Shown: positions 1-41,069 of the stretch, piece after piece
Layout: each line of letters opens with the position of its first letter
Numbering within the stretch: position 1 is the first letter of the stretch
IMG/VR virus record: IMGVR_UViG_3300045988_181040
Span: 1-41,069 of that record
Reading direction: 5' to 3' (one strand)
Length of the DNA: 41,069 nucleotides
DNA from: a virus
The notes under the pieces: generated by a model
Seen by the model: only the letters and a program-made list of their open reading frames with translations
Database searches by the model: none
Told to the model about the DNA's origin: nothing
Translations under genes and position numbers: made by a program

Positions 1-35
1 AGTGATAATGAAACCATAATAAACATACATTAGAA
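1..35. repeat. Left copy of a 35-bp terminal direct repeat, identical to 41035..41069
   Basis: agtgataatgaaaccataataaacatacattagaa was read at both window ends with no mismatch. Confidence 0.95.
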
Positions 36-237
36 TAAAATCAGAAGTTGTTTATCAATGGTTTGGAGGGATCACTATGGTAAAAGAAAGAAGAAAATCT
101 GTACCAGTGATGATATACGGGACAAAAGTATAACTTCAGTTACGAATATACGAAAACAGCAATTATGCTTCAGATAAATAACTCTGAGTACGTCGTGTTT
201 ATTGTTATAGACATGACAGAAAGGAGTTATTTTTTTT

Positions 238-1146
238 ATGCAATTGACGGATGTTTTGGAAGAATTTATATTCGACTGTAAATTGAGACGGATGAGTGAA
301 AGGACGATCAAAGGGTATAAAAATAATAATTTAAGATTTATCACATTTATCCGGAATGAATATCAAGTCAGTGAGTTAGAAAAGGTTCATTGCAAGCTAA
401 TCAAGGCTTATCTGGAACAGCTATCTTCTTTAGGAAGAATGCCAAGCTACATCAATGGAATTATAAAAAGTATGAGGGCGTTCTATCGGTATTGTATAGA
501 TGAAGAGTATCTATTCAATAATCCAATGGATAAAGTTAAATTCCAGAAGGAGCCTATAACACTTATTACTACTTTTAATAATAACGAAGTTAAGAAGATG
601 GTAGTGTATTACAGTGGGAGCAGATATTTGAGTATTAGAAATAAACTGATCATGATCACTCTTTTTGATACAGGGATAAGAAATTCTGAATTATGCAATT
701 TATTATTAACGAGTATTCGTGAGGAATATATTATGATTATGGGGAAAGGAAAAAAAGAACGGGTTGTTCCAGTTTCTCCGATATTAAACAAAACATTGAT
801 TAAATATAAGCGTGTAAGAGCAGAATACATAAAAGACAAATTTGCTTATCAAACAGAATATTTATTTCTATCACAAAATGGAAGAAAACTTACACCGGAG
901 GCAGTTGAAAAGATTGTAGGAGATTGTGCAAAAGCTTGTAAGGTCAGAAAACATATTCGAAGTAGTCCACATACATGTCGGCATTATTTTGCGCAGGCAC
1001 AGTTGAAGAATGGATGTGATCTATATACCCTGTCCCGATTACTGGGGCATAGTAATATCAATATTACTAAAATTTACCTGCAGTCTCTACAAGATGAAGA
1101 TGTACTTGAATTAGGGGTAAAAACAAGTCCATTGATGAATTTGTAA
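238..1146 (+). CDS. Tyrosine recombinase (phage integrase / Xer-like)
   Basis: 302 aa. Catalytic pattern: TGIRNSEL (Arg), HTCRHYFA (H-x-x-R), LGHSNINITKIYL (His...Tyr). RBS gaaaggag lies upstream. Confidence 0.9.
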   Translation: MQLTDVLEEFIFDCKLRRMSERTIKGYKNNNLRFITFIRNEYQVSELEKVHCKLIKAYLEQLSSLGRMPSYINGIIKSMRAFYRYCIDEEYLFNNPMDKVKFQKEPITLITTFNNNEVKKMVVYYSGSRYLSIRNKLIMITLFDTGIRNSELCNLLLTSIREEYIMIMGKGKKERVVPVSPILNKTLIKYKRVRAEYIKDKFAYQTEYLFLSQNGRKLTPEAVEKIVGDCAKACKVRKHIRSSPHTCRHYFAQAQLKNGCDLYTLSRLLGHSNINITKIYLQSLQDEDVLELGVKTSPLMNL

Positions 1147-1186
1147 AAGACGTTGTGAAATATACATATGGAAGGTGAATGTGAGA

Positions 1187-1483
1187 ATGGAAGATAGATT
1201 TAGAGAACTGGTAAAATCTGCTGCCGATATTTTAAAAGAGGTTAGCGTGCAGAAGTTTCTATCAGAGGATAGGGAATACCAAAAGGATGTGGAAGAACTG
1301 AATGAAGTGGAACAAGCATATATGGAATTATATCTGTCAGAGGAACAGCGTCTGATCTGTGATAAATTATTCTTCTATAAGGACAGGGTAGACTATGAAT
1401 ATGGAATTAACGCTTATATCGCCGGATTATACGATGCTTTTCGCTTAATGGAATTATTTGTCATGGAAGAGATAAAACGCTGA
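1187..1483 (+). CDS. Hypothetical protein
   Basis: The ORF track starts at GTG 1175. ATG 1187 sits 9 nt after ggaaggtg. The gene is followed by a terminator. Confidence 0.6.
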   Translation: MEDRFRELVKSAADILKEVSVQKFLSEDREYQKDVEELNEVEQAYMELYLSEEQRLICDKLFFYKDRVDYEYGINAYIAGLYDAFRLMELFVMEEIKR

Positions 1484-1510
1484 TAAAGGGGCAAATAAGT
1501 GCATAGAAAA

Positions 1511-1562
1511 GGGCAGTGGAGTGATTGAGTCATATCAATACATTCTGCTGCCCTATTTTTTT
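1511..1562. terminator. Bidirectional intrinsic terminator between convergent genes
   Basis: GGGCAG (1511-1516) pairs with CTGCCC (1548-1553). There is a T-run on the + strand (1556-1562) and a ttttct run on the - strand. Confidence 0.6.
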
Positions 1563-1845
1563 ACCTATGCTTCATAGCCTTTATCAGATTTTTAAGTGCT
1601 GTGATTTCTTCTGGTGTCAATCCAGACAAGTCAATTTCCTGTCGGTTATCCATTCCAAGCAGATAGTCTGTACTGACCTTAAAGATTTTTGCGATATTGA
1701 TTAAAACATCGTAAGAAGGGAGTCTCAGACCAGTTTCGTATGCGCTGATCACAGATTTTGTCAGACCCAATTTTTGAGCCAGTTGTACTTGTGTAAAGTT
1801 GTGCTGTATCCGTAAAGTTTTCAATGTGATACCAAAGTCAACCAT
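1561..1845 (-). CDS. XRE-family HTH transcriptional regulator (cI/Cro-like repressor candidate)
   Basis: 94 aa. LRIQHNFTQVQLAQKLGLTKSVISAYETG is a classic HTH_3 motif. The gene is divergent from the cargo operon. Confidence 0.85.
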   Translation of the reverse strand: MVDFGITLKTLRIQHNFTQVQLAQKLGLTKSVISAYETGLRLPSYDVLINIAKIFKVSTDYLLGMDNRQEIDLSGLTPEEITALKNLIKAMKHR

Positions 1846-1915
1846 TTCAATACCTCCATAAGAAGTAGTTTACTATATAATATGAATTTGATAGGTGGAA
1901 AAAGTACTCGATTAG

Positions 1916-1944
1916 TTGACTTTGGAAAGTGGATTTCTTATAAT
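1916..1944 (+). promoter_or_regulatory. Sigma-A type promoter, TTGACT-17-TATAAT
   Basis: -35 TTGACT at 1916-1921, a 17-nt spacer, and -10 TATAAT at 1939-1944. It lies 44 nt upstream of the 1988 ATG. Confidence 0.7.
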
Positions 1945-1987
1945 TGAATTGATTGTGGTGTAGGGATAGGTATTTAGGAGGAAAAAT

Positions 1988-3016
1988 ATGGGAAAGAACA
2001 GAAAAATAATAGCAGGAATAACGATTGTTGCTGTTGTTGTAGGAGGAATTTCTTTTTTTGCTACTGCAAATATGCGAGACTATTCCAAGGCTGAAAAGCA
2101 ATACAAACATGGAAATTATAAAGAAGCTATGAAAATATATTCATCCTTAGGAGAATATAAAGACTCAAGGGATAAATATGAATTATCATCACATATGAAC
2201 AAAGTATCAAAGGATAATAATATGCCAGTAATAAATGGAACACCTACAGAAAAAGTTACAGTTAATAGAGGAGATACATCTTTCGATATTACTACATGGG
2301 TACAAAATACTTTGAAAATCAGCGATGATATTACTACAGCAGAAAAAATGAAGACAACGATAGATGATGGTGGTTTAGATGTAAATGTTATAGGTGAATA
2401 TAATATCAAGTATATGATATCAGATGAAGCTGGTAATAGTGCAGAAACTACTTTTGTAGTATCAGTGAGAGAGCCGTCTATTGTTAGAGATGCATATGAA
2501 GAAGCAAAAGCTATTGACCATACAAATGTAGAAAAATCAGAATATTCGGTTATATATCATGGGATTACAATTTCTTCAGAGGAACAGGAATGGCTAGAAG
2601 ATGGTGCCGTATATCGTTCTTTAGCTAAAAAGTTAGAAGGATTTTACATGGAAACATTAGGAAAGGGAATGTATAATCCGACAGGGAACGATAGTATTAC
2701 ACTAGTTTGTGGAATTGAGAAAAAGCCAACTTGGGAAGAAATGAAACCGTATGTTGATAAAGCAAGTCTTGTAGTAACTAGAGAAAATACGTTAGAATCT
2801 GTGATGAGAGCATTTCAAAGTCTTGATTGTGTGGTTGGTAATTTTGATTATGCAAATAAAATTTTTGATTTTGAAATTTCTGATTTGAAGAAAGCAAGTA
2901 GTGATCTTGGTATTTCAGAAAAAATGTTAGGTTATACATTAGCTATGTTAGATGAGTATGCACCAACTGTAGAATTTGGGGATAATAATTATAAATGTAC
3001 ATGGATGAGGCGATAG
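1988..3016 (+). CDS. N-terminally membrane-anchored protein with an Ig-like (DUF5011-type) domain
   Basis: TM segment IIAGITIVAVVVGGISFFA. GNYKEAMKIYSSLGEYKDS repeat motif. VNVIGEYNIKYMISDEAGNSAETTFVVSV resembles DUF5011. Confidence 0.7.
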   Translation: MGKNRKIIAGITIVAVVVGGISFFATANMRDYSKAEKQYKHGNYKEAMKIYSSLGEYKDSRDKYELSSHMNKVSKDNNMPVINGTPTEKVTVNRGDTSFDITTWVQNTLKISDDITTAEKMKTTIDDGGLDVNVIGEYNIKYMISDEAGNSAETTFVVSVREPSIVRDAYEEAKAIDHTNVEKSEYSVIYHGITISSEEQEWLEDGAVYRSLAKKLEGFYMETLGKGMYNPTGNDSITLVCGIEKKPTWEEMKPYVDKASLVVTRENTLESVMRAFQSLDCVVGNFDYANKIFDFEISDLKKASSDLGISEKMLGYTLAMLDEYAPTVEFGDNNYKCTWMRR

Positions 3017-3082
3017 TGAAAACAAGGTTTTAATCAAGTTGCTGCATCGATTGAAGGATAACTATTTGAAAGGGGAAAACAA

Positions 3083-4240
3083 ATGAGAAAGTGTCCAGAG
3101 TGCAATAATTTAGCGGAAGAAGAATTAAAAATTTGTCCTACTTGTGGATATCCGTTTAACGGAACAGAAGAGTTAGTAGAAGAGCCGGATAATACGGAAG
3201 TTCTTGAATCTTTGGAAGAAAACGAAAAGGTGGAGGATTTTATAGAAGAGGAAGAAGTGAATCTGAAGGTAGATGAATCAGACTTGACACAGTTGAAAGA
3301 AAGTTTTAACGAGGATGATTCTCAGAATAAAAATGATTCTCAGAATAAAAATGTTTCTGAAGAACAGGTCATGAATCACACAGAAAATGTGCCAGATTAC
3401 TCTGAAGAGTCTGATGTTAAAGATTCAACAATTCCAGAAGAAGTTGAAACATATCAGATAGTAGACGCACCAGAATTAGAAAATAAAAAGCATAAAATCA
3501 ATTTAGATAAGCGTACAATTTGTGAAATTGCAGGCGGTGTTGTATTAGTTGCCAGTTTGATGTGTGCATTGAATTTCAATGGGAAGTATCACGAATTTGA
3601 GAATAAATATAAAAAAGAAACAAAAAAAGTAGAGAGTCTTAATAATGCTTATAGTAGCCTCCAATCCACAAATGCTTCATTAAATACGACAATTGCAGAA
3701 TTAAATACAAAAATTGAGGAATTAGAAAACGGGGCAGCAAAGCAATTAGTGGATATTAAAAATGCTTATGAGGCAGGAGACTGGCAGAAGGTCATTGATT
3801 TAACGGCACAGCTACATGCAAAATATAATGGAACACCGGAAGACCAAGAAGCACAAGGCATGGCTCAGGCAAGTCAAGATCAGCTCAATCAAATTGCAGC
3901 ACAAAAGGCAGCAGAAGAGGCTCAAGGATATGAAACAGGTATTACTTATGACCAGTTAGCCAGAACACCAGATCAATTTAAAGGTAAGAAAGTCAAGTTT
4001 ACAGGTAAGGTTTTGCAGGTTTTAGAAAGTAGCGGAAAAGTAACAATACGCCTTGCGGCAAATGATAATTATGATACTGTGATTTATGGACAATATGATA
4101 GTTCTATTGTTGCTTCAAGAGTTTTAGAGGACGATCATATTACAATTTATGGAACGTCTGTTGGAACAATCAGTTATGAATCAACTATGGGTGGCACGAT
4201 TACGATACCAGGAATATCCATTGAGAAGATAGATCAATAA
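3083..4240 (+). CDS. Zn-ribbon / acidic linker / TM / coiled-coil protein
   Basis: N-terminal CPECN..CPTCG zinc ribbon, TM segment IAGGVVLVASLMCAL, and an 18-nt in-frame tandem duplication (DSQNKN x2). Confidence 0.7.
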   Translation: MRKCPECNNLAEEELKICPTCGYPFNGTEELVEEPDNTEVLESLEENEKVEDFIEEEEVNLKVDESDLTQLKESFNEDDSQNKNDSQNKNVSEEQVMNHTENVPDYSEESDVKDSTIPEEVETYQIVDAPELENKKHKINLDKRTICEIAGGVVLVASLMCALNFNGKYHEFENKYKKETKKVESLNNAYSSLQSTNASLNTTIAELNTKIEELENGAAKQLVDIKNAYEAGDWQKVIDLTAQLHAKYNGTPEDQEAQGMAQASQDQLNQIAAQKAAEEAQGYETGITYDQLARTPDQFKGKKVKFTGKVLQVLESSGKVTIRLAANDNYDTVIYGQYDSSIVASRVLEDDHITIYGTSVGTISYESTMGGTITIPGISIEKIDQ

Positions 4241-4249
4241 AAAATGAAA

Positions 4250-4289
4250 GGGTGAGAATCTTGAGACAGGATTTTTGCCCTTACTTTTT
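4250..4289 (+). terminator. Intrinsic terminator
   Basis: An 11-bp stem (gggtgagaatc / gatttttgccc, with G-U pairs) followed by ttacttttt. Confidence 0.55.
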
Positions 4290-4379
4290 AATGAGCAAAA
4301 GATTTTGATTATACATTAAGAAAATGTTTATGATATACTAAAGATATATGAGATGAATAGTCAGATGGGAGAGGATGAT

Positions 4380-5486
4380 ATGTTAATTACTACAGGATAT
4401 AATTTTGAAGGTTATGTAATAACGCAATATATCGATGTGATTTCTGCATCAGTTGTATTAGGTACTGGAATTTTTAGTTCTTTTGGGGCTGCTGTTGCAG
4501 ATTTTTCCGGATCAAGGGGTGGAATGTATGAGGACAAATTAGAAAGTGGAAGAGAGCAGGCATTAAAGGAACTTCAAAAACAAGCACAGTATTTAGATGG
4601 AAATGCTATTTTAGGAATTGATGTTGATTATACGACATTTACAGGTGATGTTATGGGGATTGTTGCCACAGGAACAGTAGTAAGAATAGAGAAGCAAAAT
4701 ATACGAAAAGATTCTGGGTATTCAATTCCTGTTTTTTCATACAATTTAGGATTACCATTCAATGTATGTACTGTGAATTTTGAGAATGCGAGTTCAGAAG
4801 GAGTTGTATTTGGTAACTTAGAGATTAAGAGCTATTTTGAAAAGGGCATAGCGACAGCTTTAATTGTTGATATTGAATTAGAAGACATATTTAAAAATGT
4901 TGTCACTCTTTCGGATATTGTTTTTAGGACACATACATATGAAATGGATACATCGTATAACACAGAATTTGCTAAAATATCAGTTGGAGATATTCGATTA
5001 GATTTAATGCAGAAAGCCTATGTAATAGTTAAAAAGGTTATCTTGAACAGTAGCGATAAAGTTGTTGAGGTAGATACAACAAATCAAATAAGAAATGAAC
5101 AAATGAACAATGCAGATTTAGAAATGCTGAAGAAAAAGGAAGGTGTAGATACAGTTCGTGATTTAGAAACATTAGAGGATAAATGGATTTGCTATTGTGG
5201 AGCTGAAAATGCAGCAGATAAAACACAGTGCTATCGATGTAGGAGAGAGATTGCGGTTCGGAAAAGCGTTGGTAGTGAAGGAGAGAGAAGAAAGTTATGG
5301 ATGGAAATTAAAGATGGTGTACGTATGAAAAGAAATGCGGAAGAAATATATACATATTTTTGCGAACTTAATAATGCAATAGATTTAGATGATATTGTTT
5401 ATGAATTGAAGATTCTTAAATTAAAAGAAGCGTTACAAGGCAATATGAAAGAGGAAGCACTTTACAAAATAGAAACTATGATATAA
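4380..5486 (+). CDS. YbjQ/UPF0145-like domain protein with a long C-terminal extension and a RanBP2-like Zn finger
   Basis: MLITTGYNFEGYVI...GNAILGIDVDY...GTVV matches the YbjQ family pattern. WICYCGAENAADKTQCYRC is the Zn-finger candidate. The start is moved to ATG 4380, after gggagagga. Confidence 0.7.
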   Translation: MLITTGYNFEGYVITQYIDVISASVVLGTGIFSSFGAAVADFSGSRGGMYEDKLESGREQALKELQKQAQYLDGNAILGIDVDYTTFTGDVMGIVATGTVVRIEKQNIRKDSGYSIPVFSYNLGLPFNVCTVNFENASSEGVVFGNLEIKSYFEKGIATALIVDIELEDIFKNVVTLSDIVFRTHTYEMDTSYNTEFAKISVGDIRLDLMQKAYVIVKKVILNSSDKVVEVDTTNQIRNEQMNNADLEMLKKKEGVDTVRDLETLEDKWICYCGAENAADKTQCYRCRREIAVRKSVGSEGERRKLWMEIKDGVRMKRNAEEIYTYFCELNNAIDLDDIVYELKILKLKEALQGNMKEEALYKIETMI

Positions 5487-5537
5487 TATGACTACGGATA
5501 AAAATCTATTAAATTACTTTGTGAGGGAGAAAAACAA

Positions 5538-6896
5538 ATGAAAAAGTGTAAAGGTATTATTTGTGCAGTAATACTATGTATGCTTCTGCCTGTTTCAGTG
5601 TATGCGCATCCAGGAAGAACAGACTCGGCAGGTGGACACCATGATTATAAAAATCAAAGTGGCTTAGGGAGTTATCATTATCACCACGGGATGCCAGCAC
5701 ATTTACATCCAGGAGGTGTATGTCCATATAGCGGAGGAACTCCAAGTTATACAGCGCCAACACCGCCTAAGCCAAGTGTTACTATAAATAATCCACCAGT
5801 TCAATTGAATGTTGGAGATAGCACAGGTCTAGATGTTACATTGGCGAACGTATCTCAGAATGCTTTTAATGTTACATCAAGTAATCCACATGTAGTTCGT
5901 GTGAATGCAGACAATACATTAACAGCTGTTGGCGAAGGTGATACAACAATTACAGTAAGCGCATCGGGTGCCGAAAATAAGGCATTTGTTGTAACAGTAA
6001 AAACAGTTCCAGTAGAATCGATTTCTATAAAAAGCTCAAATACTAAAGTGCAGCTTGATAAAACAATAAAATATGAGGCAGAAGCTTTACCTAATAATGC
6101 AACTGATAAAACAATTATGTGGAAATCGGACAATAAAGAAATTGCAACAGTAGCAGAGGATGGAACAGTAACAGGACACAAAGTGGGAAAAACAAAAATT
6201 ATATGTCAAGCAATAAATGGTGTCACGTCAGAAGTTGAAGTAGAAGTTTTTGAAATTCTTCCAGAAAAAATAGAAGTTGATGTTAATCATATAAAATTGG
6301 AATGTACAAAATTGTTTAATTTAAACGTAACTGTTTTACCAGAAGAAGCTAATGATAAAAGTTATACTTTATTTAGTAGTGATGAAAGTGTTGCCAAGAT
6401 AACAAACAATAAAATAGAAGCTATATCAGATGGGAAAACAACCATAATAATTAAAACAAAAAATGATGTTAAATATGAAATTCCAATTGAAACATTTCAT
6501 GTTCCAACAGAAGATATTAAGATAGATGATAGTTCTATGGAATATTTTTTGAATTTATCTTCTTTTAAAGTGATCGATAAAAAGACGGAATTACAATTGG
6601 ATACAGTTATTTCTCCGAGTGATGCGACTTTTGAAAATGCAGAATGGAAGAGTAGCAATGACAAAATTGTAACTTTTGATGATGGCGAAATGTTCATAGT
6701 TGGAACTGGAAAAGTAGTTCTTACAGCAGAAGCACATGATGGACAGACAGATAGCATAACAATATATGTTGTTAGTAAAGTGGTTATCATTATGATTACG
6801 GGTATCTTGGTAATCATAATAATTACAGTTTTGGTAAAGAAAAATTGGAATAAAATATTGAAATTAAAAGAACAGTATATGGTAAAGAAAAATTAG
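5538..6896 (+). CDS. Secreted, C-terminally anchored protein: YHYH domain plus about four Big_2 Ig-like repeats
   Basis: Signal peptide present. HPGRTDSAGGHHDYKN..GSYHYHHG is the YHYH motif. Big_2-like units repeat (e.g. NATDKTIMWKSDNKEIATVAEDGTVTGHKVGKTKI). A terminal TM segment is present. Confidence 0.75.
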   Translation: MKKCKGIICAVILCMLLPVSVYAHPGRTDSAGGHHDYKNQSGLGSYHYHHGMPAHLHPGGVCPYSGGTPSYTAPTPPKPSVTINNPPVQLNVGDSTGLDVTLANVSQNAFNVTSSNPHVVRVNADNTLTAVGEGDTTITVSASGAENKAFVVTVKTVPVESISIKSSNTKVQLDKTIKYEAEALPNNATDKTIMWKSDNKEIATVAEDGTVTGHKVGKTKIICQAINGVTSEVEVEVFEILPEKIEVDVNHIKLECTKLFNLNVTVLPEEANDKSYTLFSSDESVAKITNNKIEAISDGKTTIIIKTKNDVKYEIPIETFHVPTEDIKIDDSSMEYFLNLSSFKVIDKKTELQLDTVISPSDATFENAEWKSSNDKIVTFDDGEMFIVGTGKVVLTAEAHDGQTDSITIYVVSKVVIIMITGILVIIIITVLVKKNWNKILKLKEQYMVKKN

Positions 6897-6925
6897 TGGC
6901 AGGAAAACCGAAAGATAATGAACAG

Positions 6926-6970
6926 GGCAAAGGAGTAAAGAAGATTAGTTCTCTCTTTTGCCTTTGTTCT
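6926..6970 (+). terminator. Intrinsic terminator
   Basis: ggcaaaggag (6926-6935) pairs with ctcttttgcc (6953-6962), followed by tttgttct. Confidence 0.5.
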
Positions 6971-7161
6971 ATAGCATGAATAATTCTGCATATCATCAAA
7001 AGAGAATACATTCTTAAACCTAGTATTAGACATCTCATCAAGATTACCAAAAAGTTTTCCTATATTTTCGAGCGACAAGTATATAACGAAGTAATTTCTA
7101 TTTACTTCCTATATATAATGGTATATCATTAAATTAGTAATATTCGAGAGGAGATAATTTT

Positions 7162-7704
7162 ATGTTAGTAGTTTGTCCGGAGTGCGGAGCAGAAATTAGT
7201 CAATATTCAGAAACTTGTGTTAAATGCGGATTTCCTTTAAAAAAATTTATGGATGACAATGGTTTAAATGATTTTGAACATGTAAAAATATGTCCTAAAT
7301 GTGGCTGTACAAATTCTAGTACAATTCCAGATATTATACCGACTGTATTTAAATGCACTGAATGTAATACCCAGATTGTTCAAACGGACATACCATGCGA
7401 AGGATTTGGGAAAAATTTTACACTTGAAACAGAACGTGAATACATGGCTGAAATTGCAAATAAATACGGTGGGAACCAATTCCAGCAAGAGATGTATGAT
7501 GAGTGGATTGCAAAACTTCATGCACCATCCCAAAGACCTGCTTCCAAACCTCAACTCAATCAACCACACTGTCCATACTGTAATTCAACCAATCTTACTA
7601 AAGTGTCTGGTACGAGCCGTTTTGCCAGTACATTGATGTTTGGAATTGGAAGTAAAAAGGTTGGCAAGCAGTGGAAGTGTAATAACTGTAAGAGCTATTT
7701 TTAA
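7162..7704 (+). CDS. Multi-Zn-ribbon protein
   Basis: Four CxxC pairs: CPECG..CVKCG, CPKCG..CTECN, CPYCN, CNNCK. Confidence 0.65.
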   Translation: MLVVCPECGAEISQYSETCVKCGFPLKKFMDDNGLNDFEHVKICPKCGCTNSSTIPDIIPTVFKCTECNTQIVQTDIPCEGFGKNFTLETEREYMAEIANKYGGNQFQQEMYDEWIAKLHAPSQRPASKPQLNQPHCPYCNSTNLTKVSGTSRFASTLMFGIGSKKVGKQWKCNNCKSYF

Positions 7705-7958
7705 ATTATGCTGCCATGATTTCGACAGCTTAAATTTTACTCGTGGCGTGTGGATGGAACCCATACCCCCATATCCAGAAAACCGACCTTGTTCAAAAAT
7801 GTTTAATACCGGGGGGTACTGTTGCCAGTGGACTCCTACTGTAAAATGACATACCCACATAAGCAACAATTTAAACTCCACGGATTTCCACCCACAACAG
7901 AAAAAACAATCATACTACAAAATAGAAAAATCCCTCTACATATAGAAAATTTATAACA

Positions 7959-7994
7959 GGTTGAGAGCTTCGAGAACTCTCAGCCTATTTTTTT
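7959..7994 (+). terminator. Intrinsic terminator with a + strand T-run
   Basis: ggttgagag (7959-7967) pairs with ctctcagcc (7977-7985), followed by tattttttt. Confidence 0.6.
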
Positions 7995-8003
7995 ACTTTG
8001 GAT

Positions 8004-8516
8004 TTATTCTATCAAGGTATCTGTTCTATACAGGATACCATCAATAAAATTTGTCTTTGGATTGTACACAAATACAGACTGGACTTTATCACCAACAGAA
8101 AATTTTTCCATATCATAATGTCTGTAATTGCCAAGAATATCAATCCCATTTCCTTCAGAGTCTAAAACAGTACCATTAGAAACCTCAATAATAATCTTTT
8201 CATTCCGATTCTCAAGCGCATGAGATAAATGCTCAAAATCTTCCGGTGTGTAAATATAATACACTTTTGTTATTCCCTCTTGACGTTGTGGGACTTCTAA
8301 ATAGTAACCAGTTCCATCCTCGAAATATAATTGCAATCCTGTATCTGTTCCCCTGTATTCTGTAACACGATTCATATCTATGTAGTTATTAGCTGTGCTT
8401 TCTCTGTTCTTTGTCTGTATCATAGTTGTATTATCTCTTGTATGATAATGACATCCTGTGAATGATGTACAAGTGGTTAATAGCAGTAATGCAGTAGCAA
8501 ATAGTTTCTTTTTCAT
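8004..8516 (-). CDS. Lipoprotein
   Basis: Signal peptide with a lipobox-like SFTGC (MKKKLFATALLLLTTCTSFTGC). Confidence 0.7.
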   Translation of the reverse strand: MKKKLFATALLLLTTCTSFTGCHYHTRDNTTMIQTKNRESTANNYIDMNRVTEYRGTDTGLQLYFEDGTGYYLEVPQRQEGITKVYYIYTPEDFEHLSHALENRNEKIIIEVSNGTVLDSEGNGIDILGNYRHYDMEKFSVGDKVQSVFVYNPKTNFIDGILYRTDTLIE

Positions 8517-8592
8517 ATCCGTATATCTCCCTTAATCAATTCTTTATTTACAACAGCAGGGTGTAACTATATAAGTGACACCCAAAAAAGTT

Positions 8593-9435
8593 CTATGCTT
8601 TATTTAAAATGTACTTGACTGCCTTTTCTGCCTTGCAAGATGCAGAAACAATGAATTTCACGTCAGATCTCAATGCAGATAACCAGTTTTGTATATAAGC
8701 TGTTGAATTTCTGAAACTTCCAGTTGTTTGAATACCGAGAATATTCATAAGGTTTGCACTTCCGATTTCTGCAACAAGTTCTTCCTTGCTATAATCTTCA
8801 CTACCAAAACGAGCAGTTGTTGAGGAACTAAGTCGGTCTAATCGGCTTTTATGTCCGGTGCTGTGTGTTAGTTCGTGAAATGCTGTGCTATAATACTCTG
8901 CTTCGTTCTTAAACTGTTCCATTAGCGGTAAATGCACCAGATCGAGAGAAGGTGAGTAATACGCTTCATTAGATGCCGTATTCTCTAATACGATATTCTC
9001 CCTTGTAAGATAATCACTGATTACCTTTTCAGCTTCATCTAGTGGTGACAGTTCTTTTGCCTCATAAGATAACGGCTCAATACCGTCTACCTGTGAAATA
9101 TGAAAGACATTATAATATCTTAACATTGCAATCTGTTTTATTTCTGTTGTTCCATCTTCTTTCTTTTCTTCAACAGGTAATATCTTCCAGAATACAAGTA
9201 TTTCTGATTTCTCTCCTTTACGGATGTGACCGCCCAATTCTGTCCACTGTTTAAAGGTGGCATATTCACCCGTATGTTTTAATAACATCTGATTTAATAA
9301 GGAATAAGGTTTTCTTGTGATTCTGTTGTATGCTCCGCTTGTTACACCGTGCCAAGGCTTTTTCCAAGGAATTACACCATTTTTTAACTGCTCAATAATT
9401 CTGTCTGTTACCATTTCATACACTGATTTACTCAT
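8593..9435 (-). CDS. ardC: ArdC-like anti-restriction protein (ssDNA-binding N-domain plus zincin metalloprotease)
   Basis: N-terminal VTDRIIEQLKNGVIPWKKPW and C-terminal FHELTHSTGH (HExxH) match the ArdC family signature. Confidence 0.85.
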   Translation of the reverse strand: MSKSVYEMVTDRIIEQLKNGVIPWKKPWHGVTSGAYNRITRKPYSLLNQMLLKHTGEYATFKQWTELGGHIRKGEKSEILVFWKILPVEEKKEDGTTEIKQIAMLRYYNVFHISQVDGIEPLSYEAKELSPLDEAEKVISDYLTRENIVLENTASNEAYYSPSLDLVHLPLMEQFKNEAEYYSTAFHELTHSTGHKSRLDRLSSSTTARFGSEDYSKEELVAEIGSANLMNILGIQTTGSFRNSTAYIQNWLSALRSDVKFIVSASCKAEKAVKYILNKA

Positions 9436-9482
9436 ATAATAATCTCTCCTTTTCTGTGTGTGATTTATTTGATGAGATTATT

Positions 9483-9571
9483 ATACACTTAAAACAGGTG
9501 TATTAATATTGATTTTATGCACAAAAAAGCACTTGATTTTAGTGCATATTATACACACGAAACAAGTGCAT
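9483..9571. promoter_or_regulatory. Operator sites 1-2 of the ATACAC-N9-GTGYAY array
   Basis: Site 1 at 9483-9503 (atacac ttaaaacag gtgtat). Site 2 at 9551-9571 (atacac acgaaacaa gtgcat). Confidence 0.6.
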
Positions 9572-9577
9572 GAAAAT

Positions 9578-9787
9578 TTATTCAGTTTCTTCTATATATT
9601 CCAATATATCTCCTGGCTGACAATTTAACAATTTGCATATAGTATTCAACGTTTCTTTACTTGCTATTTCACCAGTTCTTATTTTTTGTAACTGTGATTC
9701 TCCAATCAGTTTTTCTTTTCTTATTTTATATGAAGTATATCCTTTTTCTTTTAAAGATTCCAATATATCAATTTTATATTTCAACAT
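9578..9787 (-). CDS. Small HTH (XRE/Cro-like) regulator
   Basis: 69 aa. YKIRKEKLIGESQLQKIRTGEIASKETLNTICKLLNCQPGDILEY is typical of short HTH_26-like regulators. Operator repeats flank the gene on both sides. Confidence 0.8.
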   Translation of the reverse strand: MLKYKIDILESLKEKGYTSYKIRKEKLIGESQLQKIRTGEIASKETLNTICKLLNCQPGDILEYIEETE

Positions 9788-9825
9788 GATGAACCCTCCC
9801 TTTTAAATAAAGTATATCATATGTA

Positions 9826-9958
9826 ATACACTCATAGCAAGTGTTTATAAAAAAGTATATCACAGAACATACACCTATTAAAAGTGTATAATATACACAA
9901 AAAACAGGTGCATACTTTGTGTATAATGTCAATTTACATACACCTGAAATAAGTGTAC
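9826..9958. promoter_or_regulatory. Operator sites 3-6 of the ATACAC-N9-GTGYAY array
   Basis: Sites at 9826-9846, 9869-9889, 9893-9913 and 9938-9958. An orphan GTGTAT half-site lies at 9919-9924. Confidence 0.6.
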
Positions 9959-9961
9959 AAT
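9933..9961 (+). promoter_or_regulatory. Promoter TTTACA-17-TACAAT, with operator site 6 covering the spacer and overlapping the -35 and -10 boxes
   Basis: -35 at 9933-9938 and -10 at 9956-9961. It points into the 10131 rightward operon. Confidence 0.55.
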
Positions 9962-10130
9962 ACAATCACAAGGTCAAACAAAACAGACCTACAAAACAAC
10001 CGAGACAGCCGAAAGCACTCATAAGCTTTAAGCCATATACCTGTGATCGGTCGGAATGATGCGGAAATAGTCAGGAAGATGCTTAAAGGGTTGTAACAAC
10101 AAATAAATCATAAGAAGAGGAGAAGCAATT

Positions 10131-10412
10131 ATGTGTATCACAAAAACAGAATTAGAACAGAAAGTGCAGGAATTGAGAAGCCTGAAAGCTATGAAAGAAG
10201 AACTTGAAAATGAAGTAAAAGCAGTTGAGTATGAAGTTATCTTGTATATGACGGAGCATAATCTGGATTCGGAAATCACTGACAGTGCAAAAATCACCTA
10301 TAAAGCACAGAGCAGAACTACACTGGATAAGGATAAGTTAAAGGATATCTTAGGAGACGATTTGAAGCCTTTTGAAAGAACAACGAGTTACAACGTGTTA
10401 CGAATCAGATAA
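10131..10412 (+). CDS. Hypothetical coiled-coil protein
   Basis: 93 aa with RBS agaagaggag. No confident family assignment. Confidence 0.65.
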   Translation: MCITKTELEQKVQELRSLKAMKEELENEVKAVEYEVILYMTEHNLDSEITDSAKITYKAQSRTTLDKDKLKDILGDDLKPFERTTSYNVLRIR

Positions 10413-10458
10413 TTCAAAAGCTGTCCTATCGGCATGACGGGGAGAAAGAAGAATAGAT

Positions 10459-10626
10459 ATGGATATCGGATATACATATTTTGAAGAGGAACGCCCTATT
10501 ACTCTGACAAGAGAAGAGTGGCTGAAATGGTTTGAAAAATATGGTGACAAAGAAAATTTTACTGATGCAAAATCATGGTTTTCTGAAATGCTTAAAATGC
10601 AGATTTTTGTAAGAGAGGAAGGGTAG
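10459..10626 (+). CDS. Small hypothetical protein (55 aa), absent from the ORF track
   Basis: Hand translation: MDIGYTYFEEERPITLTREEWLKWFEKYGDKENFTDAKSWFSEMLKMQIFVREEG. It fills an otherwise empty gap in a tightly packed operon and has a purine-rich upstream region. Confidence 0.5.
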   Translation: MDIGYTYFEEERPITLTREEWLKWFEKYGDKENFTDAKSWFSEMLKMQIFVREEG

Positions 10627-10631
10627 CAGTG

Positions 10632-10832
10632 ATGAATTTTTATGATACATGTCAGCTTGACTTAATTAATATTGAGCCGGAGAGACGGATTGAATTGATT
10701 CCAGTGGATCACAAGAGAAAACAGAAGAGACATACACAACAATCAGAGAGGTTCCCATCCTTTAAACTTGGACTATGTGCAGTAGGATTCTTTGTAGGGA
10801 TGTTTCTGTATTACATAGCAGTAGGTTATTAA
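10632..10832 (+). CDS. Small membrane protein
   Basis: C-terminal TM segment LGLCAVGFFVGMFLYYIAVGY. RBS gagaggaaggg lies upstream. Confidence 0.55.
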   Translation: MNFYDTCQLDLINIEPERRIELIPVDHKRKQKRHTQQSERFPSFKLGLCAVGFFVGMFLYYIAVGY

Positions 10833-10871
10833 AAGTATCTTTGCATGAAAGATAATAGAAGAGGAATAAGT

Positions 10872-11027
10872 ATGAAAAGGCAAGAAGTTGAATTTGCAGT
10901 GAAAACAGATGAACATAAGAGAGTGCAGTCTATCGGTAAAAGTGTCATCATACAGCCTAAAATCTGCTTTAATGAATCCAAAGGACGCACTAAGTGGTTT
11001 GATGATACAAAATTATTAAGAAAGTAA
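10872..11027 (+). CDS. Small hypothetical protein
   Basis: The internal ATG 10872 follows agaagagga. The track start at 10845 has no RBS. Confidence 0.4.
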   Translation: MKRQEVEFAVKTDEHKRVQSIGKSVIIQPKICFNESKGRTKWFDDTKLLRK

Positions 11028-11062
11028 TACACGTATAATAGGGAAAGAAGAGATACAAAGTT

Positions 11063-11497
11063 ATGATGAAATGGAAAGCAAGAACAGAAACAACAAATAT
11101 TGGAATATTAGAGTTAGGAAACATTGTGTTTGATGAAGATTATATGGAAGTGTCTATTGATATTTGTTCTATGTCCGATGAATTGAAGAGAGAAGTTGAG
11201 AAAGCAATCGAAATCGCAAAGGTAAACCGCACCAAAGAAATTGAAAAGCTCAATCTGGAGAATGGGTACAATAGACCTTCTGCCTGGAGTGACAAACCTG
11301 TAAATATTGATTTTACATATTTGAGAGTTGTTATACAGGCAAATGAACCAATTAGAACATCTATTGAAATTGGCTTTACGGATGCGGAAAATGAAATGCT
11401 AGAACAGTTTGACTGTAGCGTTGTTGTCGATTTGTCAGGCTATGCGGAGGAACTGAAAAAGGCAATCATAAAGGTTCTGGTTGACAAGTTCTTTTAG
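11063..11497 (+). CDS. Hypothetical protein
   Basis: 144-aa ORF in operon context. Confidence 0.6.
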   Translation: MMKWKARTETTNIGILELGNIVFDEDYMEVSIDICSMSDELKREVEKAIEIAKVNRTKEIEKLNLENGYNRPSAWSDKPVNIDFTYLRVVIQANEPIRTSIEIGFTDAENEMLEQFDCSVVVDLSGYAEELKKAIIKVLVDKFF

Positions 11498-11516
11498 AGA
11501 GAGGAGGCGTGTGTAT

Positions 11517-11999
11517 ATGACGATGGAAATGCGTGTTGATAAAATCCTAATTCCGAATCGGTACACACGTACACCGCCAAAAGAGTCAAAGGTGGAAAAT
11601 CATGTAGTGTATTACATAAGGCACAGACAATTCAAAAAACAGATCGTTGTCACACAAAATGGATGGTTAGTTGATGGACTCTGTGATTATATTGTGGCGG
11701 TTATGTGTGGGATGGAAACGGTAGTATGTGAAGTCAATCAACAAAGGATATCACATGAAAAGCAATGTAAAAGGATTGCAACAGCGTCTAAACGTGGAAA
11801 GCGGAAAATCTTATATCAGAGGCAAGATGGAAAATGTGCAATCTGTGGCAGAAGATTACAAATTGATGATTATACAAGTATGGAAAATTATCTGACAATT
11901 GATCATATTTTTCCACTGTCCAGAGGTGGAGTCAATACGATTGATAATTTGCAGGGACTATGTAGAAACTGCAACAGCATTAAAAGTGATATTATTTAG
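11517..11999 (+). CDS. ParB-N (Srx-like) domain fused to an HNH endonuclease
   Basis: VDKILIPNRY...VVTQNGWLVDGLCDYIVA resembles the ParB N-terminal domain. CAICGRRL..LTIDHIFPLSRGG..DNLQGLCRNCNSIKSD is the HNH motif. ATG 11517 follows gagaggagg. Confidence 0.8.
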   Translation: MTMEMRVDKILIPNRYTRTPPKESKVENHVVYYIRHRQFKKQIVVTQNGWLVDGLCDYIVAVMCGMETVVCEVNQQRISHEKQCKRIATASKRGKRKILYQRQDGKCAICGRRLQIDDYTSMENYLTIDHIFPLSRGGVNTIDNLQGLCRNCNSIKSDII

Positions 12000-12016
12000 A
12001 GGAAAGAGGTAAGAAT

Positions 12017-12316
12017 ATGAAAACAGTAACAGTAAAAGCATTTGTAGAAGCAGTAACAGGAAATTTTGTCAGCGTGGAAAGCACAGATAATTACGGAATC
12101 AGTTTAGATATTCCGTGCGCAAAGGTGGAATATGAACCGGAATTTGATGAACTTGTATTTATGGCTGTAGATAGAGAAACAGGAAAGAGTACAAGCCGTA
12201 CTACATATTCTGTCGGAGAATGTGTGATGGAAATTTTTTACAATGATAAATATCATGAGTATATGATTGAGTTTGTAGGAAAAGCGCCGGATATGATTGT
12301 CAAGAAAATTGGATAG
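12017..12316 (+). CDS. Hypothetical protein
   Basis: 99-aa ORF with RBS aggaaagagg. An 18-bp perfect palindrome follows at 12334-12351. Confidence 0.6.
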   Translation: MKTVTVKAFVEAVTGNFVSVESTDNYGISLDIPCAKVEYEPEFDELVFMAVDRETGKSTSRTTYSVGECVMEIFYNDKYHEYMIEFVGKAPDMIVKKIG

Positions 12317-12406
12317 CAAGATTCTATTTAGTGCCAGTAAAATTTTACTGGTGTTGAGTAGATAAAAATAGTAAACTAAAAGTATAAAAATGCGGAGGAA
12401 AATATT

Positions 12407-12757
12407 ATGTTGATGTATCGACCATGTAGGGAAACATATGAAGAATCATTAAAAGATGTGGCAATGTTTGAATCAGTGGAAACAATGTTTTATCAAATAT
12501 ACGAAGGTGATGAATTCAGTGTGCGTGAAGTTATCTCTAAGTCGATTTTGAGCCTTGGAGATCCGATAGGTGACGATGATCAAATCGGATGGAAGGATGT
12601 TAAGCCAGTGTTTTTGAACTTGCCAGGTGAAGAGCAAAAGTGTATTGGATATTGCACAATGGAGGTTGACAGAGAATTTATATTGAGAGAACTTGCCAAA
12701 ACAGAATGTTGGAGAATTACAGACATGGACATAATTAGGGGGATAAAGAAAGTCTGA
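12407..12757 (+). CDS. Hypothetical protein
   Basis: 116-aa ORF with RBS gcggagga. Confidence 0.6.
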   Translation: MLMYRPCRETYEESLKDVAMFESVETMFYQIYEGDEFSVREVISKSILSLGDPIGDDDQIGWKDVKPVFLNLPGEEQKCIGYCTMEVDREFILRELAKTECWRITDMDIIRGIKKV

Positions 12758-12793
12758 TTGACCTAATAAAACGTTATGGCAGCAGGAGCATTC

Positions 12794-12822
12794 TTGACAA
12801 AAAAGTCAGAGAAAGATATTAT
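12794..12822 (+). promoter_or_regulatory. Promoter-like TTGACA-17-TATTAT in a 550-nt stretch with no convincing gene
   Basis: -35 at 12794-12799 and -10 at 12817-12822. A GNRA-capped hairpin followed by TTTAT lies about 50 nt downstream (12872-12900). Confidence 0.4.
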
Positions 12823-13310
12823 GAGACAGGTGATACAACTACCTTTAAAGTGTTGTGATTTATTTGTTGGTGGACTGTGCAGAAATGTACAGTCCTTTAT
12901 CATATGCGGAGTTCGGACAAATGTAGAGTTTATACGAATCCCTAGTAAAAAAGTAGGGTATAAAATGTAGAAAAATGAGTGTCGGTGAGTTGTTCGGTGA
13001 GAGAGTTGGTATTATAAAGGATATTCTTATAAATGATAATAATTCTCGTTTAAAGAGGCTGAATATAGAAGGTTCAGCGGAAAACGTAGATTCTACAAGG
13101 AAATCAATTGGTTTCATAATGTGAAACTATTTGCTGTTCGGAAGGAAATTTCAGAAGCGTGATGTGAATGGATATACAATATATAGCGTTTAAATGCAAA
13201 TAAAATACAATATACAGATATGTTGTTATACACAGCATTATAATATCAAAATAAATCACCTAATATATAAAAATTGTGATATAATATGACTATATAAAGG
13301 AGGCGGTTAT

Positions 13311-13583
13311 ATGGAAACTATTGTAAGACCATCAGCGGATTTAAGAAATCATTACAACGAGATATCTCAAGAGTGTCATGAAAAGAGAACACCGATCATC
13401 ATTACAAAAAATGGAAAAGGTGATACGGTTGTTATGGGGTTACAAGACTATAATCAGATGCAGTCAGAATTGGAATTACTGCGTACCTTGGCAGAAGCGG
13501 AGGAAGATGCTGTCAATGGGCGAGTTGCACCAATCCAACAGACTTTTAATGACATACGCAATAGCCTGTTAGAGAGGAAATAG
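13311..13583 (+). CDS. Phd/YefM-family antitoxin
   Basis: SADLRNHYNEISQECHEKRTPIIITKNGKGDTVVMGLQDY is the typical Phd/YefM N-domain. It ends 2 nt before the toxin gene. Confidence 0.85.
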   Translation: METIVRPSADLRNHYNEISQECHEKRTPIIITKNGKGDTVVMGLQDYNQMQSELELLRTLAEAEEDAVNGRVAPIQQTFNDIRNSLLERK

Positions 13584-13585
13584 AA

Positions 13586-13897
13586 ATGGAATATCAAATT
13601 GTACGAACGGATAAAGCAGATGAGCAGTTAAGAGAAATCATTTTTTACATTGCAGATGATTCCGGCAGTGTGGAAATTGCACTTGAGTATTTGGATAAAA
13701 TCGAAAAGTCGATTATAAAATTATCCACATTTCCTTACTCCGGAAGTATCCCAAGATATTCCATCCTTAGAAAACAAGGATATAGGGTGCTGATCGTAGA
13801 ACGTCATCTGGTATTTTACAAAGTGAACGAAGAAAATAGAACAGTGATTATCTATGCTATTATTGACGGAAGGAGAGAGTACAGGAATTTAATATAA
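13586..13897 (+). CDS. RelE/ParE-family toxin (ParE-like)
   Basis: 103 aa. A..QLREI..YI...S...A..YLDKIEKSI..L..FPYSG pattern, with C-terminal ..V.IYAIIDGRR. Confidence 0.85.
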   Translation: MEYQIVRTDKADEQLREIIFYIADDSGSVEIALEYLDKIEKSIIKLSTFPYSGSIPRYSILRKQGYRVLIVERHLVFYKVNEENRTVIIYAIIDGRREYRNLI

Positions 13898-13931
13898 TAT
13901 GATATAATAGAGTAAGAAAGGATGTGATCAT

Positions 13932-14153
13932 ATGAGCAATCGTGAAGAAGCGAAACAGATTATTGACAAATTACCAGAATACAAAATTGAGAAAATTCTT
14001 TTATTTTTAAAAGGAGTAGAATTTGATGATGAAATGGAAGACGATGTTTTTTGCGAGAATATGGCGCAGAGGTATCTGAATGATGACAGCCCTGATAAAC
14101 ATGATACTATTACTATAGAGGAGTTTGCAAAGCAAGAAGGTATTGTATTATGA
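13932..14153 (+). CDS. Putative antitoxin of the second TA pair
   Basis: A 73-aa acidic protein. Its end overlaps the downstream RelE-like start by 4 nt (ATGA coupling). Confidence 0.65.
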   Translation: MSNREEAKQIIDKLPEYKIEKILLFLKGVEFDDEMEDDVFCENMAQRYLNDDSPDKHDTITIEEFAKQEGIVL

Positions 14154-14404
14154 GATATCAGATTGTTTTGGAAAAGCCGGCTCAAAAATTTCTGAAGCGT
14201 CTTAATCGGACAGACAAAGAGAGAATCCTTAGAGCAATTTATAAACTTCCTGAAGGTGAAAATATAAAACGTCTGAAAGGTCATCAAGATTTATTGAGGC
14301 TACGGGTAGGTGATTATAGAGTTATCTATACTGTAAATAATGGAAAATTAGTAGTGTGCGTGGTAGATATCGGAAATCGTGGAGATGTCTATAAGAGATA
14401 TTAA
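14150..14404 (+). CDS. RelE/StbE-family mRNA interferase toxin
   Basis: 84 aa. KPAQKFLKRL....RI...I..L......K.LKG....LRLRVGDYRVIY.V.......V..IG.RGDVYK is the canonical RelE/ParE pattern. Confidence 0.85.
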   Translation: MRYQIVLEKPAQKFLKRLNRTDKERILRAIYKLPEGENIKRLKGHQDLLRLRVGDYRVIYTVNNGKLVVCVVDIGNRGDVYKRY

Positions 14405-14412
14405 AAGAATAA

Positions 14413-14467
14413 ACGGCAGAGTCAGATCAATTACCAATTAGGTGAGAGAGTGACTGTGCCGTTTTTG
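14413..14467. terminator. Bidirectional terminator between convergent genes
   Basis: acggcagagtca (14413-14424) pairs with tgactgtgccgt (14451-14462) with one mismatch, followed by tttt. Confidence 0.55.
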
Positions 14468-14475
14468 CATAAAAT

Positions 14476-15156
14476 TTAATGGCTAGATAAATTATTTTCA
14501 TCTGGTAATAAAAAATTGTTTGTAAGAAAACTATCATGGATTATACCGCTCGATACTAAAATAGGTTCTATTTTTTTGATGATACCATGTATTTTGTAGT
14601 CAATAAAATATCGTGGTATTTTGCCAACTATTTTTTCAATAAATTTTGCTGATGTTGTACCTAATTTAGAAAGTTGTATATAACCATTCACATTTGTGTT
14701 GTTTATTGTGGACTGCTTAAAAGGAATATCTAATATTGCTTCTGGATCTTCTTTTAAATTTAAAGGGGCAATCAAAAAATAAGGATTTTCATCGGATGGT
14801 TTATTAGTCCTTCCTATTATTACACAAGGCTGGTTAATAGATGCTGCCTTAACAGTTCTTGTTACTTTAGATCGTGAACTTGTTCCTAGAGGATAGCATT
14901 GACAATTTACAATCGTTCCTATTTTTAATAAGTTTAATGGAATAGACGGATATGCGTCAGGAATATGAACAACGATGTTACTTATGCTACAGTTAAATTC
15001 AGTACAAATTTTTTCTATAATTGTTAAAGTAATAGGTTCATTTTTCCCGATTTTGGCAAGTGTTGCATTAGAAATGTCTACTCTCTGTGCAAATTCCATT
15101 TTTGATAAATGAATATCATTTAAAAATTGCCATAGTGGTTCATATGATAGTGCCAT
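14476..15156 (-). CDS. XRE-type HTH protein with a C-terminal domain resembling the MazF/PemK (SH3-like barrel) fold
   Basis: N-terminal LSKMEFAQRVDISNATLAKIGKNEPITLTIIEKIC is the HTH. C-terminal GTIVNCQCYPLG...NQPCVIIGR...FLIAPLN...GYIQLSKLGT...KIVGKIP parallels MazF blocks GDI.W.DF.P..G....RP.VV.S...V.P.T...D.QV..I...G. Confidence 0.6.
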   Translation of the reverse strand: MALSYEPLWQFLNDIHLSKMEFAQRVDISNATLAKIGKNEPITLTIIEKICTEFNCSISNIVVHIPDAYPSIPLNLLKIGTIVNCQCYPLGTSSRSKVTRTVKAASINQPCVIIGRTNKPSDENPYFLIAPLNLKEDPEAILDIPFKQSTINNTNVNGYIQLSKLGTTSAKFIEKIVGKIPRYFIDYKIHGIIKKIEPILVSSGIIHDSFLTNNFLLPDENNLSSH

Positions 15157-15238
15157 AACATACCTCCCTAATATGTGTCTAAGTTTAGCATCTATTTCTG
15201 TAAAAGTAAATATGTTTCTGCAAAAACGAAAAAATATA

Positions 15239-15267
15239 TTGACAAAAGAAGAACTAAGTCGTACAAT
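15239..15267 (+). promoter_or_regulatory. Consensus promoter P1, TTGACA-17-TACAAT
   Basis: -35 at 15239-15244 and -10 at 15262-15267. ACAGAAAT-type repeats flank it (15194-15201 reverse; 15280-15287 and 15299-15306 forward). Confidence 0.65.
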
Positions 15268-15352
15268 TGATTTATAAAAACAGAAATGAAATGAAAAAAC
15301 AGAAATAAGGAGCGTAACATATAATATAGAATATTTTTATGGAACACGAGAA

Positions 15353-15366
15353 AGAACATATGTTCT
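15353..15366. promoter_or_regulatory. LexA (Cheo/SOS) box 1
   Basis: AGAACATATGTTCT is a perfect GAAC-N4-GTTC palindrome. Compare the Bacillus/Clostridium consensus CGAACRNRYGTTYC. Confidence 0.7.
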
Positions 15367-15374
15367 GAAAAATG

Positions 15375-15403
15375 TTGACAAGAACAAATGTTCGTAGTAA
15401 TAT
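15375..15403 (+). promoter_or_regulatory. Consensus promoter P2, TTGACA-17-TAATAT, with LexA box 2 (15381-15394) filling the spacer
   Basis: -35 at 15375-15380 and -10 at 15398-15403. The box AGAACAAATGTTCG abuts the -35. Confidence 0.7.
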
Positions 15404-15828
15404 GACTATTGTAACATAAAAAGAGAAATCCAAATTCCATCAACGGTGCGCCAACACCTCCGGAATAAAGATTCCTCTTTCAAAACAAAGCATAGCGAAA
15501 CGCTACACATATTTATATAATACAGATTTATTTTAAGTAGTCAAGCGTTTCTGCAAAATTTCCAACTTAACAATTAAATGAGTGGAAGAATAATGAAATA
15601 TATGAGCGTTGTAATTCTACATATAGCGCATATGTTTAATTTTTGTACTCAAAAATGTACGTTGAAAATTGAATACAGTGCAGTTCCGGCAGCGGAGAAT
15701 ATATGATTAGGCAGCAGAGCCTATATATTTTTGCATACAAATGAACAGCAAATTTACTTAAATAATATCCTAGAAAACAGCTGGGTATTGTTTTGGTACA
15801 GAAAAATTACAGGGAGGAGCGGATATGA

Positions 15829-16089
15829 ATGGAATTGAACAGAACAGATTATATCATTTTGAAACTACTAAAGAAAAAGAAATGTACATCCTTTTTTGAA
15901 GGAATGACATTACAGGAAATTATGGATGTAACACAAACGACTCGTCCAACTACATATCGGAAGATGATGAATATGAAAGAAATGGGGTATGTAGAAAAGG
16001 GATGTAAGTCAATTCAGGCAGATACATTTTATCTACTTGATAAAGGAATCAATTTTATAGAAAGAAAAGGAGAGGTAGAGCATGATTAA
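15829..16089 (+). CDS. tubR: Winged-helix DNA-binding protein in the TubR position (centromere-binding adaptor candidate)
   Basis: 86 aa. ILKLLKKKK....GMTLQEIMDVTQTTRPTTYRKMMNMKEMGYVEK is a wHTH motif. Its end overlaps the tubulin-like gene by 8 nt. Confidence 0.65.
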   Translation: MELNRTDYIILKLLKKKKCTSFFEGMTLQEIMDVTQTTRPTTYRKMMNMKEMGYVEKGCKSIQADTFYLLDKGINFIERKGEVEHD

Positions 16090-17155
16090 GAAAGAAGTTG
16101 CAGTGATAGGACTTGGTTTAGCAGGAGAAACAGTTGGGTATGGGTTCCAACAAAGAAATTATCACACGTTGCTGATCAACGGTAGTGAGCAGGACAATCA
16201 GACGATATCTTCTGCGAAGAATGTACTTGTCTTGCGTGGCTATGACGGATTAGCCGGAGATAGAAATCTTGCTTTAGAAGCATTGAAAAATAATATAGAT
16301 ATTGTGAAAAAAATTAAAGAAATTGAACAAAAAATTGTACTTCCGATTGCTTCTGGCGGTGGAACTACAGGTAGTGGAAGTATTACTCATGTTAGTGACA
16401 TTATATGTGCTAATCCGGAAAAGATTGTATGTCCGATTGTACTAATGCCGAGAAAAGATGAATCCATTCAAAAAAGAATTAACGCATATAATACGGTTAA
16501 AGAACTGATGGAAATTGAAGAATTAGGTGCAATGATTCTGGTCAATAATGATGCTCACAAGGATCTGCAGAAGATCAATGAGACGCTTATCAATATGCTT
16601 GATAGATTCTTTACAGACAGTTCTGTATCAAAAGGCTCTAACTTTGATGATTCGGAGAAAATGAGGATGTTAAGAGAACATGGAGTATTTGTGTTGGCAA
16701 TGCTATCTGGAAAAGATAAATCAGTATCAACACAAGATATGATAAATGTTTTGACTGCAAAGAACATCTTTTTACCACTGATGAACGATGGTGTAGTGGG
16801 AAATATCGGTATTATCAATCAAAAGGATAATCACTTAGACGAGCATGAAATCATACAAGCAGTAGGAACACCAGAAAATATTTTTACTGGAAATAACGGA
16901 ACAGCAAATATCGTGTGCCTGTCTGGGTTGTCATTTCCAGTGGATTATATCTCTGAATTAGGAAAATCAGCAGTAGAAGAGCAGCGAGAAAGAATCGGCA
17001 AGCGCAGAACTTTGCAGTTAGAAGAAATCAATATAGGATTGGAAGATTCCAGGAAAACAGCGTCATCACAGAAAACAAGTAAGCGTAGAAAATCAAGTTT
17101 AGATTTGCTGCGAGAATTGGACGATGATGACGATGGTACAGAGATGAACAGTTAA
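16082..17155 (+). CDS. tubZ: Tubulin/FtsZ-superfamily GTPase (TubZ/PhuZ-like)
   Basis: T1 loop VAVIGLGLAGETVG. NGSEQDN matches NT(D/S)xQ(A/D)L. T4 tubulin signature ASGGGTTGSGS. Acidic C-terminal tail LLRELDDDDDGTEMNS. Confidence 0.8.
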   Translation: MIKKEVAVIGLGLAGETVGYGFQQRNYHTLLINGSEQDNQTISSAKNVLVLRGYDGLAGDRNLALEALKNNIDIVKKIKEIEQKIVLPIASGGGTTGSGSITHVSDIICANPEKIVCPIVLMPRKDESIQKRINAYNTVKELMEIEELGAMILVNNDAHKDLQKINETLINMLDRFFTDSSVSKGSNFDDSEKMRMLREHGVFVLAMLSGKDKSVSTQDMINVLTAKNIFLPLMNDGVVGNIGIINQKDNHLDEHEIIQAVGTPENIFTGNNGTANIVCLSGLSFPVDYISELGKSAVEEQRERIGKRRTLQLEEINIGLEDSRKTASSQKTSKRRKSSLDLLRELDDDDDGTEMNS

Positions 17156-17202
17156 GATAATGTGTGAACAGCGAAGAAACAGGTAAATAACATTGAGGAA
17201 AC

Positions 17203-18096
17203 ATGGAGAATAATACTATGAGCAAATCCATAGAAGAAAAGATTATTGATGTGCTATTTGAAAAGAATCGAATCAATTTTGTAATGAAAGATAATTTGGC
17301 GAAGTTCCTGAAAGAGAAGTATGAACCAGAAATAAAAAAGAGCAAGATCAGAAAATCAGAATTGATAGAAGTCACCCACAAATATCTTACACCTGCAACA
17401 TTATCAGATTTTGTAACATTGGACAGATTCGGACTGCTGCAATGTGATATTGAAGAAATACTAGATGTTGGAAAGGTTACAGTAAAACAGTTAATCAATA
17501 CAGGAAAAATAAGAGTACTTACAACTATTACAGATTCACGAGGCAGTTTTAGTATTAAGTATCATGTGTGTAGTATTCCGGATATTATCAAAGTTTCAGA
17601 GTGTGAAAATTTAGAGCCAAAGAGAATAGTTCATAGGGAGGTTCATAATCTTCCGCAAACAGATGAGAACATAGCATGGGCATTGTATATCATCAATAAA
17701 TCAGCAAAAGTGTCCAGAGATACAAAAAATCGAAGCTATAGAAGTGGTGATTATAGAATCTGCAATGCTGCAAAGACAAGAATGTTGAGTCACTATTGCT
17801 TAAAGGATGCAGTGATTAAAAAATTGATTGCAGAAAACCGTATGGAATTTGTAGGTATCAATAAGCAAGAGCTACCTGATGGGAACGTGCAATATTTAGA
17901 ACTGTATAAAATAGGAAGATTTTCATTCCATTTACTGTGCGAAGATACGTCTCGATATAAAGCGGATTTTATTCTGGGAGATATCCATGATCTAATCAGT
18001 GCAGATAAAAGTCGAGATATCAAAATGACATACAGAGATGCGGTACATTTATTGGAAACGTATTCAGGCGTACATCTTACCAGTGATAAAGATTGA
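17203..18096 (+). CDS. Hypothetical protein immediately downstream of tubZ (TubY-position gene)
   Basis: 297-aa ORF, same operon. No family recognised. Confidence 0.6.
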   Translation: MENNTMSKSIEEKIIDVLFEKNRINFVMKDNLAKFLKEKYEPEIKKSKIRKSELIEVTHKYLTPATLSDFVTLDRFGLLQCDIEEILDVGKVTVKQLINTGKIRVLTTITDSRGSFSIKYHVCSIPDIIKVSECENLEPKRIVHREVHNLPQTDENIAWALYIINKSAKVSRDTKNRSYRSGDYRICNAAKTRMLSHYCLKDAVIKKLIAENRMEFVGINKQELPDGNVQYLELYKIGRFSFHLLCEDTSRYKADFILGDIHDLISADKSRDIKMTYRDAVHLLETYSGVHLTSDKD

Positions 18097-18123
18097 GATT
18101 ATGAGAAAAGGAGATTAAAAATT

Positions 18124-18795
18124 ATGATGAACAAAGTAATGAATGAAGCAACAGGAAATACAGGAGCCAGAACACCAGAGCAGATTTTTGAGGTAGTGAA
18201 CAATTATGCACTTACTACACTTAATCTGAGAAAAGACGAAGAAGTTATGGTGATGCAGATCAATCAGTATGAAAGTACTCCGACAGGACATGAATTTTTC
18301 CAGACGTGTCAAATGAATGGGGCAAGCTTTGCTCTCAACGAAGAAAATTTAGTAGCAATAAAAAGCGAATATAATAAGGAAGCTGATTTTCTGCATATCA
18401 CCTGTGAACTTCTGAACGGAATGGAACTTAATCTGATGATTTTGAATGTGGAAGATAACAAAAATGAATTTGCCGAAGATGGATGGAAGGAAACCGATGT
18501 ATATGGTCTGAAAGATTTTCTGGAAGAAACGAAAGGTTACTATCGTGTCTTAGTAAGAGTCACAAACGTATTTGGACTTAACATCGGAATCGAGAATCCT
18601 GCTCCCATTTATATTGATGAAGAGTTGATTCTTAATGTAGGAATAAGAGAAGAATCTGATTCACTGAGTCTTCCGCTTTGCGATGACAGCATAAATCTTT
18701 TTTACATAAAAGAAAGTGACCGTTCCAAAGAAGTTATTATCAAACCATTTGGTCAGCCGTTCCTGGAAATCAAAATGTTATTTATTTTCAAATAA
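18124..18795 (+). CDS. Hypothetical protein
   Basis: 223 aa, with RBS aaaggag 9 nt upstream. Confidence 0.65.
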   Translation: MMNKVMNEATGNTGARTPEQIFEVVNNYALTTLNLRKDEEVMVMQINQYESTPTGHEFFQTCQMNGASFALNEENLVAIKSEYNKEADFLHITCELLNGMELNLMILNVEDNKNEFAEDGWKETDVYGLKDFLEETKGYYRVLVRVTNVFGLNIGIENPAPIYIDEELILNVGIREESDSLSLPLCDDSINLFYIKESDRSKEVIIKPFGQPFLEIKMLFIFK

Positions 18796-18882
18796 TAACG
18801 AACATTCATTGAATTAAATTACAGATTGGCGGTATCTATATAGGATACTGCCGGTACAACAAGGGAAGAGAGGTAAACAAAC

Positions 18883-19236
18883 ATGATAGCGAAGTCAGAG
18901 AATTTGTATCATTTGATTAAGAAGTCAAAAGTGGATGTGATTTCAGTAACAGAAAGATGTGGATCAATGCCGGATGAGACATGCCGTATTACTACTTATG
19001 AATTTACAAAAAATTTGAAGCATCTGGTTAAATCTGGAATATTCAATAATATTGAGTGGAAAGTTGAACAGAAGTCGGAAACGGTTTTGCTTTTGACAAC
19101 TCATGTTTTTGACAAGATATGTGGTACATCTTTGGAAGTTGAGATTACACCGTTTGGTAAAACAACGATGCAGCAAGTGATAGATAAGCTAAAAGAAACA
19201 ATTTTTAGTAAATCCGCACCGCAAATAAGAGAATAA
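18883..19236 (+). CDS. Hypothetical protein
   Basis: 117 aa, with RBS gaagagagg. Confidence 0.6.
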   Translation: MIAKSENLYHLIKKSKVDVISVTERCGSMPDETCRITTYEFTKNLKHLVKSGIFNNIEWKVEQKSETVLLLTTHVFDKICGTSLEVEITPFGKTTMQQVIDKLKETIFSKSAPQIRE

Positions 19237-19307
19237 TACTTATAGGAACTAATTGACAGGCACATTGCTGAATGTGATGTGCCAGATTCAAAGAATGGAG
19301 GAGAGGA

Positions 19308-19499
19308 ATTATTATTACAACAAGAGAAGAAAAGAAAAATTTTATTGTATATTCACAAAAATTAACAGGTTACTTAATGCAGAAAGGTTTTGTTCTTATT
19401 GATATGCGTCCCGATTTGAAAAAATCTGGAAGAAATGTATTTTTCTTTAATGACACTCCACAATTAAAATCGGCAATAGATGAATATATGAGTCGATAG
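19308..19499 (+). CDS. Small DUF5659-like phage protein with an apparent ATT start (absent from the ORF track)
   Basis: The frame is open from 19278 and has no ATG/GTG/TTG before codon 19377. A strong RBS GGAGG (19297-19301) is followed by ATT ATT ATT. The translation ..FIVYSQKLTGYLMQKGFVLIDMRPDLKKSGRNVFFFNDTPQLKSAIDEYMSR resembles small Firmicutes-phage proteins recalled from memory. Confidence 0.5.
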   Translation: MIITTREEKKNFIVYSQKLTGYLMQKGFVLIDMRPDLKKSGRNVFFFNDTPQLKSAIDEYMSR

Positions 19500-19513
19500 T
19501 TGGAGGTGTGCCA

Positions 19514-21094
19514 ATGAAGAGAACCAGAATCACAGATGTGATCACAAAAGAAGATGCAAAAAAATGGAGAGTCGGTAATAACATTTTATTATCAGCACCG
19601 ATGGGGGCAGGAAAGAGTTATTTCTGTAAAAATACTCTGTATGAATTAGCTAAGGAAATAAATGGAAAGATTCTAATGTTAATTCATAGAGCAAACTGCG
19701 TTGATCAATTCAAATATGAAATTGAAGCTGACGGTAAAAGTGATGTGATAGATGTTATCACATATCAGTCACTTGAATATTCCAAGTTGAATAATACAGA
19801 CAAAATAAAGCTATCCAATTATACCTACATAGTTTGTGATGAATTTCATTATTTTTTCAATGATAGTAGCTTTAATAATAAAACCGCAATATCTTTTAAC
19901 ATGATTATGGAAAACGATACAGCGATTCATTTATTTATGTCAGCTACAGGTGAACATATGTCCCGATATATGAAGAAGTTTATTAAAGATAACGATTTGG
20001 AACCGGCGATAGAATACGAAATACCATTTGATTTTTCCTTTATAAAACAATTGACATTTTTTCACAAAGATACAACGATGGAGGAATTTATAAAAGAAAG
20101 GATCAAAAAAGGAGATAAAGGTATTTTTTTCATACAATCAGCAGAAAAGGCTTATAAGCTTTATTCAAAATTTAAAGAGCATTGTATTTTTAACTGTAGT
20201 GCAAATAACAGTAAATATTATGATTATGTGGATAAAGAAAAAATCAAGAATTTGTTAATCAATCAAAGGTTTGAAGAGCAGTTTCTAATTACAACGTCAT
20301 GCTTTGATGCAGGTATAAATATTATTGATACGGATGTCAAGCATATTGTGATTGATATTGTAGATATAGGATCGTTAATACAATGTATAGGTAGAAAACG
20401 TATTCAGAGTGAGGATGACAAGGTGCATATCTATATTAAAATCATAAACAACAATAAACTGGCAGGACTTAGAAGAAGTATGCAGCAGAAGGCAGAAATG
20501 GCTGATTATTATCGAATGAACGAGTATTCTGTTGAAAAGCTGATTGAGAAGTATCCTATGCAGAATGACATCAACAATATACTTTATGATGATTTTGTGT
20601 ATGACAATAATGGAGACGTAATTCCTAATTCATATACTAAGCGGATAAATGAACCAATGTATTTCAAGAAAAAGGAAGATATTGCTGACTATTCCATTAT
20701 GCTTAACAAGTATGGACAGTTTGGATATTGTAAATATCTTGCTGGAATATTTGGATTTTACAATAAATCCACAAAGACATACACATACCGATTGATTAAT
20801 GAAGATTTTTCTTTGGAATCTTATCTTGAGAAAATGGTAAGAGAAAAGGTTATTATGTTGCAACTAAGAGACAGAAGTGAATTAATCAAGAAGATAAATG
20901 CAAAGCAAAATGGAAGGTTACTGAAGAGTAAAAATACTTTGAATGAAGTTTTGAAAGAAAAAGAAATTGAGTACAGGATAAAAGAATTCAAAACTACAAG
21001 GTATATAGAGGACAGTTCTGGGAAGAAAAAGAAGAAGGTTTACAAACAGGCTTGGAAGATAGAAAAAATGGAACCGAAATCTGAGGGCGGTTAA
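19514..21094 (+). CDS. SF2 (DEAD/DEAH-like) helicase
   Basis: Walker A SAPMGAGKSY, motif II IVCDEFHYF, motif III MSATG, motif VI QCIGRKRI. ATG 19514 follows ggaggtg. Confidence 0.8.
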   Translation: MKRTRITDVITKEDAKKWRVGNNILLSAPMGAGKSYFCKNTLYELAKEINGKILMLIHRANCVDQFKYEIEADGKSDVIDVITYQSLEYSKLNNTDKIKLSNYTYIVCDEFHYFFNDSSFNNKTAISFNMIMENDTAIHLFMSATGEHMSRYMKKFIKDNDLEPAIEYEIPFDFSFIKQLTFFHKDTTMEEFIKERIKKGDKGIFFIQSAEKAYKLYSKFKEHCIFNCSANNSKYYDYVDKEKIKNLLINQRFEEQFLITTSCFDAGINIIDTDVKHIVIDIVDIGSLIQCIGRKRIQSEDDKVHIYIKIINNNKLAGLRRSMQQKAEMADYYRMNEYSVEKLIEKYPMQNDINNILYDDFVYDNNGDVIPNSYTKRINEPMYFKKKEDIADYSIMLNKYGQFGYCKYLAGIFGFYNKSTKTYTYRLINEDFSLESYLEKMVREKVIMLQLRDRSELIKKINAKQNGRLLKSKNTLNEVLKEKEIEYRIKEFKTTRYIEDSSGKKKKKVYKQAWKIEKMEPKSEGG

Positions 21095-21249
21095 TCTCTC
21101 TACATTGTCCCGGAAAACAATTTTGACTACCCTATTTGGGTGTAAGGCTTATAATAGAGGATACATCCAAAAAAGGTAGTCAATTTTGAAAATAAATAAT
21201 ATGTGAAAGAAATTATAAAAAATTTTTTCTATTTCAATTTAAATTGTAT

Positions 21250-21282
21250 CTTTGCGTCAGCAAAGACTTTGCGAAGCAAAGT
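21250..21282. repeat. Twin palindromes CTTTGC-N4-GCAAAG and CTTTGC-N3-GCAAAG
   Basis: The two palindromes lie at 21250-21265 and 21267-21281. A related CTTTTTGC-aa-GCAAAAAC lies at 21807-21824. Confidence 0.7.
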
Positions 21283-21574
21283 GAAACGGAGACACGAAGA
21301 AAGGGTCGCTTGCGGCTCTTTCTGAAGTGGATCCAACATTACCTAGATCTCTCTATATATAAGGAATTACGAATTTATATCAAAAAAATTATTTATAAAG
21401 AGAGAATTATTAACTGGGGGAAGGAAGACCAAATTCATAAGTCTTACTACGCACCTTGTTCGCCAAGGCTCACAATCTGCTAGTGCGACTAAATGAATTA
21501 TGCTCTTTTTTGCACTTCCCCCAGACCCCCTTCGCGCACTATAAAATGGATAAAAATTTCAATTAAAATTCTCG

Positions 21575-21695
21575 TAAACCCTTATAAACACTGGGTTTTT
21601 TGCAAAAAACATCCTTTAAAGTCTCCCTATATTATATATATATTAGGGAGAAATGAAAGGATGCGAAATCTCTCTAAACCCTTATAAACACTGGG
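21575..21695. repeat. Direct repeat - AT-loop hairpin - direct repeat module (ori/iteron or recombination-site candidate)
   Basis: taaacccttataaacactggg occurs at 21575-21595 and 21675-21695, exactly 100 bp apart. Hairpin TCTCCCTA (21622-21629) / TAGGGAGA (21644-21651) has a 14-nt pure-AT loop and is centred between them. Confidence 0.7.
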
Positions 21696-21855
21696 AAAAT
21701 TGGCGTTTTAGGTGTGAAAAAATAGAGATTTTAGCTGTAGGTATCGGCTGTACAGGAGAGTTATCGTTATCGGTAGGTTGTGAGCCGTCCCTTGCGGGAC
21801 GATGAGCTTTTTGCAAGCAAAAACCTGCACCGAAAAAATAGAAAAGGAGCTTGTT

Positions 21856-22203
21856 ATGAAAAAAGAATATAAGAAATATTTTGATAAACACATTCTTACA
21901 AAATCAATTCTATTATCTGGATTGGTTACTTGTGAAGAACAGATCAATAAATACGCATATATGGAAAAGAAATGGAAGAATCGTTATGAATCAAATGATC
22001 CTGTATATTACGAATCCTATAAAGCGTGTCGATTAGAATGGATGGGGATGAGAGAAAAGATACAGGCTGTGCTGCAGAAGAATCAGTATCTTATGAGCCA
22101 AATTGTGCAACTGGTAAAAGGAGAAGAATATAGATTACCGCAAAAAGATGTAAGAGCAATTGTAGATTTGATTGATTCAGGAACATACGAATATAGAGAG
22201 TGA
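21856..22203 (+). CDS. Hypothetical protein
   Basis: ATG 21856 follows aaaaggag. The track start at 21802 lies inside hairpin-rich non-coding sequence. Confidence 0.6.
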   Translation: MKKEYKKYFDKHILTKSILLSGLVTCEEQINKYAYMEKKWKNRYESNDPVYYESYKACRLEWMGMREKIQAVLQKNQYLMSQIVQLVKGEEYRLPQKDVRAIVDLIDSGTYEYRE

Positions 22204-22214
22204 GAGGATGTACA

Positions 22215-23078
22215 ATGAGATTAAAGCAGGAATTTTTAGATATGGTAGCACTATTAAATCCAAGTATAACAGCGGACTCATATGATGGAGACTATACAAT
22301 GGATAATGATTTTGTAATGACAGTTTGTGAAAAAAGCGGTGAAGATATTACATACAATTGTTGTTCTGACTGTGAGTATGATTCTGATGATTGCAATTGT
22401 AAGTGCGAGATTTATCAAAAGGTAGATGTTTATTTATGGTCTAATAGAGAAGGATATGGGACAGGATATGTTTTTGGAAAGCCTGCTAAGGATTTTAAGA
22501 TGTTTAAAAATATAAGGTATATTAGCAATAGAAAACAGTTATTGAAAGAAATGAAAATGCTTAAACAGGAATTTGAAGCAGATAGGAATGGCTATGCTGA
22601 TTATGCAAAACGTATATTAGGGCATAAGAAGTATATTAAAGCATTTGTGGATGAAGTAATCAATGACTTTTCAGTATTTGGAAATATAGAGAAGAATATA
22701 ATTCCAGTTGTATTTGATGAAGATTACAGAAAAGATTACGATTTTGAGAAAAAAACTTTTACAAAAGGAGATTTTCAAAATGTGGGAGTTCAATCAGTAA
22801 TTCATATATACGATTCATGGAGCATGAATATAGAAGATATGAAGAAGGCAATTAGACATGAAATTTTGCATTATCTACTGTGGTGCATTGCTCCGCTTGG
22901 AAAGATACATGCGGATGATTCAGGAATTTTTCATTATTTCTGTCATGTATATAATGCTCATGCTTATGAGGAAATGGACAATGAAAATGCAAAAGCATAT
23001 GAAGCATTAAAAGAGCGTAGCAAAAAAGAAGTAAATGAAATTTTGATACAGCTTCTCAATAAAAAGCCTTCTGAATAA
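22215..23078 (+). CDS. Putative Zn-metallopeptidase (SprT-like HExxH) with a Cys-rich N-terminal region
   Basis: AIRHEILHYLLW contains HExxH. CCSDCEYDSDDCNCKCE is the Cys cluster. A ggtcgaa/ttcgacc hairpin follows the stop. Confidence 0.55.
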   Translation: MRLKQEFLDMVALLNPSITADSYDGDYTMDNDFVMTVCEKSGEDITYNCCSDCEYDSDDCNCKCEIYQKVDVYLWSNREGYGTGYVFGKPAKDFKMFKNIRYISNRKQLLKEMKMLKQEFEADRNGYADYAKRILGHKKYIKAFVDEVINDFSVFGNIEKNIIPVVFDEDYRKDYDFEKKTFTKGDFQNVGVQSVIHIYDSWSMNIEDMKKAIRHEILHYLLWCIAPLGKIHADDSGIFHYFCHVYNAHAYEEMDNENAKAYEALKERSKKEVNEILIQLLNKKPSE

Positions 23079-23299
23079 AGTTATCCGATATTTTTCACGG
23101 TCGAATTTTTCGACCAGACTAGGTCAGATGGAGAATCTGGTAAAGAGAGAAAGCAAGAAGGTGTTTCCTGTCTCTGCCTTTTACGATGGTTTACGTCATA
23201 AAAAACACTAGATTTTACATGAAATAGAAGTCCGATACCCCAAGAATGGGGGTACGGGTGTGGAGGTGGATGTAGATGGTAGTCCCAGTTTGGGGCTAA

Positions 23300-23766
23300 C
23301 CTGATTCAGTAGTTCACAGCTTGTTAAGTGCTGATTGTTATAACAACGAACCGTGGTTTGTGGGAAAAGATGTGGCAACGGCGTTAGGGTATGCAAATCC
23401 TAAAAACGCAGTCCCTAAACATGTATCAGACGAAGATAAGCTGAGTACCCAAATCGAGTACGCAGGTCAGAGAAGGACGGTAACGGTAATTAATGAATCT
23501 GGTCTTTACGCTTTAATCTTTGGAAGCAAATTGGAATCAGCAAAATGTTTTAAACATTGGGTTACTTCAGAAGTGTTGCCGAAATGGAAACACCTTCTGG
23601 TAAGCAAAATATGACAATCATCAACGAATCTGGTCTTTACGCTTTAGTATTTGGAAGTCGGTTGGAGTGTGCAAAGAAAAAATCAATCAGATATGTTCCC
23701 TCTACAAATAAAGTTAGTAGATTCCAGAACGCGCCAACCTGCCTTCAAAAAAGGTGTATACAGTAG
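23300..23766 (+). pseudogene. BRO-N (antirepressor-type) gene remnants: N-truncated copy plus an out-of-frame partial duplicate
   Basis: EPWFVGKDVATALGYANPKNAVPKHVSDEDK...VINESGLYALIFGSKLESAKCFKHWVTSEVLP is the BRO-N core, but the leading F.F...VR block is missing. A second piece, GKQNMTIINESGLYALVFGSRLECAKK, lies in another frame. The 21-nt gaatctggtctttacgcttta is repeated at 23495 and 23626. Confidence 0.6.
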
Positions 23767-24054
23767 GTCTACAGCCTGTTTTATGGGTGAAATTCAGCCT
23801 GTTACTTATAGTTTATAAAAGTTACACGCAATGTACTAAAAGTAGAATAAGGGGTATCTGAGAGTTGCTTAGGGCATAAATCCAGGGGTAAAAGTGCTGA
23901 ATATGAAAGTCCGATTTCATCTGAAAAAGGTGATAAAAATATGAAAGCACATGGAGAATAATAAAGTGAATCAGAAATGAACCAATGAATTACGAAGGGA
24001 GAGATTATTATAGGTAGTATTTTAAAACAGGCGAAGCGGTGCAGAATATTAAAA

Positions 24055-27000
24055 TTGAATATTTTTAAATGTCTGACAGAAAAAGAAAATCAGTTGAGAA
24101 AAAAATGGAAGAATTGTCATCGTCCAGAGTTGAAGTCTGCTGCCCAGAAAGCATTTATAGAGGAAGTAGAGCGGTATACAGATATCAGAAGTATTTCACG
24201 TGAGAAGATATATGAAGATAAAGAAGCAAAAGAGGAATTACAGATTGCATTATTTGAAAATGATATTGTACGACTGGAAAAGGAAGATTTGTCAGATGTC
24301 CCATTTATAGATAAAGTTGTATTTTTGGAATGTAAAGGGAAAACAGCGAAACCTATTTTGAAACAGATTATCGATCGAGGAATTGATATTGCAGGGAAGC
24401 ATTTTATTTTTTACAGTAGTTCTACGGGGCAATTGAAAGATCAAGAAATCACATTGCTGGATGCAAAATTTTACGAAGATAATAAGAATCGGTTACTGTG
24501 CGGATTGACAGAAGGAATTATCAATGCTCATGGTGGGATCAATATGGGAAAGTTTTTAGCATATAAGTCTTTGAATTTGTCTATGAGCGTACAGACAGAG
24601 TATGCGGTCGATATTGACGAAGTGTTGGTTGTAAAAGATTTTGAGACTCTTGTGACAGGCAAAGTGAATTACTTGGATGCGGATACCTTTAATATAGAAG
24701 AAACAGAGATGGAAGTTCCTGTTCCTCACATGGATGGAGCAGGGATGTTTATGCCGGGGACACTTCCTTGCAGCTGTCAAATCCGTGGTGGATGGATTAA
24801 AGGAGCAATCTTTCCTTTTGATTTCTGTAAGTTTATTGAAAAGCACTCGTGTGAATCATTTGTTTTAGATGCATGGAATCATCCAGTACCCATAGAAACA
24901 GTCAAACGAATGAAAATTATTTTGACACAGAGTCAATTAAAAATGTGGCAGTATTATGAGTCTATGGATGATTACCGAGACAAATTTAAAGCATCTGGCG
25001 CAGCAATTACAATTAACAATTTTGCAGAACCAGTGGGAAAAGAGTATATCCGTTTGAGTTATCAACCTATTCAGACACTTCCACGGGAAACGTTTACGGA
25101 GGAGAGGATGGAGAAACTTTGCCAAAAATCTGTTGACTATATCAATCAGGCAAAAATAGATCCGGATGTTGCACTCAAGATTATGGGTATTGACATGGAA
25201 AGGGAAGATATAAAGTTAGATGGTTTGCAGATGGCAATCAAATTGTATCCGCAATTGTTATCCGATGGGTATGTAAAAAAGAAAGTGCAGGAGTACATCA
25301 AAGCAGAGCGAAAAAGGATGCAAGCTGGCAAGATTTATGTAAAAGGTATCAACGGCTATATTTGTCCGGATTTGTATGCCTTCTGCCAGTGGCTGTTTTG
25401 TGGCGAAGAGAATCCAAAAGGATTGATACCAGAAAATCATGTCTATAGCAAGCATTATAACGAGCAAGAGATATCAGAAGTGTGCTGTATCCGATATCCT
25501 CACTTGTCTGATTGTGAGCATGGTATTAGGTCATTGATTAAATCAGAGGAATGCAAGGAATGGTTCTCTGGTGATGATATAGTCGTAAGTACGCATGATC
25601 TGCTGACAAAAACACTACAGGCGGATGTGGATGGAGATCATATGTTTGTTATTTCTGATTCTGCATTTTTAGATTGTCTGGGCGAACAGAAAGCACCTTT
25701 GTATTACCAGATGGGTTCTGCGCCTAAATCTCAGATTACAAGGACAGAAGAGTATCAATGTTTGGAGCGCAGCTTTGACAATGAAAATATAGGGAATGTG
25801 TCGAATGCAATTACAAAGATTTTCAATGAAGAAAATCCTGATATCAAATTGATTAGGATTTTATGTGCATATAACAATTATGTGATTGATTTCCCCAAGA
25901 CACAATTGTCTTTGGATTTAAAAGGATATGCGCCGATTTATAATAAGTATAAAGAGCAGGAAATGCTCCCACCATATTTTTTCCAGTATGCCAAAGATAG
26001 AAGAAGCGATCTGTGCTGTGAGTTTCATTCCTATCACAATGTAGATCGGATAGCAGTATATATAAAAAAGAAGACAAGAAATGGAATTACCAAGATTTCA
26101 TGTCTGGACGATATAAACGGTTTTAATCCTGAGACTCTAAAAGATAGAAGTATCACGGTCAAGAGGAATTCTAAAGAATATAAGAAGATGAGAACACTTC
26201 TGCCGAAACTGAAAATGAGAGTATCCTATTATCTAAAGGGGTTAATATCAGAATATAACCAGACATATAATGACAAGATACTTGCGAAAGAATTGATCTA
26301 TATTTTTTGTCTAAAGCAATTTGATAAAATGATTCCGGATCGAAAAGTGGCAGCATCCTATTTGGTGGATATGGAATATTATCAGCCAGAATTTAGAGAA
26401 GATTGTAACAAGGATATCCTTTGGGAGTGCTATGGGGATATTTTAGTTCAAAATGTGGAACTGAACGTGAAACAAAATATAGAACTGCCTTTAAAACGAA
26501 AGGCATACCAGACAAGCCAAGAAAAGACAGAAGAGATTGCACAAAGAATTGAGCAGATCAAGAAGAAGCAGGAAGATTTAATGGAAGTACCGATTGCGAA
26601 AAGTGTTTATGATTCCATATTTAGTATGGAATGTAAAAAGAACTGTCCGAAAGATCGAGAGTTGTTGTATATTTTATATGTTTTGTATCAGAGATACGTC
26701 GCGAAAAGCGAGAAAGAAGTGGATTGTCTTTTGCTGGCAAGTGGCAAAAATAGCAAAGGAATCAAAAGGATAACCATTGATGAATGGATTGGCAGCAAGA
26801 TTACAGATAAAGGATTAAAGAGGTTGGAAAAGGCTGGATACATCAAACAAGAGAAGCTGAGAAAATATATTAAAATTTCTTTTTATTTACCAGATCCAGA
26901 TAAGACTAAACTCTTCTATGCAAAGGAACAAAATCCATTGATTGATCTGTATCAATATAATGGTGAGCGCAGTGTCAAAATCTGTGAAGTGTGTGGAAGG

Positions 27001-27090
27001 AGATTTTTTGCAGAAAGAAATCGGAAAACGTGTAGTGATAAATGTAGTGAGTTGTTGCGTAAAAGAAATGGCAAAAGAGAACAGGTGTAA
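24055..27090 (+). CDS. YonO-like / eukaryote-type-RdRP-like single-subunit two-barrel (DPBB) polymerase with a C-terminal Zn ribbon
   Basis: CCIRYPHLSDCEHGIRSLI...DDIVVST...LQADVDGDHMFVISD parallels RdRP NPCLHPGD..DLDGDxYFVxWD and beta-prime NADFDGDQMAV. Upstream blocks GKHFIFYSSSTGQLKD, HMDGAGMF and CQIRGGWIKGAIFPFD are also present. The C-terminus has CEVCGRRF..CSDKC. TTG 24055 has no RBS; the true start may be ATT/ATA at 24004-24010, after GGGAG (23997-24001). Confidence 0.75.
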   Translation: MNIFKCLTEKENQLRKKWKNCHRPELKSAAQKAFIEEVERYTDIRSISREKIYEDKEAKEELQIALFENDIVRLEKEDLSDVPFIDKVVFLECKGKTAKPILKQIIDRGIDIAGKHFIFYSSSTGQLKDQEITLLDAKFYEDNKNRLLCGLTEGIINAHGGINMGKFLAYKSLNLSMSVQTEYAVDIDEVLVVKDFETLVTGKVNYLDADTFNIEETEMEVPVPHMDGAGMFMPGTLPCSCQIRGGWIKGAIFPFDFCKFIEKHSCESFVLDAWNHPVPIETVKRMKIILTQSQLKMWQYYESMDDYRDKFKASGAAITINNFAEPVGKEYIRLSYQPIQTLPRETFTEERMEKLCQKSVDYINQAKIDPDVALKIMGIDMEREDIKLDGLQMAIKLYPQLLSDGYVKKKVQEYIKAERKRMQAGKIYVKGINGYICPDLYAFCQWLFCGEENPKGLIPENHVYSKHYNEQEISEVCCIRYPHLSDCEHGIRSLIKSEECKEWFSGDDIVVSTHDLLTKTLQADVDGDHMFVISDSAFLDCLGEQKAPLYYQMGSAPKSQITRTEEYQCLERSFDNENIGNVSNAITKIFNEENPDIKLIRILCAYNNYVIDFPKTQLSLDLKGYAPIYNKYKEQEMLPPYFFQYAKDRRSDLCCEFHSYHNVDRIAVYIKKKTRNGITKISCLDDINGFNPETLKDRSITVKRNSKEYKKMRTLLPKLKMRVSYYLKGLISEYNQTYNDKILAKELIYIFCLKQFDKMIPDRKVAASYLVDMEYYQPEFREDCNKDILWECYGDILVQNVELNVKQNIELPLKRKAYQTSQEKTEEIAQRIEQIKKKQEDLMEVPIAKSVYDSIFSMECKKNCPKDRELLYILYVLYQRYVAKSEKEVDCLLLASGKNSKGIKRITIDEWIGSKITDKGLKRLEKAGYIKQEKLRKYIKISFYLPDPDKTKLFYAKEQNPLIDLYQYNGERSVKICEVCGRRFFAERNRKTCSDKCSELLRKRNGKREQV

Positions 27091-27163
27091 CTTACTGAGC
27101 TAGAAAAGTGGTGGATGTCAGTTATATTACAAATAGAACATATGGAGTTTTGAAAAATTTTAT

Positions 27164-27209
27164 GGGTGCAGAGTATCCTTTATTTTATGGGGGTTCTGCA
27201 CCCGTTTTC
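27164..27209 (+). terminator. Intrinsic terminator after the polymerase gene
   Basis: gggtgcaga (27164-27172) pairs with tctgcaccc (27195-27203), followed by gttttc. Confidence 0.65.
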
Positions 27210-27295
27210 AAAAAAGCGAGGATATCTATAGGGAGAAAAACATCATAATTTTATGATATATTTATCCAAGAAAAGAGAAGTAGGAGGACATAAAA

Positions 27296-27532
27296 ATGGA
27301 CATCAGAGAAGTGGTAAAAATGTATTTGTCTGTGAATGGAATTACAATCACGCATTTTTCCAAGTGTATTGGTAGGAATTATGCGGTTGTGAATAAATGG
27401 TTGAATGGGAATCCGGAAATTAAAATGAAGGAAGATACCATGAAAAGGATTTATGCGTTCCTGAGTGGAAAGTACTATCTGACAGTCGATGAAGCAATTG
27501 AGACAGGGGGTGATGAGAAAACGTGCAAGTAA
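27296..27532 (+). CDS. Small HTH-like protein
   Basis: 78 aa. GITITHFSKCIGRNYAVVNKWLNG is HTH-like. Strong RBS taggagga. Confidence 0.65.
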   Translation: MDIREVVKMYLSVNGITITHFSKCIGRNYAVVNKWLNGNPEIKMKEDTMKRIYAFLSGKYYLTVDEAIETGGDEKTCK

Positions 27533-27669
27533 ATCTGACAGAAGATGAGATTTTGTATTTACGCAAACTCTTATTGAAACAAAAATATAAAGAAGAACAG
27601 GTAAACAATCTATATTTAATCAAATCTATTTTAAAATCTATCGGACTGGATACAGAGCTATTCAGTTAA
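27523..27669 (+). CDS. Small hypothetical protein (48 aa, GTG start), absent from the ORF track
   Basis: GTG 27523 lies 9 nt after gggggtga. Hand translation: VQVNLTEDEILYLRKLLLKQKYKEEQVNNLYLIKSILKSIGLDTELFS. Confidence 0.4.
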   Translation: MQVNLTEDEILYLRKLLLKQKYKEEQVNNLYLIKSILKSIGLDTELFS

Positions 27670-27730
27670 TTCACGATGTGACAATCTGTCACAGAACAAT
27701 CCTATTTAATAAAATAATAAGGAGTAAGTA

Positions 27731-28126
27731 TTGGAACAAAACAATTTTGATAAATATGTAATGTGTCTGGAACAAATGACACAAGAGAAAAAAGAGGTAT
27801 GTGAAAAAACTGTTCAGGCAATTTATGATAAATGGACAGGCTATTTTGCAGGTAATGACTCTGGACAGCAGAGATTAGAAAACATAGAGGCGTTATTGGA
27901 ACAAACAAGGATCCGTATTTTTGATGAAAATGATATGCCAAAAACAGGAGAGCAATTGCTTGAGGAAATGACAGATACATGGGACGAGATGACAACAATG
28001 GAACGCACTATATTAGGGATTGTCTTTGCTGGAACAGGGATAGGAGATGCAAAGAAGTTTCATTTGCTGATGAGAAATTATAAATTATTCAAACAGGAGG
28101 AAATGTTAAATGGTAAATGTAAATGA
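27731..28126 (+). CDS. Hypothetical protein (first gene of the tail-proximal block)
   Basis: TTG start 6 nt after aaggag. 131 aa. Confidence 0.6.
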   Translation: MEQNNFDKYVMCLEQMTQEKKEVCEKTVQAIYDKWTGYFAGNDSGQQRLENIEALLEQTRIRIFDENDMPKTGEQLLEEMTDTWDEMTTMERTILGIVFAGTGIGDAKKFHLLMRNYKLFKQEEMLNGKCK

Positions 28127-28679
28127 GTTAAAAATTGGGGAATTTTATAAATTCATCATAGAGGAAGTAGTGGACGAAGAGAAAAAAATAGTGGATGTCA
28201 TGGAAATAGTAGGATATTATACAGGGCAAGTTATTATCGAGGATAAACAGATTTTGATTGTAAACATACCAAAAACAATAGTTGACAGTGTTGCATATTT
28301 AGATACAAGTAAAGTTGCTAAAGCATATCAATATTCCATATCTGGAGATAATGTCATGGAATACAAAATCAATGATAATAGATTGGAAAAGTTAGGATTT
28401 GGATGCAATGTAGATGTAAAAGAAATCCAGGGATATATTGTAGACTATTGGGAAAAGTTAGATGATGCGTCCAGATCATTTTTGTTAGATGAAGTACTAT
28501 ATGTGCAAAATACAAATGGCTTAAAAACATTAGTTAGTCACATGATGGACAGTCAAAAGGTTATTGATAAATTAGCGGAAGAAAAAAGAGAGGCAGAGAA
28601 GAAAAATGTTGCAGAAGCAATTGGCGCACTATTTGGGATGGCACTTGTTGGAAGCGCATTAAGTAAGATCGAGAAATAG
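28110..28679 (+). CDS. Hypothetical protein with a C-terminal hydrophobic segment
   Basis: RBS aggagg 9 nt upstream. AIGALFGMALVGSALS lies at the C-terminus. Confidence 0.65.
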   Translation: MVNVNELKIGEFYKFIIEEVVDEEKKIVDVMEIVGYYTGQVIIEDKQILIVNIPKTIVDSVAYLDTSKVAKAYQYSISGDNVMEYKINDNRLEKLGFGCNVDVKEIQGYIVDYWEKLDDASRSFLLDEVLYVQNTNGLKTLVSHMMDSQKVIDKLAEEKREAEKKNVAEAIGALFGMALVGSALSKIEK

Positions 28680-28681
28680 AT

Positions 28682-29071
28682 ATGGCGACATTTCGTAGTT
28701 TTTCAGATTTGGAACAGCAGCTAATCAAGGATGTCAGGTTGGCTGCTGAGTCTGCCAGAAATGAAATAGATAAGGAATTGCAGGATAATGTTATGGACTA
28801 TTATGGTTTTGGAAATCCAGTGAAATATGAAAGAACAGGCACATTATTAGAATCCCCTAATACCACTCCTGTCTCTGGGGGTGGAAATCATTTTACATTT
28901 GAGTCTTATCTGGATGAAAATATTTCATATCATACAGGAACATTTTCTGGAGCGGAAGTAATTGACGCAACAGAGCAAGGACATTCAGGAACACTCGGTA
29001 AACACGGATATTTTAAGAGGACGGAAGAAGCTGTTCCTAAAATTTTGGAAAAAATATTTAGTCAATTATAA
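28682..29071 (+). CDS. Hypothetical protein immediately upstream of the tape measure gene
   Basis: 129 aa, translationally coupled to its neighbours. No family recognised. Confidence 0.6.
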   Translation: MATFRSFSDLEQQLIKDVRLAAESARNEIDKELQDNVMDYYGFGNPVKYERTGTLLESPNTTPVSGGGNHFTFESYLDENISYHTGTFSGAEVIDATEQGHSGTLGKHGYFKRTEEAVPKILEKIFSQL

Positions 29072-29080
29072 GGAGGGCAT

Positions 29081-32000
29081 ATGTCGGATCATAAAATAAA
29101 AGTTGATGTAGAGTTGGACACGTCCAAAGCAAAAAAGCAATTGGATGATTTGACCAAGCAGAAACAAAAAGTGAAAATTGATGTGGATGCGTCAAAATTA
29201 AAAGCAGCATCCAAAGAAATTGAGGATATTGGGAAAAATAATAACCAGAAAATCAAGTTGGATGTCAATACGTCAGAATTGGATACTGCTGTAAAAAAGA
29301 TTAACAATCTAAAGCAGAGTAAAATCAATATCAATGCAAATGTAGAGGGTACAAATTCTGTAGATAATATGGCAAAAAGCTATGATACAGCAAAGAAAAG
29401 CGCGCAGGGATTAGGAACATCTATAAAAGAATTGGCAAAGTTAGGGTTGTCATTCCAGACGATCGAACAATCTGCAAGAGCAGCTGTAGAAGCAATTTCG
29501 GACATTGATAATGCTATTTTGGATTTGCAGATGGCTACAGGAGATAGTTATTCTGAAGTCAGAAATATGGTCAGTGGATATAATGACATGGCAAAATCTC
29601 TTGGGGCGATTACAACAGAGGTTACATCCGGCGCTGATACATGGTTGAGAAGTGGTAAGTCACTGGCAGAGACAAATATGTTGATTAAAGATACCATGGT
29701 ACTCAGTAAAAATGCCAAGATGTCTTCTGAGGATAGTTCTAAAGTGCTGACCGCAACTTTAAATGGATTCCAGTTGGCAGCAGATCAGGCAAGTCACGTA
29801 AATGATATTTTATCGAGCATTGATTTGGAATCTTCATCGGATGCGGAAGGCATCGGTACAGCATTAACCAAAACAGCATCTATGGCACATAATGCTGGAT
29901 TATCGCTGGAAAAGACTGCTGCCTCAATTGCCACGATTAAAGAAGTTACGCAGGATTCTGATGAATCAATTGGTAATGCGCTGAAATCCATGTTATCACG
30001 CATGAATCAGATTAAAGCTGGTAAGTTTATTGATGCGGAGACGGGAGAAGCCTTAAATGATACGGAAAAGGTGTTAAAAGCAGTTGGCATCAATATGAGA
30101 GATGTAAATGGTCAATTTCTGGATGCAGAAACCATAATTGATAATGTTGGGAAGAAGTGGTTAATGTTTGATAAAAACACGCAAAAAGCGATTGCCACTG
30201 CGATGGGTGGAACCTATCAATATAACAAATTGATTTCTTTATTTGATAATTATGATAAAGTACTCTCTTTGACAGGAACAGCACAGAATTCCAGCGGAAT
30301 GGCAATGAAGAAGTTTAATGATGCATACTTAAATTCCCTGGAGGCAAAAAAGAAGAGTCTGCAGGCATCATTTGAGTCTTTATCCATGAATTTGATTAGT
30401 AAAGAATCTATTTCTGGAATCTTGGAAGCATCGCAGTCAGTGGTAGAGTTTCTGGATAAAACAAGCCTGTTAAAGACTGCGTTGACTGGCTTGGCAGTTG
30501 GTGGTGCAATCAAAGGCTTCACAATGTTGACAACATCTATTACGCAAGCAGCTATGAAAATGCAAAATTTCAGCAACGCAATGAGTTTATTGAAAACAGG
30601 TAATATCGGTACAGATGGTGTAAAACAGTTGACCACCTTGGTAGATGGATTATCTAAAAGTCAATTAAAGGCAGTGCTGTCTTCACAAAATTTAACCAAT
30701 GCTCAAAGAATGCAAATCTTACAGAGTACCGGACTGAGCGAAGCACAAGCTGCTGCAAAATTATCTACTATGGGATTGGCTACGGCAGAAGGAGCAGCAA
30801 CAGCAACAACGGTCACATTTAGTGGTGCATTAAAGGGACTCTGGGCAACGTTGATGGCAAATCCGATTGTCTTGATTACCACAGCATTAACAGCAGGTAT
30901 TTCTATCTGGAATGCATATCAGCAGTCTGTAGAAGAAACCATTCAGACAGCCAAAGATGCATCGAATGCATGGAAAGAATCTACATCCAGTCTGGATGAA
31001 CAAATCTCCAAATATAAAGAATTAAAAGCAAAATTAGCTTCTGGTGATTTAACTGAATCGGAAGAGTATAGCGTTAAGCAACAAATCTTAGAAATTCAAA
31101 ATCAGATTACTTCTCAATATCCAGAACAGGCAGCAGGAGTGGATCTGGTCAATGGAAACCTTCAGACACAGCTTGGTTTGTTACAGCAGATTGCAGTTGA
31201 AAATGCAAAGTCTACATTGAATGAAAACAGAAAAGAATTTCAAGATGTAGAAAAGGCAATGACGAAGAAGAGACACTATAGTCTTGGTGATACAGGTGTT
31301 ACGAATGAAATCGAAGGTGTGGGGAAAGACATCTATGATATCGCAAAGGAATTTGAAAAGCAGGGAATTACTTTACAGGATACAGGGATGAACACCGGGA
31401 TATTTACAATCTCATTTGATGGGGATGCATCCAAAGCGGATAAAGTTATCAATGACTTTATGAATCGTGTATCTGCATTACAGTCGGAATATGAAGAACA
31501 GGATTTTGCGACAGGGAAAATAGAATCTGTTCTGAATTACTCAAGTAAAGCATTAAGTGCAAATAAGAAGGTTTTGGACGATTATCAAGAGAGTTATCAG
31601 ACATTCTTGCAGATGGATATGGTAGCAAATGAAAAGATGTTTTCTGTAGATTACGATAAATCCAAGAAATCTTACGGTCAATTATATGAAGATTATGCAG
31701 ATGCAGTAGAGAAATATAATGAAGCGTTATCAAGTGGGGATACCTCTAAAATTGAAGAAGCAAAGACATCATTTGAAGGAGTGCAAAAGGCAGTTGATTC
31801 CGTTGTTGGAAGTGATAATAAGTACACTTCAGTTTTTGAAGGTGTGACAGATCAACTGGCGAAAGCATCCATTGCAGCAAATGAATTTAAGAAAGTTTTG
31901 GGAAAAGACGGAACGGATGAAGTGCCTAAAGGCTTTGAATCTTCTGCAAAAACTTATGCAAATAACATCAAACGTCTTGGACTTAGTGATCTGGACTTCC

Positions 32001-35000
32001 AGATTGCATTAGACACAGAAGGTTCACAAAAAGGTGAAGTTGCTATCCAGGCATTGACACAGGCTGCTTTGGATATGGGGTTGATTGCCGGGACATCTTC
32101 GGAAGAAGTACAACCTTTGTTGGATGTACTGGTGGAATTAGGAGTTATTTCTACACAAACCGGAGACAATGTAGAAGAATCTGCAAAATCATTTGAAGAG
32201 TTAGCAAATTCCACACAGACAACGTTGAAGACGATTTCAGCAGTATCGGAAGCGTTGGAGGGACAGTCTACAGGAAAATCCATTGATGTGGAAACATTTA
32301 ATTCAGAAGAATTAAGAGAATATCAATCTGCATTAGAATATGTAAATGGTACAATGCGTTTAAATGAAGAACGGGTAGCAGAAATTACACAGGCAAAAGC
32401 AGAAGAAGCGGTTGCAACGAACAATGCAAACAAAGCACAGAAGCAATCAGAGTATTTGAAAAATGCCGGGGAAATTGAACAGCTAAGAGAAAAGCTGAAA
32501 TCTTTAAATGAGGGAACAGATGCTTATACTCAAACAAAATCAGAATTGGATTCTTTAATGTCTGCAAATTCTGCAATTGCAGCAGAGTGTCAACAGTATG
32601 ATTTGCTTACATCTGCAATCAAAGAGGCAACAGGTGCGTATCAAAACTGGCTGGATAAACAAGATACAACAGAATCTGGAGATATGTTTGATGCTTCTTT
32701 GGATGCAATGCAGGCGATTTCAGATGTAGCGGATCCGAATTCTGAAGATTATGGAAGAGTTGGAACAAAAAGATATGAGGCAGCAGTAGATTTCATTGTG
32801 CCAGAATCTATTAACCATGAAGATGAACAGGCTGTTCAAAATTATATGAATAGCATCGGTGAATATTTTAACTATGACGAAAATGGTCAGAGAGTTGGAA
32901 TGGATGTTGCTCAATTTTGTAGCAATGCTGTTAATGCTGGTCTGATGAATGTAGAAACAGATGTCAACGGGAAAGAAATCTTTAATCTTGCCGATGGAAT
33001 TAAGATGGAAGACTTTGAAGAAAAGTTGAATCTCTCAAAATCTATGGTACAGGCAATGTTTGGAGAAATGGAAGAGTTTGGCGGTAAGTTTGACTGGGCG
33101 GATGAAGCAGTACAAACAGTTGGAGATTTAGGTGTGAAAGCCTATGAATCAGCAAATGCATTACAAAGTTTGAAAGAAAATGAAAATCTGGATATTAAAA
33201 TGGATGTATCTGGAATTGAAGATATAGAGGGCAAGATTACAACACTGGATAGCACAATTGCCCAAATGAATGAGATAAAAGCACGTCCGGATGTTGATGC
33301 TTCTTCCATTGAGAATGCGAATAATATTATTCAGTATTGTATCGCGCAGAAGCAGCAGTTGACCAACCCTGTGATTATGAATGTAGACACGTCACAAGTA
33401 GAAGGAGAGATAGCGAATGTTCTTGCAAAATTGCAGGAATTTCAAAATGCGAAAAATGAATTGGATATGCAAGCATCTGTTGGTGCTGACACATCAGAAG
33501 CCCAGGCAAAAGTAAATTCTCTTGCTTCTGAAATTCAAGCAATGCAACCTACAATTCAGGCAAAGGTTAGTGGTAGTTTTGACGCATCATCTATTGAAAG
33601 CATCGTGTCTAGTATTAGTGCAATTACACCAGAGATGTTGGTGAAATGTGGAGTGAATGATACTGCAATTCAAAATTACACACCAGAGAACAAAGATGCA
33701 ACAGTTACATATCATCTAAATTCTACAGCAGTAGATAATTATAATCCGTCTAATTTGCAGAGAACAGTAACTTATAATGTTATAACGAATGGTTCTGCGC
33801 CCAAAGTAAATGGAACTGCTCATGTAGAAGGAACAGCGCAAGTACATCGTAGGATTCATAAAGCTCTTGCAAATGGAGAGTGGGGAGTTCAGAATGATGA
33901 AGTTGCTTTAACTGGAGAGATTGGTCGTGAGCTAGTTGTCTCCGGGAACAGGTGGTGGACAGTTGGTGATAGAGGGGCTGAATTTGCTCATATTCCAAAG
34001 AATGCAATTGTTTTTAATCATAAACAAACGGAAGAAATCTTTAAAAATGGATATGTAACCTCTAATGGTGGAAGAGGGAAAGCCTATGCATCTGGTACAG
34101 CATATGTGACAGGAAGTATTGGTGTCAATAATGCGAACAAAAATGTAGCAGGTTTATCCAACACTACTTCCAACAATCTCAACTCCGCATCAAATAATCT
34201 TGCCAAAGCTGCTTCTGATACTTCTAAAGCAGCATCAGACACATCAGAAGCTGCCGAGAAATTATCAGAAGCAGTATCCGGATACACGGACTGGGCTGAG
34301 GTGTTATTCAAACGCTTAGAATCACAGTATGATTTGCTGATGAGTCAAATGGAGCGTATCGCACATCTCCCAGACAAGCAACAGAAACTGTATGAGGCAA
34401 TGTCTAAGAACAGTGAACTACTGAATAGGACTCAGCAAGCAATTGGGACTTATCAAAGTCATTTTGATTCTATTGTGCGACAGAGTGGAATAAACCCACT
34501 TATCGTCCATCAGATTCAGAACGGTTCTCTGGATATCTCAAAATATGACCAGGATACTCAAAAAATAATCAGCGAGTTGCAGTCTTATTATGATAAGCTC
34601 GTAGATTGTAATAAACAGTACGATGACCTCTTAAATAAACAGAGTGAACTGGCGCAGACAGCATTGGATAATATTGAAGATTACATCGATATGATGACTG
34701 GAATTGAGTCCTCTGCTGTAGATTATCAGGAGGCATTACGTGAGTTAGCAGCTGCAAAAGGAGAATCTGCATATTCCGATAATATGTATGGCTCTCTGCA
34801 AGAATCTATTAAAAATCAACAGGACGTTGCCGGTAAATTACAGTCACAGATTAAATCATATCAAGATGAAATCAATAAACTCATGGCAAATGGGTATATG
34901 GCTGAATACTCAACGGAATGGTTTGAAGCTCAAGCTGCATTAAACGGATTCAGACAAGAAGCTGCTGAAGCTGAGAAAACACTGATTGAATTACAAGATC

Positions 35001-35829
35001 AGTTAAGAGAACTTGATTTACTGAAACTGCAACAGGTTATTGATGAGTTAGACAGAACTGCAAAACGACTGGAAAACAATTCTGACCTTACAGAATCAAA
35101 AGGTGAACAGGTATCTGAAAAAGATTTACAGGCACAGCTTGACAATGCAAATGCACAGATTCAGGCAAATTACGATAAGCGGAATGAACTATTAAAGGAT
35201 CAGGCAAAATATGATGTCGGTTCTGACAAATATAATGAATATGCAGAAGAGATAGAAAAGCTCGATGACGCTATCTTTGATGCAATGGAGAACATTGAAG
35301 ACCTCAAAAATAAAATCTGGGAAGTAAGATGGCAACCGTTCTTTGATGGACAGGAAGCATTAGGTGATCTGATTGACCAGACAGATGATTTAAGAGGACT
35401 TTTAAATAGTGATGCTTTTCTTGGGAAAAATGGTGGATTAACACTTGATGGTATTGCAAATATTGCTCTGATTAGTCAGGGTATGAATGCTGCGAAACAA
35501 CAGATTTCTAATTACAGAAAAGCTCTTGAGAAATTACAACAGGACTTAGACAACGGCAATATTTCCACACAAGAATTTGAAGAGTCTTCAAAGAAGTTTA
35601 TGGATGAGATTGCTTCAAGTACCTCAAAAATCGAATCTTATAAAGACGAGATCGTTTCTCTTTACACTAATATGTTAGAGAAGGAAAACGAAGTAGTCCA
35701 AACTAGCATTAAAAATCAAAAGGATTTGTTAAGCTCTAAAAAAGAGAATGATGACTACGACAGAAATGTAAGAAAGAAAACTAAAAATATCAATTCTATC
35801 CAGGCACAGATTGCAGCTTTGGAAGGGGT
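29081..35829 (+). CDS. Tail tape measure protein, exon 1 (TP901-family core); joins 37818..39231 after intron removal
   Basis: RBS taaggaggg. The TP901-type TMP core runs ILDLQMATGDSY...GADTWLRSGK...SKVLTATLNGF...IGTALTKTASMAHNAGLSLE...IGNALKSMLSRM. TM-like segments and long coiled coils are present. The apparent stop at 35834 lies inside the intron. Confidence 0.85.
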
Positions 35830-37817
35830 TTGGTAAAGCCCTATCTATTTTAATTGCTGGAAAACCGTAAAGCCATATAAACTACAACGCAAGGATGAAA
35901 TAAACCTAAACGTGAATGTTTGAGAATTATATGGATGTTTATGCTAGATGTAATCTTCTAGGTTATAAATGTAAAAATTGGCAATCAGCAGCGAAGCTCC
36001 GAATAGGAGAACGTTCAACGATCAGTGGGTGATGAGTGTAACCCATGTAAGACCACAAGCGATTGGTGGTACGAAACAAATAGACTATTTTAATTAAGCA
36101 AATTTTAGATATATGTATTTTATTAATCACGTTGAAACATACGTGATTTTTTGTTGCGAAAATTTACAAAAAACAAAATTAAAAAAGTGAATAACAGATT
36201 GGAGGTGTCAAATGTTAGTAGAAAATCAATTAGTTGAAGTAAAGTGGTACAGTTCTAATAAAAATTGGTATGAATCAAAGGGATATAAGTTTACAAAGAA
36301 TGGAGACAGTTTTTTAGTTAACGCAGATGAATTAGTATTGTCATCAAAACAAAAAGTTTTTGTAGTTTGTGATATATGTGGAAAAGAAACAAATATGAAT
36401 TATTCTTCTTACATTAATTCTATAAAGAATAATGGAGAATATCATTGTAGAGAATGTTCGAAGGAGATAGGTGCTCAAAAATTAATAGATAAAAACAAGA
36501 AAAAGTATTTTAATTTATTTCTTAATTGGTGTAAGAAAAATAATTATACACCAATCTCTACTATTGACGATTACATAAACTCTTTAAGCGATTTATATTT
36601 TATGTGTAATATACATGGAAAAGGTAAGATAAGTTGTTCAAGAATACAAGGGGGTCAAAAGTCTGGCGGGTGCTGTAAAGGACATACTTTAAGCAATGTC
36701 AAAAGAGAAGATATTGGTTTTGTAAAAGATACTGTAGAAAGTAAAAATAATAATATATTGCTTAATGCAAATGAGTATATAAATGCTCGTAAAAAAAATT
36801 TAAGAATAATATGTGGGTCATGTAACAAGGAATTTGTAGCAAGCTTTGCGTCTATTATTTCAGGCAATGGTATGTGTTTTGATTGTGGAAGGGATATTCA
36901 TAATTGGTCTTCTTATGATTCTATAATTGATAATCGATATAAGAAATATTATGATAGATGTAACGAATTAGGATACTACCCATTAATGACAAAAGACGAC
37001 TTTGGATCAATGAATGCAAAAGGGTATATTCAATTTTTGTGTCCAAATCACGGAGAGGTGAGTCAACTATATAACAATTTTGTTAACGGAGGTTCTATGT
37101 GTAAACATTGCTCTGACGATTTTAGGGCATCAAAATTAAAATATGACTCTGAGTCCATTCTAAGCATAATTGAAAGTAAAAACAAAAATAAATTGGTAGA
37201 TATAAATGAATATAAAAACTCAATTACACCAATCAGTATACAGTGCGGATCTTGCGGGAAAATTTTCAAACAATCACTCTCTAATTACCAAAGAGCAAAT
37301 GTAACTGGAAAATGTCAGGATTGTAATGAAATAAGTATTTCTGAGTATATAATTTCTACAATATTAGATAAATACAATATATCTTATATAAGACAATACA
37401 AATTTGATGATTGTCGAGATAAATTGCCGTTGCCTTTTGATTTTTATCTACATGAATATAATTTATGCATAGAATTTGATGGTCTTCAACACTATAAGCC
37501 AATATGGGGTGAAAATCAATTTTTGACAACAAAGTTACATGACGCCATGAAAGATAATTATTGTCGTTGGAATAATATAAATATGTTAAGAATACCATAT
37601 TGGGAAGATAAAAATTTAGAAACCATTTTAAAAAAACATTTAAGAATAGAAAAAGATGAAATAAATACTGAACGTAATGCGAAACAATTAAAGATAAAAT
37701 ACATACCAAATAGAAAAATAGCTTAATTATATAGAAGATATGATCTCATCTCATATGAAAGTATGAGGAGAGTTACTACTCTCTCACTTATGTAGCGAAT
37801 AAGTGAAAAGATAATTG
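35830..37817 (+). mobile_element. Group I self-splicing intron (IA-like) interrupting the tape measure gene
   Basis: P1 pairs exon GGGGU (35825-35829) with GCCCU (35838-35842), with a U-G wobble at the splice site. aattgctggaaaaccgtaaagcc, aatcagcagcgaagctcc and gttcaacgatcag resemble the P, Q and R core elements. P6 is CTCC/GGAG. There are three 3'-terminal hairpins, then G37817. Splicing restores the frame: ...ALEG-V-NNEAAKAELKRLKAEL... Confidence 0.75.
36212..37726 (+). CDS. Intron-encoded putative homing endonuclease: repeated Zn-ribbon modules plus a C-terminal Vsr/DUF559-like PD-(D/E)XK nuclease domain
   Basis: RBS ttggaggtg. Five CxxC...CxxC-type modules. C-terminal LPLPFDFYLHEYNLCIEFDGLQHY....D..KDNYC...NINMLRIPYWE matches the D...E-x-D-G-x-x-H...D..R...L..G...LR pattern. 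Confidence 0.7.
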   Translation: MLVENQLVEVKWYSSNKNWYESKGYKFTKNGDSFLVNADELVLSSKQKVFVVCDICGKETNMNYSSYINSIKNNGEYHCRECSKEIGAQKLIDKNKKKYFNLFLNWCKKNNYTPISTIDDYINSLSDLYFMCNIHGKGKISCSRIQGGQKSGGCCKGHTLSNVKREDIGFVKDTVESKNNNILLNANEYINARKKNLRIICGSCNKEFVASFASIISGNGMCFDCGRDIHNWSSYDSIIDNRYKKYYDRCNELGYYPLMTKDDFGSMNAKGYIQFLCPNHGEVSQLYNNFVNGGSMCKHCSDDFRASKLKYDSESILSIIESKNKNKLVDINEYKNSITPISIQCGSCGKIFKQSLSNYQRANVTGKCQDCNEISISEYIISTILDKYNISYIRQYKFDDCRDKLPLPFDFYLHEYNLCIEFDGLQHYKPIWGENQFLTTKLHDAMKDNYCRWNNINMLRIPYWEDKNLETILKKHLRIEKDEINTERNAKQLKIKYIPNRKIA

Positions 37818-39231
37818 AAATAACGAAGCAGCAAAAGCTGAATTAAAACGTTTAAAAGCTGAATTGGCAGATGCACAGGATGAATATTCTCAGTTACGTA
37901 AGGATCATGAATATGATGTGCGTCAAAATGGATATGAAGGTTTGAGCGATGATCTAAATGAGCAACTTAATGATACTTTAGAAGAGATTAAGACAAATTC
38001 TGCTAAACAAGAAGAAGTCATATCCAATATGCTTGGAAAAATTGTCGGCATGTATGATAAGGCTTATGACAAAATTCAGCAAATCATCAACAGTACAGGA
38101 TTTGTACCGAATAAGGATTTATCCAATAATCTTGGAAATCTTGGTACAAGTAATGGAGCGCAGAACCAGGTAGACAACAGTATGACTACTGCTCCTAATT
38201 ATAGACCTGATGATTGGACGGACGTGAATACCGGTCAGATTCAGAACGGAACAACACAGGATAAGAATGATCAGATTCAAGGTGATATCAGCAAGAATCC
38301 AGACTTATCCAATAGACCTGTTGCAGAAATTACATTAAGTCCGGGGACACTTTCTATACAGGAAGGTTCTACAGGCACAGTTTCAGCGACAATTAGACCA
38401 AATGATGCAAAGAATAAGAGCTTGCAGTGGGTGTCATCAAATCCAGATGTTGCTACGGTTGCAAATGGAACTGTTCATGCTGTCAAAGCAGGTAGCACTA
38501 CTATTAGTGCAATTGCAACAGATGGTGGAGGTGCTACTTCAACAAATAGTTGTGCAGTAACTGTTACACCAAAACCAGAACCGCCAAAACCAACTACACC
38601 ACCTCAGAATAATAATGGCGGAGGAGATGGAGTACCGAATGTTGGAGATAAAGTAGTATTCGCAAGCGGAGATTACTACTACTCTTCTGACGGTCAGTCC
38701 CCTGCTGGAAATGAAATGCGTGGTCAGGAAGTATATATTACCAGTGTAAATAATGCGAATTGGGCACAGAGGAAATATCATATTAGTAGAACACCTCGTT
38801 TCGGAGAGCGTGACCTTGGTTGGGTAAGTCTTGACCAGTTAAGAGGTTATGCGTCTGGAACAAAGAAATTTGTAAATGGTTCAGAAATTGTTCGTATCAA
38901 TGAAGGAAATAATCCTGAAATGATGGTTAGGCGTGGTGCATTGACAGGAACAGCGACGACGATTACTTATGGTGATGCTGTTGTAAATGCAAGACTGTCA
39001 AAGAACATTATGGATCTTGGTGAACACAAAGATGATATTTATAGTTCACTGAACATTGCTAACAGCCTTGGTGAAAGACCTAATGTAACAAACAATTACT
39101 ATGACAAGATGATAGAAGTTCAAGGAAGTATTGACAAGGAAACCTATCCAGGCATGAAGAAGGTAATTGAAGGAGTCACAAAGGAATTTACCAAAGAAGC
39201 TCATAAACTTGGAATGCATCGGACACTTTAA
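37818..39231 (+). CDS. Tail tape measure protein, exon 2 (coiled coil, Big_2 Ig-like domain, Pro/Thr linker, SH3b-like domain)
   Basis: The frame is open from 37819, with no RBS or ATG (the track uses TTG 37864). The coiled coil continues from exon 1. The Big_2 motif is ITLSPGTLSIQEGSTGTVSATIRPNDAKNKSLQWVSSNPDVATVANGTVHAVKAGSTTI. Confidence 0.8.
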
Positions 39232-39235
39232 AAAT

Positions 39236-39264
39236 AAGCGGTGGGATTTATTATCCTGCCGCTT
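39236..39264 (+). terminator. Hairpin directly after the tape measure stop
   Basis: A 12-bp stem aagcggtgggat / atcctgccgctt (2 G-U pairs) with loop ttatt and only a weak T-run. Confidence 0.45.
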
Positions 39265-39291
39265 GTGATTAAGAGAATATGAATATAGGAG

Positions 39292-39340
39292 AGACTTCTG
39301 TACAGTAGTAAGTGTGATACTGTTGCAGAAGTCTTTTTTT
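39292..39340 (+). terminator. Strong intrinsic terminator
   Basis: agacttctg..cagaagtct stem (39292-39334) followed by ttttttt. Confidence 0.75.
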
Positions 39341-39360
39341 GATAGAAAAGAGGCATTAAC

Positions 39361-39753
39361 GTGAATAAAACATATGTAACAAAAGAAATTATTTCAAGAG
39401 TGGTAGATAGGCTATATCAGCAAGGAGAAAGAATTGAGGTAGGTGGAAATCGACATACATATAAAAGAAAGTATCATTTGAAGTATAGCCAGATTATTGT
39501 GCGAAATGTTTTGAACGCATTTCTTGAAGAAATAGCAGTAGTATTGTCTGAGGGAGATGCTGTGAAAATTACAGGGTATTTTAGATTAGAACCCAAATTA
39601 TATAAAGGATGGGAGCAGAAATTTAAACTTTGCGAGGAGAAACAAACCGTTCCGGATCAGTATAAACCGAAAGTGAAATTATATAAGAGATTAAAAGATG
39701 CATGTAAGTCATTGGTAAAAGAAAATAATAAGATGAACGAAGAGGAGCTGTGA
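39361..39753 (+). CDS. HU/IHF-like DNA-binding protein (with an N-terminal insertion)
   Basis: MNKT..., VRNVLNAFLEEIAVVLSEGDAVKITGYFRLEPKLYKG and ..VPDQYKPKVKLYKRLKDA parallel the HU blocks (..AV.A....I...L..GD.V.L.GFG.F.V..R; .P....P.FK.GK.LKDA). GTG start. Confidence 0.55.
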   Translation: MNKTYVTKEIISRVVDRLYQQGERIEVGGNRHTYKRKYHLKYSQIIVRNVLNAFLEEIAVVLSEGDAVKITGYFRLEPKLYKGWEQKFKLCEEKQTVPDQYKPKVKLYKRLKDACKSLVKENNKMNEEEL

Positions 39754-39754
39754 T

Positions 39755-40729
39755 ATGGGAAGTTTGAAGATATTGGATACAAAAAAGGAAGGAATTGAAC
39801 TGCTGAATCAGCTAGAAACTTTTGTGGAGATAGAATGGGCTCCACATTATTATATTTCTTCAGAAGGAAGACTGGCGAATAATTATAGAAAAAAGAAGTT
39901 TTATATGCATAAACAGACGCTGAATTCACATGGAAAAGTACATTGGAAGATATTTTATGAGGACAAGGCGAACGGAACAGTGATTCAAGAAGATGTAACG
40001 GCAGAAAAACTCGTGGCAAAAACTTTCTTAGAAACGGTTTGTGGAAAGTATAGAATTTATCATATAGACGGAGATTTATCTAACAGCAAGTATAATAATC
40101 TGATGTATGTAGATGACAAAGAATTTTATAAACTATCCGTGCAGCAGATGCATGTGAATGAGTTGGGGCGTGTGCAAGCATATGTTCCATTTTTAAATCA
40201 AAACAGAATGAAAGCAAGGCGGTTGTGGAATGATATGCAGACACGGTGTTATAATGCGAAATATCATAAACGCAGTCCGGAATATGAAGAGTGCAGCATC
40301 TGTCAAGAGTGGTTAGAAGATAAGGAAAAGTTCTTTCAGTGGGTAGAAGAAAATTATTATACGGTCGGAGATGAGCGCATGGATTTAGATAAAGATATTC
40401 TTGTAAAGGGGAATAAAGTATATAGTCCAGATACCTGTGTATTTGTTCCGCACAGTATCAATACATTATTTCTGTCATGCAAAGGAAAGAGAGGAAAATA
40501 TCCAATCGGCGTGTATTATGATTCTGATAAGAAAAAATATTGTGCGAATGTGAATGTAAATAGTGAGTGCATTAAGCTTTCTGTAAAGAACACACCAGAA
40601 GAAGCGTTTGAAGAATACAAACGACATAAAGAGGCAATAATTATAGTGACAGCAGATAAATACAAAAAATATATTCCTAGCAAGGTTTACAATGCGATGC
40701 TCAACTGGAAAGTGGAAATTACAGACTAA
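39755..40729 (+). CDS. Free-standing HNH_3/NUMOD4-like endonuclease fused to an AP2-like DNA-binding domain
   Basis: W...YYISSEGRL.....KLVAKTFL....IYHIDGDLSNSKYNNL is the NUMOD4/HNH_3 pattern. WNDMQTRCYN...IC.EW..F..F..W and IGVYYDSDKKKYCANVNVN...LSVKNTPEEAFEEYK are AP2-like. Confidence 0.6.
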   Translation: MGSLKILDTKKEGIELLNQLETFVEIEWAPHYYISSEGRLANNYRKKKFYMHKQTLNSHGKVHWKIFYEDKANGTVIQEDVTAEKLVAKTFLETVCGKYRIYHIDGDLSNSKYNNLMYVDDKEFYKLSVQQMHVNELGRVQAYVPFLNQNRMKARRLWNDMQTRCYNAKYHKRSPEYEECSICQEWLEDKEKFFQWVEENYYTVGDERMDLDKDILVKGNKVYSPDTCVFVPHSINTLFLSCKGKRGKYPIGVYYDSDKKKYCANVNVNSECIKLSVKNTPEEAFEEYKRHKEAIIIVTADKYKKYIPSKVYNAMLNWKVEITD

Positions 40730-40750
40730 TTATGAAAGGTAAATTTCATT

Positions 40751-40802
40751 CGAACATTTGTTTCTAAAAAGTCTTGAAGTAAACTTTTAGTAATGATATA
40801 CT
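40751..40802 (+). promoter_or_regulatory. Imperfect LexA-like box plus a TTGAAG-17-TATACT promoter reading across the terminal repeat toward the recombinase gene
   Basis: CGAACATTTGTTTC (40751-40764) matches 13 of 14 positions of CGAACRNRYGTTYC. -35 at 40774-40779 and -10 at 40797-40802. Confidence 0.4.
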
Positions 40803-41034
40803 GTATGTGAGTTATGAAAAATATTATTCACGTATAATGATAAACATGACATTTTGAGGCGAAAATAGCTTCATATATATCATAACTGAGAGTTTACTAA
40901 AAAGGGCAAAGAATTCGGGAATAGAGCCGAAAACAAGCGGATTTGTGATGTGGTAAATTCTTTTTTGCTCAACGGATGTTCAGGACGTGTACCACAACTG
41001 GGATGAGTAAGCACACCTTACATAGATTTTAAAT

Positions 41035-41069
41035 AGTGATAATGAAACCATAATAAACATACATTAGAA
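41035..41069. repeat. Right copy of the 35-bp terminal direct repeat
   Basis: Identical to 1..35. Confidence 0.95.

What the first reader, a model, noticed from the sequence alone, without database searches (positions are those of the whole stretch)
15829..18096. TubR-TubZ tubulin-based (type III) segregation module with an unassigned third gene
ORF 16082..17155 shows tubulin/FtsZ features:
- G-box VAVIGLGLAGETVG.
- The tubulin signature in a variant form, GGGTTGSG, with one inserted Thr.
- An acidic C-terminal tail (DDDDDGTEMNS), like the tails that TubZ/PhuZ use for filament or adaptor contacts.

It overlaps an upstream 86-aa winged-helix gene, which is the TubR position. A 297-aa unknown gene follows, in the position of TubY in Clostridium botulinum phage c-st.

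This argues that the element is kept as an extrachromosomal, low-copy replicon. The tyrosine recombinase may then serve multimer resolution rather than, or as well as, integration. No clear tubC iteron array is visible upstream. I found only GGCAGCrGAG twice (15697-15706 and 15722-15731) and scattered hairpins, so the centromere is unidentified.
Basis: partly seen in the sequence, partly recalled or inferred. Interest (0 to 1): 0.65.

Follow-up and report, generated by a model that had tools for sequence, protein, structure and literature searches.

The report
SOS-controlled TubR–TubZ on integrated element
The window carries a genuine tubulin-type DNA-moving gene pair (TubR and TubZ), but it sits on a 41-kb phage-like island integrated in the chromosome and lies behind a DNA-damage-controlled promoter, so it most likely acts only when the island excises and is not the maintenance system of a permanent plasmid.

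Summary
The three ORFs and the motifs are real. ORF 16082-17155 is a TubZ. Pfam Tubulin scores above its cut-off. The AlphaFold model (pLDDT 82.7) matches phage c-st TubZ best (Foldseek E 1e-21, TM 0.85). ORF 15829-16089 is a TubR. It is 31% identical to c-st TubR, and its family profile hits 6tey at E 2e-12. The pair, with its 8-nt overlap, is conserved in every related locus where the upstream sequence is present.

(1) The 297-aa gene is not TubY. It has no similarity to c-st TubY and no MerR domain. Its C-terminus is YkyB-like, and most lineages lack it.

(2) The element is not a plasmid. Identical integrase and right-end proteins lie in megabase-scale contigs between housekeeping genes. 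The element is flanked there by an exact 155-bp repeat at the 3' end of yebC.

New finding: the gap upstream of tubR holds the only two GAAC-N4-GTTC LexA boxes in the window. One sits inside a TTGACA-17-TAATAT promoter that faces tubR. Ten of 15 lineages share this (P about 2e-16).

Best reading: an SOS-induced type III-like system that acts on the excised element. It is a new variant of a known kind.

The parts
1..95 (.). Left part of the attachment repeat. Nt 1-35 are identical to nt 41035-41069. Joined with 40975-41069 they rebuild one copy of the 155-bp att sequence.
   Evidence: In chromosomal locus L013 the same 155 bp occurs twice (9704-9858 and 14828-14982), flanking the element. It includes the last codons and the stop of yebC.
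238..1146 (+). Tyrosine integrase of the element.
   Evidence: Pfam Phage_integrase E=2.9e-29. The identical protein lies next to host alr-mazF-yebC in L009-L013.
14476..15156 (-). Divergent Cro/C1-type HTH gene (226 aa). Probably the element's own repressor.
   Evidence: Pfam HTH_26 E=8.5e-12. The gene at this position differs in type between related loci (225-380 aa), as immunity repressors do. AAAAACAGAAAT repeats next to it are shared only with L004, which has the same repressor type.
15239..15267 (+). Promoter-like site TTGACA-17-TACAAT. Two AAAAACAGAAAT repeats follow at 15276-15287 and 15295-15306.
   Evidence: 11 of 12 consensus matches; for the repeats. Function is inferred.
15354..15393 (.). 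Two LexA-operator-like palindromes: GAACATATGTTC (15354-15365) and GAACAAATGTTC (15382-15393).
   Evidence: They are the only two GAAC-N4-GTTC sites in the 41 kb, against 0.42 expected. The motif equals the Bacillus/Clostridium LexA operator (PMC4234289). Boxes upstream of tubR occur in 10 of 15 lineages.
15375..15403 (+). SOS-type promoter TTGACA-17-TAATAT facing tubR, with the second LexA box in its spacer.
   Evidence: The same architecture is found in 8 of the 10 box-bearing lineages, with up to 12 of 12 consensus matches.
15404..15828 (+). Untranslated leader between the SOS promoter and tubR. This is the candidate region for the centromere (tubC), which is not pinned down.
   Evidence: The position is as in all type III systems (PMC6009700). 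It is rich in short direct and inverted repeats. K-mer analysis gave no clear iteron. There is no Rfam match.
15688..15731 (+). Tandem 22-nt repeat GGCAGCrGAG-N2-TATAT.
   Evidence: family D5, 73% identity. Only the second copy is conserved in other lineages.
15708..15748 (+). Conserved block: a 5-bp GC hairpin (TAGGC-AGCAGA-GCCTA), then TATATATTTTT, then ATGAACAG.
   Evidence: Present about 100 nt upstream of tubR in 14 lineages. The hairpin has -6.5 kcal/mol and was flagged as terminator-like. Covariation is weak, so its role is unresolved.
15829..16089 (+). tubR: an 86-aa winged-helix centromere-binding-type protein.
   Evidence: 31% identity to c-st TubR, E=3e-14. The family profile hits 6tey at E=2.2e-12 over the full length, and the next hit is E=0.03. 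AF2 pLDDT 90.6. Foldseek top hits are 6tey and 4asn, both TubR.
16082..17155 (+). tubZ: a 357-aa tubulin/FtsZ-fold GTPase with a disordered tail and a conserved terminal peptide.
17203..18096 (+). The 297-aa gene with a YkyB-like C-terminal domain. It is a variable early gene, not TubY, and is not a conserved part of the module.
   Evidence: Pfam YkyB 39.2 bits against a cut-off of 28.4. No similarity to TubY. Variable presence and position.
40975..41069 (.). Right part of the attachment repeat.

Best explanation
Genes 15829-16089 and 16082-17155 are a c-st-type TubR-TubZ pair. TubR is a small winged-helix DNA adaptor. TubZ is a tubulin-fold GTPase that forms filaments.

The pair belongs to a 41-kb phage-derived element that normally sits integrated at the 3' end of yebC. 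While the element is integrated, host LexA (probably together with the element's own divergent repressor) keeps the rightward early promoter off.

Proposed sequence after DNA damage:
1. LexA is cleaved.
2. The promoter at 15375-15403 fires.
3. tubR and tubZ are the first genes transcribed, followed by the helicase and the YonO-type RNA polymerase genes.
4. The element excises through its integrase.
5. TubR coats repeats in the 425-nt leader upstream of its own gene.
6. The conserved C-terminal peptide of TubZ docks onto that complex.
7. Treadmilling TubZ filaments move the excised, replicating circles. Either they separate them so that both daughter cells keep a copy, or they carry them to the place where they replicate.

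What is shown: the homology, the fold, the gene order, the integration and the promoter/operator architecture. What is inferred: LexA binding, read-through to tubR, the TubR binding sites, polymerisation, and the purpose of the movement.
For: TubZ:
- Pfam Tubulin above its cut-off.
- Best PDB sequence hit is 3v3t, c-st TubZ, aligned over residues 26-340.
- AF2 model pLDDT 82.7, pTM 0.82.
- Foldseek top hits 3v3t/4xcq, E about 1e-21, TM 0.84-0.85. These rank ahead of CetZ, the Bacillus TubZs, FtsZ and PhuZ.
- T1 GxGxxG, T4 GGG(T/S)TGSG and T7 N-F-D-D-S-E are conserved across the family.
- A disordered tail from about residue 312, then a conserved terminal KRRxxSLDLLRELD.

TubR.

Pairing: tubR lies immediately upstream of tubZ in every locus where that sequence is present.

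Synteny with c-st: tubR, tubZ, small genes, helicase, YonO.

Integration.

SOS control:
- The only two LexA boxes of the window lie in the gap.
- Across 15 lineage representatives, 12 of 12 strict boxes in 217 kb fall in the 700 nt upstream of tubR (binomial 1.7e-16).
- In 8 of the 10 box-bearing lineages the box sits in the spacer of a near-consensus promoter that faces tubR.
- The operator motif follows PMC4234289.

Precedents for cytomotive systems on integrated elements that act only after SOS-triggered excision:
- srpMRC of SXT/R391 (PMC4489591).
- AlpAC of prophage CGP3 (PMC4446434).
Against: - Five of the 15 lineages have no LexA box, so SOS control is not universal.
- A conserved hairpin plus T-run lies between the SOS promoter and tubR. 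If it terminates efficiently, tubRZ would depend on a separate, weaker promoter near the conserved TGAACAG and might not be SOS-controlled at all.
- No centromere repeats could be defined.
- No replication initiator was recognised in the element.
- No experiment links this family to DNA movement.
- The window has a 35-nt terminal overlap that closes it into a circle with one att copy. That would fit a real excised or plasmid form, although a 155-bp repeat also produces such circles as an assembly artefact.
Confidence: 0.6

Rival explanations
1. The element lives as a stable low-copy plasmid prophage, like c-st. TubRZ is its constitutive partition system, and the tyrosine recombinase mainly resolves multimers.
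For: - The closest characterised relatives, c-st TubRZ, do exactly this.
- Two toxin-antitoxin pairs lie just upstream at 13311-14404, as in plasmid stability regions.
- The window closes into a circle with one att copy.
- The conserved hairpin plus T-run could insulate tubRZ from the SOS promoter and let it run from its own promoter.
Against: - The identical integrase (listed in 522 index blocks) and the identical right-end gene (1507 index blocks) sit between housekeeping genes in every contig shown, which reach 4.6 Mb. Only the 24 longest-contig blocks of each were read.
- An exact 155-bp att duplication lies at the yebC 3' end.
- A 5-kb deletion derivative occupies the same site between the same att copies (L013).
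- Homologous TubRZ loci lie in finished or near-finished chromosomes.
- No TubY is present.
Confidence: 0.1
2. The induction and the machinery are as in the best explanation, but the purpose differs. TubZ does not partition DNA to daughter cells. Instead it positions replicating element DNA inside a doomed cell, at the membrane or at mid-cell, to make replication or packaging efficient. AlpAC of CGP3 and PhuZ of jumbo phages do this.
For: - The element is phage-derived: YonO-type RNA polymerase, a tape-measure-like 2251-aa protein, an antirepressor domain, and tubRZ at the head of the early operon.
- CGP3 is likewise an integrated, degenerate prophage. Its actin-like filament and adaptor are early-induced and raise the copy number of the circular DNA (PMC4446434).
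Against: - No terminase, portal, capsid or lysis genes were recognised in the 41 kb. It is therefore unclear whether induction ends in lysis or in particles at all.
- By fold and sequence the protein is closer to the partition-type TubZs than to PhuZ, which ranks 28th in Foldseek.
Confidence: 0.22
3. The pair has been repurposed. TubR is mainly a Cro-like early transcription regulator. TubZ targets the host, for example by interfering with FtsZ to block division during the SOS response, and does not move element DNA.
For: - tubR occupies the position of a cro-type gene, first after the divergent repressor.
- PHROGs labels its family as a transcriptional regulator.
- LexA-controlled division inhibitors and prophage-encoded FtsZ inhibitors are well known (from general knowledge, not tested here).
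Against: - The tight tubR-tubZ coupling (an 8-nt overlap in the loci inspected) is conserved.
- The TubZ terminal docking-type peptide is conserved too.
- The specific full-length homology of both partners to the c-st pair argues for the adaptor-motor relationship.
- Known TubR proteins are already both repressors and adaptors (PMC6009700).
Confidence: 0.05

Closest known systems
TubR-TubZ-tubC (with TubY) type III partition system of Clostridium botulinum phage c-st
   Same: - Both proteins are the best sequence and structure matches: TubZ 22% identity, Foldseek TM 0.85; TubR 31% identity over its full length.
- The gene order is the same.
- There is a long repeat-rich gap upstream of tubR: 672 bp here, about 500 bp in c-st.
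- TubR is short and, like the monomeric c-st protein, lacks the extra dimerisation helices (PMC6009700).
- The downstream synteny to the helicase and YonO genes is the same.
   Different: - c-st is a 186-kb plasmid prophage, whereas this element is 41 kb and integrated at yebC.
- There is no TubY.
- tubR and tubZ overlap by 8 nt here, whereas in c-st 18 nt separate them.
- LexA-box promoters lie upstream. I did not examine the c-st gap for them.
- The T4 motif is GGGTTGSG rather than AGGTGSG.
TubZRC of Bacillus plasmids pBtoxis, pXO1 (RepX) and pBM400
   Same: The tubulin-fold motor and the wHTH adaptor have the same arrangement. They are recovered by Foldseek: 4ei7 and 2xka for TubZ, 4asn and 3m8e for TubR.
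   Different: They are much more distant (14-17% identity). The Bacillus TubR proteins are dimers with extra helices. They sit on large virulence plasmids, and TubY is encoded upstream (PMC7762940).
srpMRC of SXT/R391 integrative conjugative elements
   Same: It is an active partition module on an element that is normally integrated. It is expressed only after SOS-triggered activation, and it stabilises the transient excised form (PMC4489591).
   Different: It is an actin-type (ParM-like, type II) system, not a tubulin-type one. It is on a conjugative element of Gammaproteobacteria. Control is indirect, through SetR and SetCD, and not through LexA boxes on the promoter.
AlpA-AlpC of Corynebacterium glutamicum prophage CGP3
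   Same: - It is an integrated, degenerate prophage.
- It has a filament protein and a co-transcribed adaptor.
- The adaptor binds repeats just upstream of its own operon.
- Both genes are early-induced by mitomycin C and are needed for the normal copy number of the excised circle (PMC4446434).
   Different: The filament protein is actin-like. The authors argue for positioning at the membrane and against partition.
PhuZ of jumbo phages
   Same: It is a phage tubulin with an acidic C-terminus, used during lytic growth.
   Different: - It has no TubR-type adaptor.
- The structural match is weaker (rank 28).
- PhuZ belongs to strictly lytic phages of more than 200 kb.

Membership tests
Type III (TubZRC) partition system | The motor has a tubulin/FtsZ fold. 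| tested here: met
   AF2 pLDDT 82.7. Foldseek top hits are c-st TubZ at E 1e-21, TM 0.84-0.85. Pfam Tubulin 41.6 bits against a cut-off of 33.
Type III (TubZRC) partition system | GTP-binding loops T1 and T4, and a T7 loop with acidic residues for polymerisation-dependent hydrolysis. | tested here: met
   By sequence only. IGxGLxG, GGG(T/S)TGSG and N187-F-D189-D-S-E192 are invariant or nearly so in 51 family members. The last lies between the long central helix (162-178) and the next helix (190-198) of the model. The T4 motif is a variant of GGTGSG.
Type III (TubZRC) partition system | A small wHTH centromere-binding protein, TubR, is encoded immediately upstream of tubZ in the same orientation. 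| tested here: met
   Conserved in every related locus where the upstream sequence is present.
Type III (TubZRC) partition system | A flexible C-terminal tail on TubZ mediates the contact with TubR-DNA. | tested here: inconclusive
   The tail is disordered over residues 312-338, followed by a conserved terminal KRRxxSLDLLRELD helix. The contact itself was not modelled because no multimer tool was available.
Type III (TubZRC) partition system | The centromere tubC is a set of repeats upstream of tubR that TubR binds. | tested here: inconclusive
   There is a 672-bp gap with many short repeats, but no statistically distinct iteron set. c-st tubC also has only 4-5-nt iterons that were found by footprinting.
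Type III (TubZRC) partition system | A third protein, TubY, with a MerR-type HTH, a coiled coil and a Lys-rich tail, is encoded nearby. | tested here: not met
   The third gene against c-st TubY gives E=1.1. It has no MerR Pfam match, whereas TubY scores 1.5e-11. tblastn of TubY against the window and all loci gives a best E of 3.1.
Type III (TubZRC) partition system | It resides on a low-copy extrachromosomal replicon whose inheritance it secures. | tested here: not met
   The element is integrated at the yebC 3' end between 155-bp att repeats in large chromosomal contigs. Homologues lie in 3.9- and 5.4-Mb chromosomes.
Type III (TubZRC) partition system | GTP-dependent assembly into treadmilling filaments that carry TubR-tubC. 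| not testable with these tools
   This needs biochemistry or imaging.
LexA (SOS) regulon of Firmicutes | The operator GAAC-N4-GTT(C/T) overlaps the promoter. | tested here: met
   LexA binding itself cannot be tested here.
PhuZ (jumbo-phage tubulin) | It works without an adaptor, has a conserved acidic C-terminal tail that contacts neighbouring subunits, and occurs in lytic jumbo phages. | tested here: not met
   An adaptor gene is present. The acidic tail occurs in 2 of 51 members. PhuZ ranks 28th in Foldseek. The element is 41 kb and integrated.
YkyB-like proteins (PF14177), for the third gene | A match to the family model above its curated cut-off. | tested here: met
   39.2 bits against 28.4, residues 196-290. 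Relatives include proteins named YkyB family in Bacillus and Clostridium. The function of the family is unknown.

The most novel reading that the evidence does not exclude
This would be the first tubulin-based (type III) DNA-segregation system whose normal substrate is a chromosomal island rather than a plasmid. The system is silenced directly by host LexA. It is switched on only for the short time the island spends excised after DNA damage. It works without TubY. The island also lacks recognisable head and packaging genes, so the system may be what keeps a satellite-like element from being lost while it waits for re-integration or a helper. The family is common in gut Lachnospiraceae.
Probability: 0.45. 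Interest if true: 0.7.

Novelty: new variant of a known kind. Interest (0 to 1): 0.55.

Why it matters
Type III partition has been studied only on a few Bacillus plasmids and on one Clostridium plasmid-prophage, and it is treated as a plasmid-maintenance device that needs TubY. Here a large, unnamed TubRZ family sits on integrated elements, lacks TubY, and lies behind LexA-controlled promoters. A profile search found 903 cluster representatives in total, and the loci fetched from species-representative genomes were Lachnospiraceae or other Clostridia.

If the proposed function holds, three things follow:
- The idea that integrative elements need active partition while excised, shown so far for an actin-type system on SXT/R391, would extend to tubulin-type motors and to phage-like islands of gut anaerobes.
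- There would be a natural two-protein minimal system for asking what TubY is really needed for.
- Finding a partition gene would no longer be enough to classify an element as a plasmid or phage-plasmid.

Tried and rejected
- blastn (distant mode) and tblastn of the cassette and of TubZ against the phage and plasmid collections found nothing. No annotated close relative was available, so c-st was fetched by accession instead.
- NCBIfam gave no meaningful hit for any of the three proteins. PHROGs recognised only TubR, as a 'transcriptional regulator' family.
- Rfam (E-value mode) on 15100-15900 gave only chance-level hits.
- K-mer counting in the gaps of five lineages showed no shared or clearly over-represented iteron in this AT-rich DNA. 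I therefore do not name a centromere.
- RNAalifold on the conserved hairpin gave a 5-pair stem with only one pair changed on both sides and a positive covariation term. The hairpin is conserved mostly as sequence, so I do not claim a structured RNA or a proven terminator.
- PADLOC gave no defence-system match for TubZ, the third gene or its neighbours. TubR matched only the generic wHTH portions of CARF proteins. A defence role was rejected.
- PDB sequence search with the third gene found nothing significant.
- The IME8 paper looked like a precedent for tubZ on an integrative element, but tubZ there is only a PCR marker for plasmid p1593.
- I considered that the large contigs might be megaplasmids. 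I rejected this because of the housekeeping flanks (alr, yebC, clpP, ftsK, fhs, folD) and the 3.9-5.4-Mb contigs.
Full report
**1. The observation**

- An 86-aa gene at 15829-16089.
- A 357-aa gene at 16082-17155, which overlaps the first by 8 nt.
- A 297-aa gene at 17203-18096.

The quoted peptide motifs are present. Three details need correction.
- HMMER and BLASTP align the GGGTTGSG motif to c-st AGGTGSG without a gap. It is therefore better described as a substitution than as an inserted Thr.
- The poly-Asp tail is a peculiarity of this variant (2 of 51 aligned relatives) and not a family feature.

**2. TubZ**

- Pfam Tubulin scores 41.6 bits (cut-off 33). The c-st-derived TubZ_C_3 model scores just below its cut-off (25.1 against 27).
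- The best solved-structure sequence match is c-st TubZ 3v3t (E=3.9e-9), aligned over residues 26-340.
- Direct BLASTP against the c-st gene gives 22% identity over 317 residues, E=3e-12.
- An AlphaFold2 model built on 51 relatives has pLDDT 82.7 and pTM 0.82.
- Its best Foldseek matches in the PDB are the two c-st TubZ entries (E about 1e-21, TM 0.84-0.85, rmsd 3.0 A). CetZ, B. cereus and B. thuringiensis TubZ, FtsZ and, further down, PhuZ follow.
- The nucleotide-binding loops are conserved across the family: T1 is IGxGLxG and T4 is GGG(T/S)TGSG.
- An N-F-D-D-S-E motif is also conserved. It sits between the long central helix and the next helix, which is where FtsZ and tubulin carry the T7 NxDxxD/E catalytic loop.
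- The last 45 residues or so are predicted to be disordered. They end in a conserved KRRxxSLDLLRELD peptide, which has the layout expected of a docking tail.

**3. TubR**

- The 86-aa protein is 31% identical to c-st TubR over 74 residues (E=3e-14).
- A profile of 39 relatives hits the solved c-st TubR (6tey) over its full length at E=2.2e-12. The next PDB hit is at E=0.03.
- The model (pLDDT 90.6) is a minimal winged helix.
- Its two best structural matches are c-st TubR and B. megaterium pBM400 TubR.
- Wherever the upstream sequence is available in related loci, a tubR homologue lies directly upstream of tubZ.

**4. The third gene is not TubY**

- The literature defines TubY by an N-terminal MerR-type HTH, a tetrameric coiled coil and a Lys-rich amphipathic tail (PMC7762940). 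c-st TubY (CST188) indeed scores MerR_1 at 1.5e-11.
- The window's 297-aa protein shows no similarity to it (E=1.1). It has no MerR match, and its C-terminal 95 residues match the YkyB-like family of unknown function above the cut-off.
- Its relatives recur in TubZ-bearing elements but at varying distance: adjacent here, one gene away in L019-L021 and six genes away in L022. Most lineages lack it.
- The first gene after tubZ differs from lineage to lineage, in a mosaic typical of phage early regions.
- No TubY-like sequence exists in the window or in any fetched locus.

**5. The element is integrated**

- The window's first 35 nt equal its last 35 nt.
- The window's integrase and its last gene (39755-40729) each occur as identical proteins in hundreds of assembly blocks.
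- To the left of the integrase lie alanine racemase, a MazF-type toxin gene and yebC.
- To the right of the last gene lie a Cys/Met-metabolism PLP enzyme, clpP, ftsK, fhs and folD. These contigs reach 4.6 Mb.
- In these chromosomes the element is bracketed by an exact 155-bp direct repeat that includes the last codons of yebC.
- The window is therefore the whole 41,034-bp element with one att copy, cut inside the repeat. This could be a true excised circle, or the cycle that a 155-bp repeat creates in an assembly graph. The data cannot separate the two.
- One chromosome (L013) carries a 5-kb deletion derivative between the same att copies.
- Homologous TubRZ loci lie in the 3.9-Mb Kineothrix chromosome and in a 5.4-Mb Sporofaciens contig.
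- This contradicts the inference of a permanent plasmid and of a resolvase-only recombinase.

**6. What kind of element**

It is phage-derived and related to the SPbeta/c-st group. It carries:
- A YonO-type RNA polymerase (phrog_8308, E=2e-147).
- A 2251-aa tape-measure-like protein.
- An antirepressor domain.
- Several homing endonucleases.
- ArdC.
- Toxin-antitoxin pairs.

The order tubR, tubZ, small genes, helicase, YonO mirrors c-st. No terminase, portal or major capsid gene was recognised, and little unassigned coding space remains. The element therefore looks like a defective or satellite-type derivative. This rests on negative profile searches and is not proven.

**7. The upstream gap**

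The 672-bp gap has two parts.

*Left part.* It changes with the type of divergent regulator gene. For example, AAAAACAGAAAT repeats are shared by the window and L004, which share an HTH_26 regulator. That is the behaviour expected of an immunity region.

*Right part.* It contains the only two GAAC-N4-GTTC palindromes of the whole window (0.42 expected by chance). They are 28 nt apart, and the second lies in the spacer of TTGACA-17-TAATAT, which points at tubR.
- GAAC-N4-GTT(C/T) is the LexA operator of Bacillus and Clostridium (PMC4234289).
- Among 15 lineage representatives whose gaps barely align, all 12 strict boxes found in 217 kb lie within the 700 nt upstream of tubR (binomial 1.7e-16). 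Ten lineages have at least one box.
- In eight of those ten the box sits in the spacer of a near-consensus promoter that faces tubR, often with a second box about 28 nt upstream.
- Apart from a 42-codon ORF (15578-15706), which is not seen in the other lineage groups, no ORF of 40 or more codons on the + strand lies between this promoter and tubR.

**8. An unexplained conserved block**

About 100 nt upstream of tubR, all 14 lineages examined share the following:
- A short GC hairpin (AGGCT-GAAA-AGCCT and variants).
- ATATATTTTT directly after it.
- (A/G)TGAAC(A/T)G, 8-9 nt further on.

The stems are only 5-6 bp (-6.5 to -8.4 kcal/mol), and covariation is weak. The block may be a leaky terminator or attenuator, a protein site, or part of a proximal tubR promoter. 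This is the main uncertainty about SOS control of tubRZ.

**9. The centromere**

It could not be identified. That does not count against the model. In c-st, the roughly 500-bp gap was likewise described as too full of repeats to read. tubC there turned out to be a split region of about 350 bp made of 4-5-nt iterons, and it was found by footprinting (PMC6009700). The candidate region here is 15404-15828.

**10. Mechanism and comparison**

The homology makes a TubR-adaptor and TubZ-filament machine the default reading. The integrated state and the LexA-box promoter place its activity after DNA damage, on the excised element. Two documented systems work this way with actin-type filaments:
- srpMRC of SXT/R391 ICEs. 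It is expressed only after SOS-triggered activation and reduces loss of the excised form (PMC4489591).
- AlpAC of the integrated, degenerate prophage CGP3. It is early-induced, its adaptor binds repeats upstream of its own operon, and it is needed for the normal copy number of the circle (PMC4446434).

I found no report of a tubulin-type system in this setting. Papers that mention both TubZ and LexA do not describe one, and the one apparent precedent, IME8, was a false lead. The library searched is incomplete, so the claim of novelty is provisional.

**11. Verdict**

- The core of the finding, a TubR-TubZ module, is correct and well supported.
- The TubY assignment and the plasmid inference are wrong.
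- What remains is a new variant of a known kind. It is a c-st-type TubRZ pair without TubY, on an integrated island, most often behind LexA-box promoters. It belongs to a large, uncharacterised family: a profile search finds 903 cluster representatives, 93 of them at E<=1e-30. The family occurs in Lachnospiraceae and related Clostridia.
- Interest is moderate, at 0.55.

Noticed in passing
window 24055-27090 (+): A 1011-aa protein matches the eukaryote-type RdRP Pfam family (E=2.2e-16) and phrog_8308 (E=2e-147). It is a YonO-type single-subunit RNA polymerase like those of SPbeta and c-st. It has an HNH-like C-terminal extension (residues about 965-1010).
   Followed up: partly
window 1-41069 as a whole: The 41-kb integrated element has a 2251-aa tape-measure-like protein (29081-35836) and phage early genes, but no recognisable terminase, portal, major capsid or lysis genes. 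It may be a satellite-like or defective derivative of an SPbeta/c-st-type phage, yet identical copies of its genes occur in hundreds of assemblies.
   Followed up: partly
L013 9704-14982 (same chromosomal site as the window): A 5.1-kb mini-version lies between the same two 155-bp att copies. It keeps only the integrase, a 98-aa gene, an HTH gene, one Big_2 gene, HU and the 324-aa endonuclease-like gene. The roughly 36 kb in between, including tubRZ, is missing. The cause may be recombination between the element's two Big_2 paralogues (5538-6896 and 37864-39231).
   Followed up: partly
window 13311-14404 (+): Two back-to-back toxin-antitoxin-like pairs lie just upstream of the repressor/tubRZ region. 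The first is PhdYeFM/ParE at 13311-13897, annotated through the identical genes in L007. The second is a small pair at 13932-14404, whose 84-aa member looks RelE/ParE-like by eye.
   Followed up: partly
window 15276-15306, and L004 about 9245-9285: AAAAACAGAAAT is repeated 19 nt apart, just downstream of a TTGACA-17-TACAAT promoter-like site. The same repeats occur in L004, which shares the HTH_26 divergent regulator, but not in loci with other regulator types. They are probably the operators of that repressor.
   Followed up: partly
window 15578-15706 (+): A 42-codon ORF lies inside the leader and ends 2 nt before the conserved hairpin. It is present in the window group but not in lineages where the SOS promoter lies closer to the hairpin. 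It is unclear whether it is translated.
   Followed up: no
window 14476-15156 (-): The divergent HTH_26 regulator has a C-terminal domain of about 150 residues with a faint PemK/MazF-like match (E=0.12). Related loci carry unrelated proteins of 290-380 aa at this position.
   Followed up: no
window 8593-9435 (-), 36212-37726 (+), 39755-40729 (+), 11481-11999 (+): An ArdC-type antirestriction/metallopeptidase gene and at least three HNH or homing-endonuclease-type genes are scattered through the element. HU (39361-39753) sits next to the last of them at the right end.
   Followed up: no
L001 (Logan SRR26418083 contig, 39,024 bp) against L002 (Kineothrix CP132957.1): The Kineothrix relative of the element is integrated in the finished 3.9-Mb chromosome. 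In a separate read-set assembly it also appears as a stand-alone 39-kb contig, similar in size to the whole element. This could reflect an excised or amplified form, or just assembly breaks at repeats.
   Followed up: no

Follow-up and report, generated by a model that had tools for sequence, protein, structure and literature searches.

A YonO-family two-barrel RNA polymerase and a conserved candidate promoter box on a circular element of gut Lachnospiraceae

What does a single-subunit polymerase of the two-barrel type do on a 41-kb element, and where would it begin transcription? The window considered here is the whole stretch of 41,069 nucleotides in IMG/VR record IMGVR_UViG_3300045988_181040. 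A 35-nt terminal overlap turns it into a circle of 41,034 bp, and the bacterium that carries this mobile element belongs to the human-gut Lachnospiraceae. Within the RdRP-like two-barrel branch, YonO of the Bacillus subtilis prophage SPbeta is the one prokaryotic enzyme that has been studied biochemically, and it is used to model the enzyme from which all cellular RNA polymerases descend. YonO is processive and strictly DNA-dependent and transcribes the late operon of SPbeta, and the work on it left open how it finds its promoter and whether it needs a factor (Forrest et al. 2017, PMC5467207). Our literature searches turned up no later answer to either question.

The polymerase gene and its family

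Similarity, fold, and motif evidence identify a YonO-family single-subunit two-barrel RNA polymerase gene on the plus strand at 23989..27090, given in the ORF listing as one ORF, 24055..27090 (+), with a TTG start and 1011 residues. The original prediction had used 23989–27090 as the gene, which holds for the open frame (an in-frame stop lies at 23986–23988, and the stop codon of the gene is 27088–27090) but not for the gene start, since 23989 is not a start codon. TTG 24055 is the first canonical start. The true start is probably upstream of it, since an N-terminal motif kept in all relatives (..RCRILKLN here) is encoded at 24034–24057, beginning 5' of that TTG. Only a Shine-Dalgarno sequence, AAGGGAG, and ATT ATT ATA (24004–24012) precede this motif, and from the sequence the true start is probably at these ATT/ATA codons. 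Further upstream, a consensus scan gave a candidate sigma-70-like host-type promoter, GTTACA-16-TAGAAT (23821..23848, +; 9/12 matches), in a region where such sites are no more numerous than chance.

All protein motifs quoted in the original prediction are present in the translation, with GKHFIFYSSSTGQLKD encoded at 24394–24441 (+), CCIRYPHLSDCEHGIRSLI at 25483–25539 (+), and LQADVDGDHMFVISD at 25615–25659 (+). An alignment of 25 homologues with 42–94% identity to the window protein, from which residue conservation was taken, shows that such strings did not arise by chance. The motifs of the first, beta-like double-psi barrel (24727..24804, +) are HMDGAG (24727–24744, aa 225–230) and QIRGGWIKG (24778–24804, aa 242–250), in which H225, D227, G228, G230, Q242, R244, G245, G246, K249, and G250 are invariant; the beta-like assignment and the roles of these residues follow PMC2919709 and PMC7824862. 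The second, beta-prime-like barrel (25489..25638, +) contributes IRYPHL (aa 479–484) and the metal-binding DVDGD (aa 524–528). Here R480, P482, H483, L484, D524, D526, G527, and D528 are invariant, all three DVDGD aspartates among them. The protein ends, as had been claimed, in a C4 zinc ribbon, CEVCG...(10)...CSDKC (26983..27045, +), with C977, C980, and C993 invariant and C997 at least 90% conserved.

Could the gene nevertheless be a decayed relic, left without function in a defective prophage-like element? Head genes are absent from the element, no canonical start codon precedes the conserved N terminus of the polymerase, and a neighboring Bro-N gene is duplicated and fragmented. Against this, the reading frame is intact over about 1,030 codons, the catalytic residues are all invariant, and hundreds of near-identical copies occur in metagenomes (the 90%-identity cluster of the window protein has 576 members). 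The noncanonical start layout also recurs in several diverged lineages, one of which has ATG at the equivalent codon. We regard decay as highly improbable.

The assignment to a family is consistent across methods. Pfam RdRP (PF05183) matches aa 101–644 above its gathering score (E 2.2e-16, 60.1 bits against a cut-off of 23.8), and PHROG 8308 matches at E 2e-147. By BLASTP, SPbeta YonO aligns over 716 residues (aa 101–806) with 34% identity and E 8e-104, and DVDGD pairs with the DNDGD of YonO, an aspartate triad shown to be catalytic and essential (PMC5467207); by tblastn, 25 SPbeta-like phages match at E about 1e-93. The AlphaFold (AF2) model (pLDDT 83.9, pTM 0.73) has as its best PDB matches in Foldseek maize and Arabidopsis RDR2 and Neurospora QDE-1 (E 5e-16 to 1e-13, the top matches at about 1e-15), aligning with these single-chain enzymes over 830–940 columns at TM 0.42–0.48 and 12–15% identity; Thermus-phage two-barrel RNAPs match at E about 2e-6. 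The single ORF, the Pfam span, and the model place both double-psi barrels in one polypeptide. Pfam RNA_pol_Rpb1/RpoC did not match the window protein, nor did RNAP subunits in the PDB match by sequence, even with a profile. A multisubunit RNAP beta-prime subunit would have its NADFDGD loop in a large body with features such as a clamp and a trigger loop, alongside a separate beta subunit; the window protein does not qualify as one, the resemblance being at the level of motifs only. A match to an unrelated family, which would have spoken against the original prediction, did not appear.

The Pfam match, the similarity to YonO, the model, and the invariant aspartates thus uphold the reading as a YonO-like, RdRP-like two-barrel polymerase. 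Sequence and model together support a catalytically intact YonO-family enzyme, with its active site predicted to lie between the two double-psi beta-barrels. Among the relatives of this family are the eukaryotic cellular RdRPs and, at a greater distance, the beta/beta-prime core of the cellular enzymes. Against the reading of a DNA template stand the name of the Pfam entry, "RNA dependent RNA polymerase," and the fact that RdRPs give the best structural matches. An enzyme that copies or amplifies RNA, for example in regulation or defense, would fit the PF05183 match and the RDR2 and QDE-1 folds, and QDE-1 is reported to have both DNA- and RNA-templated activity (PMC9508822). YonO is, however, far closer (34%) than the eukaryotic RdRPs (12–15% in structural alignments) and strongly prefers DNA templates (PMC5467207), and the window showed no partner of the Dicer or Argonaute type. 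We consider RNA-templated synthesis very unlikely; extrapolation from YonO, a relative at 34% identity, suggests that the window polymerase prefers DNA.

Beyond the end of the YonO alignment and before the zinc ribbon lies an insert of roughly 165 residues (aa ~807–976; 26473..26982, +), made up of a long helix, a small alpha/beta unit, and a winged-helix-like domain (aa ~905–943). Its domain model has a pLDDT of 86. Structural and sequence searches with the C-terminal domain gave no significant match; the weak fold matches are all winged-helix DNA binders (best E 0.05), and a profile search picks up the ribosomal S25 winged helix weakly. The insert, found in about 20 representative clusters among those listed, defines a Lachnospiraceae subfamily of the polymerase, and it may help to bind DNA or to recognize a promoter.

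The YonO family was already known, YonO-like genes having been reported earlier in Firmicute genomes, and this copy is a new member. A profile search at E <= 0.001 gave 1,393 representative clusters family-wide, and the family is common in mobile elements of human-gut Lachnospiraceae. The original prediction set the 41-kb element against the 134-kb SPbeta, but large phages are not the only carriers of the family: homologues also occur on circular phage-plasmids of 35–39 kb from C. perfringens and on many metagenomic contigs of roughly 40 kb.

The terminator, the conserved box, and the operon behind them

Downstream of the stop codon, three elements follow in quick succession. A conserved motif, CAAATAGAACATATGGAGTTTTGA (27130..27153, +), lies just 5' of a hairpin and is found by an nhmmer profile as a single copy per related locus, in the same place. 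The hairpin (27162–27205), which is two-tiered, has a folding energy of −24.1 kcal/mol and a z score of −5.6, with 0 of 200 shuffles as good. Together with a short T run it forms the intrinsic terminator of the polymerase gene (27162..27210, +), as the original prediction had it, although the T run is weak, with four T. A comparable hairpin of different sequence is present in five of the six related loci folded, with a T run behind four of them. The third element is a conserved box, AAAAGCGAGGATATCTATAGGGAGAAAAA (27212..27240, +), whose core, TATAGGGAGA, is at 27227–27236.

Several observations single out the box. Its core, TA(T/G)AGGGAG(A/G), is found in nearly every relative about 90–145 nt 3' of the polymerase stop, at the same position in relatives whose polymerases are 33–97% identical. 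In the loci examined it comes after the hairpin, in most of them with a T run following the hairpin, and 60–110 nt 5' of the ribosome-binding site of the next gene. A profile of 12 copies finds a single copy per locus, including one locus outside the profile. Of 51 distinct loci, 33 have AGGGA[AG] in the first 250 nt behind the stop, versus 11% of random windows, an enrichment that overstates the significance because related loci are not phylogenetically independent. In the window, TATAGGGAG occurs twice where 0.06 would be expected. Sigma-A-like −35/−10 elements were not found in the box, nor was a conserved start codon after it.

By its position and enrichment, the conserved box is a candidate promoter of the YonO-family polymerase. 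Alternatively, the neighboring HTH protein could use it as an operator, a host sigma factor could read it as a promoter, or it could act as a leader or ribosome-binding-like element; for the last of these, the Shine-Dalgarno sequence of the polymerase gene itself is AAGGGAG. The core is identical to the T7 class III promoter from −4 to +6, a resemblance that is probably coincidental. YonO-length relatives, SPbeta included, carry a related box, which in SPbeta reads GATAATCGTCATAAGGGAGACAG and lies just behind the yonO terminator. This box is not at the published YonO start site, which is 0.8–1.0 kb downstream of yonO, inside 11956–12147 of the SPbeta locus (L001). A second SPbeta copy of GATAATAGTCAT does lie within 11956–12147 and doubles as one arm of a long hairpin. 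With the start site away from the first box and the second copy forming a hairpin arm, the link to SPbeta is inconclusive.

The first gene after the polymerase is a small Cro/C1-type HTH gene (27296..27532, +; weak Pfam HTH_26, PHROG transcriptional regulator), whose position is conserved in most full-length relatives. Three small plus-strand ORFs that are kept in close relatives follow at 27731..29071 (27731–28126, 28110–28679, and 28682–29071), the last with a weak "virion structural protein" match. Behind them is a giant tape-measure-like gene (29081..39231, +) in two exons, 29081–35829 and 37818–39231, which join to encode 2,720 aa with PhageMin_Tail and Big_2 domains and a match to PHROG 4211 at E 2e-59. 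A 1,988-nt insert with an endonuclease ORF (36212–37726) interrupts the gene, and one relative (L002) has an uninterrupted homologue of 2,714 aa. The polymerase had been described as directly upstream of the tail block, which is approximately right, the HTH ORF and the three small ORFs intervening before 29081.

The order of polymerase, hairpin terminator, TATAGGGAGA-type box, small HTH gene, and giant tape-measure gene is found in relatives of 33–97% identity, and the order of polymerase, HTH, and tape-measure genes in most full-length relatives, both in Lachnospiraceae genomes and on IMG/VR contigs. Relatives integrated in Tn916-type elements keep the polymerase and HTH genes and have no tape-measure gene within 10 kb. 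We consider it probable that the intact YonO-type polymerase, transcribed by the host, starts at the box and drives the HTH–tape-measure operon. The host polymerase would make the YonO-like enzyme from its own transcription unit, ending at the hairpin (27162–27210); the enzyme would then start at the box around 27227 and from there transcribe everything from the small HTH gene through the three small ORFs to the tape-measure-like gene of 2,720 aa. The earlier suggestion of a private transcriptase for the tape-measure operon is consistent with the conserved synteny. The data show that the protein belongs to the family, that its catalytic motifs are intact, and that gene order and a cis element are conserved, whereas the template preference, the promoter role of the box, the role of the C-terminal domain, and the target genes are inferred from these.

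The consistent proximity of polymerase and giant tape-measure genes could instead point to a virion-associated polymerase, one that is packaged, enters a new cell together with the tape-measure protein, and transcribes early genes there, and Thermus phage P23-45, with a two-barrel RNAP fused to its tape measure, provides a precedent (PMC10770324; bioRxiv 10.1101/2022.12.01.518664). The terminator, the box, and four ORFs separate the two genes here, however, and the polymerase gene is grouped with replication- and partition-type genes. The element also has no capsid to package into, and the Tn916-type relatives dispense with a nearby tape-measure gene. We consider delivery in a virion very unlikely.

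The circular element and what the polymerase may do on it

Plasmid-type functions are prominent on the circle: TubZ (Tubulin and TubZ_C) with an upstream wHTH gene (TubR), an integrase, two toxin–antitoxin-like pairs read from translations, and an HU-like gene (39361–39753). When nearly all ORFs of at least 100 aa were scanned against PHROGs and Pfam, no capsid, portal, or terminase gene was found, and the virion-type matches amount to the tape-measure protein and the one weak "virion structural protein." In describing a plasmid–phage hybrid, the original prediction overstated the phage half, the tape-measure gene being the only clear virion-type gene. Measured against phage-plasmids, the element has plasmid maintenance on a circular replicon and lacks a complete virion gene set. 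The operon downstream of the polymerase is likewise without capsid genes, an observation that runs against a late-operon role.

A second possible site of action, for divergent promoters or an origin, is an AT-rich 54-nt palindrome (21610..21663, no strand assigned) with TAGGGAGA in each arm. It adjoins the helicase gene, is flanked by 21-nt direct repeats (21575–21595 and 21675–21695), and is seen in close relatives only; in L002 the 100-nt palindrome unit is duplicated. The polymerase might thus make primer or activator transcripts at the origin of the element, instead of or besides mRNA. Priming of replication from origin promoters is known for the single-subunit RNAPs of T7 and mitochondria, no primase or Rep protein was recognized in the window, and two of the three TAGGGAGA copies are the divergent arms of this origin-like palindrome. 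Yet TAGGGAGA by itself is just mildly enriched in the window (3 copies versus 1.08 expected), YonO is a processive late-operon transcriptase, and DnaD-like or helicase genes of relatives could supply replication functions. The most consistent linkage of the polymerase is to the HTH–tape-measure operon rather than to a palindrome of such narrow distribution, and we consider priming, the primase-like alternative of the original prediction, unlikely, its support being circumstantial and weak.

Transcription of the operon from the box, the reading we favor, can be extended to the element as a whole, although we offer this broader picture only tentatively. The polymerase, its fused winged-helix/zinc-ribbon module, and the box of ~25 bp would form a self-contained transcription unit that needs no sigma factor. 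Both SPbeta and the elements of gut Lachnospiraceae would have kept it, and the box would be the YonO-family promoter that was undefined in 2017. The head-less, TubZ-partitioned, integrase-bearing element of ~40 kb would then be a satellite that expresses its own tape-measure protein and possibly switches on, or is switched on by, late genes of a helper phage with the same promoter. The box is in any case a concrete sequence to try as a promoter, both in SPbeta, where genetics exist, and in gut elements. If the proposal is true, it would provide a compact orthogonal polymerase–promoter pair for Firmicutes and aid the annotation of late-gene regulation in many gut prophages and plasmids.

Comparison with known systems

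The window protein shares with YonO the DxDGD triad, the HxDGxG and basic-residue motifs, and a single polypeptide with a C-terminal C4 zinc ribbon (CCICG...CQSCG in YonO). The surroundings are alike as well: yonO is followed by a hairpin, a related ..TAAGGGAGA box, and a gene for a small DNA-binding protein, and the window, like SPbeta with yonN, has an HU-like gene. The window protein differs in its ~165-residue insert, its first 100 residues, and its probable ATT/ATA start. Whereas SPbeta is a 134-kb complete Bacillus phage, the window is a 41-kb TubZ/integrase circle from Lachnospiraceae without head genes.

The C. perfringens circular phage-plasmids of 35–39 kb (e.g. NZ_CP092482.1, about 38 kb), small replicons like that of the window, carry unannotated YonO homologues of 33–36% identity next to a DEAD/DEAH helicase gene, together with partition and toxin–antitoxin genes. 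They have a full virion set (capsid, protease, portal, terminase, and tail), however, and ParM where the window has TubZ, and their polymerase is of YonO length (900 aa), without the winged-helix insert.

QDE-1 and RDR2 have the same two-barrel fold and motif order but, at 12–15% identity, act on RNA (QDE-1 on both templates) in silencing pathways. Thermus phages P23-45 and P74-26 (gp64/gp62 and the tape-measure-fused virion RNAP) also carry minimal two-barrel RNAPs, genetically tied to a giant tape-measure protein. Their lineage is much more distant, and their RNAPs are fused to the tape measure or separate with their own promoters, whereas the window genes form separate transcription units. 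T7-type RNAPs are a functional analogue only: a host-made polymerase then reads a short, specific, conserved promoter for later genes, but with an unrelated fold, right-hand and Pol I-like rather than built on double-psi barrels.

Family, active site and termini of the polymerase

The polymerase ORF occupies 24055–27090 on the + strand and encodes 1011 residues counted from a TTG at 24055, from which residues are numbered here; its open frame begins at 23989, the base after a TGA at 23986–23988. The original prediction had read the product as a YonO-like, two-barrel polymerase from a series of peptides, and translation placed every one of them where expected on the + strand: GKHFIFYSSSTGQLKD (24394–24441), HMDGAG (24727–24744), QIRGGWIKG (24778–24804), CCIRYPHLSDCEHGIRSLI (25483–25539), LQADVDGDHMFVISD (25615–25659), and the cysteine ribbon CEVCG...CSDKC (26983–27045). 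The proposed kinship with RdRP and YonO was borne out by profile and alignment alike. Pfam PF05183 matches residues 101–644 (E 2.2e-16; 60.1 bits against a gathering score of 23.8), a label that homologues in the protein database already carry as a precomputed annotation, and BLASTP aligns the protein with YonO of phage SPbeta at 34% identity over 716 aligned positions (E 8e-104), with DVDGD, HMDGAG, and QIRGGWIKG facing DNDGD, HTDGCG, and MVRLPWVKG in YonO. A tblastn search of 50,697 phage records matched 38, the best being SPbeta-like Bacillus phages in which the match lands on yonO (34% identity, E about 1e-93) and the remainder phages of Psychrobacillus, Clostridium botulinum, Enterocloster, and Thomasclavelia. 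The protein also matches PHROG 8308 (listed as function unknown; E 2e-147). No NCBIfam model matches it, and Pfam finds nothing significant in its N-terminal 120 residues or its C-terminal 206.

Structural comparison extends this picture. A database search returned 368 homologues, and 25 of these, with 42–94% identity to the window protein, were aligned and used to build an AlphaFold2 model (pLDDT 83.9, pTM 0.73). As the original prediction had anticipated, the solved structures closest to the model are two-barrel enzymes: RDR2 of maize and Arabidopsis and QDE-1 of Neurospora and Thielavia (E 5e-16 to 3e-13, TM 0.42–0.50), followed by the small two-barrel RNAPs of Thermus phages P74-26 and P32 (E about 2e-6). 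Only fold comparison matched these PDB polymerases; neither the single protein nor the 25-sequence profile, searched against PDB sequences, found a polymerase. Searched against a viral predicted-structure library, the model best matches gut-phage proteins that bear the label 'RNA dependent RNA polymerase' (E 8e-30). The Pfam RdRP match and the RDR2 and QDE-1 matches could be taken to favor RNA-templated synthesis, but we place this reading well below that of a YonO-type DNA-dependent RNA polymerase, which is the best supported and in which DNA would be the preferred template.

Two-barrel polymerases are defined by an aspartate triad and an R..P motif in one barrel and by an aspartate and basic residues in the other (Ruprich-Robert and Thuriaux, PMC2919709; Iyer et al., PMC7824862). 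In the 25-homologue alignment, Asp524, Asp526, and Asp528 of the DVDGD motif are unchanged, as the earlier reading would have it, and so are Gly527, Arg480, Pro482, His483, and Leu484, together with His225, Met226, Asp227, Gly228, Ala229, and Gly230 and, slightly downstream, Gln242, Arg244, Gly245, Gly246, Lys249, and Gly250. The aspartate triad is essential in YonO (PMC5467207). Because the defining residues are invariant and the triad is essential in the characterized relative, we regard the polymerase as catalytically intact, judging by its sequence. The idea that the gene is a decayed relic, for which the lack of an ordinary start codon might speak, ranks far lower.

That start codon deserves comment. 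All relatives align over an N-terminal motif, (K/R)xRR(C/Y)x(I/M)(Y/F)(K/N)L(N/S), that lies upstream of the position of the TTG at 24055; its version in the window, KRCRILKLN, is in frame, and there is no ATG, GTG, or TTG between the upstream stop and this motif (23989–24057). What precedes the motif is a strong Shine-Dalgarno sequence, AAGGGAG (23995–24001), and then GAG ATT ATT ATA. Three comparisons support a non-canonical start: a relative with 48% identity in the polymerase reads GTG ATT ATT ATA at the equivalent position, the 34% group has GGTGG, 6 nt, and ATT ATA without a canonical start, and the ATA of two relatives at 41–42% identity occupies the exact position of ATG in a third. 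The polymerase gene therefore probably starts at a non-canonical ATT or ATA at 24004–24012, a start that, if true, would keep translation of the polymerase low. The equivalent codon is GTG, ATG, or ATA in related lineages, which suggests that ATA or ATT has served as start codon recurrently.

The other end of the protein sets it apart from YonO. The YonO alignment stops at residue 806; in YonO, the polymerase body runs directly into a C4 ribbon, CCICG...CQSCG, and then ends, whereas the window protein has ∼165 extra residues ahead of its own ribbon, of which Cys977, Cys980, and Cys993 are invariant and Cys997 is nearly so. When 1.84 billion representative proteins were searched with a profile, 1,393 relatives reached E ≤ 0.001 and 522 reached E ≤ 1e-30; of the best 150, most are of YonO length (about 820–1000 residues), and only about 20 clusters cover the C-terminal part. 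A separate AlphaFold2 model of residues 806–1011 (pLDDT 86) shows a long helix, a small α/β unit, a winged-helix-type helix-helix-hairpin unit, the ribbon, and a terminal helix. Compared by fold, it has weak matches only (best E 0.05), every one of winged-helix type (CodY, Fur/PerR, ArsR/CadC, MarR, and ribosomal eS10/eS25), a fold class that suggests the domain may bind DNA. We make no claim of likeness to TFE, a TFIIE-α chain having matched only at E 0.25 (probability 0.13).

A conserved element downstream of the polymerase gene

The gap that follows the polymerase gene is 205 nt long and has three conserved parts: a motif, ATAGAAyAAtTaGGAGtTTTGA (27130–27153); a two-tier hairpin with a T run (27162–27210; −24.1 kcal/mol, z −5.6); and a box, AAAgyGnnGATwTagTATAGGGAGAg (27212–27240), which in the window contains GATATCTATAGGGAGA and GGGAGA. 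RNAalifold predicted no pairs in a 19-sequence intergenic alignment, because the 3′ arms are out of register; folded singly, five of six related loci keep the shape of the hairpin with a changed sequence.

A profile built from 12 copies of the box finds one copy per locus, including one locus outside the training set, and its sole match in the whole window is the box itself. The 34% and 37% groups carry AAATTATATAGGGAGAAGAA and GTCAATATTnTAGTAGGGAGAGG at the same place, and the relatives of YonO length have a related box 70–145 nt after the stop codon: GATAATCGTCATAAGGGAGACAG in SPbeta, GAACGGTCTTTAAGGGAGACG in Cohnella, TCTGTATATGGAGAAGGGAAA in Clostridium perfringens, and GATAATAGTCTTTAAGGGAGAAC and GATAATGGTCTCTTAGGGAAGG in others. 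Of 51 distinct loci, 33 have the crude pattern AGGGA[AG] in the first 250 nt past the stop codon, as against 11% of random windows, a contrast that is not a probability since the loci are related. The ribosome-binding site that belongs to the next gene comes 60–110 nt after the box, which holds no σA-like hexamers. The box was also considered as the ribosome-binding site of a small ORF and rejected as such, no conserved start codon or ORF following it in relatives.

We propose that the host enzyme would make the polymerase, possibly from a weak σ70-like site at 23821–23848, and that this transcription unit would end at the hairpin; the polymerase would then initiate at the candidate box and express the operon that runs from a small HTH gene (27296–27532) through three small ORFs to a giant tape-measure-like gene (29081–39231). 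Of this scheme, the homology, the intact motifs, the synteny, and the conserved element are observed, whereas the template, the promoter function of the box, the part played by the winged-helix insert, and the target genes are inferred.

Part of the box recurs elsewhere. TATAGGGAG is present in two copies in the window against 0.06 expected, and the other copy, with a third TAGGGAGA, forms the arms of a 54-nt palindrome (21610–21663), each arm ending in TAGGGAGA around an AT-only center. The palindrome sits between the helicase gene and the next ORF and is bounded on each side by a 21-nt direct repeat, the two copies being identical and 100 nt apart (21575–21695); a 100-nt unit of the region is duplicated in L002, a relative whose tape-measure gene is uninterrupted. 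The region could be an origin, a centromere, or a divergent promoter pair of the same type as the box. Were it an origin, the polymerase might prime replication there; we rate such a role well below transcription from the box.

In SPbeta, one YonO start has been mapped upstream of yonK and an unannotated RNA, with the promoter left undefined (Forrest et al., PMC5467207). The primer-extension primers of that study map to 11932–11955 and 12148–12174 of L001, the SPbeta locus examined (from NC_001884), and so bracket the published start to 11956–12147; its coordinate, 2225998 of strain 168, could be placed no more exactly. The SPbeta box lies at 11260–11282 of L001 (about 61222–61244 of NC_001884, minus strand), directly after the yonO terminator and upstream of yonN. 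Its 5′ half, GATAATAGTCAT, has a second copy at 12050–12061 of L001, inside the bracketed interval, but this copy doubles as one arm of a long hairpin-forming inverted repeat (12050–12125); with a pattern derived post hoc, the tie between box and published start is suggestive only.

The carrier element, its relatives and host

Bases 1–35 of the window are identical to 41035–41069, and this 35-nt terminal overlap indicates a circle of 41,034 bp. It encodes a tyrosine integrase (238–1146), an ArdC-like anti-restriction protein (8593–9435, minus strand), a ParB/HNH protein with two toxin-antitoxin-like pairs (13311–14404), and a YkyB-like protein with an SF2 helicase (19508–21094). A TubR-like winged-helix gene with a gene for a TubZ-type tubulin GTPase behind it (15829–17155; Pfam Tubulin and TubZ_C_3) makes up a type III partition pair as on Bacillus virulence plasmids and Clostridium phage c-st. 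About 6 kb (1988–7704) are given to predicted membrane or surface proteins, with Ig-like and Big_2 domains, a YbjQ-like domain, and zinc-ribbon membrane proteins; these look less like virion parts than like cargo that acts on the surface of the host cell. Upstream of the polymerase, a Bro-N ORF (23321–23614) is overlapped at its end by a 69-residue ORF in which its C-terminal part recurs (the copies, at 23489 and 23620, form a 56-nt direct repeat with 80% identity; region 23321–23766). The arrangement, just 5′ of the polymerase, is either a partial duplication in tandem or an antirepressor-like gene that has decayed.

The tape-measure gene is interrupted by a 1,988-nt insert (35830–37817) whose removal restores a 2,720-residue frame, matching the uninterrupted 2,714-residue homologue of L002. 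The boundaries follow the pattern of group I introns, T being the last base of the 5′ exon (35829) and G the last base of the insert (37817), and an ORF within the insert (36212–37726) encodes a 504-residue zinc-finger/HNH-type homing endonuclease. Rfam gave no group I intron model at E ≤ 1 in 35700–37950 and nothing at gathering scores over the window. An HU/IHF-like DNA-binding protein (39361–39753; Pfam Bac_DNA_binding) lies 3′ of the tape-measure gene, and the element also encodes an HNH endonuclease.

Pfam and PHROG scans of nearly all ORFs of at least 100 residues found no gene for a capsid, portal, terminase, or tail tube in the window. A complete phage with unrecognized head genes was rejected, as no unassigned ORF is large enough for, or matches, a portal or large terminase. 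The head-less layout recurs down to 33% polymerase identity, in many cases on 38–46-kb contigs listed as viral in IMG/VR, and the element may be non-autonomous, as a satellite or in some other way. In phage P23-45, an RNAP fused to the tape measure offers an analogy for an enzyme delivered by the virion, and a tape-measure gene does lie downstream here; in the window, the polymerase has an ORF of its own, and we hold virion delivery to be much less probable than the YonO-type reading above.

Relatives in genome contigs were found by a profile scan, a scan with the single protein having given nothing, and related loci were viewed within ±10 kb of the polymerase. Close relatives (85–97% identity) sit on metagenomic and IMG/VR contigs of 36–39 kb, one at the end of a 212-kb contig; further relatives are embedded in large chromosomal contigs, among them a Sporofaciens chromosome of 5.4 Mb, and these elements can thus be integrated or free. 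When all window proteins were compared with 57 loci by tblastn, the order polymerase, small HTH gene, small ORFs where present, and giant tape-measure gene was kept from 97% to 33% identity, often with TubR/TubZ upstream of the polymerase and an integrase after the tape-measure gene. No head genes were seen in the visible flanks of four distant members. One 48% lineage, represented by two human-gut contigs (384–14127), lies in a Tn916-type Xis/Int integrated element adjoining plsX-acpP-rnc-smc. Its full-length polymerase has as 5′ neighbor an 806-residue protein with HATPase_c and TopoVI-A/Spo11 Toprim domains and on its 3′ side the HTH gene and a radical-SAM gene; a tape-measure gene was not seen within the viewed region.

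WP_272114519.1 of Mediterraneibacter ([Ruminococcus]) gnavus shares 99% identity with the SF2 helicase, and full-length polymerase relatives in reference genomes are all from Lachnospiraceae (Blautia, Dorea, Faecalimonas, Sporofaciens, and Robinsoniella); on these two grounds the host is a gut Lachnospiraceae, probably M. gnavus. The named members of the polymerase's 90% cluster were set aside as helicase fragments misplaced there.

Relation to known YonO systems

Reports of 2003 and 2010 had noted YonO-like proteins in prophages of Firmicutes and in about 50 bacterial genomes, and YonO was characterized in 2017 (PMC5467207); the polymerase is thus another member of an already known family. 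Our literature searches found no description of the winged-helix-bearing Lachnospiraceae subfamily, of a family-wide box after the polymerase gene, of a non-canonical polymerase start, or of head-less carrier elements combining TubZ, integrase, and tape-measure genes. With the box in hand, promoter recognition by YonO becomes directly testable.

Small replicons with a YonO-like gene have a database precedent, though not annotated as such, in circular C. perfringens plasmids of 35–39 kb. These encode a homologue of YonO length (33–36% identity, annotated 'hypothetical protein') beside a DEAD helicase, along with ParM and DnaD, but carry a complete virion module, in contrast to the head-less relatives of the window type. 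In SPbeta and in the window alike, polymerase and histone-like protein co-occur, yonN directly after yonO in SPbeta and the HU-like gene at 39361–39753 in the window, and the scheme proposed here, in which the polymerase would express the HTH–tape-measure operon, mirrors the transcription of the SPbeta late cluster by YonO as one unit.

What the first reader, a model, noticed from the sequence alone, without database searches (positions are those of the whole stretch)
35825..37830. Group I intron splitting a giant tape measure gene, with a base-resolved splice model
The TMP reading frame stops at 35834 (..AALEGVW*). The same kind of coiled-coil sequence resumes in an ORF that is open from 37819 and has no RBS or ATG (NNEAAKAELKRLKAELADAQ..).

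The intervening 1988 nt has group I hallmarks:
- Exon GGGGU (35825-35829) pairs with GCCCU (35838-35842), giving the canonical U-G wobble at the 5' splice site.
- ttaattgctggaaaaccgtaaagcc, aatcagcagcgaagctcc and gttcaacgatcag resemble the conserved P, Q and R elements. Compare Tetrahymena AAUUGCGGGAAAGGGGUCAACAGCC, CGCAGCCAAGUCC and GUUCACAGACUA.
- GCUG/CAGC can form P4 and CUCC/GGAG can form P6. TCTATTT (35844-35850) / AAATAGA (36078-36084) can form P3.
- Two extra hairpins (TGGGT/ACCCA and ACCAC/GTGGT) fit IA-type P7.1/P7.2.
- An ORF sits in a peripheral loop. Three 3' hairpins precede G37817 (omega-G).

Splicing at 35829|37818 is the only U.../...G combination I found that keeps the frame and avoids the TGA at 37816. 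It gives GT+A = Val and a TMP of 2720 aa (8163 nt). Phage group I introns are known mostly in nucleotide-metabolism and DNA polymerase genes, so a tape measure location is unusual.
Basis: partly seen in the sequence, partly recalled or inferred. Interest (0 to 1): 0.75.

Follow-up and report, generated by a model that had tools for sequence, protein, structure and literature searches.

The report
Group I intron splitting tape-measure gene

Summary
The TMP frame stops at 35834-36. A 504-aa ORF follows. The TMP-like frame reopens at 37819 with no start signal. Uninterrupted homologues read ..AQIAAL(E/D)(G/S)VNNEAAKAE.. straight across, and their DNA (..TCGGTAAATAACGAAGC..) matches the window spliced at 35829|37818.

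The 1,988 nt form a subgroup IA-type group I ribozyme: P1 with U.G, P3-P9.2 including P7.1/P7.2, and omega-G37817. The ORF lies in the P8 loop. On eight related copies, 96% of cells pair (35-42% when partners are slid). 32 of 81 pairs show compensatory changes (2-6 when slid). The internal guide sequence co-varies with the exon.

Rfam RF00028 misses the whole window because of the 1.6-kb P8 loop. It gives a local P4-P6/R hit (29.7 bits, E 5.5e-6) on the ORF-free slice, and it hits close relatives at 51-103 bits.

The ORF is a Vsr-like (EDxHD-type) nuclease with zinc-ribbon repeats.

About a third of related phage contigs carry an intron at this codon. TMP introns were already reported in Bacillus cereus prophages in 2008, so this is a new member of a known kind.

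Side finding: sister introns at the same codon carry RNase-toxin-like cargos instead.

The parts
29081..35829 (+). TMP exon 1 (2249 codons plus GT of the Val codon); own RBS AAGGAGG upstream
   Evidence: ORF list and translation. PhageMin_Tail and phrog_4211 TMP. Homologues continue past this point.
35825..35842 (+). P1: exon GGGGU (35825-29) paired with the internal guide GCCCU (35838-42). U35829.G35838 wobble at the 5' splice site; loop UUGGUAAA holds the in-frame TAA.
   Evidence: Sequence. The guide co-varies with the exon in relatives: GGGGU/GCCCU, (U)CGGU/GCCG(A/G), GCGU/GCGC.
35830..37817 (+). Group I intron, 1988 nt, subgroup IA-type
   Evidence: Absent from uninterrupted alleles. Covariation. 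RF00028 local hit.
35844..35850 (+). P3 5' strand UCUAUUU (pairs with 36078-36084 AAAUAGA)
   Evidence: 4 of 7 pairs have compensatory changes (e.g. L073 UGUGUUU/AAACACA). Recovered by RNAfold.
35852..35990 (+). P4-P5 domain. P element AAUUGCUGGAAA. P4 35855-60/35985-90. P5 35865-67/35979-81. P5a 35873-80/35927-34. P5b 35887-94/35905-13. P5c 35935-48/35957-72. Q element CAAUCAGCAGCGAAG.
   Evidence: RF00028 alignment. Helix coordinates. P5, P5a and P5b are 100% paired with compensatory changes.
35997..36009 (+). P6 hairpin CUCC-GAAUA-GGAG
   Evidence: L073 has CCUC/GAGG. In 33 metagenome relatives the P6 sequence varies but stays self-complementary.
36013..36024 (+). R element GUUCAACGAUCA, with the P7 5' strand GAUCA (36020-24)
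   Evidence: P7 GAUCA/UGAUC in 4 copies and GACUA/UAGUC in 4 copies (two pairs change on both sides).
36026..36070 (+). P7.1 (36026-30/36041-45) and P7.2 (36052-56/36066-70), the subgroup IA hallmark hairpins
   Evidence: P7.2 appears as ACCAC/GUGGU, ACCGC/GCGGU, ACUAC/GUAGU, AUUGC/GCAGU, and GUUAC/GUAAC in type B.
36078..36084 (+). P3 3' strand AAAUAGA
36091..37729 (+). P8: stem UAAUUAAGC (36091-99) / GCUUAAUUA (37721-29) enclosing a 1.6-kb loop that holds the ORF. The ORF stop codon TAA 37724-26 lies in the 3' strand.
   Evidence: Sequence. Every relative has a different but self-complementary stem enclosing its cargo.
36125..36158 (+). Hairpin AAUCACGU..ACGUGAUU followed by a U-run, inside the P8 loop upstream of the ORF (terminator-like; role unknown)
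   Evidence: Conserved in L017.
36201..37726 (+). Intron ORF with RBS GGAGGUG (36201-07) and ATG 36212. It encodes a 504-aa putative homing endonuclease: N-terminal CxxC zinc-ribbon repeats and a C-terminal Vsr-like (EDxHD-type) nuclease domain (about aa 375-478).
   Evidence: phrog_559/9084/7140. Invariant E378, D410, E421, H427, D444, K447. AF2 pLDDT 88. Foldseek hits 3r3p prob 0.98 and 1vsr prob 0.97.
37735..37745 (+). S element AAGAUAUGAUC, with the P7 3' strand UGAUC (37741-45)
   Evidence: It matches the RF00028 consensus AAGAUAUAGUC seen in the L013 alignment.
37750..37805 (+). P9 (37750-55/37762-67), P9.1 (37768-73/37778-83) and P9.2 (37785-91/37799-805)
   Evidence: z = -4.7; 0 of 200 shuffles fold as well. 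Compensatory changes. The same 3' domain ends introns in a topoisomerase-like gene, one of which scores 50.6 bits on RF00028.
37817..37817 (+). omega-G, last intron nucleotide (..GAUAAUUG|AAAUAAC..)
   Evidence: Conserved in all copies. The splice point is fixed by the intron-less allele.
37818..39231 (+). TMP exon 2 (A of the Val codon plus 470 codons and the stop). Coiled-coil continuation, Big_2 Ig domain and a C-terminal domain.

Best explanation
Window 35830-37817 is a mobile group I intron of the IA type, the kind common in phages of Gram-positive bacteria. It is inserted in the tape-measure gene of a temperate phage of human-gut Bacillota.

**Splicing (inferred).** The gene is transcribed through the intron. 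The RNA folds into the P1-P9.2 ribozyme. An external guanosine attacks after U35829, which is held in P1 by the guide GCCCU with a U.G wobble. The freed exon 1 then attacks after omega-G37817. This joins ..GGGGU to AAAUAAC.. and restores one 2720-aa TMP (..AALEGV-NNEAAK..).

**Without splicing.** Translation would stop 5 nt into the intron. The 470-aa C-terminal part, which has no start signal of its own, would not be made.

**Mobility (inferred).** The P8 loop carries a separately translated 504-aa endonuclease with zinc-ribbon DNA-binding repeats and a Vsr-like/EDxHD-type nuclease domain. During co-infection it most likely cuts intron-less TMP alleles near the conserved GGTAAATAACGAAGCAGCAAAAGC site, so that the intron is copied in by recombinational repair (homing).

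**Shown versus inferred.** Shown here: the insertion, the junction, the conserved and co-varying RNA structure, homology to recognised group I introns, the presence/absence polymorphism, and the nuclease fold. Inferred: that this copy actually splices, and that the protein cuts the empty site.
For: 1. **Insertion and junction.** Sixteen uninterrupted homologues read continuously across the junction with a conserved G/S-V-N-N. The intron-less DNA allele L003 reads GATTCGGTAAATAACGAAGCAGCAAAAGC, and the window spliced at 35829|37818 reads GAAGGGGTAAATAACGAAGCAGCAAAAGC.
2. **Polymorphism.** Of 58 related viral loci, about 40 are continuous and about 18 match only from residue N69, the first full codon of exon 2.
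3. **RNA structure.** An 81-pair pseudoknotted group I model scored on 8 cargo-trimmed copies gives 96.3% paired against 35-42% slid. 32 pairs have changes on both sides against 2-6 slid. The covariation score is 0.291 against at most 0.069 slid, and 0 of 500 shuffles reach it. P7 switches between GAUCA/UGAUC and GACUA/UAGUC.
4. **P1.** The guide follows the exon sequence in three variants, independently of core type.
5. **Rfam.** RF00028 gives a local hit at 35855-36021 (29.7 bits, E 5.5e-6) with P4, P5, P6 and R aligned. Relatives with the same Q-P6-R/P7.2 sequences or the same P9 domain score 50.6-103 bits.
6. **Similarity to known introns.** The core is 69-84% similar to 180 GenBank phage records, including an annotated group I intron in Clostridium phage D-1873.
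7. **Folding.** RNAfold recovers the same helices. The 3' domain has z = -4.7.
8. **Start signals.** There is no start/SD for exon 2, but strong SDs precede the TMP and the intron ORF.
9. **The ORF.** PHROG homing/intron-encoded nuclease families match at 1e-59 to 1e-17. E378/D410/H427/D444 are invariant. The fold matches I-Bth0305I and Vsr.
10. **Recurrence.** The identical ORF is found in the same TMP context on at least 23 gut-metagenome contigs.
Against: - RF00028 does not reach its gathering score on the window. It gives nothing in the full-window and 2.2-kb scans and only 29.7 of 50 bits on the ORF-free slice.
- The 5' domain is no more stable than shuffled sequence (z about 0).
- No P2 and no convincing P10 are seen in the window copy. 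L001 and the type-B copies have a UAUUU/UUAUUU stretch complementary to the 3' exon; the window does not.
- A terminator-like hairpin with a U-run lies inside the intron, upstream of exon 2.
- The Foldseek E-values for the nuclease domain are weak (0.09-0.14) even though the probabilities are 0.97-0.98.
- No RNA or protein data exist for splicing.
Confidence: 0.88

Rival explanations
1. The intron is a decayed, non-splicing relic. The TMP is made as a truncated 2251-aa protein, or the prophage is defective, and the downstream 470 codons are a dead remnant.
For: There is no direct evidence of splicing. RF00028 is below threshold on the window. No P2 or P10 is evident. A terminator-like hairpin lies inside the intron.
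Against: Every modelled helix is intact in the window copy. The intron ORF is full-length compared with about 500-aa homologues. Exon 2 is an intact 470-codon frame with conserved domains. The same arrangement recurs on at least 23 contigs. Compensatory changes show continuing selection on the RNA fold.
Confidence: 0.07
2. These are two genuinely separate tail genes with a free-standing homing-endonuclease gene inserted between them, and no RNA splicing takes place.
For: Gene callers annotate three separate ORFs in all metagenome copies. Free-standing HEGs between phage genes are common, and one probably lies at 39755-40729 in this window.
Against: Exon 2 has no start codon or SD. Homologues are continuous at this exact codon. 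The flanks of the ORF form a conserved, co-varying ribozyme with P/Q/R/S elements. The read-through tails after exon 1 differ in length and sequence between copies.
Confidence: 0.03
3. The interruption is another kind of intervening element (intein, group II intron, IS element) or an assembly chimera.
For: None specific.
Against: In-frame stops at 35834 and 37816 exclude an intein. There are no group II or other Rfam hits, no reverse transcriptase or transposase, and no terminal repeats. The structure is identical on many independent assemblies.
Confidence: 0.01

Closest known systems
Group I introns TMP-IVS1/2/3 in tape-measure genes of Bacillus cereus-group prophages (Tourasse & Kolsto 2008, PMC2504315)
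   Same: These are IA-class group I introns interrupting a phage TMP gene. Several insertion sites occur within one TMP. Related introns sit at different TMP sites with an adapted P1. Different cores sit at the same site with the same P1/IGS. Presence is patchy among related phages. All of these patterns are seen here.
   Different: The host phages, TMP family and insertion site are different. The TMP here is about twice as long (2720 aa). Several of the Bacillus introns lack a complete HEG, whereas the window copy has an intact one of another family. Direct homology to the Bacillus TMP introns was not tested.
Rfam RF00028 Intron_gpI; subgroup IA phage introns (T4 td/nrdB, SPO1 and Twort-type, Clostridium phage c-st/D-1873)
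   Same: P1 with U.G, omega-G, P/Q/R/S elements, the P3-P7 pseudoknot, P7.1/P7.2, and an ORF in a peripheral loop. The core is 69-84% identical to introns in such phages. Close relatives score 51-103 bits.
   Different: The window copy itself scores only 29.7 bits locally. It has no obvious P2, and it has a large P5a-c extension.
I-Bth0305I and the EDxHD (Vsr-like) homing endonuclease family (Taylor et al. 2011, PMC3239194; PDB 3R3P)
   Same: It is intron-encoded in a phage of a Gram-positive host. The C-terminal Vsr-like nuclease fold matches (Foldseek prob 0.98, TM 0.57 to 3r3p). The E..D..x..H..D residues are conserved.
   Different: No sequence-level match to 3R3P or Vsr was found. The N-terminal DNA-binding part consists of four or five CxxC..CxxC zinc-ribbon modules (DUF723/DUF4379-like) rather than NUMOD/HTH. 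The protein is twice as long. The 'x' position is an invariant Glu.

Membership tests
Group I intron | The 5' splice site follows a U that forms a U.G wobble with the internal guide sequence in P1 | tested here: met
   U35829.G35838 within GGGGU/GCCCU. The guide co-varies with the exon in three variants among relatives.
Group I intron | The last intron nucleotide is G (omega-G) | tested here: met
   G37817. ..AAUUG| or ..AAAUG| is conserved in all copies. The boundary is fixed by the intron-less allele.
Group I intron | Conserved core: P3-P8 with the P4-P6 and P3-P7-P8 domains, the P3/P7 pseudoknot, and P/Q/R/S sequence elements | tested here: met
   An 81-pair model is 96.3% paired, with 32 pairs carrying compensatory changes and clean controls. 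P, Q, R and S lie in the correct order at 35852, 35986, 36013 and 37735. The RF00028 alignment covers P4-P6 and R.
Group I intron | Score at or above the Rfam RF00028 gathering threshold (50 bits) | tested here: not met
   There are no hits on the whole window or on 35700-37950. The ORF-free 5' slice gives 29.7 bits. The 1.6-kb P8 loop splits the model. Relatives without that loop, or with shorter loops, reach 50.6-103 bits. A search of an ORF-deleted construct could not be run with these tools.
Group I intron | Removal restores an uninterrupted host reading frame that matches intron-less alleles | tested here: met
Group I intron | Guanosine-dependent self-splicing; guanosine-binding site in P7 | not testable with these tools
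   The P7 G36020-C37745 pair is invariant in all copies. Activity needs an experiment.
Subgroup IA | Extra hairpins P7.1 and P7.2 between the P7 5' strand and the P3 3' strand | tested here: met
   36026-45 and 36052-70. P7.2 shows compensatory changes; P7.1 varies only on one side. The finer IA1/IA2/IA3 assignment was not tested. No P2 was found.
EDxHD / Vsr-like homing endonucleases | Vsr-like PD-(D/E)xK nuclease fold | tested here: met
   AF2 model with pLDDT 88 and an alpha-beta-beta-beta-alpha-beta-alpha core at aa 376-477. Foldseek hits: 3r3p prob 0.98 / TM 0.57, 1vsr prob 0.97 / TM 0.52, 3hrl TM 0.63. E-values are only 0.09-1.4.
EDxHD / Vsr-like homing endonucleases | Conserved catalytic residues E, D, (x), H, D | tested here: met
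   E378, D410, E421, H427 and D444 are invariant in 43 homologues. The correspondence to Vsr E25/D51/H64/H69/D97 is inferred from order and spacing, not from a residue-level superposition.
EDxHD / Vsr-like homing endonucleases | Sequence-detectable homology to family members, and an N-terminal NUMOD/HTH DNA-binding region | tested here: not met
   No PDB sequence hit to 3R3P or Vsr. No Pfam or NCBIfam family covers the domain. The N-terminus is built of CxxC zinc ribbons. It is best called a Vsr-fold endonuclease related to, but not clearly inside, the described EDxHD family.
EDxHD / Vsr-like homing endonucleases | Cleaves the intron-less allele next to the insertion site | not testable with these tools
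   Indirect evidence only: the presence/absence polymorphism at one codon, and a near-identical 3' exon sequence AAATAACGAAGCAGCAAAAGCTGA among otherwise diverged TMPs.

The most novel reading that the evidence does not exclude
The intron lineage to which the window copy belongs may work as an exchangeable cargo carrier and not only as a homing element.

At this very TMP codon, sister introns (two ribozyme core types sharing the same P1) carry other genes in the same P8 loop in place of a DNA endonuclease:
- a PemK/MazF-like toxin,
- a NYN RNase-like protein,
- a PBECR4 Barnase/EndoU/RelE-like nuclease preceded by a 'drum' structured RNA,
- a GNAT acetyltransferase,
- an unknown ORF.

The most novel reading is that the ribozyme makes an essential late gene a safe harbour. 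RNase-toxin-type accessory genes could ride there, be expressed with the structural operon and be swapped by recombination, possibly for competition between co-infecting phages or for host shut-off. It would also tie drum RNA to a defined genetic context.

For the window copy itself, the cargo is the conventional one, an endonuclease.
Probability: 0.35. Interest if true: 0.65.

Novelty: new member of a known kind. Interest (0 to 1): 0.4.

Why it matters
**Annotation.** Gene callers split this TMP into two or three 'hypothetical proteins' in every public copy. Recognising the intron restores a single 2720-aa tape measure. By the usual rule of about 1.5 angstroms per residue (general knowledge), that predicts a tail of about 0.4 micrometres in abundant human-gut temperate phages.

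**Tool behaviour.** It is a worked example of RF00028 failing on an ORF-bearing intron even though the structure is textbook.

**Biology.** It extends the known habit of group I introns colonising TMP genes from Bacillus prophages to gut Clostridia-type phages. It also adds a zinc-ribbon/Vsr-fold endonuclease architecture.

None of this changes concepts. The cargo diversity seen in sister introns is the part that could.

Tried and rejected
- **Megablast of 35000-38700 against GenBank phages:** no match.
- **tblastn of exon 2:** only Ig-domain hits.
- **RF00028 on the full window and on 35700-37950:** nothing. It became informative only on the ORF-free slice.
- **phmmer and profile search of the intron ORF against PDB sequences:** no nuclease hit, only weak XPA zinc-finger similarity. 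Pfam and NCBIfam give nothing for the nuclease domain.
- **Metagenome scan:** Most of the 120 loci were chance matches, and 33 were real introns after filtering for the R element.
- **One MAFFT alignment across all four core types (A-D):** it scrambled the P5/P6 extensions. A combined A+B core alignment put type B out of register in P1, P3, P4, P9 and P9.x. The formal count was therefore restricted to type-A-like copies.
- **P8:** it could not be scored column-wise because its sequence travels with the cargo. It was assessed per sequence instead.
- **Offset errors:** my first P3, P7 and P8 offsets were wrong and were corrected.
- **Rejected readings:** intein (in-frame stops), group II intron (no domain V or RT hit), frameshift or readthrough (1988 nt with many stops).
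- **P10 and P2:** no convincing P10 or P2 was found in the window copy.
- **Literature search for toxin cargos in group I introns:** no direct precedent found. This does not show that none exists.

Full report
**1. What is in the sequence**

The window encodes a tape-measure protein (TMP) ORF at 29081-35836. It is 2251 aa long and matches Pfam PhageMin_Tail and PHROG 4211 'tail length tape measure protein'. It ends ..AALEGVW with TAA at 35834-36.

A 504-aa ORF follows at 36212-37726. It has a strong Shine-Dalgarno sequence, GGAGGUG at 36201-07.

After TGA at 37816, a frame opens at 37819 (NNEAAKAELKRLK..) and runs 470 codons to 39231. It has no in-frame ATG/GTG/TTG preceded by a Shine-Dalgarno sequence in its first ~400 nt.

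Joining 35829 to 37818 gives 8163 nt, which is 2720 codons plus the stop, with the junction ..ALEGV|NNEAAK... The intervening DNA has 28.7% G+C, against 38-39% in the flanking exons.

**2. It is an insertion into one gene**

I searched a 624-aa query spanning the hypothetical junction against 5.8 billion proteins and found 91 relatives. Sixteen that extend beyond the junction read straight across it. Examples are ..AQIAALD-SVNNEAAKAE.. and ..AQISALE-GVNNESA... Many others stop at exactly query residue 450, the junction.

At DNA level, the uninterrupted allele L003 reads GAT TCG GTA AAT AAC GAA GCA GCA AAA GC. The window spliced at 35829|37818 reads GAA GGG GTA AAT AAC GAA GCA GCA AAA GC. A one-base shift of either boundary would break the conserved Val codon.

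In the IMG/VR viral contigs, 58 loci encode this TMP region. About 40 are continuous. About 18 match only from N69, the first full codon of exon 2. This is the presence/absence polymorphism expected of a mobile intron.

**3. The intervening RNA is a group I ribozyme**

*Copies compared.* I extracted every insertion at this codon and found 13 distinct sequences. They share a conserved 5' block of about 250-300 nt and a 3' block of about 90 nt. Between these lies a variable middle that holds an ORF. Two core types occur: type A (window, L001, L017, L059, L073) and type B (eight others).

*P1.* The guide sequence follows the exon:
- GGGGU/GCCCU in the window and L059.
- (U)CGGU/GCCG(A/G) in L001, L017, L073, and also in L018, which has a type-B core.
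- GCGU/GCGC in the other type-B copies.

*Covariation test.* I built an alignment of eight type-A-like copies (A3). It holds five copies from this site, L126a from another TMP site, and L143 and L179 from other genes. Cargo loops were excised at sequence anchors. On it I scored an 81-pair model comprising P3, P4, P5, P5a-c, P6, P7, P7.1, P7.2, P9, P9.1 and P9.2, with P3 and P7 written as a pseudoknot. Results:

| Measure | Model | Controls |
|---|---|---|
| Cells forming a standard pair | 96.3% | 35-42% (3' partners slid by 1-3 columns) |
| Pairs with a change on both sides | 32 | 2-6 (slid) |
| Covariation score | 0.291 | at most 0.069 (slid) |
| Shuffles reaching the observed value | n/a | 0 of 500, for percent paired, the two both-sides-change counts and the covariation score; the count of further pair types did not differ from the shuffles (48 vs mean 48.6) |

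*Examples of compensatory change.*
- P7: GAUCA/UGAUC in four copies, GACUA/UAGUC in four.
- P6: CUCC/GGAG versus CCUC/GAGG.
- P3: UCUAUUU/AAAUAGA versus UGUGUUU/AAACACA.
- P5: CCG/UGG versus UCC/GGA.
- P7.2: four different pair sets.

*P8.* This stem encloses the cargo. Its sequence differs in each lineage but is always self-complementary. In the window it is UAAUUAAGC (36091-99) / GCUUAAUUA (37721-29), and the ORF's stop codon lies in the 3' strand.

*Thermodynamic folding.* Minimum-free-energy folding of the window sequence alone reproduces the same helices. The 3' domain is much more stable than shuffles (z = -4.7). The AT-rich 5' domain is not (z about 0).

*Element order.* P, Q, R, S and the terminal motif occur once each, in the right order, on the + strand. 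There is no second intron in the window.

**4. Rfam**

RF00028 gives no hit on the whole window at gathering, nor on 35700-37950 at E up to 10.

The cause is the 1.6-kb P8 loop. On the contiguous slice 35818-36100, RF00028 gives a local hit at 35855-36021 (29.7 bits, E = 5.5e-6). It aligns P4 (UGCUGG/UCAGCA), P5, P6 and the R element. This is still below the 50-bit gathering score, and I report that membership test as not met for the window itself.

Relatives are recognised:
- L013 shares the window's P9-P9.2 domain and terminal GAUAAUUG. It lies in a neighbouring exon of what looks like a type II topoisomerase gene. It scores 50.6 bits full-length.
- Of 20 metagenome loci sharing the window's Q-P6-R block, 16 have at least one RF00028 hit, at 51.7-103 bits. 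L143 (84.9), L090 (74.1) and L126 (55.1) also share its P7.2 hairpin.

Sensitive blastn links the core at 69-84% identity to 180 GenBank phage records. These include Clostridium phage D-1873, where the region is annotated as a group I catalytic intron. They also include Bacillus SP-15 (within the capsid gene), Staphylococcus phages, ICP1, and Enterocloster phages, where the core precedes an I-TevI-like gene.

**5. The intron ORF**

PHROG places it in homing/intron-encoded nuclease families at 1e-59 to 1e-17. Pfam sees only zinc-finger-like modules. The protein family has 546 members in the large database.

In an alignment of 43 members, the invariant residues are several CxxC pairs plus E378, D410, E421, H427, D444 and K447.

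An AlphaFold model (pLDDT 88) shows a C-terminal alpha-beta-beta-beta-alpha-beta-alpha core. Foldseek matches it to:
- the I-Bth0305I catalytic domain (3r3p; prob 0.98, TM 0.57, 21% identity),
- E. coli Vsr (prob 0.97),
- PvuRts1I,
- a DUF559-like protein,
- RAP-domain proteins.

All of these have Vsr-like folds, but the E-values are only 0.09-1.4.

The E..D..x..H..D order matches the EDxHD motif described for I-Bth0305I (PMC3239194). The N-terminal zinc-ribbon array differs from that enzyme's NUMOD/HTH region, and there is no sequence-level hit. I therefore call it a Vsr-fold, EDxHD-type putative homing endonuclease. Its cleavage activity is inferred.

The identical protein occurs on at least 23 human-gut metagenome contigs, always between the same two TMP pieces.

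**6. Context**

The window also encodes an integrase (238-1146), so the phage is temperate. The intron core occurs in genomes and MAGs of Oscillospiraceae, Peptococcaceae, Erysipelotrichaceae, Megamonas and other Bacillota.

Related TMP genes carry further introns at other positions:
- L126 has a type-A intron after ..IISEAQS and a type-B intron at our site.
- L003 has an ORF-bearing insertion before ..MMTGIESS.

**7. Comparison with what is known**

Group I introns in TMP genes are not new. Tourasse & Kolsto (2008, PMC2504315) found IA1/IA2 introns at three sites in TMPs of B. cereus-group prophages. They described the two patterns seen here: similar introns at different TMP sites with an adapted P1, and different cores at one site with the same P1.

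Introns in capsid, tail, terminase and lysin genes are also documented (PMC3706429, PMC4299906).

The finding is therefore a correct and unusually complete base-level model of a new member of a known kind. What is new is modest: a different phage group (human-gut Bacillota), a very long TMP, and a zinc-ribbon/Vsr-fold endonuclease architecture.

**8. Rivals**

- *Decayed, non-splicing intron.* This cannot be excluded without RNA data. It is unlikely, because all helices, the ORF and exon 2 are intact and the RNA fold shows ongoing compensatory evolution.
- *Two separate genes plus a free-standing endonuclease gene.* This is contradicted by the missing start signal, the continuous homologues and the ribozyme structure.
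- *Intein, group II intron, IS element or assembly artefact.* These are excluded.

**9. Unresolved points**

- A terminator-like hairpin with a U-run (36125-36158) lies inside the P8 loop, upstream of the ORF. It is conserved in L017. If it terminated efficiently it would prevent transcription of exon 2.
- No P2 or convincing P10 is seen in the window copy.
- The subgroup beyond 'IA' was not determined.

**10. Side observation**

In sister introns at the same codon, the P8 loop holds non-endonuclease cargos:
- NYN (1e-14),
- PemK/MazF-like (5.5e-22),
- PBECR4 (1.2e-20), preceded by an Rfam 'drum' RNA (66 bits),
- a GNAT acetyltransferase,
- an unknown ORF

. I found no report of such cargos in group I introns. 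This is the most interesting lead to come out of the analysis, but it lies outside the window.

Noticed in passing
L001, L059, L002, L016, L018, L004, L005, L021, L067, L081 (P8 loops of introns at the same TMP codon as window 35829|37818): Instead of a homing endonuclease, the cargo loop holds a NYN-domain protein (241 aa), a PemK/MazF-like toxin (160 aa), a PBECR4 Barnase/EndoU/RelE-like nuclease (199 aa), a GNAT acetyltransferase (201 aa) or an unknown 167-aa ORF. Two ribozyme core types and at least six cargos share one insertion site, which implies modular exchange of the P8 cassette.
   Followed up: partly
L004 2165-2275 (-) and L005 1935-2045 (-), i.e. intron nt 546-656 of 1463: An Rfam 'drum' RNA (RF02958, 66.3 bits, E 5e-10) lies inside the intron's P8 loop, directly upstream of the PBECR4-like ORF. 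This suggests a leader or partner RNA for that gene, and a defined genetic context for an orphan RNA motif.
   Followed up: partly
window 39361-40729: Right after TMP exon 2 there is a 130-aa HU-like (Bac_DNA_binding) ORF and a 324-aa HNH endonuclease (phrog_953, 2.5e-53). Relatives L001-L003 lack this pair of ORFs between the TMP and the DUF6558 tail gene. This is probably a free-standing homing-endonuclease insertion.
   Followed up: partly
window 36125-36158: A terminator-like hairpin (8-bp stem, 3 G-C pairs) followed by UUUUUGUUG lies inside the intron, upstream of the endonuclease RBS. It is conserved in L017. Its role is unknown; it might attenuate endonuclease expression or be a structural element.
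   Followed up: no
L126 (contig OLPD01000251.1) and L003 217-8559: Related TMP genes carry additional introns at other codons. L126 has a type-A intron after ..IISEAQS and a type-B intron at the window's site. L003 has a 338-aa ORF-bearing insertion before ..MMTGIESS. Several database TMP fragments start with MKAWEVHKRTA.., which is probably read-out of yet another intron's 3' end.
   Followed up: partly
L006, L010, L019 (3' exon ATTGATGG) and L012, L013, L015, L019, L023 (3' exon TGGGAGAAAAC): Introns with the same P9-P9.2 domain and terminal GAUAAUUG sit about 1.1 kb apart in one gene of 60-245-kb viral contigs. One splits a Toprim-like ..IIISSDAD|IDG.. motif of an apparent type II topoisomerase.
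   Followed up: partly
L083, L104, L150 (metagenome loci): Four to six RF00028 group I introns lie in tandem within 1-3 kb, indicating extremely intron-dense genes.
   Followed up: no
L090 1747-1808: A RAGATH-18 RNA (RF03064, 60 bits) lies about 1.3 kb downstream of a group I intron closely related to the window's core.
   Followed up: no
window 238-1146: A tyrosine integrase (phrog_1, 1.9e-42) indicates a temperate phage or prophage. The exact endonuclease protein is on contigs of up to 280 kb from human-gut metagenomes.
   Followed up: partly
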